Below are positions 1-64,000 of a stretch of DNA of 64,000 nucleotides, one piece after another (the first letter of the stretch is position 1; every line of letters starts with the position of its first letter). The stretch covers positions 9,983 through 73,982 of the forward strand of contig QPMI01000131.1 of assembly GCA_004431415.1 (NCBI GenBank), read 5' to 3'. Source of the DNA: Cyanophora paradoxa CCMP329. Lineage: Eukaryota; Plantae; Glaucophyta. Position numbers and translations under genes: made by a program. The notes below the pieces were generated by a model. The model saw nothing but the letters and a program-made list of their open reading frames with translations. It had not been told where the DNA came from and made no database searches.

Positions 1-1516
1 GTCACATCGACTCTCATGGTCGGGGCATTTATATATACCAGCGGATATATTCGTATATATCTTGTTCTCAGTGGGAAACCTATATAGAAAACATCGTTTA
101 TTGCAAGCGGAAAGCCCCCGTTATATGATACATCCCCAGAATTATGTGCATTATTTATATTCTCACATACAAACATTCTATTCACACCTTCATACTTGAT
201 ATATGACCATGAAACCCATCTTGCGATGTTGCAACATTGAAAGTCTTAATAAACGCAGTTGTTATACCTGACCCATAAGCAATTATCGAAGCGATCTCAT
301 ATGTATATGGGAATGCTATTTGCAGATATTCTGTTGGCGTTTCCCATACTCCGTTAATTGCGGATGCATTCGCTTCCCATCCAGTTAATGATGGGCGGGC
401 TTTAAATGCCTCCTTTCCAAATTTCGCAGACGAAGCGGTAAACGCATTATCAGGTAGAAGATACCAATTAGCATCAATGGGAGGTATGTTATTAAGAGTG
501 GATGATACATACGATCGGACAGGGTTCTTAATCTCATAGTTTGTTACCAGCAAATCACAGAGTCTATTAATCATATTGTCGTTTGCTTCTATATACGATT
601 CGGTCGCAGCTATCATTTCAGGAATCTTAGAGGTATCATCAAGGGAGTTCAATATATCTTTCGGAAGCGGCACAGAGAGTCTATAATATCTTGCATATCC
701 TTGGTCATCGTTATATGGTAGAAACTCATGCATCTTTTCAAGAGCAGACAGTTCACTTGCAGCCATAAGCATATTGATTAATGGACTTCCAGAGGTCGAA
801 GCAATCCATGAGAGAATACCCCAGGTATTCACGTTCTCATAAGGATAACCGACGGTTGATGCATCGGTTTCGTTAACCTCACCACAAGAGATGCTAATAA
901 CTATAATGTCGTCGTCGTTATCATATATCTTTTTCGCGTGACTGTAACCACAAACGCTTGGGTTATTGTTACCAGATATTGCACCATCAATTAGACACAT
1001 GCCGTCGTAATCGACAGGAGCGAAATATGTAGGAGCGGCAGAAGTAGAACGTGCTGCAATCTTACTTGGTATGGTCTTGTAATCGTTGTCGTTTGCTATA
1101 AAAATGGGTTTCATGCTTACAGTGTCGAACGTCGTAATCACCACGTCTTTCAGGGAATCTTTTATGAGAGCTTCCCCAGTCACAGAGAGAATGGCGGTCT
1201 CTAATGGTGTTACGTCGTATTTCGTATTAAAAAGGGCATTCTCTATGATGTTTCGTGGATTCGCAAAGATCAGAGGGAGATGATAGAGGTAAGTATCGTG
1301 AAGGTCGGTTGCAGTTAGTTTAGGTTCATTTGGAAATTCGGGGTTTTTCACATTGAGACCGATTGCAATAATACCGCCTGTGGATGTTCCACTTACGAGA
1401 TCTACAAGATCGATCACGCGTTTACCGGTTCTTGTTTCGATCTCTTTTAGCAATCTTGTTATGATGATACCACGAGCGCCACCTCCGGACAAAGATAATA
1501 CGACTTTTAGGGGCAT
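1..1516 (-). CDS. Patatin-like phospholipase fused to a C-terminal F5/8 type C (discoidin) domain; frameshifted near 212, 3' end beyond the window
   Basis: Patatin motifs GGGARG, GTSTG, SAAPTYF and DGA. The C-terminus (FTASS...W...EYLQIAF...IKTFNVATSQDG) continues after a 1-nt shift as WSYIKYEG...TRYIRIYPLVYINAPTMRVDV, a typical discoidin ending, and runs off position 1. Confidence 0.88.
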
Positions 1517-1564
1517 CTTTACTTATCTTAAATTTAATAAATCTGTATAAGTAGAGCAAGCAGG
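1517..1564. promoter_or_regulatory. Short bidirectional viral promoter region
   Basis: 48-bp AT-rich gap between divergent ATGs. ATAAGTA(A/G)AG occurs in inverted orientation, once upstream of each start. Confidence 0.45.
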
Positions 1565-4500
1565 ATGAGTTTCAATTATCCAGCAAATTTACAGACAGTA
1601 TCAGGTGGTGGTAAAGGGAACCCAAAACATGTGAACTTTGATAATATCACCATTAAAGGGTCGGCTTCTATTGATCAGAGCGCGGATAAACCCTCGAAAA
1701 CTCATCCCCGGGTTCATGCTTTATCGGTGAACCAAACGGATCCTGATAAAGAAGATGTTAGCATTGCTTTCAGTTTGGGCAATGTTAAAAAAAACGCTGT
1801 TGCAGAGATCAAGGCAACCAGAAGGAGACCACGGAAACTTAAAACCAGTGGAACGCATCCCGATATTCCCACACGATTCGATAGCGGACGTTTGGTTTTC
1901 AACGTCCAGGATGAGAAGGGAGTTCATCGTAGCGGTTTGAGAATTTATAATGAAGGATCAAATACGATTGCACAAATTCCCCAGATTTTACAGGTAGCCC
2001 CACATGGCGAAGAGAATCAGATTCGCCACACCAACAGTATTTATCCGAAGGACATCGTCGAAAATGCAGAAACTAATGCACTGTTTGGTTTCACTCTTCC
2101 ACAGGATACTTCCAAAGAAAAAGATTCAATCACGGTCGACAGTAGCCCCAGTCAACCAGTAGCCATTCATTTACACCCCGACCTTGTCGAAATGGATAGG
2201 CATTTACTACCTTTGAAAACAAATACCAAAGACCTTGGTATTAGAACCCGACAGTGGCGAAATATTCACGGTAGCAACGTGTATGCAAACGGTGAGAAAC
2301 TTGTAAGCGAGAAAACTATCAGAGAAATATTCGAACATTACGGACCTGTTCCGGTTCCGTTTCCTCTACCATGGGATCCGCCAGATCTTACACCAAAGAA
2401 GCAACCAGGAAGAGAGTATACAGCAGAAGAGAACGTTGCATTTGGGCAACATATCGTGAGTTGGGAAAAAGTTCGAAACAAACCAGTATTTACAGTGTAT
2501 CAACCACCAACAGAAGAGCTTCTTGCACCAGATGTGAACGTTATACCTCTTGAAGATCGACGATTCGAAGAAGATAATGAGTTACCTGATGGTTTCGATC
2601 CAAACCTTATAACATACGATCGCTACGAACCATATGATGAACAGCTTTTACCTGATGGATTCGCACCCGATCTATTTGATTTCATTGTTGATTGGGAGGA
2701 CATCCGAAATAAACCCCAAACATATCCACCTGATCCCCATGCTCACGATTGGGACGAAATAGAGAACAAACCTGATAGATTCCCACCTGTGGATCATAGA
2801 CACGATTGGGAGGATATCGATGGAATACCAGAAGAATTTCCACCAGAAGACCATAGACACACTTGGGATCAAATCGATGCACCAGAAGAGTTTCCACCAG
2901 CACCACATAGACACAATTGGAACCAAATCGACCAGCAACCTACATTCGCATCAGCAGGTGATGCTGTCAATGATGGGCTACATGGTGTGAGTCTCTATAA
3001 GAATATAGACACAGAGGAAAGATTAATGTTAGATACGTATTACGTCAATCGTCACGGAATAAATGCAGGCACCACAATGGAAGGCGAATTATATATCAGA
3101 CCACCTACACGAGTTAATTTAGTTGCAGCAGGTGGAGGTATTGGAGTAATGCAGAATAAACCGGGCATCTATCTAACAAGTTACTACCCAGATGACATCC
3201 CGATGACAGTTACATTACCACCTATCCCATCTCTTCCAGCCGATCCAATTAATTTTGTAGACAAAGATGCAGCAATCCAAATTAACGTTACTGATGTAAG
3301 CGCTCTTGATGGATCAAGACCAAAGTTAATATTTAGTCGAGATCGGCTCTTACCTGATGATTTAATTGGAGATCGAGACGATTATAAGCAATGTGAGATA
3401 GGGTGGATTAAAACCAATTATAATGATGTTGATAAGCAAGGGGTCTTGGAAATCAATCAGAGAGCAGCAGCAAAAAACATACACAACGAAACAATATCAC
3501 GAGTGGTCACAGAGGATTATTTAGAAAACAAGAATTACATAGATGGAACCGAATTAGCTACGGCTTTGCTTCCTTTGGCGGCAGTTTCAACTGTCCAATC
3601 TTGGTTAGGTAACTACCTTCCCCTCACAGGTGGAACCATAACAGGTAATCTGACAGTCAATGATACATTGAGTGTAGGTAAAGAGATACACCTAAGTGGA
3701 AATCAGTTCGAGAGAGGATCCCAAGATTTCTCTACATATAATCCAAGGGAAATAGCAGATTGCCTACTTCACTTTAACGCAAACTCTGATAATTGGAAGA
3801 GTGGAGCGCTTGTTTATGAACTCAAAAATTACGCAAGGGGCGGCTCAGTTTGGAATTATATTAATGTAGTTAACACTCTTGTTAGTTACGGCAGTGTTAC
3901 TTTCAGCTTCCTCGGTCCAAATAGTAAAAAGTTCTACCAGGTGGCTACCACAAACACATTTTCATTCATCAATTATCAATATCAAACTTCTACTCTTTAT
4001 GATACTATTCCTTTCAGCGGAATTACGGTCTCATTTGTCATTCGATTTAAACCAAGCGTTCCAAATGAAACAGTTTTACGAATCGACGGCTCAACACATG
4101 TGAATGGAAACAATCTCAGTTGGTTGATTACTAAAACAAGCGGGTATTTGAATGTCAATAAGAATGGCTACGATTTAGTGAGCATTCCAATATCAACAAC
4201 AGAAGGGAATTCTTGGACAATGTTCGATATTCGAGTAACAAGCACAACTGTTCATTTTGGTGTAAATGGAAAACATAGAGATACAATATCTGTTCCTGCC
4301 GATTCAAGATATCCACGCCAAGATGTCAATAAAATACATGTGGGTGATAGCGTTTCAAAATTCGATTTATGCGAACTCCTTTGTTATGGTAGAACCCTTT
4401 CAGATACAGAACTACAAAATATTAGATGGTATTTACAGCAAAAATACGGTTTTCCGGAAGACCCTTTAAATCCATATCCATTGGATAACAACAAGATTCT

Positions 4501-7500
4501 TGTTAGAACTAATGAGTTTAAAGTAACCGGCACCCTCTTGGCGACGAACGTTATTATGACTACATCAACCTCAGGCACAGTATCGACTATGAGCCTTCAA
4601 GAAAAAACAAATAGCTTGGAAGAGAGTATTTATACACAACAAGAGGCAATTACAGCACTCCAAACTGAGGATGCCGCACTTGCAACAAGAATAAATAACA
4701 TAGAGAGTGATTATACTTCTTCTAATGTGGTTCAAGAATGGACAGCACCTTTAACGGCATCGAATGTAGTTCAAGAGTGGATAGCACCATTGACTGCATC
4801 GAATGTAGTTCAGGAATGGATTGGACCTTTAACAGCATCGAATGTGGTTCAAGAGTGGATTGCGCCATTAACTGCATCGAATGTGGTTCAAGAGTGGATA
4901 GCACCTTTAACAGCATCAAATGTGGTTCAGGAATGGATATCAGATTACTTACCTCTCACAGGAGGGACACTGTCAAGTAATCTTACCATCTCGGGTAATC
5001 TCAAAGTGTCAAGCAACATTCAATTAGGAACTCATGGGACGGTTTTAGATGTGACTTATGACACACCCTATTATCCTATCACATCCAACACTGACCCTGC
5101 ATTTACAATTCCGAATTGTCTTATAGCTGCAAAACCATCTGGCTATGCCCATCTACAAAATGGGCATGGAACAACGATCACCAACCGAGCAACATTGGCT
5201 GTTCCATTCATTCCACAATTTTTTATGACTGGTTCCTCACGGGAATCATACTATAAAATAAATCCATTACTAAATAACCAACTTACTTTGAAAGCATCTG
5301 ACAACCCCAATTCATCCATTCATTTGTTTTCAAACAGAAATGATACTGTGGATTGGAGTGAGGGAATAACAATATTTAGTGTGTGTAGTGTGAGGTCACT
5401 TACATTGGTCCATGCAGTGTTTGGCGTGTTTAATTATAATGTGCATGAAGTAAGGTATGGCACACACATAGATTGGTTTGTGAACCCACCTGTTTGCAAA
5501 TGGGGCATGAATAGATATGTCCATGTTGCTGATGGGGTTAACATGCAATATGGAACACCAACATATAGTAATCTCCCAACTGTCTATATGCCTTATGAGG
5601 AATATGCAAATTACAAATTTGCATACTGGGACACAACCATTACTTCAAACAGCATATCATATTCAATGAATGGGAAGCATTTAGGAACTGTTGCTGGTAA
5701 CTGGCTTCCACCATCATCATTTAATAATTTAGGACCTGCAAATATTGGGGGAGAGTTTGCAGAACTACTTGTTTTCAATAGAGCCTTGACCGAGATTGAG
5801 AAGCAACAGGTGAGGTATTATATTCAGCAGATGTATGGATTTCCTATAACTCAACCTCTTTACTATCCTGATAATATGCGAATATCAGCAAATTATCTCT
5901 ATCTAAACAACTTACACATTGGTTCAAATGCTATCATTCCAAACTATACCACATCAAATGTGGTTCAAGGTTGGATACAGAACCACACACCTGCGTGGTC
6001 AAATATCACAGATAAACCATTAACTTTTGCTCATGATGCTCATTCTCACACAAAGTCAGAGATAACAGATTTCGCCATACTCATTTATGGCGGACATCAC
6101 AGATAACCGTTAACATTTGCGCCTGATACTCATTCTCACACAAAATCACAATAACAGATTTCGCCATTCTCATTTATGGAGGACATCACAGACAAACCAT
6201 TAACGTTTACTCCTGCTATTCACACTCACACAAGTCAGAGATAACAGATTTGCCACACTCATTATGGGCAGATCTCACAGACAAACGTTAACATTTACTC
6301 CTACTACTCACACTACACAAATCACAAATAACAGATTTCGCCCATTCTCACACAAGTCAGAGATAACAGATTTGCCCACACTCATTTATGGCAGACCTCA
6401 CAGACAAACCGTTAACATTTACTCCTACTACTCACACTCACACAAAATCACAAATAACAGATTTTGCCCATTCTCATACGAAGTCAGAGATTACAGATTT
6501 TGCACACACCCATTTATGGGCAGATCTCACAGACAAACCGCTCACGTTTACTCCTTCTGCGCACACTCACACAAAGTCTCAAATTACAGATTTCGCCCAT
6601 TCTCATACAAAGTCAGAGATAACAGACTTTGCCCACACTCATTTATGGAATGACATCACAGACAAACCATCAACGTTTGCCCCTTCTGCGCACACTCATG
6701 ATTACTTGCCTCTCACAGGAGGAACAATTTCCTCAAATCTTACGATTTCATCCAACTTGAATGTTATAGGAAAAATTCAAATTGGAGACAAAAATACAAA
6801 CATTGATGTATACTATGACGCACCCTATTATCCTGTTACTTCTAATACAGACCCCGCTTTTGCCATACCAGATTGCCTCTTAACAATAAGATTAGATGTT
6901 GTCCCTGTCGGCATAAACATCAGTCACGCCTTTATTGCAAATAGAGCAACTACGGCAATTCCCTTTATTTCCGGGGTAACCTTCCCATGGTCAGGATACA
7001 ACACAATAACTCAATTGAGATCTGATTACAATAACCGAAACATTGCCCAACAACCTACTTATTCATATACAAGCCGGGAATTTGGAATGCCGTATCCCGT
7101 AACTGTGGATTGGTCAAAAGGTATCACCATCTTCTTTGCAGGTTCTTATAGATTTTGGGGACCGTTGGTAGATCTCTTAAATTTTAGTTCACCAGATGGA
7201 ACTAATAAAGTATCCTTTGGGACAACAGGTAGCAGTATGGGTATACATTCTTATACAAGCAATGGTGTGACTTACCCAGCAGCACACTTAAATTATCCCA
7301 CATCGTATTCTGAGTTGTCGCCGAATCATTGGGACTTTACAGTTTCTTCAAATGTCTGCACTTTCGGATTTAACGGACAAGATTTAGGCACAGTCATTAC
7401 AGAAGTGGATTATCTTCCACCTTCCACTTTTAGTAGGATGGGTGTTGCCTATTTCATTACGGCAGTAGGGGAATATATTATATTCAACAGAGCATTGACA

Positions 7501-9560
7501 TTTGATGAAAGGCAAAAAGTGAGATATTATATGCAAGATTATTTTGGCTTTCCAAAAAAGCAAACAATCGTTATTCCTGATAATCTACGCATTTCTGCTG
7601 AAAATGTTCATATTAGAAATTTAATCGTTTCTTCAAATGCAAGCATTCCAAACTATACCACATCAAATGTGGTTCAAGGTTGGATACAGAACCACACACC
7701 TGCGTGGTCAAATATCACAGACAAACCGTTAACGTTTGCTCCTGATGTTCATACTCACACAAAAGACCAAATATCAGACTTTTCCCATTCTCATTTATGG
7801 AATGACATCACAGACAAACCGTTAACCTTTGCTCCTGCTGCCCATTCTCATTTATGGAACGACATCACCGATAAACCATTAACCTTTGCTCCTGATGCTC
7901 ATTCTCATGCATGGACAACCATTACAGGTAAACCATTAACCTTTGCTCCTGATGCTCACACTCACACAAAGTCTCAAATAACAGACTTCGCCCACAATCA
8001 TTTATGGGCGGACATCACAGACAAACCGTTAGCGTTCACTCCTACTACTCACACTCACACAAAGTCTCAAATTACTGATTTTGCCCACACTCATTTATGG
8101 GCGGACATCACAGACAAACCGTTAACATTTGCTCCTGCTGCTCACTCTCATTTATGGGCGGACATCACAGACAAACCATTAACATTTGCACCTGCTGCTC
8201 ATACTCATGATTGGATAGGTATTACAAATAAACCTTTGCTGTTTCCGCCCGATGCTCATACACACCCTTGGAGTAGTATAACAGAAAAACCATTAACATT
8301 TCCGGCAACAGCTCACACTCATTTATGGAATGATATTACAGACAAACCAACATTTGCAACTGTTGCGACAACCGGAAATTATGATGATTTAATTAACAAG
8401 CCAACATACACAGCGCCCACAAATTTTGACGCTACAAGTATTATTTCCACAGATCGCACAGGTGATTGGAGAAATTACAACGGAGGAATATTGACAGGGA
8501 CACAAATACTTGGGCGAACACATGGGCTGCTTCTGATGAAGATTGTAGTAGCTGTAAAATGTATTGGAATGTCCCAACAGGAATGAAATCTTGTTATATC
8601 TATTATGCTTGTCATTACAATTGTAGATACTTTGATGTGGTGGGAATTTATCCTCCAACAACTGTGTATACATATTTACGAGTAAATGCCTATTCTACTG
8701 CAATCGACCCATCAAAGGAATTCAAACAGTATGTTGGAATAAATTGTGAAGGACTAACCAAAGTTGGTGTTCATGGACAGAAAGGAAGAATTTATTTACC
8801 CGGTCCAATTGCTGTTGGATGGAGCAAAAACCCTGCTGTAACTTCACACAGTGGTTACTGTCATTGGGATAATATCTTCGGAAAACCAACAGCTTCAACA
8901 TCTGTCGGTCCTCACTCACACAGCAAAGCAGATATCACAGATTTTGCACATACTCACACAAAGGCAAATATTACAGATTTTGCCCATACTCACACTAAAT
9001 CAGAAATCTCAGATTTGCCTTCTTTTGATCCATTCACAGCCAATACGATCACAGCAAATAATACTATGTATGTAGGATCGGGTTCAATAGTAACTCCTGC
9101 ATCACCCACAAACCAAGAAACATGGTTCTTCCACAATTCCGCAAACTTTTATGATAAAACACTGCTCTGTCGTGGAAATGCTTATGCAAGAGCATTTTAT
9201 GCGATGAATGCAGGAACCACAAACACAATCAGCCAAGTTCCATCTTGGTATGATATAGAAAGACGTTTCAAATCAGGAAAATATCAAGCCACAAGTGGTG
9301 TTATAAGCGCGGGTCAAACAACACAGCATGCATATGTTTTATATTGGGACCCACCTTTTTACACTCAGACACCTGTTGTAAATGCCACACTTCAAGGAAC
9401 TCCTGCAACAAACCCAGGGGATGTAGATTTTAGAATTGGAATCTCAAACTCCACAGCTAACTACACAACAATCTATGTGACATTCATAGCATCCCCTACT
9501 CTATCTGAAAGTCGAAGTATCACATGCACTATCCATTGGACATGTCATGGTATACCATAA
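1565..9560 (+). CDS. Giant modular virion fibre/adhesin (~2,660 aa if joined), split in this assembly into ORFs 1565-6106, 6388-8586 and 8466-9560
   Basis: HxHxWxDITDKP / HTHTKSxITDF phage-tail-repeat-like motifs run across all three ORFs. Three YLPLTGGT(I/L)xxNLT starts each precede a ConA/LamG-like module ending in ELLxFNRALT..E.Q.VRYY.QQ.YG. Breaks are single-base losses in repeats (6075-6390) and near 8500. Confidence 0.8.
4715..4941 (+). repeat. 39-bp (13-aa) coding tandem repeat x6, TASNVVQEWIAPL
   Basis: Visible in both the DNA and the 1513-aa translation. Confidence 0.95.
5995..6700 (+). repeat. Array of His-rich fibre shaft repeats (WADITDKPLTF / HTHTKSQITDFA); a second array lies at ~7705-8350
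   Basis: Repeated acagacaaaccgttaac and cactcacacaaagtc units. Confidence 0.9.
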
Positions 9561-9609
9561 TTAACTCACAGATCGCTTTATTTTTCTAATCTTCTTAGTA
9601 AAAGAAGCA

Positions 9610-10455
9610 ATGGGTGAATACAACCGAGTCCAATTACCGGTTTACGCATTGGGTGCGCCCGCAATTCATTTCAGACAACATGAAGTATCCGATGAGATTC
9701 GTGGTATGGAATCAACAGAACGCGCAAACTCAGGAAATGCGTTCGATAAAAACAGTGTGATTCGCGTAAAAGAACTACGAGCCGATAAGAATTCGGGTGT
9801 GGTAAAAACAACTCAATTATTGGTTACAAATGCGAATTTTCAATCAGCAAACGGAGAACCCGATGCGTATGGTGTAGATATCAAAGCATTCCAATTCGAC
9901 AATACGCGAGCCGCCGCCGTTATCCGATCAGGAGGCGCTGTTATTGGTGGTGGATGCCGAGTATCCGGAATGCTTGGCTCTTCTGCTGCGTTTAACGATA
10001 TTCCGGACACCTTACCTGAACATGCAGATAATCCCCAACGAATGCGTATGTTTCTTCCATGTGGAGATTCCCCATATGCTTTTGCTATCATACGAGCAAA
10101 TGTAAATATAAATGATGCTACCCAACCCCAAGGTATTGACGGACCTTGGAAAATGGCTGATCAACTTTTACCGAAAGCGATTTACTCCATGTGTCGCTCT
10201 CAGAATGGAGGTGTAGAAGGATATACATTCATTGTTCAAGCGGTAGGTCATGGAGGGCGTGGATGGGTTATAAGAAATCCTGCAACACAACCCAACACTT
10301 TTGATTTTTGGGCATCTGAGGTTGGAGGTTATGATATTATGATTTATGGATATCGTAATGATGAGGCGGCATGGGCTGTTGCTAACTGCATAAATCCCGA
10401 TGCTCAACTATCGAATTTCTATAATGAACCATACCCCGAAGATCCCGTCCCATAA
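9610..10455 (+). CDS. Hypothetical viral protein, 281 aa, paralog of 10475-11320; possibly fibre-associated
   Basis: Clean ORF. Shares GxESTE, ELRxDxNSGVVKTTxLLVTNANF, RSGGAxIGxGxRVxG, LPxxIYxxCR and IxxYxxRND with its neighbour. Confidence 0.75.
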   Translation: MGEYNRVQLPVYALGAPAIHFRQHEVSDEIRGMESTERANSGNAFDKNSVIRVKELRADKNSGVVKTTQLLVTNANFQSANGEPDAYGVDIKAFQFDNTRAAAVIRSGGAVIGGGCRVSGMLGSSAAFNDIPDTLPEHADNPQRMRMFLPCGDSPYAFAIIRANVNINDATQPQGIDGPWKMADQLLPKAIYSMCRSQNGGVEGYTFIVQAVGHGGRGWVIRNPATQPNTFDFWASEVGGYDIMIYGYRNDEAAWAVANCINPDAQLSNFYNEPYPEDPVP

Positions 10456-10474
10456 TTATGTTTCGATATATTAA

Positions 10475-11320
10475 ATGGCTGCACCTGCACCACCTGAACG
10501 CATCTTAACTGCGCAACTATCGTTAGCTGCGCCCGCAAACCACGTATTACAGCATGCTATTATCGATAATATCGATGGTCTCGAATCCACAGAAATCGCA
10601 CCAACTCTCAATACCTTCGGTGATACTCATATGCTGAGACTGAGAGAGTTGCGATGTGACACCAACAGTGGAGTGGTGAAAACAACGAGACTTCTTGTAA
10701 CAAATGCGAACTTCAACGCTCATTATGGAGATCCCGACAGTTACAATGATGATAATAAGGTTACCAACTTTGCTTACGAAGCAAGAAGGGGCGCAATTAA
10801 ATGTAGATCCGGAGGCGCTTATATTGGGGACGGACTAAGAGTTGGTGGTATCATTGGAGCGCCTCTAATCGTAAATGACCAACCCAATCCTGATGATGAA
10901 AACACGAGAATTAGAACGTATTGCCCGGGTATGAATGAACCTTACATTATTAAAATAAACACGATTATAATAAACCTGCAAACTGCCGTAATTGACATAA
11001 TAGAACCGCTGGGAAACCATTACAGATATACCGAAAAGCTACCTGCGGATATTTATGCATTATGTAGGAGAACCGATGTAGCAAGACCACGTATTACAGT
11101 TCAAGTAGTCCCCGTCGATAATTTTGGTCTTGCTTTCCATTCATTGCCTCTTTTGGATACGCAAGATGATGAATATATAATTAGGGCAACACAACAAGGA
11201 ACATTCACGGTTATTATGTATGCCGAAAGAAACGATGCAATCGCAAGAGGAAACCGCTATGGTCAATATCTAACCACAAATCTCTATAATCCCATCGGCG
11301 GTAGCGATCCGCTACCATAA
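10475..11320 (+). CDS. Hypothetical viral protein, 281 aa, paralog of 9610-10455
   Basis: Clean ORF starting 19 bp after its paralog, with the same conserved blocks. Confidence 0.75.
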   Translation: MAAPAPPERILTAQLSLAAPANHVLQHAIIDNIDGLESTEIAPTLNTFGDTHMLRLRELRCDTNSGVVKTTRLLVTNANFNAHYGDPDSYNDDNKVTNFAYEARRGAIKCRSGGAYIGDGLRVGGIIGAPLIVNDQPNPDDENTRIRTYCPGMNEPYIIKINTIIINLQTAVIDIIEPLGNHYRYTEKLPADIYALCRRTDVARPRITVQVVPVDNFGLAFHSLPLLDTQDDEYIIRATQQGTFTVIMYAERNDAIARGNRYGQYLTTNLYNPIGGSDPLP

Positions 11321-11341
11321 ATCTACGGTATATATAGAGGA

Positions 11342-11578
11342 ATGGATGAAAAAACAAGGAGATTTATTGAGTCTGCGATAATGGTTCATGGACTTGATAA
11401 GTTTGATTACACCGAAACTGTCTATAAAAAGGCGCAAGAGAAGGTATCTGTGAGATGCCTGCAATGTAATAAAGTCTTTCAGACTTATGGATTTAACCAT
11501 ATAAAGGGGTCAGGATGTAGACAGTGTTCTAAGAAACACTCTCATGCATACAGAAAAAGACTACATGGGGAATCGTAA
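11342..11578 (+). CDS. Small zinc-ribbon protein (DUF723-like module seen in viral endonucleases)
   Basis: FIESAIMVHGLDKFDY...VRCLQCNKVFQ...NHIKGSGCRQC pattern. No nuclease domain attached. Confidence 0.7.
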   Translation: MDEKTRRFIESAIMVHGLDKFDYTETVYKKAQEKVSVRCLQCNKVFQTYGFNHIKGSGCRQCSKKHSHAYRKRLHGES

Positions 11579-11798
11579 TAGAAGAGAAACCGATTATGTT
11601 ATATTTTGATTAGAGTTTCGAAAGAGAAATGAGCATCTTTCCGCATTTACCTTTGGTTATTATGCAAGTATCAAAGCAATTCGGACATGTCTTATGATAA
11701 TGGAGCATTATGATATCGACCAACTCATACGGAAATACTTTCGCTAAGATGGTTCGCATCCTACCAATTTCGTTTTTTATTTTCTATATAATTCATAA

Positions 11799-12197
11799 AT
11801 GAATCATCGCGGTTCCCATGTAATGTTAGATTACAAGTTCAATCATCCATTGATGGTGGGATTGGAAAACTTGGAGACCACAACAACGTGGTTAATGCAA
11901 TTTTTACAATCTATTATACAAGAGCAAGGTATCCGAGTTGTTCACAAGCATTGCGAGATTTTCGATGGTGGTGTTTCGCCACCGGGTTTTGCGATGGTAT
12001 TACTTCTTGATGAGAGCCATTGCACCGCTCATTGTTACTCTGACCAAGGAATGTTAGCGATTGATGTATTCACTTGCGGAACCGAAGCGCAAAGTAAGAC
12101 CTCCGTAATATCTAAATTGATAGATGAGAGAATAACAGAGATCTTTTCAGGGTTGGAGAAAGCGGAGAAGCAGATAGCAGCGCGATTTCCGAGTTAA
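11799..12197 (+). CDS. speD: S-adenosylmethionine decarboxylase proenzyme, short prokaryote-type (pyruvoyl-dependent)
   Basis: GSHVMLD N-terminus, PPGFAMVLLLDESHCTAH with the E|S self-cleavage site, and AIDVFTCG. Confidence 0.88.
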   Translation: MNHRGSHVMLDYKFNHPLMVGLENLETTTTWLMQFLQSIIQEQGIRVVHKHCEIFDGGVSPPGFAMVLLLDESHCTAHCYSDQGMLAIDVFTCGTEAQSKTSVISKLIDERITEIFSGLEKAEKQIAARFPS

Positions 12198-12245
12198 TCA
12201 CACTGAGATTTTGAAGAAATATAACATGTCTTATTGAATATCGTC

Positions 12246-12522
12246 AGGTGTAACAGGTGTAACAGGTAAATCCCAAACTTCGCTCCTAGGGAGGCCAAAA
12301 ACCCAAAACTTTGGGATTTACCTGTTACACCTGTTACACCTTGGGATTCACCTGTTACATCTATCAAACAAAGCATTAATATATTCGATTCCTTACATTG
12401 ATTATAGTGTCATGTAACAGGTGTAACAGGTGTTTCCCAAACTTTCCTCATAGGAGATGAAAAATCCAAAACTTTGGGATTTACCTGTTACACCCGTTAC
12501 ACCTTGGGATTCACCTGTTACA
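12246..12522. repeat. Two tandem palindromic cassettes built from 9-bp TGTAACAGG iterons
   Basis: Perfect 32-bp inverted arms at 12246-12277 and 12310-12341 around a 32-nt spacer. A slightly diverged second copy at ~12413-12522. Confidence 0.92.
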
Positions 12523-12601
12523 CATTGATTATCGACTGTTTAATTGGACATGTTACACTTGAAACACAATTTTGATACAGTAAAAAACAGAATCCAATCT
12601 T

Positions 12602-12908
12602 ATCGATTGTTTAATTGGACATAATGCAACTCTGGGGTCATTTTTGATACAGTAGAAATTTAACAGGAATCTTATCGATTGTTTAATTGGACGTAATGCA
12701 ACTCTGGGGTCATTTTTGTTTCCCGAAATCTCATCGATTGTTTAATTGGACATAATGCAACTCTGGGGTCATTTTTGATACAGTAGAAATTTAACAGGAA
12801 TCTTATCGATTGTTTAATTGGACGTAATGCAACTCTGGGGTCATTTTTGTTTCCCGAAATCTCATCGATTGTTTAATTGGACATAATGCAACTCTGGGGT
12901 CATTTTTG
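12602..12908. repeat. Tandem array: 45-bp core x5 with two alternating spacers (131-bp higher-order period)
   Basis: ATCGATTGTTTAATTGGAC(A/G)TAATGCAACTCTGGGGTCATTTTTG at 12602, 12674, 12733, 12805 and 12864. Degenerate partial copy near 12531. Confidence 0.95.
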
Positions 12909-13210
12909 TTTTACGATACAATATGGGCGGTGGACTACTTCAATCGTTAATATATCATAAATTTATGTTCCTTCAATCGAGATTATATCAAATTTGCATA
13001 AAATACATATTAATCGCGTTTATATCAATTAATCAATCGAGAAATACGTATTTTACGATTGAATTTAATTGAATTTATTTAAAATTTGTATAAATTTCAT
13101 AAAATCATAATTTAATCGATATCATTCCAATTAATTTAATCGAGTTTATTTAAATTTAATTGATTTAATTAAAAAGTTTGATTAATTTTTTAAATCTTTT
13201 CGATTAATTT

Positions 13211-13317
13211 ACACATAAATAAAAACAAATTTTAATCCTGAGCGACAGAGCGAAATGAGCGCGAAGCGCGAATTGAGCGATAGAGCGAGGGATTAAAATT
13301 TGTTTTTATTTATGTGT
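13211..13317 (+). other. Fold-back hairpin; putative covalently closed viral genome terminus
   Basis: Perfect 28-bp inverted repeat (13211-13238 / 13290-13317) enclosing a 51-nt symmetric, imperfectly paired segment with a GCGC-GAA-GCGC apex. Sits exactly at the AT/GC boundary. Confidence 0.8.
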
Positions 13318-16300
13318 GGGGGCGGAGTCGGGCAGCTGCCGGGAGCGGGTGGGAGCCGGCCTATTTAGGTTGGAGAGGCTCGGAGACCAGCCCTTCGATT
13401 CGCACGAGGAGCCCGCTGGAATTCGGCGAACGTGGGATGCGTACTCGACCCAGCGGCAGGCCGTTATGGAGAGGCCCAGCTCGCGATGGAGCTGTTCGGA
13501 GCCGCAATATTTTGGGTGGGGGCAGAATTGGAATTCGAGTCTGCGTTCACGCCAGGCAGGGTCGAGTTCAAGAGCCGATAGGCCGGGGTCGCGTGTGGAA
13601 AGTCCATCGTATGGGGTGAGGCAGTAATGGACGAGTTCCACCCCATAATTATACTCTGAGTCTCGGGGGCAGTTAGGGTCCGCGTCGGGGTCCTCGGGAG
13701 CCAGTTCGTCCGGGTTTTCGTCCGGGAGAGGGGTTTCCCGACGACGCGACCAACTAGGCCTTGGGACGTCCAGACAAAGTCACCAATTTTGAGTCCCGCA
13801 AGGACGGCGTCGGCTTGGAGAGAGCGACGGATGTCTGGGATAGAGGGCGGCGGGGGCATGGGGTATCGGGGGAGGAAGGGGGACTGGATGGAAGGGCGGG
13901 GAAGAGAGAGTTCTTCGCGGACCGCGTCCCACCAGTATGTAGTATGCCGGGACACGACCGTGACTCCAGAGGAGGGACCAATCAGCTAGTGAGCCGTCGG
14001 AGGACGTAATGTCACGGATGGTGAGGAGGCCGCAGCGATAGAGGCGCTGGCCGGCTCGTTGGAGGGTGAGGGGCGTCAATTGTGATGATATAATGTATTC
14101 TCGTCGAAGGTGGGACCGTCGGGAGGGGAGGCCGTGCGTCCAGGAATCGCATGTTGTGAGGATGTGGTGGGAGGTGGAAGTCAGGTCTGCCGTGATGGCG
14201 AGCGTAATATTTTTCTGTAGTGTAAGGGGCCCCGAAGGAAGGTTCGGATATTCATGTGGGAGGAGAGGGAGCCCGTACCGGGCCTGGGTGTCGAGGACGC
14301 GTTGTCGGTATATTTGGCCGTAGAGTGATGATGTGTGGGAGGCGAGTTCCTGGCGGAGGCGCTCGTCGACGCACTGCTGTTGGCGTTGGATGACTGCTAT
14401 TGAGGGAAGGCGATAGATGGAGGAGAATGCAGCCGTGGAGACGGACTGGGCCAGGTTGGCAGTGTGTTTGGCCGCGGTGAGCCAAACAGCGTCGAGGGAC
14501 TGGCATTGGGATGGCGTTAGGGTCATGATGCGGAGGGGGTATGACAGTTTAGGGAAGAGAACCCGGTGTAATATCACTTGGAATTCGTGAACGGTAATCT
14601 TTTTCGTGGCTAGGATCGAGATTGCAGATTGGAGCTGGGATTTGAGTAGGCGGACTTGGTGGGTCCAGGACAGGTTCGCAGTAAACTGGACGCCGAGGAC
14701 GCGGAAGGGCGTTGTGGGGGAGAGGATGTGGCCAACCTCAGCTCTGGAATCGCCAACGCCGACATAGTATTTGCTCTTGACCGGCTCTTCGGATCGGGGG
14801 GGTTTCCAGTGAAAAATTTCCGTCTTTTTGGCGTTCAAGTTCATGCCATGGATATGTAGAAATTCGGACAGCCAGTCAAGCATATGTTGGAGGCCCTGAG
14901 CCGAGCTGGCAAGCATGGTGGTGTCGTCGGCGTATGCAAGCACAGAGACTTTGGGGCAGGGACCGGCGGGGAAGTAGAGGGGTTCGCCAGGGCATGGTGG
15001 GCGGGGGAACGGGGGCGGGTCGGATCAGATCGGTGCGGCCCAAGCTGGTAGCCGAAATTGGACTGAGTCGCTCGTTCTTCAATGGCGGTGAGAGCGGCGT
15101 CGAAGAAAATGCGCCAGTGGAGGGGGCTTCGATGCCACCTTGGGGAGGCCACAGGGACTTGAAAATATTCAGTGCGGCCGTGGGGGTAAGGATGCACGCC
15201 GTGCGGTGTTGAGCTGCTTTTTTGTGGAGGGCTATATATCGTTTCCCTTCAGGATGGAGGTGGAGTTGGATACGGTTAAGGCTGAGCTCTTGGCTATGCC
15301 AGGAGACACTGTCGTAGGCGCTGGCGATATCCCCAGGCCGCCAAAGATTGGCTTTTTGAACTGGTGCGCGTCCTCGAGGGAGGATCGGAGGGCGTAGAGG
15401 ACAGGGTCGGTAGATTCGCGGCGACAGAAACCATAATTACGGCCGCGTAGAATGTTATGTGTATCAATGCGGTCTTCCATGCGGTGGGTCAGGAGGCCCG
15501 TGACCAGCTTCCAGGTGACTTCTTGAAGGGTGATGGGGCGGAGATCGGCGAGATCTGCTGAATTATCTCGTTTCGGGATAGCGTAGACTTGGCCGCGAAG
15601 TGCGTGGTCGGGCACGTGGCCGAGAAGAGTGGATTGAACTAGGGCTCGGATGGCGTCACGCGAGGTGGTCCAGTGGGCCGCGGACTCGAAGCTGTTTATC
15701 TCGTCTGTAGAGTGTGAGGCGGCTAAGGTCTGGCGTTCCGTCTTGGAGAGGCGGAGGGGGGACCAGAGCATTTTAAGCATTCCGTTCGTGAGGCCGGAGG
15801 GACCGCCAGCGCCATTGGACAGGGACGAGATGAGGCGATCGAGTTCGGGGTCCTCTGGCATGGCCATTAGCCCGTCCCAGACGGCGGGGGCGAAGTGGGA
15901 AAGGGGTCGGTACTGGCGTTTCCAAAATCTGCCCAACCAGGCGCCGTTTTCAATGACCTCGAATTTCGTAGCTATGGCATCCAGGTTTGGGGCGGCCTTG
16001 CGGAGTCGCCAGAAATTTTTGAAGTGATCCAGATGTGCGCGTTTAATTTCAGTGGGATCAGTGAGCACGTCGGGGAGTCCCGCTGCCGTGCGGGTAAGAT
16101 ATAGGCGAGGGGCGGATCGGAAGCGGGAGAGAAGGAGTTGAATAGCCCGACCCATGCTTCGACAGTGGGACAGGAGGTGGCGGCGGGTGTCAATATTGCG
16201 AGCGATGTCGGCTTCGGTGTATGCGCGGCGATGATTGTCCAGGGCGGCCCGCGCCTGTAAATGCCACATGCTGAGTTGAGCATGGTACTCGGCGATTTCA

Positions 16301-17780
16301 GATCCTGTAATGATACCATTCTCGAACTCAGGGTAATTAGGAGGGTCGGGGAAAGCGAGGAGGGAGGGGCAAAATGCCAGCGTGGTGTCCGAGCCCGCAG
16401 ATTTTCGGATGTCTGTCACGTCTTTGGGAAGGTCCCGGAAAACAGCCCGAATAGTTTCGTCAGGCGGGTGGTCTGTGGAACCTTGGCGCGCCCAGTCGTT
16501 TAGGGCCTGTCCGACGCGGCCAACAAGTTGTTCGTCGTCAGCGTCCAGCGCAGACAAGTGGTTGAATTTAGCCATATCGCCCTGGGCGGCTACTCGGTGT
16601 TGGAGGACTTTTGCAGTAGAGAATTCTTTAGCGTGAGCGACGGACTTGATACTCTGGGCGATTGCGCAGAGGAGGGAGCGGTGGGATTTCGTGGCGCGGC
16701 GGGCGTAGTCGGGGCTGTTTTCGGGAGTGAGAAGGAGCTGGATATACCGCTGACCGTGTTTATTGAGAAAGGCTTCGACAGCGAGCTTGAAAGCAAGCCG
16801 GATTGGTGCAGGCTGGGCGGCATAGTTGAAGAGAGGGGGAGAGGCTGGGGTCGGGGCTGGCGGGGGGCGGTCGGGGGGCAGAGAGCACTCCTTCGGTTGT
16901 GAAAGTCGCCAGTACTGGGAAGTGATCGGCTGAGAGCAGGGGGAGGGTCGTCCAGGGACAGCCAGTGTACGAGTGCCCAGCGATCGGGCCGCTAGGGTGG
17001 GGGAGGCGAGGGCATAGTCGAGGCGGGCGGCGTTCAGGAGAGGGCGGTGGCCTTGCTCGTCGATGAAGTCTGCGTGGTGTGAGATGTGCGTGAAATCGCC
17101 GGGGTACCGGTGTCGATGAGGCCCCAGGTCGCTCGGAGGAGGGTCCAGATTTCCGCGTAGGAGTTCGGGGGTGTAGTTTCGGTGCGCCGGTTGCCCCCGG
17201 TGATCCGGTCGTTGCACGGAGAGTATGTGCTATTCATATCGCCGAGTACCAGGAGATGTGTCTGCCAGTCAGGCTCGTGGAGGTCAGGTGCGACCTTCGC
17301 GGTCAGGTATTCGGTGAGGTCGTGGAGCTCTTTTTGCAAATTGTCGTGCCCGCAGTCCGGTACATAGAGTGAGAGGACAATGAGGCGCTCGCGCGTGCGC
17401 GGGAAGTCAAACCGAGCGCCGGCTACTCGGCCGTCAAACGCGTAATCCGCCTGGCGGTGCGCTGCATAGCTTGCTGAGATCCACAGCGGGGAGCCGGCGG
17501 TGCCAGGACGGGCCGCGGAGGGAGGGGAGTAGACAAGGTAGCTAGATTTATGGCGGCGGACTGCCGTCTTAATCAGGTGATCGCGGATATTGGGCGGAAA
17601 GGGCTTCGAGGGGGGGCGGTCAACGGGGACCATGTCGACCTCTTGAAGAGCAACGAAGTGACAGTCCCAATCACGGCGGCCATAGTCGATTGCGCTGATA
17701 AATTTAGTTGCAATATTGTTGCCGCTCGTCTTCCCTCCAAGCGGCGAATATTCCACGTGAGGGCGCGGAGGTTCAGCTTC
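13318..17780 (-). pseudogene. LINE ORF2: apurinic endonuclease plus reverse transcriptase, with several frameshifts
   Basis: APE motifs LTWNIRRL, ALQE, SLYVP, LGDMNS and RLDYALAS. RT motifs GPSG, IPK...RPITL, NYGF, DIASAYDSV, LSPLHW and YADD (14923-14934), followed by FRVLGV. Confidence 0.9.
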
Positions 17781-18979
17781 GCATTAGCCGCGTCCGGGGG
17801 ATGTGCTAGGACGGGGATCTGGAGCACATCACGATGGCGGCGAGCGTCAATACGGTCAGCGGTGTAGAGGGAGGGAGGGTATAGCGTTAGAAGGGACGAG
17901 GCCGCCGTGACTAGTGTCGGGGAGGAGAGGGCAGCGGCGGCGGTAGCGACTGCAGCGGCCGTAGCTGTGCTGGGCTCAATGTCCGCAAGAGCGACGGGGA
18001 CAAGGGCGACGAGGAGAGCACAAAGGAGGAGGCGCGCGGGAAGAGGGGCCGGGCGGCTGAAGGTCCGTTGGACTTGTGGGGCGCGGCGCGCAGGCCGGCC
18101 CAGGAGTTCGAGACCGGCGTCATGCGGCGCAGCGTCCGTGGCGCCGGCGTCAGCGGGGCCAGCGCTGGCGTGCACGTAGGCACTGGCGCGGAAGCTAACT
18201 GCGAGGTACGCGGCCGTGCGCGTGGCTGGTACGCGTCCGGATCCGTACGCGGGGCTCGTACGACAGCTCTCGGCGTCATGCAGCGCGGCGTCCGCGGCCG
18301 AGCTCGAGGCGCCGGCGTTGGCGGGGCTAGCACTAGCGTGGGCGCCGGAGCTAGCTGCGAAACCTGCAGTGGTAGTATCGGTGCTATAGCTAGGCGCCGG
18401 CACGCGACCGTACGCAGGGTTGGTGGTACTAGCTATAGTGCAGCTATTAAAGCGCCAATCGCGGATTGCGGAGGTATTGGGCCGCTTCGAATCATTGCCC
18501 GACTCACCGGTCGCATGAATAGAAAAAACTGTTCGCGTTGGAGTTTTTTGACGGCACGCGGCGGGGGTACCGGTAGGCGCAGTTTCGTCTGGGGCCCTGA
18601 GACGTTCCGACCGGAAGGGGAGGCTCCACCGGCCACTGCAGTAGGCGGCGGCGCTGATGTGGCTTCCGTGCTCCAGTCCAGCGATCAGGTTCTGGAGCAT
18701 GCCGTAGCGCGGTCTAGCGAACGTGGTCCAGGAGGTGCTCCAGATGTAGACACGGCGACTGAGCTGCGAAAGTACTTGCGCGGCCTGCTGGATGCCGAGG
18801 CGAACAGCGCGGCGTGGAGCGGCAGCGACAGTAGCATCAGTACGGGGATTGGCCTCTCGCTGCGGGCCTGGAGACGCGCTCGACGGGCGGGGCGTTGCAG
18901 GCGGACCTCCGGGACACTTCTGCACACCGAGGTTTGTTCTAGGGGTCGGACAGTCGGCTCGGGAGGCCGACAGCGTTCT

Positions 18980-21290
18980 GGGGAGGCCGACAGCGTTCTG
19001 CAGGTCGAACGGGGGCGAGACAGGCGGCGCGATGGGGCCCGGCGGCGGCTTCACTTCAGGTCCAGGTCCGTCAGCACGGGCGCGGCGCCGGGCAGCGGGG
19101 CGGCCGATAGCGTCCTGCAGGTCGCGCGGCGCGGGCGGAGGCGGGACAGGCTGCAGGCTGGGGCCCGTCGGCTGCTTCACTTCAGGTCCAGGTCCGTCAG
19201 CACGGGCGCGGCGCCGGGCAGTGCGGCGGCCGACAGCGTCCTGCAGGTCGCGCGGCGCGGACGGAGGCGAGACAGGCGGCGCGCTGGGGCTCGGCGGCGG
19301 CTTCTCTTCAGGTACAGGTCCGTCAGTCCGGGCTCGGCGCCGGGCAGCGGGGCGGCCGACAGCGTCCTGCAGGTCTCGCGGCGCGCGAGGAGGCGAGGCG
19401 CGGGGCGCGCTGGGGTTCGGCGGCGGATTCACGTCAGGTCCAGGTCCGTCAGCACGGGCGCGGCGCCGAGAAGTGCGGCGGCCGACAGCGTCCTGCAGGT
19501 CGCGCTGCGCGGGCGGAGGCGAGGCGCGGGGCGCGCTGGGGCTCGGCGGCGGCTTCACTTGAGGTCCAGGTCCGTCAGCACGGGCGCGGTGCCGGGCAGC
19601 GGGGCGACCGACAGTGTTCTGCAGGTCGCGCGGCGCGGGCGGAGGCGAGACAGGCGGCGCGCTGGGGCTCGGCGGCGGCTTCACTTGAGGTCCAGGTCCG
19701 TCAGCCCGGGCGCGGCGCCGGGCAGCGGGGAGGCCGACAGCGTCCTGCAGGTCGCGCGGCGCGGGCGGAGGCGAGACAGGCGCGCTGGGGCTCGGCGGCG
19801 GCTCCACTTGAGGTCCAGGTCCGTCAGCACGGGCGCGGCGCCGGGCAGCGGGGCGGCCGACAGCGTTCTGCAGGTCGCGCTGCGCGGGCGGAGGCGAGAC
19901 AGGCGGCGCGCTGGGGCTCGGCGGCGGCTCCACTTGAGGGCCAGGTCCGTCAGTCCGGGCGCGGTGCCGGGCAGCGGGGCGGCCGACAGCGTCCTGCAGG
20001 TCGCGCTGCGCGGGCGGAGGCGAGACAGGCGGCGCGCTGGGGCTCGGCGGCGGCTTCACTTGAGGGCCAGGTCCGACAGCACAGGCGCGGCGCCAAGCAG
20101 CGGGGCGGCCGACAGCGTCCTGCAGGTCGCGCGGCGCGGGCGGAGGCGAGGCGCGGGGCGCGCTGGGGCTCGGCGGCGGCTTCAATTGAGGTCCAGGTCC
20201 GTCAGTCCGGGCGCGGTGCCGGGCAGCGGGGCGACCGACAGTGTTCTGCAGGTCGCGCGGCGCGAGCGGAGGCGAGACAGGCGGCGCGCTGGGGCTCGGC
20301 GGCGGCTTCACTTGAGGTCCAGGTCCGACAGCACGGGCGCGGCGCCAAGCAGCGGGGCGGCCGACAGCGTCCTGCAGGTCTCGCGGCGCGGGCGGAGGCG
20401 AGGCGCGGGGCGCCCTGGGGCTCGGCGGCGGCTTCAATTGAGGTCCAGGTCCGTCAGCAAGGGCGCGGCGCCAAGCAGCGGGGCGGCCGACAGCGTCCTG
20501 CAGGTCGCGCGGCGCGGGCGGAGGCGAGGCGCGGGGCGCGCTGGGGCTCGGCGGCGGCTCCACTTGAGGTCCAGGTCCGTCAGCACGGGCGCAGTGCCGG
20601 GCAGCGGGGCGACCGACAGTGTTCTGCAGGTCGCGCGGCGCGGGCGGGGGCGAGACAGGCGGCGCGCTGGGGCTCGGCGGCGGCTTCACTTCAGGTCCAG
20701 GTCCGTCAGTCCGGGGGCGGTGCTGGGCAGTGGGGCGGCCGACAGCGTTCTGCAGGTCTCGCGGCGCGGGCGAAGGCGAGACAGGCGGCGCGCTGGAGCT
20801 CGGCGGCGGCTTCACTTGAGGTCCAGGTCCGTCAGCACGGGCGCGGCGCCGGGCAGCGGGGCGGCCGACAGCGTCCTGCAGGTCTCGCGGCGCGGGCGGA
20901 GGCGAGGCACGGGGCGCGCTGGGGCTCGGTGGCGGATTCACTTCAGGTCCAGGTCCGTCAGTCCGGGGGCGGTGCTGGGCAGCGGGGCGGCCGACAGCGT
21001 TCTGCAGGTCTCGCGGCGCGGGCGGAGGCGAGGCGCGGGGCGCGCTGGGGCTCGGCGGCGGCTTCACTTGAGGGCCAGGTCCGACAGCACGGGCGCGGCG
21101 CCAAGCAGCGGGGCGGCCGACAGCGTCCTGCAGGTCGCGCAGCGCGGGTGGGGGCGAGGCGCGGGGCGCGCTGGGGCTCAGCGGCGGCTTCACTTGAGGT
21201 CCAGGTCCGTCAGCACGGGCGCGGTGCCGGGCAGCGAAGGGGCCGACAGCGTCTTGCAGGTCGCGTGGCGCGGGAGGGGGCGAGGCGCGC
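18980..21290. repeat. 126-bp GC-rich minisatellite, ~19 copies
   Basis: The 42-aa unit (DSVLQV...) occurs 19 times in the + ORF, and as RDLQDAVGRP... in the - ORF. Unit starts are spaced 126 bp apart (19071, 19197, 19323). Confidence 0.95.
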
Positions 21291-24217
21291 GGGGTGCAGG
21301 GGCCCGGCGGCACATGTGGCAGGCGAGGCGTGATGCAGCAGTGGCCCCGGCAGGTGGTTAGACCCTGTCCGTCGATCCAATCGGTAGACGTCGGAGTGGT
21401 CATGCTCGAGGGCCCCTGTAGTCGCGTGCGGCCGCAAGCGAGGAGGGCAGCAGTAGCTCCAAGAGCAAGGAAAAGGGGACTGGGTAGAAGGGGGATGAGG
21501 CCTAGGGGAAGGTGCAGGACGGGATGCGCAGCAGCAGGTTGGATGTGCCACAAGAGGGCGGCGATGATGGTGAGGAACTTGGGGGAGTTGTGTGGGTACG
21601 GGGCTTTCTTAAAGGGGCCACGGGGGGATATAGTGTCTAGAGCAGTTTGTAGGGTGTGGCCTGTTAAGGCGGAAACGGTCACTATCGAAATAAATTCTAG
21701 GGGCTCTGGAGGGTGACCGAGGAGGAGGAGGAAAGGCAGGGTAAACGGTGCAGCCAGCACAGCCGGGGCCAGGCCCGGGTCATCTGAGACATAAAGTGCA
21801 TGCAGGAGATCAGCCCCGAGCTGCCATATTGCACAGGAGAGCACATGCCATTCGGCCGCTAGGAAGGCCGGGAAAATAATAGAAAATTCAAGGAGACGGG
21901 GTGCGAGAAGGAGAGCGAAGTCGGCGAGGCGGGTCCAAGCAAACGCTGCCCGGCGGCGTGCCAAGGGGACAGGACCGGGGGGGGCGAGGGAGGTCGGGGG
22001 AGGGACAGGGCAGGTAAGGAGTTGAAGAAGAGCAGGGCCGGACGAGTCAAGAAACCGCCGGCGGCGCCGGGAGAGGAGTGCGAGCAGGAGGATCCCGGCA
22101 GCTGGCGGGGGGAGAGGCAGGGGGGTAGGGGGAGGCGGGAGCGGGGGGAGGGAGAAGGGTGGGAGGGGGGGAGCAGTTGCTCGGGGTGTCCTAGGAGGAG
22201 GGGCGGGGGGAGGGCTGGTCGAGGGGGCCGGGTACGAGGGATCAATGAGCCATAGTGGGGACACGGGAACCGCTGCAATAACGAAGCGGAGGGCGCCGAA
22301 AAGGTGAGGGGCAGTTGTAAGGGGGGGTAGGGCAAGGAAACAGTGAAGGGAGAGGATAAGGAGGGGGGCCCCGCGGTAAGGGCCTCCACATCGACGCCCT
22401 CGAGCTCGTCGCGAATGCTGGGCTTGCCGGCGGGCGCGGGTGAGGGGGGGACGGTGGGCGTTGGGAGCGGGATCGGGGGAGGCAAGATGGCGGAGGAAGC
22501 GGGCAGACAGCAGGAGGAGAAGCAGCGAGGGGAGGGCGAGGAAGGCGGGGGAGAGCTGAAGATAAGACGGGGGCCTGATAGAAGGAGGGAAGAAAGAGGC
22601 GGGAGAGGCGGGGAGAGGGGGCGGTGCCCTAGGGGTAGTCCACAAGGGGAGGGGGGGGGGGTCAGGGGGGCCGAGAGAGGAGGTGATTCCGCAAAGGCCA
22701 CGGCTGAGAAGGTCCAAGGGGGAGAAAGGATGGTTCTATGTAAGAGCCGGGCAATCAGGGGGTGCAGGGGGGGGTACTCTGAGAGGCGGGGGGTAACTGG
22801 AAGAGAAGTGAGAAAGGGAGTAGTGAGAGAGCGAGGAGAAAGGAAAGAAGAAAAAGGAGAGAGAGGGCGGAGAGGGCGAGGAGCTCGGGGTTGTGATATG
22901 GGGCAGGAGAGGACACGAGTCATGTAGGAAGGCATGAAGGGGGGAAGTGGAGGCCGTACAGGAGGGAGGGGGGTGAGGGGCTGACGTTAATGGGCTTCGG
23001 CGCGGCTCCGGGGCGGGCTGGGGGCGGGGCTCTCGGGCTGGGCGGCGGCGGTTGGCGCGGCCCTTGAGGCGTCGGGCGAGGAGGGGCGGGCGGGGTCGGG
23101 GAAGAGAGCGGCCGGACGAGAGCGCGAAGCGGACCGTGAGGCGGAAACCCCGGGGCGGGGCAGGAGAGCCGGCGAGGGAGCTGGCCTGCGGAGCCATCGG
23201 ACGAGTCCTTACAGCTTCTGGGGGCGGTAAAGAGGGCCAGCTGTTCCGCAGGGCGAGAGCGGCTGCAGCGTTACGACGTGCCCGCGCCGTCGAGAAGGGA
23301 GGGCGCGCGGGCAGGGGCGTCAGCGGGCGCTGGGTACGGGGGCGTACACGAGTGGACTTTGCAGGACGGAGGCCAGGTAGGGGGAGGTCGGGGTGGGAGG
23401 GCGGCGCAGCAGAAACCTGCAGCTCAGCCGGTAGGGGTGGGGGGGCGGGGGAGCTGAAGAAACGACGGAGGCGACGCGGATGATTCTTCCGCGAGGTCCG
23501 GGGCCAGCGAGGCGAGGGCCGGCTCTGATAGGGAGAGAAGGGCGAGCGCGGGAGCCAAGGAGGTGCACCGGCACGGGCCGGGCGGGGGTCGGGGCAGGAG
23601 TGGGGGCGGGAGCGGCGGAGGCGTCGGCGGGTGGATCTCGGCAGGGGCCGCCAGGGCCGGCGGCGGCGGCGGCGCGTGGGGCCTAGCAGCGGGGCGGGGT
23701 GGCGAGGGGGGCGGAGTAGGCGCGGCGATCGGGGGCCCCGGTGGAGGCCCCGAGGTCCAGTGTCGACTTCGCGGGGTGCGGACTCGGCAGCATCGTCTAG
23801 GCGCCGGCGCCGTCGGACCCAGCACCCCAAGCCGATTCCCACGGACAGGCTAAGCGCCGTGAGTATCGCCAGGGCGGCCCAGCTGGGACTAGATAGGGGC
23901 CCGAGGATCTCAGCGGCGCAGCCGGAGGGAAAGAGAGCCCAGGCGGGGGGGTCAGCTAGGGGCCCGAGGACCGGAGCGAAGCTGGCCGCCGTCGGGAGGA
24001 GGGCGAGGAAAAGAAGGGAAAACAGACCGGGGGTGGAAAGGCCAGGTCGGGGGCCCGGGTTTCTGCGGTGGTAAAGCGACATCAGAGAGTCGGGGTGCGG
24101 CGGCGGGCGGCGAGCAGGCGGGCGGAGGCGCGCGCGCTGCGGAGAGCGAACAGCAGGGGTGCATCTTACCCCGGTGAGCCTTTCGGCCCCGGGGGATTGA
24201 CGCGCGGATTGCCTATC

Positions 24218-24403
24218 CACGGAGAGCCGGACCGCGCGACGGCGGCGTGTGGCCCCATGGCATCGGCGCAACGGAGGGGACCGGACGGATAGCCAAACCG
24301 CGCGACGACGGTGTAAGGCCCCGTTACATCGATCCGTGTGTGAATTGGGGAGGGGCTTATTCACGGATAGCCAAACCGCGCGACGGCGGTGTAAGGCCCC
24401 ATG
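24218..24403. repeat. Three diverged ~40-bp direct repeats
   Basis: ACGGATAGCCAAACCGCGCGACG(A/G)CGGTGTAAGGCCCC-like units at ~24218, 24285 and 24362. Confidence 0.8.
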
Positions 24404-25831
24404 ACTTCGGCCAGAGGACGGCATGCCTTTAGCGTCGGCAGCGAACGCGGATGGCACGTCGTTCGAACGTCGGCCGCCCGCGCCCGCCACGCAGTGAAAG
24501 AGTGGGGATTTGGGAACTGCGGGGCGGGCGTGAGGCCCGGGCGGGTGGCGCGAACGACGCGCGAGGCGGGGTGATGTCCCTTCGCAAGGGCGCATCGCAC
24601 GGGGGCTTCTGCAGGGAGAAGGAGCATGTTCAGGATGCCGCCGCCCGGCTCGAGTTCCGTCGCGGGCGGCGTGTGTTGTTCGGTGGTCGCGCGGCCCTGG
24701 AATGGGCGCGGCGCCACATCGTTCGACTCCCTCTGCACCGCCGAGCTGCGACGCCGCTAGGCTTGCGCCTTGTTGTTGGCGGTGCGTCGCGAGCCGTGAT
24801 TTTGGCTCCGGTGTGCTCGGGCGGTGTCCTCCGGCTCCGTTTGGTGCCGGGAGGCTGCTTATGCTGCTGGACGATGCGCTAGCATCGCCAGTTTCCCGTA
24901 CGCGCAGGCCTTCGCGATGGCCTGGGTACATCGTTTTTTCCAAGAGGCTTGTGATTATCATTAAGCGTTCGCATAAGCCATGAGCATCACAACTTTGTGG
25001 GCCATAAGTGCCACCTGGATGACTCCAACCTGGTGCGAGCCCCAGCCAATCCCCAACAGCCTGACCTCTTTTCGCCCCAGGTCACATCAGGCTGCTGTCG
25101 AGTCGACGAGTTCCTGGCCAACAACGGCCATCTCGTGTGTCGCTATCGCGCGCTGGGTGCTCAGATCTAATCATTTGGTATCGCAGGTGTGGAGGAAATC
25201 ATCTCTTGGTCCTCAGGTGTGTCTCCCAATTTTCAATTGCTGTTCCGCAGGTTGGCGCATTCATCCAGAGGTGTGCATGCTTGACAAGTCTTGAAGCATC
25301 CAAGAACAAGCTGTGTACTAGCATGTGTCCATATGTGTGTGCTTTGCATGCTGTGATGTGCCTTCATTCAAGCACTTCGAGCATCCACCACAAGTGTGAA
25401 ATTCAGGTGTTGTGATAAGCTCATACCTGTGACACGCTCACTATTAAAAACTTCATGATCAGACTTGGCTTAGAAGTGCTTAGCAGCAAGGCTGCTTGTG
25501 GCAGGCATACTACTGAATATGCGAGCGAACGCGTAGCATATGACTTTGTATGCCTGCCACTCTGTAAGCAGCCTTGATTCTATATTATGATTGCTAGGGG
25601 TACAACCTTCAGTCTTCTTTCGCGCGAAGCAGTGAAGATTCCTCACGTTCGCGTGTCACAGCAACCCTCAAACACACCAGCTCCAGCTCCAACTCAGCTC
25701 CAGCTGCAGCTCGAGCCAGATTCAACTGCAGCTCAGCCTGTCAGCTTGTGTCGTTGATAAGATGTGGCGACTAGTTTAAGACCTCACGCCCACTACCGTG
25801 CGCTTGTGACTCTTAGCCTCCAGGTTCTTTT

Positions 25832-27433
25832 GTGGCGTCCTGCATCCGCGAGGCCTGGTCCCAGTGGAAAGAGATTGGTGCCAACTATGTGGTGTTGTCG
25901 TGGATACGTGAGGGTTTCCCGTTGACTGGAGCCCGCAATCTGTCTCCGGAGCATCGGCACAATCACAAGTCTGCAGCTGAAGATCACAGTGACTTCGTGA
26001 GAACGGAAATTCAGAAACTCCTGCGCACCGGGGCCATCCGTGAAGTCCAACAGCACGAGGTGAACATTGTGTGCTCGTTGTCCGTGGTCCCAAAGAAGAC
26101 TGGTTCCAAGCTTCGTTTGATCTGGGACGGTCGACCCACTAATCAAGGTCTCCCGGATCGGAAATTTCGATATGAGACCCTCGAACATGTGGCAGCAATG
26201 CTTCGTCACGGGTGGTACATGTTCACCATCGACCTAGAGTCCGGCTATCATCATGTGCCTGTGGCGGAGCAAGATTGGCGCAACATGGGCTTCTCCTTTG
26301 ACCGCAAGTACTACGTTTATACAGTTTTACCCTTTGGGCTTAAGCACTCGCCATTTGCATTCGTCAAAATTATGCGGCAAGTGGTCAACTATTTCAGGAA
26401 ACTGGGCATCTTTGTTGTCAACTATGTGGACGATTGGTGGTTTGCAGCTCCTACTTTCTTAGAGGCATGCAAGCTTCGAGACTTCGTGCTGGCCACATTT
26501 AAAAGGCTTAAGTTGGTGGTCAACAGCAAGTCAGCACTTACCCCATCTCAGTCCGTTGCTTTCTTGGGCTTCATTGTCGACTCGGCTCGCATGTTGTTTG
26601 AGGTTCCTGGTGACAAGCTGAGCAGACTGCTTCACCTGATCCGCAAGCTCCTACGCAAGCAGTCAGCGTCCGCCCGTGACATGGCAAAGGTGGCAGGCAC
26701 ATTGGTGTCCATGGCTCGAGGGCTGGCTCCAGCGCGCATCCGGACGCGCGCTCTGTTCCGATACATCAATGTGGCGGCCCGGGAGTGGCACTGGAACCAT
26801 CCTGTGCAGATTACTGATGAGACTCGGTCTGAGCTCCAGTGGTGGCTGGCCAACATACACAAGTACAACGGGCGCTGTCCGATTCGTCCTGAGCGGCTGC
26901 TTGTGCTCACCACTGATGCTAGTCATCTTGGCGCTGGAGCGTGGATTACCACTCGGATTGGTGATGTCCCTCCTGTGCTCTGTGCTCCTGGCCCGCCTCC
27001 ATTCCAGTGCCTGTGGAATAGTGAGGAATCTCAGCGAATTTCTTCTTGGAGGGAGTTACAAGCTGTGCTACGGGCTATGCAACATTATCAGTCTGTGCTT
27101 CAGAATCAGAACATCTTGGTTCGATCGGACAACTCTGTGACGGTTGCTTATATCAACAATGGTGGCGGTCGCCATGCTTATTTGACGGAGATCGCTCGTC
27201 AGATTTGGGACATTGCTTTAACAGGTTGTGTTAGCATTGAGGCCGAGCATATTCCAGGTGTAGACAATGAGTGGTCCGATGCTCTTAGCAGATATTTCTT
27301 TCCAGCAGACTACTCCCTTAAGCCGTTGTATTTCGCTATGGTCAGTCGCATCCTAGGCCCCTTTGATGTGGACAGGATGGCCACTGCTGCCAATGCCCAC
27401 CTTTCTCGATATTACATCGGCCCCGCGCAGTAG
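25832..27433 (+). mobile_element. DIRS-like (tyrosine-recombinase retrotransposon) pol fragment: RT, RNase H and the start of a methyltransferase-like domain
   Basis: RT motifs LRLIWDGR, IDLESGYHH, LPFGL and YVDD. RNase H motifs TDAS, RELQAV, SDN and HIPGVDNEWSDALSR. Then GPFDVDRMATAANA, truncated. No gag or recombinase nearby. Confidence 0.85.
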
Positions 27434-28513
27434 AGAGCAGCTTTTTACAGCCAGCAGGCGTAATTGCAAGCAGAGGTTTCGCCGTTCAGTGCAATTGCAA
27501 GGTTTCTCGACCGTCGCCAGCCTGAATCTTAATGAGACTTGCCACCTGAGCAGATTTTTTCAGGTTCTTTTTCAGGCTGGTCGGTTTTATGCAGTTGCAA
27601 TGGGTTGGTCTAGTCCAGTGTGTGCCATCGAGGCGCCTCAATATTTGAATACCTTGCGATGCTTTCCTCACGATCGTTCTCTTCTCTTCTTCAAGGCTTC
27701 TTGCAATCAGCTTTTTTCGATCTTTAGGGCTTCTTGGGATCTTACAGCGCTCAACTCTTCCGAAATTCGGAGGTTGATTGCTGGGCTTGCCAGTCACATC
27801 GTTATATCCATGATTCGCGATGTACAGATCTAGATCTAGAGCACCGGTACCGCCGGCGCGGCCGGCTCAGCGGCAAGCGCTATTCCTGCAGTTCTCCATC
27901 TCATGATCATGATCCGTTTCCACCTCGGGCCTGTTCGCTTGCGCAAGTTGCATTCTTGCGCCTCCGCCGGGCCGTCCCCCCGTTTACGGCCGTACCTCCA
28001 TGAACCCCAAGCCCCCGTGGGCCGCGCGAGGGTGAGGGGCCGATGTTTGTTTTGCAAAAACGACGATATATTGACGTTCGCGGCACAACCACATCATCGG
28101 CGGCCACCGCGGCCATGATGATCACTTATGATCACTAACAAGAGAGAACAAGAGAAGAAATGGAGGGAAGATTAATTCTAACAAGTAGCCTCATGATTAC
28201 TAACAATTAGAGAATACCAAGACAGCTGGCCAAGAAATGGAGGGAAGATTCGAGGCAGAATCGCTTCGAATTCGGAGGGGGGGAGAGGGCCGGGGGAGAG
28301 GGGGTCGATTATCGATCCAGAGCCTGATCTCTCCTCTAATTTATAAGAAGCAAGAGGAAGCGAGGCGGCGCGGAAATTGGCCGCCGGGTGCCTAGGCCTC
28401 AGCGCGGAAAGCATCTCTATCAATGAATATCTCTGATGTGCAGGTGCGTGCATCGAATGCCGCCCGAGCTTCGACGAGTGCACATTTTGAAATTCTTCCT
28501 GGAGCAGCGCGCG

Positions 28514-31308
28514 ATGTCAAAATCGACCCGCCGCGTCCACGTCCGGCCGCGGGGCGCGAATGTACATGGGGCCGCGGATGCATTGCCGAATGAGCGCGGG
28601 GTGAACGTCAGCTGCAGAGCGAGCGATCGTGACGACCGCGTCTCCGTCGCGAGCTCGAGCCCGACAGACATTCTGAGCCAAAACGACGCGGCGCGTATGC
28701 GCATGCTTCGCCAGGTGCACGCCGCGGCGCGCATGCGCATGCTTCGCTAGGATTTTGCCTTTCAGAAAAAGAAGCGTGTGCATGTTGACTATTTAATTGT
28801 AACGAATATTTCGCCCTTGTGAAACCAGCCGGCGATTGTGGATATTTCAGTGGCGCGGGAGAACTTCATCATGAATCGCGAGGGCGGCGTCGACCTCGTG
28901 GTCCACCGCCGCCATCCGGACGGCTCTGTGAAAAAGACGAACATGTCCTCCCGCGAGGTGGAAAAGGTGCCCGCGACCAAAGCGGCGCGCCCGAGGTCGC
29001 TGATTCCGTCCGATATATTTTCTGAGGCCTCCGGTCCACCTGCACACATGCGCAGGAGGATCGGCACAAGCTGATTGAGTTCTACGAGTCTACCCTCCTC
29101 GCGGTCTTCAAGCAGCGTCAGATGCAAACAATTGTCAGCAAAGTTTTCAGAATGCTCGGGCTGCAGGCCAGCTGGCCCCTGCGCGGCGTATCCAGGTCCG
29201 CGCCCGTCCATGGCCAAATTCTAATTCATTCATTATACAAATCCGCGAAGCACGATCACGCCTTTATCGAACTTCGGACGTCGACGTTCAATCGCATATG
29301 CACGCGCAGGTGGTTTCGGCGGCTGATTGAGGAGATGGAATGGGCGCCGGCAAGCCTGGAGCTGGGGCTCGACTTTGAGAATGATAACGCGTGCGATACA
29401 CTCGTTTCTCTCATCGAGGAGGGAAAGCTACGGCTCGGCAGCGGCGCCAGCGTCTCCATCAGGCTGAAGTACGCCACTGATTGCACGGTCGAGGACATTT
29501 GCAGCCTCCTCGCAGCGATCTCGCATCCGCGAAAGGTCGATATCGAGCTGCTCTCAGGATCGCTCGACGTCGACGACGACATCGACGAGGATTTTCTTCG
29601 CGACCTGGTGCTCGGAGTGCTGCGGGCGCTCCAACCGAAGGAAGGAGCTGCTGGTCGGCTAGAGAATCTCAGCTTCTGTCTGGACCCTAGCAGCTATGAA
29701 GGAGAGTGGACGAACTGGCCGTCCGCCTCGGCCGACGAGCTGCGGGAGGCCCTCGCCCCCTTCGGCGCGCTCCGCTCCCTCGGCATCTTCTTCGAACAAG
29801 TCGGCGCCGCAGCGGTCATCGTAGCGGCCTGCCCCAACCTCCGCAGCATCCGCCTCCAGGCTAAATCATCGGACGGGCCAGACGAAACCGGCGAAGATTG
29901 GGACGAGCTGCAATACGGCGGGTCGGATATTCTGGCGGCCCTGGCGCCGCTGGCGTGCCTGGAGCACGTAACGCTCGAGTACCCCGACCGCGACATCGAC
30001 GACGTCGACGCCAATACTGACACCAGAATTCCCAACGAGGGCCTTCGGGAGCTCGCGCGCGGCCCCGCTGGGCGGACTCTCAAGAGCATCCATTTCGCGA
30101 AGGAAGCGTGGCTGATCGACTGGTGCGTTTCTTCTGACCATGATGGAATTATAATCAGCAATAATACGTCTTAAACGGTGATACTTGGGTACCTGTGCAG
30201 TGACGGACATACATTTTCTACGCTGACACTTATGCCGAATCTTGAATCCATCGGGAAACTCCAACTGACGGTGCCCCGCGTTTAATCTCTGAATTGTACT
30301 TGCCCCCACGCCAGTTAACGTCGTTTCCGCGGTGCCTGCAGGGTTTCAATAGAATCGCTCCAAAGAAGATCCTGGCCCTTGGACGCGTCACTCTTCTACG
30401 GGAGATCGACATCGGCTTGGAGATCGACGGCGGCTCGCGGCCGCCTCGCCAGCAGCTGCGTGCCCTCGCGAAGGCACTCTCCAGTCTAACCGATTTGGAG
30501 AGCCTGAGACTGGATCTCCACGGTACGTAATTATAAGCGCTAGCGCGAGGTCGATTGTAATTTATTTAATTACGAATCGTGCGCCTATCGCTTTTTTCAT
30601 CTCAGGGCTGCCAGCCACATTCTCGAACGATGTTGTGGGCCTTCTCAAGAGCTCTGAAGTGCAGGAAGCCCTCACCCACCTGGCGGTTTGCATCGAAGCA
30701 AAGGCCCTGAGAAATTTTGCAGCGGCCATCTCCCACTCTCTTCTCTTCTCGCTCGAACTGGACGTGACGACCAAGAGTGAGCCACTTGCCGAGCCCTGAG
30801 ATGTACATATTTCGAATTCTCAGTTGGCACCGATATCGCTCACCTGCGGCCGGCGCCGGCGCCGTCCCCGTTTTTGCAGGCCTTGCCGCAGACCCAGCGA
30901 AAATTGTCGAATTTCTTGAAAGCGATGCAGCGTTTGCGGGCTCCACGCATTTCCGCCTTCAACTGTACCGCCCGCTCTCGGAGGCGGAGGCCGAGGCGAT
31001 CGTGTCGCTTCCGGGTCTCACGCACCTCGAGATCGTCATCTTGAGCGACCGGGAGCCGCAGCGGGTACTCCCGTACCAGGTCTGAGCTCGATCACCTCGA
31101 GGCTGCCGCCGCGAAGCTCGTAATTACGGCTGCTGACCCACTGTCTCAGATCCTGGAGGAAGGCCTCGAATTCTCCGACGTCGAATTCAGGCTTCGCGGC
31201 TACGTTACCGAGAGCATCGGGGGCATCTTCGAGAGACGCCCGCGGCCGTCGACCGTGATTTGCCCATGCATAATTGGGGACGGACCTCCTCGCCCTCTCT
31301 CCACTTAG
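28514..31308 (+). CDS. F-box-like / LRR (RNI-like) protein, paralog 1 (multi-exon, approximate)
   Basis: IVSKVFRMLGLQASWPLRGVSR|RWFRRLI is F-box-like. LRR-like LRSLGI, CPNLRSIRL and LESLRL. Exons are collinear with paralogs 2 and 3. Confidence 0.65.
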
Positions 31309-31481
31309 GGGTATCCGGAGGTCAACATCCAAATCGTGTGCCTCCGGCCGCGGGCCCGATATCAATCACAAGCTCGAGGCTCCGGGATATCGATCAGCCG
31401 TCGCGGCTGGCTGCAGCTGCAGCGCTAGCTCAGCGGCTGGCCGTGTTCTGAGTTCGTTTCCGGATCAGCCGTCGATGTCGC

Positions 31482-34400
31482 GGCTGGCTGCAGCTGCAGC
31501 TGCAGCCTGCAGCTGGCCGTGTTCATGGACGTGCACGTGCGCATGCGCTCTAGATCTTGTGTCGCAGTTTCGATCATATGAGGTCATCCAAAAACTCGCA
31601 ATCCACAAGAAATTCGATTTTCCTATCGATATCATGGCAATGCCAGATATATACTTGCGCTCGCCCACCGCTCGTCTCAGGATGTGCAAGGTGGGGTCTA
31701 AATAATAGAGACAGCATCTAGCTATAGATCTGCAGCTAACGCTCGATCTCACTGCCGCGCTAGCGAATTCGAAACCGAAATGAAAAGAACGCGCACAACT
31801 CGTCTCAGGATGTGCAAGGTGGGGTCTAAATAATAGAGACAGCATCTAGATCTAGATCTACAGCTAACGCTCGATCTCACAGCCGCGCTAGCGAATTCGA
31901 AACCGAAATGAAAAGAACGCGCACAACAAATTAAAAAGCCTTGCGCGCTGCGCCGCCGCCCCCGCGCCTTCGCACCGCCCTCCAGCCTCCGAGCCCTGCC
32001 GCCCGGCGGCCGCCCGCCGCGGCGCCGCGCCTCCCGGAGTCCGGCCCGTCCCGCCAAGCCGCGCCGCCGCCACCCTGGTAGGCGAGCTGCGCCGCCGCCC
32101 GCCGCGCCTCCGGATCCGCCCCGCGCCGCCGCCAGCCGCGTCCAGGACTCCGCCCCGGCCCGCAGCCGCCTGGTGTGCCACGGTGCCTTCGGATCCGCCC
32201 GGCCCCGCCGGCCTAGTCGAGCAGCTGCAGCCACTCGCTGCGCCGAGCGCACGCGTACGCTGCCCGGCGGCCGCAGTACTAGCCTAGTAGTGCGCCGGCG
32301 CGCGGCGCCGGCGGCTGCGCGCGGGCTGCGCTGCGCTGCGCGGCCGGGAGCTCGAGACTGCATCCAATATCGAGCTCGAGGGAGATCTAGACCATATATA
32401 TATAGGGAAGTTCGAGGGAATAATATTCCGGCCATATCCGGCCGGTAGTGATTGATCGTGATCATGCATATGAGGCGAGATCGATCTATATATATAGCTA
32501 GATCTGGCCGGAGAGCACAAATATACATATCGAGCTAGAGAATTGCTTGCAATTGGATCGGAGATCCCTAGAGGGCGCCGGAATTAATATTCTGACGGAA
32601 GCGTAAGAGCTGCAGGAGACGGGACGTCGATCGCGGCGCCGGCCGTGCCGCGCGTTAATCGCAGGCTCCGGATCCTGTTGTCCGATCTGCCGCTGCTATC
32701 GCGAGCTCAAGTTCAAGGTACGCAAGCATGCATATGCGCATATACGCGCGCCATGCGCATCATTTGAATTCGCAGACCCCAATCGCAATCGCGCGATGTC
32801 GCAATCTGGACGTGTCGAAGTTTCGCGAGAGGACGGTGGCGAAGGGCTTGCCTCCGCCGCGCCGGCGCGCCAGACAGACATTCTGAGCCACAAAGACCAG
32901 GTGCGCAGGCATGTCGTGGCGCGTATGCCGCGCCAGAATTTCGCCCTTTTGCCTTTTGTATGCCGTGGCTGGCTGCAGCTGCAGCTGCAGCCTGCAGCTG
33001 GCCGTGTTCATGGACGTGCACGTGCGCATGCGCTCTAGATCTTGTGTCGCAGTTTCGATCATATGAGGTCATCCAAAAACTCGCAATCCACAAGAAATTC
33101 GATTTTCCTATCGATATCATGGCAATGCCAGATATATACTTGCGCTCGCCCACCGCTCGTCTCAGGATGTGCAAGGTGGGGTCTAAATAATAGAGACAGC
33201 ATCTAGCTATAGATCTGCAGCTAACGCTCGATCTCACTGCCGCGCTAGCGAATTCGAAACCGAAATGAAAAGAACGCGCACAACTCGTCTCAGGATGTGC
33301 AAGGTGGGGTCTAAATAATAGAGACAGCATCTAGATCTAGATCTACAGCTAACGCTCGATCTCACAGCCGCGCTAGCGAATTCGAAACCGAAATGAAAAG
33401 AACGCGCACAACAAATTAAAAAGCCTTGCGCGCTGCGCCGCCGCCCCCGCGCCTTCGCACCGCCCTCCAGCCTCCGAGCCCTGCCGCCCGGCGGCCGCCC
33501 GCCGCGGCGCCGCGCCTCCCGGAGTCCGGCCCGTCCCGCCAAGCCGCGCCGCCGCCACCCTGGTAGGCGAGCTGCGCCGCCGCCCGCCGCGCCTCCGGAT
33601 CCGCCCCGCGCCGCCGCCAGCCGCGTCCAGGACTCCGCCCCGGCCCGCAGCCGCCTGGTGTGCCACGGTGCCTTCGGATCCGCCCGGCCCCGCCGGCCTA
33701 GTCGAGCAGCTGCAGCCACTCGCTGCGCCGAGCGCACGCGTACGCTGCCCGGCGGCCGCAGTACTAGCCTAGTAGTGCGCCGGCGCGCGGCGCCGGCGGC
33801 TGCGCGCGGGCTGCGCTGCGCTGCGCGGCCGGGAGCTCGAGACTGCATCCAATATCGAGCTCGAGGGAGATCTAGACCATATATATATAGGGAAGTTCGA
33901 GGGAATAATATTCCGGCCATATCCGGCCGGTAGTGATTGATCGTGATCATGCATATGAGGCGAGATCGATCTATATATATAGCTAGATCTGGCCGGAGAG
34001 CACAAATATACATATCGAGCTAGAGAATTGCTTGCAATTGGATCGGAGATCCCTAGAGGGCGCCGGAATTAATATTCTGACGGAAGCGTAAGAGCTGCAG
34101 GAGACGGGACGTCGATCGCGGCGCCGGCCGTGCCGCGCGTTAATCGCAGGCTCCGGATCCTGTTGTCCGATCTGCCGCTGCTATCGCGAGCTCAAGTTCA
34201 AGGTACGCAAGCATGCATATGCGCATATACGCGCGCCATGCGCATCATTTGAATTCGCAGACCCCAATCGCAATCGCGCGATGTCGCAATCTGGACGTGT
34301 CGAAGTTTCGCGAGAGGACGGTGGCGAAGGGCTTGCCTCCGCCGCGCCGGCGCGCCAGACAGACATTCTGAGCCACAAAGACCAGGTGCGCAGGCATGTC

Positions 34401-35934
34401 GTGGCGCGTATGCCGCGCCAGAATTTCGCCCTTTTGCCTTTTGTATGCCGTGGCTGGCTGCAGCTGCAGCTGCAGCCTGCAGCTGGCCGTGTTCATGGAC
34501 GTGCACGTGCGCATGCGCTCTAGATCTTGTGTCGCAGTTTCGATCATATGAGGTCATCCAAAAACTCGCAATCCACAAGAAATTCGATTTTCCTATCGAT
34601 ATCATGGCAATGCCAGATATATACTTGCGCTCGCCCACCGCTCGTCTCAGGATGTGCAAGGTGGGGTCTAAATAATAGAGACAGCATCTAGCTATAGATC
34701 TGCAGCTAACGCTCGATCTCACTGCCGCGCTAGCGAATTCGAAACCGAAATGAAAAGAACGCGCACAACTCGTCTCAGGATGTGCAAGGTGGGGTCTAAA
34801 TAATAGAGACAGCATCTAGATCTAGATCTACAGCTAACGCTCGATCTCACAGCCGCGCTAGCGAATTCGAAACCGAAATGAAAAGAACGCGCACAACAAA
34901 TTAAAAAGCCTTGCGCGCTGCGCCGCCGCCCCCCGCGCCTTCGCACCGCCCTCCAGCCTCCGAGCCCTGCCGCCCGGCGGCCGCCCGCCGCGGCGCCGCG
35001 CCTCCCGGAGTCCGGCCCGTCCCGCCAAGCCGCGCCGCCGCCACCCTGGTAGGCGAGCTGCGCCGCCGCCCGCCGCGCCTCCGGATCCGCCCGCGCCGCC
35101 GCCAGCCGCGTCCAGGACTCCGCCCGGCCCGCAGCCGCCTGGTGTGCCACGGTGCCTTCGGATCCGCCCGGCCCCGCCGGCCTAGTCGAGCAGCTGCAGC
35201 CACTCGCTGCGCCGAGCGCACGCGTACGCTGCCCGGCGGCCGCAGTACTAGCCTAGTAGTGCGCCGGCGCGCGGCGCCGGCGGCTGCGCGCGGGCTGCGC
35301 TGCGCTGCGCGGCCGGGAGCTCGAGACTGCATCCAATATCGAGCTCGAGGGAGATCTAGACCATATATATATAGGGAAGTTCGAGGGAATAATATTCCGG
35401 CCATATCCGGCCGGTAGTGATTGATCGTGATCATGCATATGAGGCGAGATCGATCTATATATATAGCTAGATCTGGCCGGAGAGCACAAATATACATATC
35501 GAGCTAGAGAATTGCTTGCAATTGGATCGGAGATCCCTAGAGGGCGCCGGAATTAATATTCTGACGGAAGCGTAAGAGCTGCAGGAGACGGGACGTCGAT
35601 CGCGGCGCCGGCCGTGCCGCGCGTTAATCGCAGGCTCCGGATCCTGTTGTCCGATCTGCCGCTGCTATCGCGAGCTCAAGTTCAAGGTACGCAAGCATGC
35701 ATATGCGCATATACGCGCGCCATGCGCATCATTTGAATTCGCAGACCCCAATCGCAATCGCGCGATGTCGCAATCTGGACGTGTCGAAGTTTCGCGAGAG
35801 GACGGTGGCGAAGGGCTTGCCTCCGCCGCGCCGGCGCGCCAGACAGACATTCTGAGCCACAAAGACCAGGTGCGCAGGCATGTCGTGGCGCGTATGCCGC
35901 GCCAGAATTTCGCCCTTTTGCCTTTTGTATGCCG
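31482..35934. repeat. Near-identical 1485-bp tandem triplication; each unit contains an internal ~128-bp duplication
   Basis: Units start at 31482, 32967 and 34452. The ORF track repeats at a 1485 offset. Internal repeat at 31671-31798 / 31799-31926. Confidence 0.95.
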
Positions 35935-38348
35935 AACATTAAGTGAATATTTCGCCCTTGTGAAACCAGCCGGCGATTGTGGATATTTCAGTGGCGCGGG
36001 AGAACTTCATCATGAATCGCGAGGGCGGCGTCGACCTCGTGGTCCACCGCCGCCATCCGGACGGCTCTGTGAAAAGGACGAACATGTCCTCCCGCGAGGT
36101 GGAAAAGGTGCCGGGGAGTGCGCCGTGCGCGTTCGTTTTCTGAGGCCTCCATCTGCACGCAGGAAGATCCCTCTAAACTGATTGCGTTCTACGAGTCAAC
36201 TCTCCTCGCAGTCTTCAATCACACTACAAAAGCATTCCACTGTCCCGATCGATTGCAATTGGAATCCGCCCCCGACCTGCAGCTGCCGAAATCGATTCCG
36301 CGAAACCTGCCAGATGTCATCGTATGCAAAGTTTTCAGAGTGCTCGGACTCCAGGCGAGCTGGCCCCTGCGCGGCGTATGCAGGTCCGTGCGCGCCCATG
36401 GCCAAGTTAACGTTGCAATAAATTAATCCACGAAGCACATTGCGTGCATATCGAACTTCGGAAATTCAATCGCATATACATGCGCGCGCAGGTGGTTTCG
36501 GCGGCTGATTCAGGAGATGGAATGGGCGGAGGCGAGCCTCAAGCTGCGGGTCGATGTCGACGTAGACGTCGAGAGTTCGGATCCGGACGCGGGCGTGCTT
36601 AATTCCCTCGCTTGGCTCATCGAGGAGGGAAAGCTACTGCTCGGCAGCGGCGCCAGCGTCTCCATCAAACTGGAGCGCGCCTCTGATGACACGGTCATAG
36701 AAGTTTGGAACCTCCTCGCAGCGATCTCGCAGCCGCGAAAGGTCGATATCGAGGTGCTCTCAGGATCGTTCGACGTCGACGACGAAATCGACAAGAATTT
36801 CCTTCGCGACCTGGTGCTCGGAGTGCTGCGGGAGCTACAACCAGAGGAGGGGGCGGCCAGTCTCCTGGAGAGCCTCAGCATCTGCCTCGACGCCTTCAGC
36901 GACGCAGACGAGTGGAGGGACTGGCCGTCGGCCTCGGCGGACGAGCTGCGGGAGGCCCTCGCCCCCTTCGGCGCGCTCCGCTCGCTCGGCATCTTCTTCG
37001 AACAAGTCGGCGCCGCAGCGGTCATCGTCGCCGCCTGCCCCAACCTCCGTTCCATCCGGCTCCAGGCGAAGTCATCGGATGGGCCAGACGACACCGGCGA
37101 TGATTGGGACGAGTTGCTGCGCGGCGTGTCGGATATTCTGGCGGCCCTGGCGCCGCTGGCGTGCCTCGAGCACGTCACTCTTGAGTATCCTGACCACGAC
37201 ACCGACGAAGACGATCTCGATGACAGAGTTTGCGTCAGCGGCGGCCTCTGGAAGCTTGCGAAAGGCGCCGCTGGAAAGGCTATCAGGGACATCAGATTTG
37301 ATTTCGACACGTGGCTGTTCAGGTGCGTCTCAGACTCAGACATAATTTAACCATAAGCCAATCCCGTGGGTGCAGCGATGGCGAAACATTATCTGCACTA
37401 CAACATATGCCCAATCTCGAATCCATCGGAATATTGCAGCTGAAGGTGCGCCGTTTCCAAACAACAGAGCAATATATAGTTATATAAACTTTATCATCAT
37501 AATGCGCATGCGTACGTTTCATTCTCACGTTTGACGCTTTTCCGGGCTTGGCGCCTGGACAGGATTTCGAAACAATCGCTCCTGAAGACATCCTGGCCAT
37601 TGGACGCGCCACAAGCCTGCAGGATATCAAAATCGATTTGGAAAGCGATGTCGACGGCGACTCGCAGCTCCTGCAGCTGCGCATGCGTGTCCTCGCCGAG
37701 GCACTCGCCAGTCTGCCCGAATTGAAAAGCCTGAAACTAAATCTGATTGGTGGGTACATCTACATGTACATGTACAGCACCCGCGAAATCGCCCCGCGAC
37801 GACTCACCTGATCAATAATTGGATCCCAGGGTATCCAGCCGTATGCTCGGAGGGCGAGTTGAGCCTTCTCAAGAGCGCCGGCGTGCAGCGGGCCCTCACG
37901 CTCTTGTCACTCGAAATTGAAACGAAGGCCCTGTGCGCCGTTTCGAGGGCCCTGTCAAGCATGCCGCGCCTGCGCGTGCTTGACGTGGACGTCACGACCA
38001 TGAGTGAGCCCAATATTAATGCCCCCCGGCCCTGTACATTTATATGCAATCATTCCCTAGTTGCCAGGATGGGCTCGGTCGCGATATCGATCGCCCTAGG
38101 CCTCGCCGTCCCCATACGCGTGCTCCCTCGCAGGATTCGGCGCGGAACGAGACGAGATTGTCGCGTTTCTCGGCAGCGACGTCGCGCGTCGAACCCTTCT
38201 CAGTTTCTGCCTTGAGCTGGGCCGCCCGCTGGCAAAGGCGGAGGCCGAGGCGATCGCGGCGCTGCCGGCCCTCAAGCGCCTCAACCTCGTAGTCCTGAGC
38301 GACAAGCACCGACAACCGCGGTTCCCCCAGCGTCAACACCCGTACAAG
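35765..38348 (+). CDS. F-box-like / LRR protein, paralog 2 (multi-exon; last exons apparently missing)
   Basis: LPDVIVCKVFRVLGLQASWPLRGVCR, and a 277-aa core exon homologous to paralogs 1 and 3. Homology stops after ...PYK|gtgcgc. Confidence 0.65.
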
Positions 38349-38364
38349 GTGCGCATTTATATAA

Positions 38365-38400
38365 CTAGGGGCCCGGCCGCGTTTGGCGCGCCGGGGGTGC
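38365..38400 (-). mobile_element. Possible Helitron-like 3' terminus
   Basis: Minus strand reads as a GC-rich hairpin (cccgg-cgcg...cgcg-g-ccggg), then CCC-CTAG followed by T, at the point where paralog 2 homology ends. The hairpin-CTAG spacing is shorter than typical. Confidence 0.35.
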
Positions 38401-41167
38401 AAGGGGGGAATCGGGATCTAATGAAAGAGTAGTAGTGGCACGAACATGCACGGGGCAGATGTAGATCGACCCCGGCCCAGCGCGCGCGGCAGGTTGAATT
38501 AGTAAATTAAAGATAGACACAGAGCGGCATCTGGCCCGGCAAGGCTCGGAGCGACGATAGCTACCAGAAGCTGGATCCGTAACGACCGGAAAGCGGCGTG
38601 CAGCGGCGCGTCCGGAGGCAGTGCCCAGGCCGGGTAGCAGGCGGCGGGGGCGCACGCACGTGCACGCGGCCCGGCGGCGCAACACAGGGCTGCACGCGGC
38701 GTGCACGCAGGACACGAACTATAGCTAGTCTGCTGTCCGGGTGCCGATCGCAACAAGAGCGCCGAGCGCCCGGCCCGGCCGGCGTGCTCGGCCGGCACAC
38801 GCGGTTCTGCAATATAAGCTCGATATAAGCTCGATATAAGCGCAGCAAGAGAGTACGGTCTAGATCTGGCCGGCCGGGCGTGCTCGGCTGCGATCAGCTG
38901 CAGCGGCGCAGGCAGCAACGCAAGCAGTTTCTAGGCGGAAATCTAGAGGAGACGTTGACAGGTAGAGAGAAGTGGTTCCATGCAGAATTGCGCAACGAAG
39001 AGCAAGGCGTACGCGACGCACTGCGAGGAAGCCGAAATCTAGAGGAGACAGCTAGGGAGAACTGGTTCCATGCAGAACCGCGCAAGGAATTCGAAGACCG
39101 GAGTTAGAGAGAAGTTAGTTTTCCCCTCGAAAACCACTTTTCCCCCTCTAATTCGACGCTCGAAAGTCGAGAGCTGACCGGTCCACCGAGCCAATCCGAA
39201 CGCGAATAACCCGTCATTTTTTTCCGGTGTTGCAAACTGGACCTCGAAAACGGCCTCATAGAAAAGTTTTGGCTGAAGCGAGGGAACGGGAAGCAAGGGG
39301 GGGAAGACCTTCGGTCTTCTTTTCCCCCCTTGCAATTACATATGCATGCGATCGCGAGCTCGAGCCGGCCCGCTTCAGCTAATCACACGCATACGCCACG
39401 ATCGCGAGCTGACCGGTTAGCCGTAGGTGCTGCGGGACCGCCTCCGCCCCGAGGTCGACGTCGCACTTTGCGGGCCTCTCAGCGACACGATCGCGGCCCT
39501 GTTCGAGGGACGCCCCTCGACCGAGATCACACGCAAGTGAACCGCCAGTTCGGGTTCTTATAATTTAATTCTATAGCTAGATCTGCGCATGCAGCTGGCC
39601 CGTAGGTTGCAAAATTGTCGCATACATTCGACGTGCACGTGCTTGCAAAACCGTGCGCGTGCGAAATCCACGTGCCAGTGAACTCTAGCTCCATTGAACT
39701 GTCATTCAAATTTTGCGTGATTCGAATTCTAGATTTGCGGCCGAGTTAAACGTCTGGTCGATTTGGCTGGATAAAATAATGGGAAGCGATTGGCGAGAAA
39801 CTGAAGCGTTTAATACTAGCTAGTATGCATCTTGATGCTAGAATAAGGCTCAGTTTCGTGCGGATCCGGTACGAAATTTTCCTAGATGTATGGCCATACA
39901 AAGGCGACGAGGAAAAGGCCAGTTTCGCGGCGGGCTAGCCGAGCTAGCAGTGCGCCCGGCCGGCGTCTTATTGCTCCAGCGTTCGAGTCCCGGGAAGGGC
40001 AGTTGGGGGGAGCGGGGGGGCCTTGAGCTGCCTTCAGCTGCCTTGGGGCCGGGGCGCAGCGACCCCCGAGGCCAACTTCTGCACGGCGAGACATTGGCGC
40101 GAAACCAAAAATTTTCCTGCTCTATAGCTAGATTGCTCTAAACTGCACTTTTGACGTGCTCAGTTTCGCGCCAATCGTTCGCTGTGCTCCGCTAGAATTT
40201 CGGCTGGACATATATGGCGTTTTCGCAAACATTCGCGCAAGCGAACCGGACGTGCACGCGCTCGCGAACCTGTGCGCACGTGAAAATGCACGCGCGCAAT
40301 GCAAGCGCAATGAAGGTCGCGGCCATCAGCGCAATCAGCTGCACTCCAAGCGCAATGACGGTCGCGGCCATGAGGGGAGGGTGATCGAGGGCGACGCGGG
40401 AGGGGCGGGGGCGGGAGGCGCGCACTGCGCATATGGAGGGCCGGGCGGGCCTGGAGGGCGCGGGCGCGCTAGCTATCGATATCCGGATCTATCGATATCA
40501 GGCATATGGCATGCTCGTGCTCATATATATACATGGCATGCGCAGATCTATAGCTAGAGCTCGAGGGCGCGCCCCCATATGCATGGGCATGGAAAGATGG
40601 CGCGATTTACGAAATTGAGAAAACCCTCATGATCAAACTAGAAACGGGCTATATAGGTATAGGTTGCAAAATTAAAAAGGAGGCCTAATTAATTAACGGA
40701 GCTCGAGATCGATAGGGGACCAGCAAGAGATGTTGAGAGAATCTCGCAGAATTATTCTCTAGGCTCAAGCGGTCGACGTCGGCGAGGCGGGAAACAAGGC
40801 CTTAAGGTGCGCGTGTGTGCACGCGGGAATTGATGCGATACAGCGCTCGCCCTATATATATAAGCGTTGTAATCGCTCTTGCAGATCATTTTCTCCGATC
40901 CTCTCGTGCAAGCAAGAATTCGATTATTCCTTCATTTCGAGCGAGCCGCCGCGCGGGAAGCGAGCTCGAGGTGCGGGATTTAATGCGGTGCTCGCAACTC
41001 ATGCATCCGAATTCGAATCGAATTGCGTATATATACGTAGACCATCCTGTCATCTGTCATTTTGTTGCGAGGTGCGCGCTGGCCATGGCCGCCCGTTCTT
41101 CGGCGCGTAGGCGCGCGCAATGTTAAGCTCTCGATGGAGCAGCGAGCGATGTCGCATTCGAACGACC

Positions 41168-44100
41168 ATGGCCAGCGCACGGCGAAGCGAGCTCGAGCTC
41201 GGACCTCCGGGATCCGTTGATCATGATCATGAGGAGCCATGGCAAGCTGCAGGCGCACCGGCATCGGCTTTTGCTGCGGCAACCTTTGAGAATGCCGCGC
41301 CTGTGCCGGACGCCCGCGCGGTGGTCGTCAAAGCGAGTGACGTCGACCGCGGCGGCCGTGTCTCCGTCGCGAGCCAGACAGAAATTCTCAGCCAGGGAGA
41401 CCAGGTGCGCGCCGCGGCGCGTGTGCCACGCCTACAATTCACCCTAAATAAAATACTAATTCTTGCTTTCTGCTATAGCTAGAGAATACTCCTTTCTGAA
41501 TGCAGGCATGCATATGCGCACAGGATCTGTTGGAGCAGTCGGCAATTCTGGACATTTTAGCGGTGCAGGAGGACCTGAATCGCGAGGGCGGCATCGACCT
41601 CGTGGTCGATCGTCGCCATCCGGACGGCTCCGTTCGTAGGATCATCATGCGCTCACGGGACGTGGAAAAGGTGCTAAGGCAGCCAGCGCGCCCAAGGCAG
41701 CTGGCGCCGTCCGAAAATGCTGATCATAAGGCCGGCGCCTGCATTTGCGCGCAGGAGGATCCCTTCAAGCTAATTGCTTTCTACGAGTCCACCGATATTG
41801 CTGCCCCATCGCGATCGACGGCTCTGGATCTGCAAGACCTGGCTATAGGCGAATTCGACACACTGCCCGATGCCATTGTTGTCGACATTTTCAAAGTGCT
41901 CGGGCCGCGGGCGAGCTGGCCCTTGCGCGGCGTGAGCAGGTTTGCGGTCAATTAGATATCTGAACAAATTATAATTAATATTCATAAACAAATGCGCATA
42001 TTAATATTCATAAACAAATGCGCAACGAAATATTGATGCGCATGCGCATCGCTAGCACTCTTGTAGATTTTAGTTATAGCTCTCGGTCTATTCTAAAAGA
42101 ACATGCGATCGCAGGCGGTTTCGGCGGCTGATAGAGGAGACGGAGTGGGCGCCGGCGAGCCTAGAGGTTCTGATCGACAACGCGGCCGTGTGCGACGCCC
42201 TCGTTTGGCTCATCCAGGAGCAAAAGCTGCTGCTCGGCAGTGGCTCCAGCGTCTCTATCAGTCTGAAGCGCGCCTCTGAGCGCACGGTCGAGGAAGTGTG
42301 CGGCCTCCTCGAAGCGATATCGATCGGGCAGCCGCAAACAGTCGCCATCGAGGTTCTCACGAGAGCACTCATTAATGTCGACGTGGACAAGCATTTTCTT
42401 CGCTACCTGGTGCTCGGAGTGCTGCAGATGCTCCAACCGAAGGAGGGGGCTGCTAGTCGGCTAGAAAATCTCAGCATCTGCCTCGACACCAACAGCCAAG
42501 AAGGGGAGTGGAGGGACTGGCCGTCGGCATCGGCGGACGAGTTGGAGGAGGCTCTCGCCCCCTTCGGCACGCTTCACTCGCTCGGCATATTCTTCGGGCA
42601 AGTCGACGCTGCAGCGGTCATCGTCGCAGCCTGCCCAAATCTCCACAGCATCCGCCTCCAGCCGAAGACATCAGACGAAACCGAAGAAAATTGGGACGAG
42701 TTGCTGTGCGGCGCGTCGGATATACTGGCGGCCCTGGCGCCGCTCGCGTGCCTCGAGCACGCTGTGCTCGAGTATCCTGACGCACTCACTGACCGCATGC
42801 GTCTGGATAACGAAGAAGACCGAGTTCTCGTCAACAAGGGCCTCCGGAAGCTTGCAGACGGCGCCGCTGGGAAGACCCTCCGAAGCATCTATTTTTGTCT
42901 GTGCACATCTACACGGCCGTGGATGATCTGGCCATGGTGCGATCTGACTGCTAATCAAGAGCTGGAGTATTAATATTCGACCGACCGACATTGTTTTTCA
43001 ATTAATAATGAGAGAGATTGTCGGTCGACCGACTTGTTTTTCATTTCAGAGACTACGGCGGGGCGACCCCCCGTAGGTAATATTTTTGGCGTCACGGTGA
43101 TATATATGCAACTTTCCATTTATTAACAATGGCGTTAACGTTGCGTTTAAATTGACTTCGTATAAATTGGTTTCCAATTTTAAGCTGGTAGTGTTTGGGT
43201 GCAACTCGTGATATCGATCAGCCCATGTGCATGGACATATATATACATATATATAATAAATCCTTCTTTCATCTGGACACTTAAATTAATCTGATTGCAG
43301 TGATGGCGATACCTTTTCTATCCTGGAACGCATGCCAAACCTCGAATCTATTGGGAAACTCGAGCTGAAGGTGCGCCATATGCTCCACTAAAGATTGCAA
43401 AAACGTTTAGTTGCAATTGATATTCCTTCGCGTCCGGGATTCGGCCGCGGCCATGGCCAGTATCCCGAATGCATTCGGGCCCTTGGACGCGCCACGCACC
43501 TGCGGGAAATTGATATCGGCTTGTCAGTCAGCGGCGACCCGCTGCTGCCTCACGAGCAGCTGCCTGCTCTCGCGGAGGTATTCTCTAGCTATAGTATGCC
43601 CCGCTTGGAGATCTTGAGGATGGAACTGGACTGTACGCGCCCTTTGTTCAAAACAGCTCATCTAGATCTCTTTTTCATCCCGACCCAGGGCTGTCGCCGG
43701 GATACTCTAAACAAGTCGTGGACCTTCTCCAAAGCGCCGGCGTACAGCGGGCCCTGACGGAGTTGGCGCTTCGCATCGAACCGACGGCCCTGCGCGATTT
43801 TGCGGGGGCCATCTCCAGCATGCGGCGCTTAAAGTCGCTAAAGTTGGACGTGACGACTATGAGTGAGCTCGAGCCTGCGCGGCCTTTGCAATTGGACGCC
43901 CTATCTCGCATTGCTAACGTGCAGCCGAACGTGTCCTCATATACGTACTTGCAGTCCTTAGCCTGGACGTGGTCGAGTTTCTTCGCAGCGATGTCGCGCG
44001 TCGGGCCCTCACAGATTTCGTCCTTAACGTGGGCACACACCGCCCGCTCTCCGAGGCGGAGGCCGTAGCGATCGCGGAGCTGACGGCCCTAAAGTTCCTC

Positions 44101-44640
44101 ACAATCTCCGTCTCGGCCGTCTCGCCCTTCTTCCTCTCTCGCGGGCTTGTCCCCCAGCCGGTGCCCCCGTATGAGGTGCGAGCTCGAGCCGGCTCGCGTT
44201 TACTTCACGATATTCGGATCCGATCACATTCTTGGAGTGCTGATCATGGACCTCGCCCGGCCTTAATAACTAGATTCTGCGGGATGGTCTCCGCCCCGAC
44301 GTCGACGTCCTCATTGATGGCATTCTCGGCGGGAGCGTCGCGGGCCTCTTCCAGGGGCGCCCGCGGAGTTTGACCACAATCCGGGACAACTTCGAAATGC
44401 TTAAGGTCTGATCCGCCTCCAATCCGCCCATGCCACTCCCTTTCCTTCTTCAAATTGCTCTTCGCCTGCTGCCAACTTTTTCACCCTTGGACCTAATTTA
44501 TGTCCTGGGGCGCAGGCGAGGGAGAGGCAACAGGAAGCTGAGCGGGAAAGGCAGCTCGAGCGGCAGAGAGCGCAGGAAGCGGAACGGCAGCGGCAGATCG
44601 AGGCAAGATCCTGCCTCCGCCCATTCCCTCTCATCCTTCA
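41168..44640 (+). CDS. F-box-like / LRR protein, paralog 3 (multi-exon, approximate end)
   Basis: LPDAIVVDIFKVLGPRASWPLRGVSR|RFRRLIEE, the same exon order as paralogs 1 and 2, and an E/R/Q-rich C-terminal exon at ~44516. Confidence 0.65.
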
Positions 44641-45026
44641 AATTCATCTCCTTACACCTATATTGGCCTACCGCCTTTACTTTACCACCTTTAACTTCTT
44701 CACCTCGACCGAACGGGACATGATCATGAACTGATCGCTAGTGCTGTCTTGGAGCCGGAGCAGGTGAGGAGGCGGCGGCGGGCGGAGAGGCGCCAGGAGG
44801 AAGCAGCAAGGGCGGCGGCGAAGAGAGAGAAAAAAACCTCATGAAGGATGAAGAATCGATCGCGATAGCCGATAATTGCACAGTACTACCCATAGTTTGC
44901 GGACGCAATGCCTATAATTATAATTATAATTATGCAAGAAGCGAGGACACTCGTCGCCGCCGCGCCGCGGTCGGGGCGCCAGGGCGCGCGCGCGTGGCAG
45001 TAACGTCGACCGTCGGACGGTCGACG

Positions 45027-48000
45027 TCACTGGCGGAGGAAGAGGCGGCGGAGCTCGGGGATGTCGCGGCACTGCTGCGGGATCGTCGCCAGGAACTGCG
45101 CCCCCCAGGTCAGATGCAGCCCGAGCCCGAGCTTAAGCTGGAGGCTGGCGGGGCGGGGCGGGGGTGCGGGGGTGCGGGCCTGGTTGGCGCGGTCGGACTC
45201 GTCGGCGAGGCGGTCGACGAGGGCGCGGAAGAGAAAGAGGTAGGCGCCGGCCATGAGCGCGGCCACGGCGGCGAAGACGGCGCCGTTGAGGGCCTTGGCG
45301 AAGGCGGCGCGCGCCTCCCCGGCCTCCACGAAGGCCCGCACCCGCCGCCCCAGCTCCCCGTCCAGCTCCCCCCAGTGCCGCCCCATCCGCCCCACCGCCT
45401 CCTGCCCCCTGCGACCCGCGCCTCGCGTCAGCGGCCGTCCCGTGCACTTTCTACGCGGGCCGTCATGCGCAGGGCGCGGGGCGGACTGGAGGAGGGCGGC
45501 GGCGTTGTAGACGGGGTCGGGGCCGGCGGGGGCCAGCGGCTCCAGCTGCGCCAGCGCCCGCCGCGCCTGCGCATGCCCGCGCGCCCCGCGTGAGCGGAGC
45601 TGGGGGGCGGCGGGGCGGGCGGGGCGGGCGCGCGAGGAGGCCGAAGCCGGAGAGGAAGAGGTCGAGGCCGGCGCGGGGGCGAGGCCCTCGAGCTCGCCCG
45701 CGCCGCCGCCTCGCACAGCAGGCTCGAGCCCGCGCCCGAGGCGGCGCCCTCCCCTGCGCCCGCCCCGCAGCCGCGCTCGGCGTAGAGCACGGCCCACTGC
45801 CGGCGGCGCCCCGTGAGGCGCGAGGGCGGGCGGAGGCGGGCCGGAGGGCGGGGCGGCGGGCCTGGACGGAGGCGTCGCTGTCGGCCGGCTCGAGGCGGAG
45901 GCTCGCGTTGCCGAACTTCAGCGCGCGGTGCAGGCCTGCGCATATGCATGCCGCCCCCGCCCCCGCGGTTAGATGCGCGGCGCGCTGGCCATGGGGCGGG
46001 GCGGGAGGGGCGGGGACCCTCGAGGGCGGCGAGGTTGGAGGCGAGGGCGGCGGCGAGGGCGGGGAAGGGGGCGACGGCGCCGTCGTTGACAGCCGCCTCG
46101 CGCGCGTAGTCGACCGTCCGCGCCAGCAGCAGCCGCAGCCGCGCCGCGTGCAGCACCTGCCGCCCCGCCTCAGCTGCAGACCGGCCCGCCTGCAGCTGGA
46201 GGCGCGGGGGCGGGCCTGGTGCTGGAGGAGCCGGGTGGCGGCGACGGTGTCGGCGGTGAAGTAGGCCCCCACGGCGACCAGCGCCACGATCACCCCCACC
46301 ACTGCCGCCCCTCAGCGGCCCCGCCGGGGGCGTCGTCGGGCGGGGACCGGATCCGGACGGGGCGGAGGCGGACCGGCGAAGAAGCGGCGGACGAGGCTGC
46401 GGAAGACGAGGTCGAGGGCGCCCGCCTCGGCCCCCCGCTCCCGCTCCCGCGCCCGCTCCCTGCGCACGCGATCGGAGGGGGCGGGGCGCGGGGGCTGGAG
46501 CCGGTGCACTGCGCGTCGGCCTCCTCCTCGCCGGGGCCCCGCCGGCGCCGCGCGCCTCCCGCTCGCGCCCGTGGCCCTTGCCCTCCTCGGAGCCCTCCTC
46601 GCGCTCGCGCTCGCCGCGGGGGCTCGAGCCCCCCCCGGCGTCGAGCTCCATCACGAGCGGCCTCTCGCGCTCCTCCCCGCTCGAGCTGCCGCCGCCCTTC
46701 GACTTCCCCGCCTTGGCCGCCGTGCGGGGGCGCGCGGGGTGGCGGCGGCGGGCGGTGGTGCCCCCCAGGGCCAGGCTCGGCCCCGCGAGCTTCAGGAAGC
46801 CCTCCTCGCCCCACGCCGCCGTCCTTGGCCTCCCCTCCTCCCGCCCCGCCGTTGGCGCCGGTGGCAGCTGCCGCCGCGGCGGAGGGGGCGTGGGGCCGCT
46901 GGGCTTTGAGCGGGCGCTGCCTGCCGTCTGCGGCCGGAGGCTGAGGCTCACGCGCCGGCCCGTCCGCTCCCCGCGCCCGCCGGCGGCGGCGGGGCCCGGG
47001 GGCGGGGAGGGGGAGGCGACGGCGCCGGGAGGGCGGCCCCTCTCAAGGGCGTCCCGCAGCCGACGCGGCCTCGAGCTCTGCCGCGGCGACGGCGGCTGCG
47101 GCTGCGGCCTCGGGGCGGGGCGCGGCCCTGCTAGCGGGGCGGGAGGCGGCGGAGGCGACGCTGCCGCGGCGGCGGCGCGGGGCGGAGGGGGAGGCCTCCT
47201 CCCAGAAGCCCTCGCGGCGGGAGGCGGGCCCGCCCTGGGAGGCGGCGGAGGCGAGGGAGCCCTTGCGGCGGCGGCGCGCGTCGCGGTCGGCGAGGCGGAA
47301 GGAGCGCGAGGCGGCGCGGGCGGCCGCGCCCCCGAGCAGCTCCGCCAGCGCCATGTCCTCCAGCGCCCGCCGCGGGCCGGCGGCCCCCGCCCCCGCCCCC
47401 GCCCTCGCCCCGTTCCTGAAGCTGCCTGCGAGGCCGAGGCCCACCGCGAGCCGCCGGGCCGACACCTCGCGCCGCCCCGTCTCGAGCGGGCCCGCCCGAG
47501 GGGCTCCCCCGCCCCGCCCGACCCTCTACGCTCGCCCGCCGCGGCTGCCGCGCCTCGAACGCCGCGAGCACCGCCGCCGCCTCCGCCCGCCGCTGCCGCC
47601 CCGACCCGCCCCGTCCTCACATGCTTTTCGCAGGCCAAGGGGTGGGGCGCGCGGGGCGAAGCGGGCGCACGGCATCGTCGGCGGTGGCGTGGGCGACGGC
47701 CTCGGCGACGGCGGCGGCGAGGGTGCGGGCGTCGGCAAGGGCCCGCGAGTGCGCCGCGAAGGCCCCCAGGCGGTCCTCCGCGAACGCCTGTACCCCGATC
47801 CGCCCCGCCTCGTCGCCCGTGCACGTCTCGGGGCCGCTTAGGGCGCGCCGGGAGGTGCGAAACACGCACCCAGGCGGAGGCGTCGGCGGGGGCCGGCGCG
47901 GGGCTCTCGTCGAGAGCGGCGAGAAGGGCGGGGGAGAGGCGGAGGAGGCGCGGCGAGGAGCGGGAGCGGTGCAGCGAGCTCGAGGCGGCGCGCGCCCCGG

Positions 48001-51000
48001 CCCGCGAGGCGGCGCCGCTCCCCTCCGCGCTCCCGTCGCGATCGGAGAAGGCGTCGCCGTCGTTCTGCAGCGCCGCGCGCGTCGTGCCGGACTCGCGGCC
48101 CCGCGTCGCCGCCCCACCGAGCCGCCCCCGCCGTCCGAAGAGCGCGCCTCCGCCAGCTCCGCTGCGAGCCGCGGCCGGTCGGGGCAGGGGCAGGGGATGG
48201 GCCAGCAGGGAGGGGCGGGAGCGGACCGGGGGAGCGGGCGGGGCGGGTGCGGAGGGAGTGGGAGCCGGGGGCCCGGGCCCTGCCGACGACGACGGCCTCG
48301 ACGCTCGTGAGGAACTCGACGGGCGAGTTGCGCGCCCGCGTGCGGGGCGGCCCTCCGCCCCGGCCCCGCCCTCGGCCCCGCCCCCGACCCGGGCCCTCCC
48401 GCAGAGCCCTCGGTCGCGATCGGGCTCGAGCTCGTGCGCCCCGGCCGCAAGCTGTGCACGGCGACGAGCGCGCCGGCCGCCCCCTCCAGCTCCGACCCCT
48501 CGCGGCCGCCCCCGTACGCGTGGCCGCCCCGGAGCCGCCCTCGGCCTCGGCGCGGTCCGTGCGGGCGCCGCTCCTGCCTCCGGCGCTGCCGGCCTCGCCG
48601 GCCTCGAGCGCGGGCTCGCCCTCGCCGCGGGCGTCGGCGTCGGAAAAGCCCTCCTCGACGTCCTCGTCCGACGAGTCGCCGCCCTCGCCTGCGCGGGCGG
48701 GCGAGCGCCCCCCGCTCGGCCAGGGTCGAGCTCGAGGGGCCGGGGCCGGGGCACCGATGGGGTCGGCGCGCTGGTAGATGCCGCTGATGTGCGCCGCGAC
48801 GTGCGAGGGGAGCGCGGAGACGATCTCCCCCACGCCCTGCCCGCCCGCGCCCACCCCCGCGCGCCTCATGATCAGTGCCAGCGCTCGTATTGGGCCTGCC
48901 CCTGTCTATGGGCGGGGCGCACGTTCTGGACGCGGCGGACGCGGGAGAAGGTGGCGCGGAAGAGGCCGGGCCCGGTGGCGAGGAGGAAGAGGAGGACGGT
49001 GGCGAGGAGGCCGTACACGAAGGCCCGCGTCCCCGCCGTCCACGCCTCCACCTCCGCCAGGTACGCCTCCCCCGCCCCCTCCAGCCTGCCCCGCCGCCCG
49101 CGCCCGCGCGGTCCGATTAGCGACTTGGGCGGGGCGGAGCCGGGGCCGGGGCGGACTGGGCGAGGAGGGGCCCGCGGACGTTGCTGGCGAGCCAGCGGAA
49201 GCGGAAGTCGGCCGGCGAGGCGACCTCCTCGGGGGGCGCCAGCGGCAGCTGCGCACGCAGAGGCCGGCGTCGGGTCCAGAGGGCGCAGAGGCGGGGGGCG
49301 GGGTGCGGGGTCTGGCGGCGGGGCGGGGCGGACGAGGCGGGCGCGGCCGAGGGCGACGGAGGCGGCGTCGAGCGGCGTGAAGGCAGCCGGCACCGCCTCC
49401 GCGACGCTCGCCCCCGGCGCCGCCATTGGCGGGGCGCCCGGCAGGAACTGCGCGAGGGGCCGACGTCACGACTCGGCGACGCCGACACAACACGAAGGCC
49501 GGCGGGGGCGGGGCGGGGCGAGGGGCGGGCGCCTCGAGGAGGGTGAGGGAGGGGGAGCGCCAGAAGCCGTACACGGACGCCGCGTTGCTGCGCATGCGCG
49601 ATGGACGCCCCTTCGGTTCGACCGCAAAGGCAGCCGCGAGGGGCCGTAGAGGGCGGGAGGGGAAGGGCACGCGGACCCGGGGCCGGCGTGGCGGGCGCCC
49701 TCGGTCTCGGCGGGGCCCCCGAATCGGACCATCGTGAGGGCCTCCGCGAGGCGCTCGGCCTGCACCGCCAGCCCCGCCCCCGCCTCCGCCAGCGCCCCCG
49801 CCCCGGCCCCCCGCACCGCCTCCCACGCCTGGCCCGCCGCCGCGCGCCGCCGTCAGAAGGGCGGCGGATGCGCAGGCTGAGGGGTACAATTAAAGGCGCG
49901 CACGGCCATCTGGTAGGTGCGCGCCGCGTAGGCGACCTGCACGAGGGCGCGCCCTACGAACCTGCGGCGAGCGCGGGGCTCGCGGCGGGCGGGCGGCGTG
50001 GGCGGGGCGGGGCGGGCGGGGCGCGCGGTGCGGCGAGGAGGCGGGCGGTGAGGTCGCGGCCGGCGTCGAGGAGGGCGGCGAGGAGGGCGAGCTCGAGGGC
50101 GAGGACGAGGGCCGTCGCACTGAAGCCGACCCCGAGCCCCACCTTGATCGCCCGCGACGCCTGCCCCTGCGTGTTCTCCGCCTGCCCCCGCCCCGCGCCT
50201 CGGCCTCAGCCGGGAGCCGCGGTGCGAGAGTGGTTGGCCTCGGAGACCTGCACGGCGGCGCGGCGGGCCTTGCGCCAGTGCGATGAGCCGCCCGACCTGT
50301 GCCGCGCCCGCCCCCTCGGGGCCCGCCCGGCGGGACTAGCATGTGGGGCGGGCCGCGCACTGGGAGCGACCGCCGTCGGCCTGCGGGCCGGCGTCCGCGC
50401 GCGCCTCGTCTGCAGCCCCGCCCCGCGCCGTCGGCGACGCCGGCGCCGCAATCGCGACAGCCGGGGCCAAGGGCGAGCGCACTCTCCTCGATCTCGTCGG
50501 CGGCGGCGAACTGGGCGGCGGCGGCCTCCGGGTCGTTCTGGATGTCCTGCAGGAAGATCCCGTACGTCCGCATGATCACTGCCCCCCGCCCCCGCCCCTC
50601 AGCCCGCTCGGAGGACTAGGGTCAGCCGCCTAGCTTTAGGCAGCACAGGGGAGGGGGGGGGGGGGAGGGGGGGGGAGGGGGGGGGGGGGGGGGGGGGGGT
50701 TTCGGATGCGGACCCTTGGAGGAGGGGAACTTGGAGGTGAGCTGGGCGTAGGCGGCGGCCGCCTCGTGCTTGCTGCGGTTGATCGTCGCGATGCGGCGGT
50801 ACAGCGTCGCCAGCGCCCCCTCCCCCGCCAGCTGCCGCGAGTCCGCGATCTGCGGCCCGGCCCCGCCGGCCCGGCCCCTCGTCATCGGCCGCCGAGGTCT
50901 CGGGTCGGGGCGGGGGGTTGGGGGCCGGGGGCGGGCCTGGGACCAGAGGGCCTTCAGCGCGTGGAGAGCCTCGTTGTGGGCCTTGGTCGCCGCCTGGAAG

Positions 51001-54000
51001 AGCCGCCGGAACTCCAGCAGCTGCGCCCCCGCCCGAGCGAATTAAAATCGGCCACAGCGATGTTGGAGAGGCCTAGGGGGCGGAGGGGAAGCGGGGGGCT
51101 AAGGACCGGCGCACCCGCACGAAGTTCATGCTCTTCTCGCCCAGGTTGGCGCTCGCGAGCTGCTGCTGCTCCCAGCTCCGCCGCTTCTGGCTCGCCAGCA
51201 CCTGCCGCCCTAGGCCTCTCAGGCACGGCTCGCAGTCGAGAGGGCCAGCGGGCGGGGCGGGGCGGCCGGGTCGGGGCGGGCCTTCATGTCGTAGGAGGCG
51301 AGGCCGCGGCACTTCTCGTCGGCGCGGCGGACCTCGCGCATGGCGGAGGCGGCGTCCTGCGCCGCGCAGAAGCGGAGGCCGGCGAGCTGGACGTGGAGGA
51401 ACGCCGAGGCGGGGTAGAGGGCCAGGCCCGCCCGGTACACCCGCTCCGCCTCCTCCACGCCCCCCTCCGACGCCCTGCATGCGCGCCCGGCGGCCCCGCC
51501 GCGCCGATCAGACCGAAGCGGGGGCCGGCCGGCAGAACGGATTATAGGCAGAGCGGCGACGTCGACGGACCGGCGGGTCTCGAGGAGGAAGCGGGCGGCG
51601 GTGTCGAGCTGCGCCTCGGCGAGGAAGCCGAGGGCCGGGGGCGGCAGGAGGAGCCGCAGCCGCCCCGCCACTGCCCCGTACAGCGACCGCCGCCCCTCCG
51701 CCGCCGCCCGCTCCCGCAGGTCCTTCATCGTCACCGCCCGCCGCCCCGCCAGCCCCAGCGCGTCCGCCGCCGCGCCCGGGGCGAGGCCGGGGGCCGCCCG
51801 CGGGCCGCCGCCGCGTCGACCTTCACCGCCGCGAGGGCCGCGGCGGCGGCAGCGCTCGCGGAGGAGGAGATGGTCGTCCGCTTGCGGGTGACGGCGGGGC
51901 CGGGGCCCGGGCTGGGCCCCGGCCGCCCCCACGCCGCCTTCGAATTCTTCGCCGGCGCCTGCGCCGCCTCCGCACCGGCCTTGCCCTTGGCCTCGGGCTC
52001 GCGATCGGGCTCAGCGGTGAGGAGCTGCGGGGAGGCGGTGTGCGCGTCGCTGTTCGTCCGCGAGCGCGACGCCTCCGCCGACGAGGCCGCTGGGGCGGGG
52101 GCGGGGGCCACGACGGCGGAGGTCACGACCACAGCGCTAGCGGGGCGACGGAGCGCGAGCCTGTCGAGCTCGCCTTGCGCTCCGCGCTCGCGCCGGCGGG
52201 CGGCGCGGGCGGCCCCGGCAGGGCGCGGAGCGTCGGCTGCCACGAGCGGGTGTCGAGGCCGTGGAGGGACCAGTCGCGGGCGTGGCCCCAGAGCGCCTCG
52301 CGGCGCTCGAGCTCGGCGAGGGCCCGCGGCACGCCGGCGCCGACGAGGGCGAAGAAGCGGCGGGCGGAGCGGGCGCCGGCGAGGGCGACGAGGGGCGTGG
52401 CGGCGAGGCAGGCGGCGGAGAGGGCGAGCGAGGCCGACGTGCCTTCCGTGCGCCCCGCGTGCCCGAAGAGCTGCAGCATCAGCAGCGACGAGAAACTCGC
52501 CCACGCGTTCTGTCCCCGCGCTCAGCACGAGGACGGCGGGATCGCGGGCCGGGCGGGGGCCGGGGCGGGGGCACCATGGCGAAGAGGGCGCTCTTGAGCT
52601 CGTTCATGCGGGGGTTCAGGAAGGGCAGGAGGGTCTGCGGGGCAGTGAGCCTCGAAGGAGGCCCCGGGGCGAGCGGGGGCCCCGGGCCCCGGGCCCGGGC
52701 GGGGGGCGGCGGACGGAGGAGAGGGCGAGCATGGCGAGGGAGACGAGGAGGACGAGGAGGAGGAAGGGGGTCTCCCCGCCCCACATGAACACCTTTGCCA
52801 CCGAGATCGCCACCTGCCCACACGATCGCGAGCTGATCATAAGCTCGGGCTGTGCTGGGGAAAGCGCGGCCCGCCCCGGCGCCCCGGCGCCCCAGCGCAC
52901 GGAGCCGGCGCTGTAGGCGAAGGCGACGCGGCCGTGGGCGCGGACGTCCCACTTGGGGGAGAGGGGGTCCGAGTCGAAGTAGACGAGCTGCGTCGCGAAG
53001 CTGAAGACGATGAAGAAGGGGAAGACCCCCGCCGCCACCGCGCTGTGCAGCGCCTGTACATGTCCCCGAGCGCGGCATGCATGAGCGTAAATAATAAATT
53101 CACAGATCTATATCTAGACTCTGAGAAGAAGTGATCACGCACCGGAACCGGCAAGGTGCACTCAAATCCGCCGTCTGTTGTCCCTGCGCCCCCGATCGCC
53201 AGTCAAATGCGCCGGCCACCGCGTTCGAATTCACGACTTCAAGACAGAACGCATTCGAGTTTGGATATGAGATTCAGGTATGTGCACCTGGGAAGAAACA
53301 GACAATGCCCTAAAAAACGGGAAGCGGCCGTCAATTTCGAGTGCACTGACAGTTAATTCGAATGGAACTTCGGAATTCGAGGGGCTCACCGAGAGGTACT
53401 GGTTCACGACTGAGAAGAACCTGCAGCACAGGATGAAAGAATCGGTCATTGTCAGCGGCGTGCGTGCAGATCGAGCGGTAGGCGGCCAGAGCCAGCCGTT
53501 CGTGCAGGCGGACTCTTAACAGCACAGGATCGGGGACGTTAAGCGCGGTTACAGACTCGCAGCGCCACATTCATATTTAATTTATTCACACATAGTTAGA
53601 GCAGACTGTTTCTAGAACGATTGCGGCCGGGCCGCGGGCGAGCTCCAAATTAAAGCTTCGCGTTATAGTTCTAAATCAATAACGTTAACAGAACCAGACT
53701 GGGCAGTGATCATGAATTCGAAGGGCGCGCACAGCGTCTCGGTGACGAGGGGGACGACGGCCCGCAGGACCTTGATCGGCAGCACGCGCACGTTGTTCTG
53801 CCGGCCGCTGCGGTGAGAAAAGACGGGACGACCGCACCTTCGATCGCGGCCCGAATATTAATTCCGATACAAACCTGCTGGAACATGTATCCCGCTTGAG
53901 CTGCGCGGTCGCGTGCATGCGTTAATTTCGCGAGGCGGTGTGTGTGTGCACGTGTGTGTGTGGTTGGAGCTCGAGGCGGGCGGGAATTCGAACTCGAAGG

Positions 54001-54862
54001 GCACCGGTGAGGGCGAAGGCGAGGAGGGTGGCGAGGGTGCAGCTCCAGAACTGGAGGAGCTCGGCGAGGCGGGAGCCGCCGAAGTCGAGCCAGCCGTGCA
54101 GCGCGTCCGTGAAGCGCAGCAGCGAGAAGAGGCGCGGGTCCCACGAGTCCGACACCGCGAAGTCCTGCCACGCGTCCCACGTGAGCGGATCGCGAGCTCG
54201 AGCTGTCCGATAAAGGGAAACGTCTTCAAAGTTAATGAAGGGCGCACGAGGAACTGAATCCAGTCGATGATCTCGCTGAGGACAGGAAGAATGCAATTAC
54301 GTAGAAATCCAGTGGGGTTCCCCCCGCGATCGTTGACGGCTGTGCCGGGGTGGCGAGCGCATCAATAATTATAAGATAAATTCAAAATAAATTTATAAAG
54401 AGCTTCAGCCTGGCGAGAAGACGAATTCATATCTGGATTAATATTCGCGCACCAAACAAAATACCTGCAGGCGCGCGATGATCAGAACTCGAAATCGACA
54501 AACGAATTGAAAAAGACGAGCTCAGCGGCTTCTCATAATTAAATCCAATATAAAATCTGGTGCGCATGCGCACTCAAGATGATGGAAAGAGCCTTGGGCT
54601 GCGGGGGCCCGCTGCCGTTGCCCGCCCCGTCCTGATCGTCGTGGATCAGCTGCAGCAGGTGGCCATCGGACTGGGACCGCGTGCGCAGCAGCTGCAGCTT
54701 GGAATCCGCCGCTGCGGCCGCGCCAGCAGCCGCGGCCGCGGCCACGTCGCCCTCCGCTGCGGGCCGGGGCTCCCCGCGGCCGGCGGTTTTCGCGGGCGAG
54801 GCGACGGAGGAGGCTTTCCGCGAGATGCTCCCGCGGACGCCCACCGCGCCCGCCGCGGCCAT
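45027..54862 (-). CDS. Large multi-pass membrane protein of the TmcB/TmcC (tiny macrocysts) type; many short introns
   Basis: N-terminal TM region (IIDWIQFL; QLVYFDSDPLSPKWDVRAHGR; LLPFLNPRMNELKSA). TPR-like segments (EAERVYRAGLALYPASAFLH; AYAQLTSKFPSS; MRTYGIFLQDIQNDPEAA). C-terminal TM helices ending FLATIPQQCRDIPELRRLFLRQ*. Confidence 0.7.
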
Positions 54863-54892
54863 GACCCCGCGGCCGCGCTCGAGGCCTTGGCC

Positions 54893-54899
54893 TTTATAG
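54893..54899 (-). promoter_or_regulatory. Candidate TATA box
   Basis: CTATAAAG on the minus strand ~30 bp upstream of the ATG at 54862, in GC-rich context. Confidence 0.35.
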
Positions 54900-56094
54900 C
54901 TAGCTGCCAGGCTGGTTGTTGAATTGGCCTAAGCTCAGCGCCGCGGCTCGGGCCCCGGGGGCTGAAAACAACTTGATGGATGCGAGTTTGCAGCTTTCCA
55001 AATTTGCAGCTGCGATGAAACTCAGTGACTGAAGCGGCTGCGCTGAATTCGAAGCTAGCGCTGCGAGGGCGACTTGGACCAGATGTAGCCAGCGGTAGAG
55101 AACCAACCTTTGAACGCTACAACCGTTGAACTGCGTGCACATGTACAGCCGTTGAACCGCTGAGCTGCAGCGCGCATGACACCGAGCCGGCGAGTCTCTG
55201 CGCTGGCGTGCTGCTATATATATAGCGCAGTGCTGCGCATGCCGCTGCTGCCGGTGCTGCTGCCGCGCGCAGTGCTGCGCTGCATGCTGCTCGACGCGTA
55301 CGGCTGCTGCGCATGCTATACGTATCATAGTATACGTATACGTATATATATCGCATTCGCATGCTAGATCACGCGCTACGCGTGACGTTTACTGTTGCCA
55401 GCGCACCGCGACGCCGTGACGCCGCCGCCGCGGCCCGCCGGCGCCGGTAACACTTGCGCGGCAAGTTGCGCCGGCGCGCGCGGCGCCGGCGCGGCCGATC
55501 ACGGCGATGCACTCGGATGCAGGCCTGATCATGAGCTATACCGGTACGAGGAAGCTAAGCGCTCAGCGGCAAGCGTGCCACGGTGGTCCGATGATCGCCG
55601 TTGATCGGTCGCGAGTCTCGCGACTCTGCGACTCGACTGCGAGCCGCGCCTTATATCTCCGCCGATGAGGCGCGATGATTATGAGCATGGCCATCGGCCG
55701 ATGGAGCGCTAGCTGCGCTACTAGGCTACTACTGCTGCGCTAGCCGTGAATCGCCCACGAAACGGCGCAATGTACGCAGCAGACTGCCAGCAGTAGGCTT
55801 TAGGCTTTGGCTGCCGAAATCCTGAAATGATTCGCCGGTGAACTTGATTGGATAAACGCTGTAAAGCAGACGAGAAAAAAACGAAAAAAAGACTGCGATT
55901 GGCTGCGCCTAGCTGCATCGGGGATTGCTCCCAGAAAGGCGCCCCTTGAGGCGCCTCTTCCGAAGTTCGAACCAGAGAGGCTGGGGGATACCGGAGAAGA
56001 GGAGGGGTGTTGGGAGGTGTGTGTGCGCATGCCGCGCGCCGTGGGCCGGACGGCCCGCCCGGCCCGGCCACTGCGCGCGGGGCTGCGGCCGGCC

Positions 56095-59000
56095 TCACTG
56101 GAGGCTAGAGGACGACCCAGCCGCCGGGGTCCTGGTCGGAGGAGCCCGGCGGCAGGTGCCGCGGCCCGGGCCCCGCCCCTGCCGCCGGCGCGAAGGCGAG
56201 CGGGGGCGGAGGGGCGGGCCCCGCGCTCCCGCGCTGCTGCAGCAGCGGCGAGGTGCGCGCGGGCGGCCGCGGCGGGGCCCCGAGGAGGCGCGCGGGCGGC
56301 AGGGCCGGCGCCGAGGGTGAGGGGGTACGAGGCGTGGCGGCGCTCGCCGGGCCCGAGGCGGGAGCCGGGGCTGCCCGGGGGCGGGCGGTGCGGGGCGGCC
56401 ATCGGCTGCGGGCGGTCGTCCTCGCCGTCGTGCGCCTTGCGCGGCGAGGGCGGCACGGCGCTCTCCTCCCCGTGCCCGTGCCCGTGCGGGCCCGCAGCGC
56501 CGGCTCGCCCCCGAGCGACGCACGCGGCTGCGGCAGCGCCGAGGGCCCCGGCGCCAGCGTCGGCCGGCTCAGCTCCTTTACCTGCACCCCGGCGGCTCGC
56601 CTCGGCGGGGTTCGGCGTGGGGCGGGGCGGGGCCGGACGGGCCTGGTGCTTGAGCCAGAGCTCGAAGGTGAGGCTCTGGTGCTGCAGGAAGCCGGCGCTG
56701 TACTTGCCCCGTATTCCCATCTGCCCGAAGTCTGCCCGCGCCGCCCGGCGTGAGGCGCGCGGGAGACAGGCGGCGCGTGGCGGGGCGAGGCGTGGCGGGG
56801 CGGGCGGGGCTACGTGGGCGCGGGGCGCGGGCCGCACCGTACCAGCGGGAGTCGCGGAGGCGGCGGAGGGAGTCGCGGAAGGAGGGGAGGAAGGAGCCCG
56901 TGCGCAGGTCCTGCGCCCCCCCTTAGCCCTCAGCGCGCCCCGCGAGCGAGCGGGGCGGGGGCCGGGGCGGGCCTTGAAGTGGGCGCCGAGGGTGACGCGG
57001 ACGTCGAGGCGCGCCTCCTCCCACTCGCTCTCCTCCAGCCGCCGCCCCAGCCGCGCCTCCACCTGCCCGTCCCGTTGGAACTCGCCTCGCTGGCGGGCAA
57101 GCGGGCGGGCGGGGCGGGCCTGGACTTGGTCGTTGGCGACGCTGCAGACCTCGTTCCAGCGCGCCGGCAGCGGGCCCATCTCCTCCACCGACCGCGGCCC
57201 CCGCTGCGCCCGCAGCCGCCCGCCCGCGTCGCCCCGGAGCTCGAGCGCGGGCGGGCGGGCGGGCGGGCGGGCGGGCGGGGCGGCGCACCCCGTCGAAGGA
57301 CTTGCGGGGGGCAGCATCCCGCTCGGCGACTCCGACTCCTGCCCGCCCCGCCCCGCCCCGTCAGGCCCGCCGCGCCCGGCCGCAGGCGTCGCGGGCGCCG
57401 CGGCGGGGCGGGCGCACCCTCCGCCGGCCGCCGCCGCCCGAGTCCCCCGCGCCGCCCGACGCGCCCTCGGCGCCTGCGGTGCGTGCGGGTCGGGCCGAGC
57501 CGACGAGCAAGCGGGCCGGAGCGGGGCGGGGGGTTTAGTGCGGACGCTGGAAGGCGCGCTTGAAGGTGGTGTAGACCATGAGGTGCACCAGCCGCTCCGT
57601 CCAGTCCTGCGCCCCCGGCCCCGCCTCACGCGAGGCGGGGCAAAGCAAAGCAAAGCAAAGCGGAGGGGGCGGGCGGGCCAGCTTGATGACGCCGGGGTAT
57701 GCGGCCTCGGGGCGGAAGGGGGCGCAGAAGATGTCCACGCCGCGCTGGAGCAGCCACGCGTACACGCGCGCCGTCGCCATCGAGAGCTCCGCCGTCGACG
57801 CCGACGGCACCACCGCTGCCACGGCCTCTCGGGGGTGCGCGGGCGGGCGGGGCGGGCGGGGCGGACCGGTGAGGACGTCGGGGAAGATGATCGCCAGGCC
57901 CGGCGTCCGCGTCAGCGACGCCAGCCGGCTGCCCCCAGCCCGCGGCCCCCGCTCGCTGCAGGCCGGGAGGGGTGGGGCGGGGCGTGGGGGTGGGGGGGAC
58001 CTGTTCTGGGGGAGGGCGGCGCGGGCGGCGAGCTGCTGGCCGCCCCAGTGGAGCATCTGCCGCCCCGCTCAGACCAGGCCCGCCTCCTCAGCCGACCACA
58101 GCCCGGCCCGGCCGCCCTCCCTCTAGCCCCCTCGGGGGGCGGGCGGGGCCGGGGCCGGGGGTCCGGGGGGCGTGCCCACCTTCTCGAGGACGAAGGCGAG
58201 GGCGCGCTTCTTGATGCAGTCGCGCACCTCGGGGCTCTCCCCGAGCCGGTCGTACAGGAACGCCAGGTCCGACGCCAGGTCCTCCCGGAACTCCAGCGAC
58301 CAGGCCCCCGTGTTGGAGGCGGCGCGGCGGGCGAGCTGGCAGGCGTCCCGGAAGAGCAGGTCCTCCCGGTCCCCCGAGAAGTCCTCCCCGGGCGCCGTCG
58401 CCGCGAAGAACGCCTGCGGGGCCGCCCCGTCGGGACGAGGCGGGGGATGCGGAGGGGAGGGCGGGGGCCGGGGAGGGCGGGGCGGACCTGGAGCTCCTCG
58501 TCGAGGCCGGCGGCGAAGCGCGAGAGCTCCGAGAGCGGCATCGTCGTGAACTCTGCCCCCGGCGTCGGCGGGCGGGGGCGGGCAAGGGGAAGGGGGAGGA
58601 TGCGGGGAAGGGAGAGGGGGCGCACCGGTGTCGAGGAGGGAGCCGACGCTGCGCGACCACCTGCCGCCCCGCCTGGCTGAGCGCGGGGCGGGCGGGCGGA
58701 GATCTAGAGGGCCGGGCGGGGCGGGGCGGGGGCGCACCTGCGGCCCGGGGGCCCCTCCTCGCCCAGCATGATGCGGGTCAGGGCGCGCCCCATCGCCATC
58801 TGCACCAGCAGGTACCGGATCTGCGCCCCGCGCCCCGCTCACCCGCCCGCCCGCCCGCCCGCACGCTCGCCCGCTCGCCCCGCGCTGGGTGGGGGCGCGG
58901 GGGCGGGTGGCGACGCGCCTGCTCCATGAGGGAGCGCGGGGAGGGCGTCTGCCGCGCGCCGTCGTCGCCGCCGCCGCGGCCCGGGGCGCCGTGGACGGTG

Positions 59001-59583
59001 TTCACGAGGCGGTCCCGCGGCGAGGTCGCGTTGTCCACGAAGCCCGAGACGCTGAGCTCGCGCCGCCGCGCGTTGTCGTTCGTCCCGAACGGGTCCGCCG
59101 CGCCGCCCCCGAACGTCTCGAAGAGGCCCGTGAAGAACCAGCGCGACTTGGACGACGGCGGCCCGTGTCTGGCCCGCCGCCCGCCCCCCGGTCACCCCCC
59201 CGCGCGCATACGCGCGGTGGCTGGCCCGCAGGCGCGCGGGGGCCGCGGACCTAGAGAAGTCTGACCCGAACCCGTCCCCGCCGCCCGGTATGTGACCGCT
59301 CGCTGCGGAGGAGTGAGCGGCGTACAAATCGAATCGAAGAGTTAGAGAACAACGCCGCGTACGGTTCGAGGCCGGAACGGGCCCGGGGCCATTGCCGGGC
59401 GCTCCAAAGATACGGCGGAACACGTCGCCCAGGGCGCCCCAGCACGCGAACAGGCCCTGAAACCGCGGCGTTACGAGGTCAGGGGCGCTCCCTCGGAGGA
59501 GCCCAGGAGCGCACCGTCTCCTCTCTCGGAGTCGATGTGGGGCCCGGCCGTTGCCGCAGAGGCGGCGGCGGGAGCGGTTGCAT
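56095..59583 (-). CDS. Hypothetical multi-exon host protein of unknown function (3' end approximate)
   Basis: Chain of protein-like exons bounded by GT/GC-AG: MQPLPP...REET|GLFACWG..., IRYLLVQMAMGRALTRIML, LASDLAFLYDRLGES, DWTERLVHLMVYTTFKRAF, FLQHQSLTFELWLKHQ. Confidence 0.55.
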
Positions 59584-59728
59584 CGCGTCGGCGACGCTTT
59601 CCCTCGCGCCTGGAGGCCGCCGCGCCTGCCGTCGGTTGCTCGGGGGATACGCGAATAATACGCAGCTTGAACCCGCCAGCGCTACGTACACTTCCTTAGA
59701 TGCGCCCTTAGCGACTCCACTCGTGAGA

Positions 59729-60869
59729 ATGGGCTCCGCCGCGTCCGCGCGCCGCGAGAAGCTCGAGAACGCGGCGAAGACTGGCGTGCTCTCACTCGCG
59801 GACTCCGGCCTCGCGAAGGTAAACCCGGCGCCGCCTCGTCGGCTGCTGCTCGCTGCCCGTACGCACCTCCCCCCGCCGAGCTGGCGCGTGCTCAGGTCTC
59901 CAAGAAGGTCGTCGCCGTAGCGCCGGCCCTCCGATCGCTGGACCTCTCGGGGAACCGAATCCCGCGGCTGCGACCCGAGCTGCTGCCGGCCCTCAAGTCG
60001 CTCCGCATCCTGGACCTGAGCAGGAACCACCTCGAGGTCCTCGAGCTGCCCGCCGACGTCGGTGCGCCGCGCCGCGCGCGTGCGGCCGGCGCGCTGCGGC
60101 CCGGGGCGAGCGGGGCTGGCGGCAGGGCCGCTGGGGAAGCTGGAGACGCTGAAGGTGGACGGGAACCGGCTGGCGGCGCTGCCCGACCTCTCGGGCCTCC
60201 GCGCCCTGCGCGCCCTCTCCGCCTCCCGCAACCGCCTTGCCGCCCTCGGCCCCTGCCCTCGTCCCTCATCACCCTCGACCTCTCGTCCAACCAGGCACGC
60301 CGCCGCCTCGCGCCCCGCGGCTCGCGCCCCGCGCCCGCCCCCGCGTCTCGCGCGCGCCGCCTGACGGCCGGGGCAGCTGGCGGCGCTGCCGGACGACGTG
60401 GCTCGGCTGCCGGCCCTCGAGGAGCTCACCCTCGCCTCCAACGCCCTCGCCTCCCTTCCCACTGCGCGTGCCGGCCCCCGCCCCCGGCCCCGCGCCGCGG
60501 GGCTGGAACGGCGCCCTGTCGCTGACCGCGGGCGGGGGGCAGGAGTGGGCGGCGTGCCGCTCGCTGCGGGTCCTCGTGCTCTCGGGGAACAAGCTGGCGG
60601 GGCCGCTGCCGGGCTCTCTGCTCGCCGACACGCCCGTGAACCGCGTCGAGGCCGACGGCAACCCCGCCCCCGCCCGCGTCCTCCTCGACGACGCCCCCGG
60701 CTTCCAGCAGGCGCCGCCCCGCTCCGCCCCGCACCCGCCGCCTTTCCGCCGCGCCGGGCGATCGTGACGGGGCGGGGCGCGGGGCGCGCAGTACGAGGGG
60801 CGGCGGGTGGCGCGGGTGGACAAGGGCCTCGCCCAGGTCCAGGGCTTCGGCGGCAAGTGGGCCCCTTAG
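59729..60869 (+). CDS. LRRC57: Leucine-rich repeat protein, LRRC57-like (6 exons)
   Basis: MGSAASARREKLENAAKTGVLSL N-terminus, LRRs (LRSLDLSGNRI, LETLKVDGNRL, LEELTLASNAL) and a GFQQ|YEGRR tail. One homopolymer frameshift near 60253. Confidence 0.7.
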
Positions 60870-60989
60870 GAGCCCGGCGGCCCCGCCCCGCCCCGGCCTC
60901 TGCTCCCTCAAGAGAGGCGAATTCGAGAAGCGAGCGCTGTGAGACAAGTCTGCAGAGGTGGGGGCTGTGGGGGAATCCGAAGGGGCCGT

Positions 60990-63900
60990 CTAGCGACGGG
61001 GACCGCGCGGGCTGAGCCCGTACCTCTGCACGGCGGCGCGGGGCGTCGCGGGCGGCTGCGGGGCGCGCGGCGAGGGCGGCGGCGCGTGCCGCTGCTTGAG
61101 TGGCGGCGGCAGGACAGTGGGCGCGGATGAGAGGGGATTCTCGACGGGGGCGGAGACGACCCAGCCGGCCCGGCGCGGGGCGGGGCGGGCGCCGGCGCTG
61201 GGCGTGGGGGTGCGGCTCGAGAACTCGGGCAGCGCAGGGGAGGAGGCGTGGTGGGGCGGGGAGGCGGCGCGGGGCGAGGCGGCGCGCGGGGAGGCGCGCC
61301 CCGAGAAGCCGGAGGGCGAGGAGAGGAGCCGCGGCGAGTTCTCGTCCTCCCCCTGCCGCCGACGTGAGGCGAGGCCCTGCGGGGTGCGGCGGCGCCGTGC
61401 GGGAGAAGGAACGCACGGGCGGGGGAGAGGGGGAGCGCGGGAGCTCGTCGATGAGGCGGCGGGCGCGCTCGAGGTCCCGCTCCCGCTTCGCCGCCCCGCT
61501 CCACGGGGCCCGCCACCCCTGCGGGCAGGCGTCGTCCAGGGAAAGGATGCCGGGTGAAGAAGGAGAAGAAGCGGGCGCACCCGGGCGCGGAGGGCGGAGG
61601 TGCCGGCGGGGTCGGTGGAGGGCCGCCGCGGCTGCCCGAGGGCCTCCCCCGCGTCGCCCTGGCGCAGGGTCCCCAGCGGGTTCCCCGCCGTGTCGAAGAC
61701 GTGCACGAGCCGGTCGAACGAGGCCGTCACCACCGCCCCCGACGGCTCCCGCACCACCTGCGCCCCCCCGGCGCCCACGCCCCGTCAGAGGCGCCCGGAG
61801 GGCCGGGGCGGGGCGGGGCGGGGCGGGGCGGGGCGGGGCGGGCCTGGATGGAGCGGACACCCTCGGCGTGGGCCTTCCAGCTGCGCACCAGCGGCAGCTC
61901 CGCCTTCCCGCCGCCGAGCCCCGCCGCCCCGGCGGGCCCCGCGAGCCCCCGCGCCTGCCCCGCCCCCGGCCCCTCCGCCTCGCCCCCGGCCGCCCCGCCT
62001 CGGCGTCGGGCGCCTCGGCCCCGGGTCGCCGGCCTCGGCCGGGTCGGGCCGCCGAAAGGCCAGTAGCGCCTTCGCCAGGGTCCCCGCTGCGCCCGCTGAG
62101 TCGGCCCGGCCCGGTCCGGCTCGGCAAAGGGGGCGGGGCTGGCGGACGGACCGGTGCCTGCGAAGGAGGCGCGGCGGCTGCCGGAGGCTGCCTGCGCGGC
62201 GAGGCGGTCCTGCGCGTTCACCAGCACCGAGACGCGCTGCATGCGCGCCGTGCGGCCCGTCTCCGCCACCGCGTTCACCGCCGCCCGCACCCCCGCCGAC
62301 CGCGGCGGCGTGTACGGCGCCCCCGCGGGGGGCCGGCGCCCCGGCCCCCGCCTGCCCCGCCTCGGGCCCCGGGCGGCGGGCGAAGGAGGGGAGGACCAGG
62401 GCGCGGGGCGCGTCGGGGCGGGTGCCGGGCGGGGGCGGGGCGGCGGCGAGGGTCGCCGCGAGGAAAGAGTCGACGAACTCGAAGAGGCGGCGGAGGGACC
62501 AGACGCGGACCTGCCCCGCGTCGTCCCCCGTGTACAGCAGCGGGCCCGCCCCGCCCGCCCCCTGCTGCCCCGCCCCGTCGTCCAGCCTGCGCCACCGGGT
62601 CGGTCCGAAGGGCGGGGGGCGAGCGGAAGTGCGGGGGGCGGACGCGAGGGCGAGGACGGGGGAGGGAGCGCCGTCCGGGGCGGTGTTGCGGTGGGAGAGG
62701 AGGAGCTCGTGTCGGTTGGCGTAGGGGGCGGGGCGGGTGAGGTAGAAGTTGAGGAAGCCCTGGGAGCAGGCCGTGACGAGGAGGGGGCGGGGGTCGAGCA
62801 GGGCGATGGCGGTGACGTCGGCCTCGTGGCCGGGGGCGAGGCCCTCGAGGCGGGCCGAGCCGTAGTCCCACACCGCCACCGTCGAGTCGATCGAGCCCGA
62901 CGCGATCAGCCCTGCCCGCCCGCGCCCCGCGCCGCCTCAGCGGCTGTCCTCAGCATGCGGGCGGGGCGGGGGCGGGGCCGGGGACCGAGGGCGGGGGCGA
63001 GGGCGAGGCAGGAGACCTCGTTGGCGTGGGCGACGATGGTGCGGAGGAGGATGCCCCCCGTCAGGTTGCTGTCGTCGTGCACGTAGATCGTCGCGTCCCT
63101 TTCAGTTCCCGCCCGGTCGCGCCCCTCGTCAGACGGAGCTGAAAAGAAGCGGGCGCGGGGGGGCGGGGGGCACCGGGAGGCGGTGACGAGGGTGCGGTCG
63201 GCGGGGACGTGGGCGATGGCCGTCACGTCGGCGCGGTGCCGCTCGTAGAGCTTGACGAGGGCGCCCTGCACGGACGAGTGGCACGCCACGCGCCCCTTCG
63301 TGTCCCGATGTAGTAGCGCCGGCCCCGGGGCCCACCGTCATCGCCGTCACCTCCCCCTGCCGCGCGCGTCCCGTCTCGGCGAGTGCGGCGGGCGGCGGGG
63401 CGCGGGCCGGCGGGGCGCCTGGGGAACGATGTCGCGATCGACGCGGATGAGGCGGCCCGTCTCCGCGTCCTGCCCCCCCGTGAGTCCGGCGGGGCTGGGC
63501 GGGGAGGGCGGGGCGGGGCGGGGCGGGGCGGGGAGGGGCGCGCCCAGTGGCGGACGGAGCGGCCGGCGGCGGTGAGGATCTGCATGCGCTCGGGGGAGAA
63601 GTGGGCGGCGACGCAGGCGTGCGGGTCCGTCAGGGAGCGGTCCCCGGACTCGCCGTACTCCCACACCAGCAGCCGCTTGTCCGCCGCCACGATCCGCTTC
63701 ATCTCCTGCGCTCCGCCCCCGGCCTCTGCGTCAGGCGCGCGCCGCAGGAGGGCTGCGGGCGGGGGCGGGGGCCGGGCACGGGTATGACGCAGAAGGCGGT
63801 GACGTCTTGCGAACGCCCGAGGATCGAGGAGGCGGTCAGGGGGCCCCCGTGGCCCCGCTCCCCGCCCGCCCCGCCCTGCACAGCGCCGCCCGCCTCAGCG

Positions 63901-64000
63901 CCGGGGGCGGGGTATGGGATAGGACGGGAGGGGCGGGGCCGGGGGCGGACCTGCGTGAGGGTCTGGAAGAGGGAGCTGGGCCCCTGCATGGCGGCCAGGG
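60990..64000 (-). CDS. WD40-repeat protein, 3' part (start is beyond the window)
   Basis: WD motifs HRADVTAI...LVTASR, AHANEVSCL...LIASGSIDSTVAVWD, GHEADVTAI, LYTGDDAGQVRVWS and WKAHAEGVRSI...VTASFDRLVHVFD. Confidence 0.8.

What the first reader, a model, noticed from the sequence alone, without database searches (positions are those of the whole stretch)
13211..13317. Putative viral hairpin telomere built as a tandem G.A mismatch zipper with a GCGAAGC cap
Seen: a perfect 28-bp stem encloses T-GA-GC-GA-CA-GA-GC-GA-AAT-GA-GCGC-[GAA]-GCGC-GA-ATT-GA-GC-GA-TA-GA-GC-GA-G. When folded, every GA faces a GA (five tandem GA/GA mismatches), separated by 2-4 bp paired blocks, with only one C.A and one T.G defect. 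Known: tandem sheared G.A pairs are stable in DNA, d(GCGAAGC) is an exceptionally stable mini-hairpin, and pox-, asfar- and chloroviruses end in incompletely paired flip/flop hairpins. Inferred: this is the closed end of a linear virus genome, with an architecture I do not recognise from described termini. It would be strand-asymmetric, because the complement gives weak TC/TC mismatches. Standard palindrome finders would see only an unpaired loop.
Basis: partly seen in the sequence, partly recalled or inferred. Interest (0 to 1): 0.92.

Follow-up and report, generated by a model that had tools for sequence, protein, structure and literature searches.

The report
GA-zipper hairpin ending an integrated virus
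A 107-base palindrome forms the exact end of a repeated, virus-like element inserted in a GC-rich host genome, and its core of G-A mismatches is predicted to fold well only on the strand whose 3' end points outward, so it likely lets that strand fold back and prime its own copying.

Summary
In detail: a perfect 28-bp stem encloses five tandem GA/GA steps, one T.G, one C.A and a GCGAAGC cap. Shuffles rarely or never match it. It is not a free telomere here. Contigs of public runs show it at about 7-9 times single-copy depth. Its outer base abuts at least three different flanks, two of which share a 6-bp duplication (GACATT), and in this window it cuts into a LINE. So it is the tip of an integrated, virus-like element. 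Capsid, integrase and polymerase genes were not found in the window, so the virus class is untested. The closest known case is the terminal palindromes of Halocafeteria virophages and polinton-like viruses (2026 preprint). This scan has noted palindromic virus tips, and GA-zipper hairpins, on other DNA. The GA/GCGAAGC module also recurs in phage and prokaryote repeats. What seems new is the two together: a strand-asymmetric fold on the 3'-outward strand. That predicts self-priming and a single end orientation rather than flip/flop. The function is inferred and untested.

The parts
13211..13238 (+). Inner 28-nt arm of the terminal palindrome (18% G+C)
13239..13289 (+). 51-nt purine-rich (72.5%) loop that folds as five tandem GA/GA steps with 2-4 bp blocks, one T.G and one C.A; no variant listed in it in the three runs that cover it
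   Evidence: table 3
13259..13269 (+). GCGC-GAA-GCGC apex holding the GCGAAGC mini-hairpin (13261-13267)
   Evidence: Tm 76.5 C for GCGAAGC in PMC13037366 (passages)
13290..13317 (+). Outer 28-nt arm; its last base (T13317) is the last base of the element and is the 3' end of the GA strand
   Evidence: junctions table 7
12921..13210 (.). AT-rich (20% G+C) subterminal tract, variable among copies (e.g. 13167, 13176, 13184)
12596..12916 (.). Subterminal tandem array, 5 copies of a 59-nt unit at 59/72-nt spacing
12233..12523 (.). Two palindromic units about 163 nt apart with 33-35-nt arms; presumed part of the terminal repeat
11799..12197 (+). Last gene of the element: S-adenosylmethionine decarboxylase-like
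   Evidence: Pfam PF02675 E 3e-12; phrog_3125
11342..11578 (+). Short zinc-finger/endonuclease-like ORF
   Evidence: PHROG endonuclease families E 1e-8 to 7e-7; DUF4379 below cut-off
9610..11320 (+). Two paralogous 281-aa genes (38% identical), probably fibre-like; very few relatives
   Evidence: (low-confidence model, pLDDT 39)
1565..9560 (+). Three large fibre-like ORFs (1513, 732, 364 aa) with phage-tail-like His/Thr repeats
182..1516 (-). Patatin-like phospholipase gene; the element probably continues beyond the window start
   Evidence: PF01734 E 1.6e-23; best relatives 35% identical
13318..17783 (-). Multi-copy non-LTR retroelement (RT; upstream endonuclease-like ORF by recalled motifs) that the element interrupts at 13317/13318; its far end was not mapped
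   Evidence: RVT_1; other copies run on past 13318 (table 7)

Best explanation
The palindrome is the outermost 107 bases of a repeated virus-like element that was likely inserted by a retroviral-type integrase, and its G-A-rich loop is predicted to make the outward-pointing 3' strand snap back so that T13317 would prime copying of the element. Shown: the palindrome ends at the element boundary, occurs at several junctions, and interrupts a LINE here. Inferred: (1) the element carries this palindrome inverted at both ends; (2) the open duplex end is what the integrase joins, leaving a 6-bp duplication; (3) once an end is melted or single-stranded, the GA strand folds through sheared G.A pairs and a GCGAAGC cap, while the complementary TC strand folds less well; (4) the fold-back 3'-OH primes DNA synthesis, in the manner proposed for hairpin-ended virophages and known for parvoviruses. 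Because only one strand is built to fold, the ends should exist in one orientation, not as flip and flop.
For: Boundary: loose ends put other DNA right after the outer arm. One flank lies behind 13318 (same letters in X1, X2 and X17), one lies before 13209 (all 4 runs), and a further unlike one appears in X5 (2 contigs, agreement 0.65). Read with the adjoining window letters, the first two both give GACATT; the chance of such a match among 3-4 junctions is 0.0007-0.0025. 6-bp duplications are typical of rve integrases (PMC12220804 and PMC8547959, passages). Other LINE copies run on past 13318 (three loose ends, in all 4 runs), so the LINE was the target. Depth: loop contig versus a single-copy contig is 645/71.4, 713.4/85.5 and 239.4/36.1, i.e. 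9.0, 8.3 and 6.6. Orientation: in X5 one contig runs unbroken from 13203 through the inner arm and GA loop to 13294, and shown records account for all depth over 13241-13284. Strand: the GA strand is the plus strand, whose 3' end is the element's end. Chemistry: NMR shows sheared G.A 'CGAG blocks' (PMC10085684, passages); GCGAAGC melts at 76.5 C and resists exonuclease (PMC13037366, passages). Precedent: palindromes next to duplications in Halocafeteria virophages and PLVs, with a hairpin-priming model (section 7 read). Streptomyces 3' telomere strands carry sheared-G.A hairpins (PMC4513846, passages).
Against: No integrase, capsid, ATPase or polymerase gene was found among the element's ORFs in the window, and no whole genome is held, so the element's class and its other end were not seen. 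The two GACATT junctions could flank a lone palindrome instead of a whole element. The duplication rests on one pair of junctions, read from a table of loose ends. Contig depth is only a rough guide to copy number, by the tool's own warning. The contig over the window's own junction (X5 record 30) has 29 and 30 letters on the two sides, just short of the tool's 31-letter rule. X5 record 26 (depth 196) is an inner-arm-like piece with 4 differences and two clipped letters where the loop should start; it could be a flop or fold-back form, or a second end type, and its letters were not shown. Standard energies give only a 2.7 kcal/mol strand difference and no signal for the loop alone. Two of the five GA steps lack the favourable context. 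No priming has been shown for any such palindrome in the preprint section I read.
Confidence: 0.55

Rival explanations
1. One reading: the free virus has covalently closed, incompletely paired hairpin telomeres of the pox/asfar/chlorovirus type, and integration captured one after it was opened at the base of the stem.
For: Size and design resemble the 102-bp incompletely paired hairpin of Kaumoebavirus (PMC7909422, passages). Tandem repeats lie just inside the end. X5 record 26 and unexplained depth on the inner arm (residual 159-361 over 13186-13240) could be fold-back junctions. In vaccinia the mismatches matter for packaging (PMC8956199, abstract).
Against: Flip/flop ends need both strands to fold, but the complement has TC/TC mismatches. 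All loop depth in X5 lies on records in the window's orientation, attached to the inner flank. A 6-bp duplication fits joining of an open duplex end. No loose end matching the reverse complement of the inner flank is listed behind the outer arm.
Confidence: 0.2
2. The fold is a strand-specific recognition or protection cap, for an integrase, a packaging or terminal protein, or against exonucleases, and it does not prime synthesis.
For: Streptomyces Tap binds sheared-G.A hairpins on the 3' telomere strand without the hairpin acting as primer (PMC4513846, passages). Mini-hairpins resist exonucleases and mark primase sites (PMC13037366, passages). The same module occurs inside prokaryotic repeats where no end needs priming.
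Against: The perfect 28-bp stem ends flush at the terminal base and leaves a paired 3'-OH facing the element, which is primer geometry.
Confidence: 0.15
3. The 107-nt palindrome is a separate mini-element or scar with 28-bp inverted ends that merely sits at the element's edge.
For: The GACATT pair could flank a lone palindrome. Similar modules form dispersed repeats in one archaeal genome (10 of the 18 loci).
Against: In X5 the loop is reached only from the element's own AT-rich flank (record 27), at a depth similar to that flank (239 vs 311). No contig spanning flank-palindrome-flank is among the records shown (8 per run).
Confidence: 0.07
4. Assembly or adapter artefact.
For: The window differs from the public contigs by several single-base gaps nearby (table 4), so it is not error-free.
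Against: The loop is present letter for letter in contigs of runs X1 and X5 and with one difference in X2. X1, X2 and X5 carry three different study codes.
Confidence: 0.02

Closest known systems
Terminal palindromes of endogenous virophages (subtypes 1, 2, 5, 6) and PLV subtype 4 of Halocafeteria seosinensis (bioRxiv 10.64898/2026.07.28.741278; section 7 and passages read; figures and supplements not seen)
   Same: Palindrome at the outer end of an integrated virus, adjacent to a target-site duplication; hairpin priming proposed there too.
   Different: Theirs are described simply as palindromes (52 nt in subtype 5). Here there is a 28-bp stem around a 51-nt loop that pairs mainly by tandem G.A and so favours one strand. 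Their sequences were not visible to me, so a GA-rich loop there is not excluded.
Polinton/Maverick, mavirus-like virophage and PLV insertions by rve integrase (PMC12220804, PMC8547959; passages)
   Same: 6-bp duplication, low G+C against the host, several copies, insertion into another mobile element.
   Different: Marker genes are not in the window. The ends here read 5'-AC...GT-3', whereas I recall 5'-AG for Polintons (no call).
Incompletely paired flip/flop hairpin telomeres of poxviruses, ASFV, chloroviruses and Kaumoebavirus (PMC7909422 and PMC11814242, passages; PMC8956199, abstract)
   Same: About 100-nt imperfect hairpin outside tandem repeats at the genome end.
   Different: Those are closed ends of free genomes in two complementary isoforms. 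This one is seen open, integrated, and so far in one orientation, with systematic GA/GA mismatches.
Streptomyces typical telomeres and parvovirus 3' rabbit ears (PMC4513846, passages)
   Same: Sheared G.A pairs in hairpins on the 3'-terminal strand of a linear replicon.
   Different: There a single G.A closes each triloop and synthesis is protein-primed (Streptomyces). Here five tandem steps lie in one long stem.
GCGNAGC mini-hairpins and CGAG-block hairpins (PMC13037366, PMC10085684; passages)
   Same: Identical cap and the same C-GA-G/T-GA-G blocks.
   Different: Known from phage single-strand origins, promoters and a human promoter; not described at virus ends in the passages I saw.

Membership tests
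Polinton / virophage / polinton-like virus (integrated) | Double jelly-roll capsid, packaging ATPase | not testable with these tools
   Not among the 8 element ORFs scanned; rest of the element lies outside the window and no genome is held
Polinton / virophage / polinton-like virus (integrated) | rve integrase or tyrosine recombinase; replicase type | not testable with these tools
   No such hit in the window's part of the element
Polinton / virophage / polinton-like virus (integrated) | 5-6 bp target-site duplication | tested here: met
   GACATT on both sides of one pair of junctions; chance 0.0007-0.0025; not testable for the window's own copy
Polinton / virophage / polinton-like virus (integrated) | Terminal inverted repeats at both ends | tested here: inconclusive
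   The same arm lies next to both copies of the duplication, but a lone palindrome would look alike; the other end was not seen
Polinton / virophage / polinton-like virus (integrated) | Length 14-40 kb; G+C below the host's | tested here: inconclusive
   At least 13.3 kb, full length unknown; 40% G+C vs 61% in the next kb and up to 83% further on
Pox/asfar/chlorovirus hairpin telomere | Incompletely paired terminal hairpin outside tandem repeats | tested here: met
Pox/asfar/chlorovirus hairpin telomere | End of a free linear genome, not joined to host DNA | tested here: not met
   Joined to a LINE in the window and to other flanks in public contigs; a free form is not excluded
Pox/asfar/chlorovirus hairpin telomere | Flip and flop isoforms | tested here: inconclusive
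   One orientation in X5 record 27; record 26 unresolved
Pox/asfar/chlorovirus hairpin telomere | Covalent closure | not testable with these tools
   Only assembled contigs were served, no raw reads
GCGNAGC mini-hairpin | GC-GNA-GC sequence at the apex | tested here: met
   GCGAAGC at 13261-13267 centred on the fold
Sheared tandem G.A (CGAG-block) hairpin | Symmetric pyrimidine-GA-purine steps | tested here: inconclusive
   3 of 5 steps meet it; sheared geometry itself needs NMR
Rfam RNA families | Score above gathering threshold | tested here: not met
   Only generic microRNA-hairpin hits far below threshold

The most novel reading that the evidence does not exclude
An undescribed integrating DNA virus uses non-Watson-Crick chemistry to choose its priming strand. 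Both 3' ends carry a sheared-G.A zipper and both 5' ends its weak TC complement, so the genome has self-priming hairpin ends in one fixed orientation, with no flip/flop and no terminal protein, yet also presents open ends to an integrase.
Probability: 0.3. Interest if true: 0.75.

Novelty: new variant of a known kind. Interest (0 to 1): 0.5.

Why it matters
How virophages and polinton-like viruses without a protein-primed polymerase copy their ends is an open question. The hairpin-priming model (2026 preprint) is untested, and a perfect palindrome cannot say which strand folds. This end can: its design favours the 3'-outward strand, so it gives a direct test with two oligonucleotides and a yes/no prediction for long reads (one orientation vs flip/flop). 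It would also be a natural example of a run of tandem sheared G.A pairs at a replicon end. If it is only another palindromic virus tip that uses a common mini-hairpin module, it is a modest addition.

Tried and rejected
No relatives of the end were found. The core 15-mer hits about 320 viral stretches; none of the 120 loci scanned had a zipper. The exact zipper pattern gave 0 in metagenome contigs and 0 in prokaryote genomes. A looser pattern gave 12 viral loci, none folding. Another gave 28 loci with 30 matches, the best of them simple tandem repeats. Protein routes did not place the virus. The last gene found 2 distant viral loci (not followed beyond an ORF list for one). Patatin, the 281-aa family and the 1513-aa protein found none. 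The 281-aa family has 2 close and, by profile, 6 further weak relatives without names. Its model was poor (pLDDT 39) and its fold hits, mostly tail or fibre-like and weak, are not relied on. Atlas neighbours were unnamed phage clusters with a recognition value below the tool's mark. The window's proteins are not in the collection by exact sequence. The hairpin as the LINE's 3' end was rejected because other LINE copies continue past 13318. An RNA family was rejected. Run X17 has no cover over 13241-13284; this might reflect sequencing failure through a stable fold, but lack of cover is no evidence. Residual-depth arithmetic in X5 shows extra records on the inner arm that I could not resolve into flop, fold-back or a second end type (8 of 20 records were shown). 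Host genes gave almost no Pfam signal (1 of 67 ORFs, below cut-off), so the host is called a GC-rich eukaryote by inference only. No paper on a GA-zipper virus end turned up in my searches; the library lacks most subscription journals, and preprint supplements were closed.

Full report
Observation. Bases 13211-13238 pair perfectly with 13290-13317, and pairing stops just outside. The 51-nt loop folds on its own centre into five tandem GA/GA steps, 12 Watson-Crick pairs, one T.G, one C.A and a GCGC-GAA-GCGC apex. The arm occurs nowhere else in the window, and a GA-aware scan of both strands finds only this site. Among 200,000 dinucleotide shuffles of the loop none had fewer than 5 defects, against 2 observed. 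With the four GAGCGA hexamers left in place and only the other letters shuffled, 11 of 200,000 did as well, so the fold is more than a by-product of direct repeats. Two cautions apply. ViennaRNA sees nothing special in the loop alone (z 0.66) and only 2.7 kcal/mol between the strands. Only three of the five steps have the symmetric pyrimidine-GA-purine context that NMR work links to sheared pairs (PMC10085684, passages); the block around the C.A mismatch may be a loose internal loop.

Setting. To the left lie 13.2 kb at about 40% G+C, densely coded: a patatin, three fibre-like proteins with phage-tail repeats, two paralogous 281-aa proteins, a short nuclease-like ORF and an S-adenosylmethionine decarboxylase. 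Then come palindromic units, a 59/72-nt tandem array and a 20% G+C tract. To the right, from 13318, lies a non-LTR retroelement on the minus strand, and further on DNA of up to 83% G+C. That the host is a eukaryote is inferred from these retroelements and the lack of recognisable long genes. No whole genome is held.

Other copies. Twenty public runs of one coded organism hold most of the element's last 3.8 kb. I laid 4 of them; all are assembled contigs. The loop contig has 9.0, 8.3 and 6.6 times the depth of a single-copy contig in X1, X2 and X5; the tool warns that depth is only a rough guide. No variant is listed inside the loop, while the AT-rich tract and the LINE vary. The loose ends are the key result. 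Other DNA follows the outer arm at one junction (X1, X2, X17), precedes the arm at another (all four runs), and a further unlike flank appears in X5. Read with the adjoining matched letters, the first two both give GACATT next to the arm, a 6-bp duplication with a chance of 0.0007-0.0025. Three other loose ends, in all four runs, show the LINE running on past 13318 in its other copies. So the palindrome's last base is the element's last base, the element was inserted at several sites, and here it broke a LINE. The contig over the window's own junction (X5 record 30) has 29 and 30 letters on the two sides, just under the tool's bridging rule.

Orientation. In X5 one contig runs without a difference from 13203 through the inner arm and the GA loop to 13294, and the records shown account for all depth over the loop. 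This fits a single orientation. Against it, record 26 (depth 196) is an inner-arm-like piece with four differences and two clipped letters where the loop should begin, and more depth on the inner arm is unexplained. It may be a flop or fold-back form, or a second end type. Only 8 of 20 records were shown, and assemblers drop variants, so the question is open.

Mechanism. Six-base duplications are typical of rve integrases of Polintons, mavirus and many PLVs (PMC12220804, PMC8547959; passages). Such an enzyme would join an open duplex end. At that end the plus strand is the one whose 3' terminus points outward, and it is the GA strand. Folded back, it would leave T13317 paired and facing the element, which is primer geometry. 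The cap is a known very stable, exonuclease-resistant mini-hairpin (PMC13037366, passages). The complement would have to fold through TC/TC mismatches. I therefore infer a self-priming 3' hairpin in one orientation (0.55). The rivals are a closed flip/flop telomere opened at integration (0.2), a recognition or protection cap as on Streptomyces 3' telomere strands (0.15; PMC4513846, passages), a separate mini-element or scar (0.07), and artefact (0.02). The boundary, the repetition and one duplication are shown; folding, priming, the integrase and the second end are inferred.

Comparison. The closest described case is the terminal palindromes next to duplications in Halocafeteria virophages and one PLV subtype, for which hairpin priming was proposed but not tested (bioRxiv 10.64898/2026.07.28.741278, section 7 read; figures and supplements not seen). 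Membership in that group cannot be tested, since no capsid, ATPase, integrase or replicase gene is in view. The closed-telomere families (PMC7909422, PMC11814242, PMC12085832, PMC12747079, passages; PMC8956199, abstract) share the size and the imperfect pairing but not the integrated, open state. One more preprint (10.64898/2026.10.13.758929, passages) added nothing on end structure.

How singular is the design? A generalised pattern gave 112 matches in 106 viral loci, 60 of them distinct. The outer spacers were complementary in 6 of 60 against 0.95 expected (29 of 100,000 permutations), and fully paired in 2 of 60 against 0.18. One record has five GA steps in an intergenic region. In prokaryote genomes the same 15-nt cap gave 20 matches in 18 loci of 8 genomes; none had fully complementary spacer triplets, but 13 extended into longer stems, all from two genomes. 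Earlier notes of this scan, unchecked, report palindromic tips of integrated viruses and GA-zipper hairpins on other DNA. I found no case, in the scans or in ten literature searches, of the two together.

Verdict. A real, non-random feature, and the end of an integrated virus-like element: a new variant of a recently described kind of end. Its value is that it makes the hairpin-priming model strand-specific and testable. Interest 0.5.

Noticed in passing
window 12233-12523: Two related palindromic units about 163 nt apart with 33-35-nt arms and internal 9-nt repeats, between the last gene and the tandem array; possible binding sites or a small inserted element (one X2 loose end at 12248 has other DNA before it).
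   Followed up: partly
window 11553, 11779, 13729, 15002-15330: Public contigs carry single extra letters at these places in most runs (table 4), so several ORF breaks in the window may be assembly errors.
   Followed up: no
window 13295 and mirror 13233: In X5 the outer arm splits into two variants after 13294 (depth 154 and 104), and the inner-arm record starts at 13203, 30 bases before the mirror position; this could be a paired change in both arms, but it was not resolved.
   Followed up: partly
L243 1486-1538 (G001): An intergenic hairpin in an unrelated 138-kb viral record has five GA/GA steps and a GCGAAGC cap, with a second GA hairpin 40 nt on; origin-like, not at a record end.
   Followed up: partly
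L245-L262: The same 15-nt cap sits inside longer stems in a dispersed repeat of one Halobacteria genome (10 loci) and a Clostridia genome (2 loci, 3 matches).
   Followed up: partly
window 19010-21311: About 18 copies of a 126-bp GC-rich tandem repeat inside a long open frame upstream of the LINE's coding region.
   Followed up: no
window 25832-27433: A second reverse transcriptase with weak RNase H hits, probably an LTR or DIRS-type element.
   Followed up: no
window 31671-34897: Three copies of a roughly 1485-bp unit, each holding a 128-bp duplication.
   Followed up: no
window 11799-12197: A virus-like element ending in an S-adenosylmethionine decarboxylase gene, a polyamine-pathway enzyme; my one literature search did not link it to polinton-like viruses.
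   Followed up: partly
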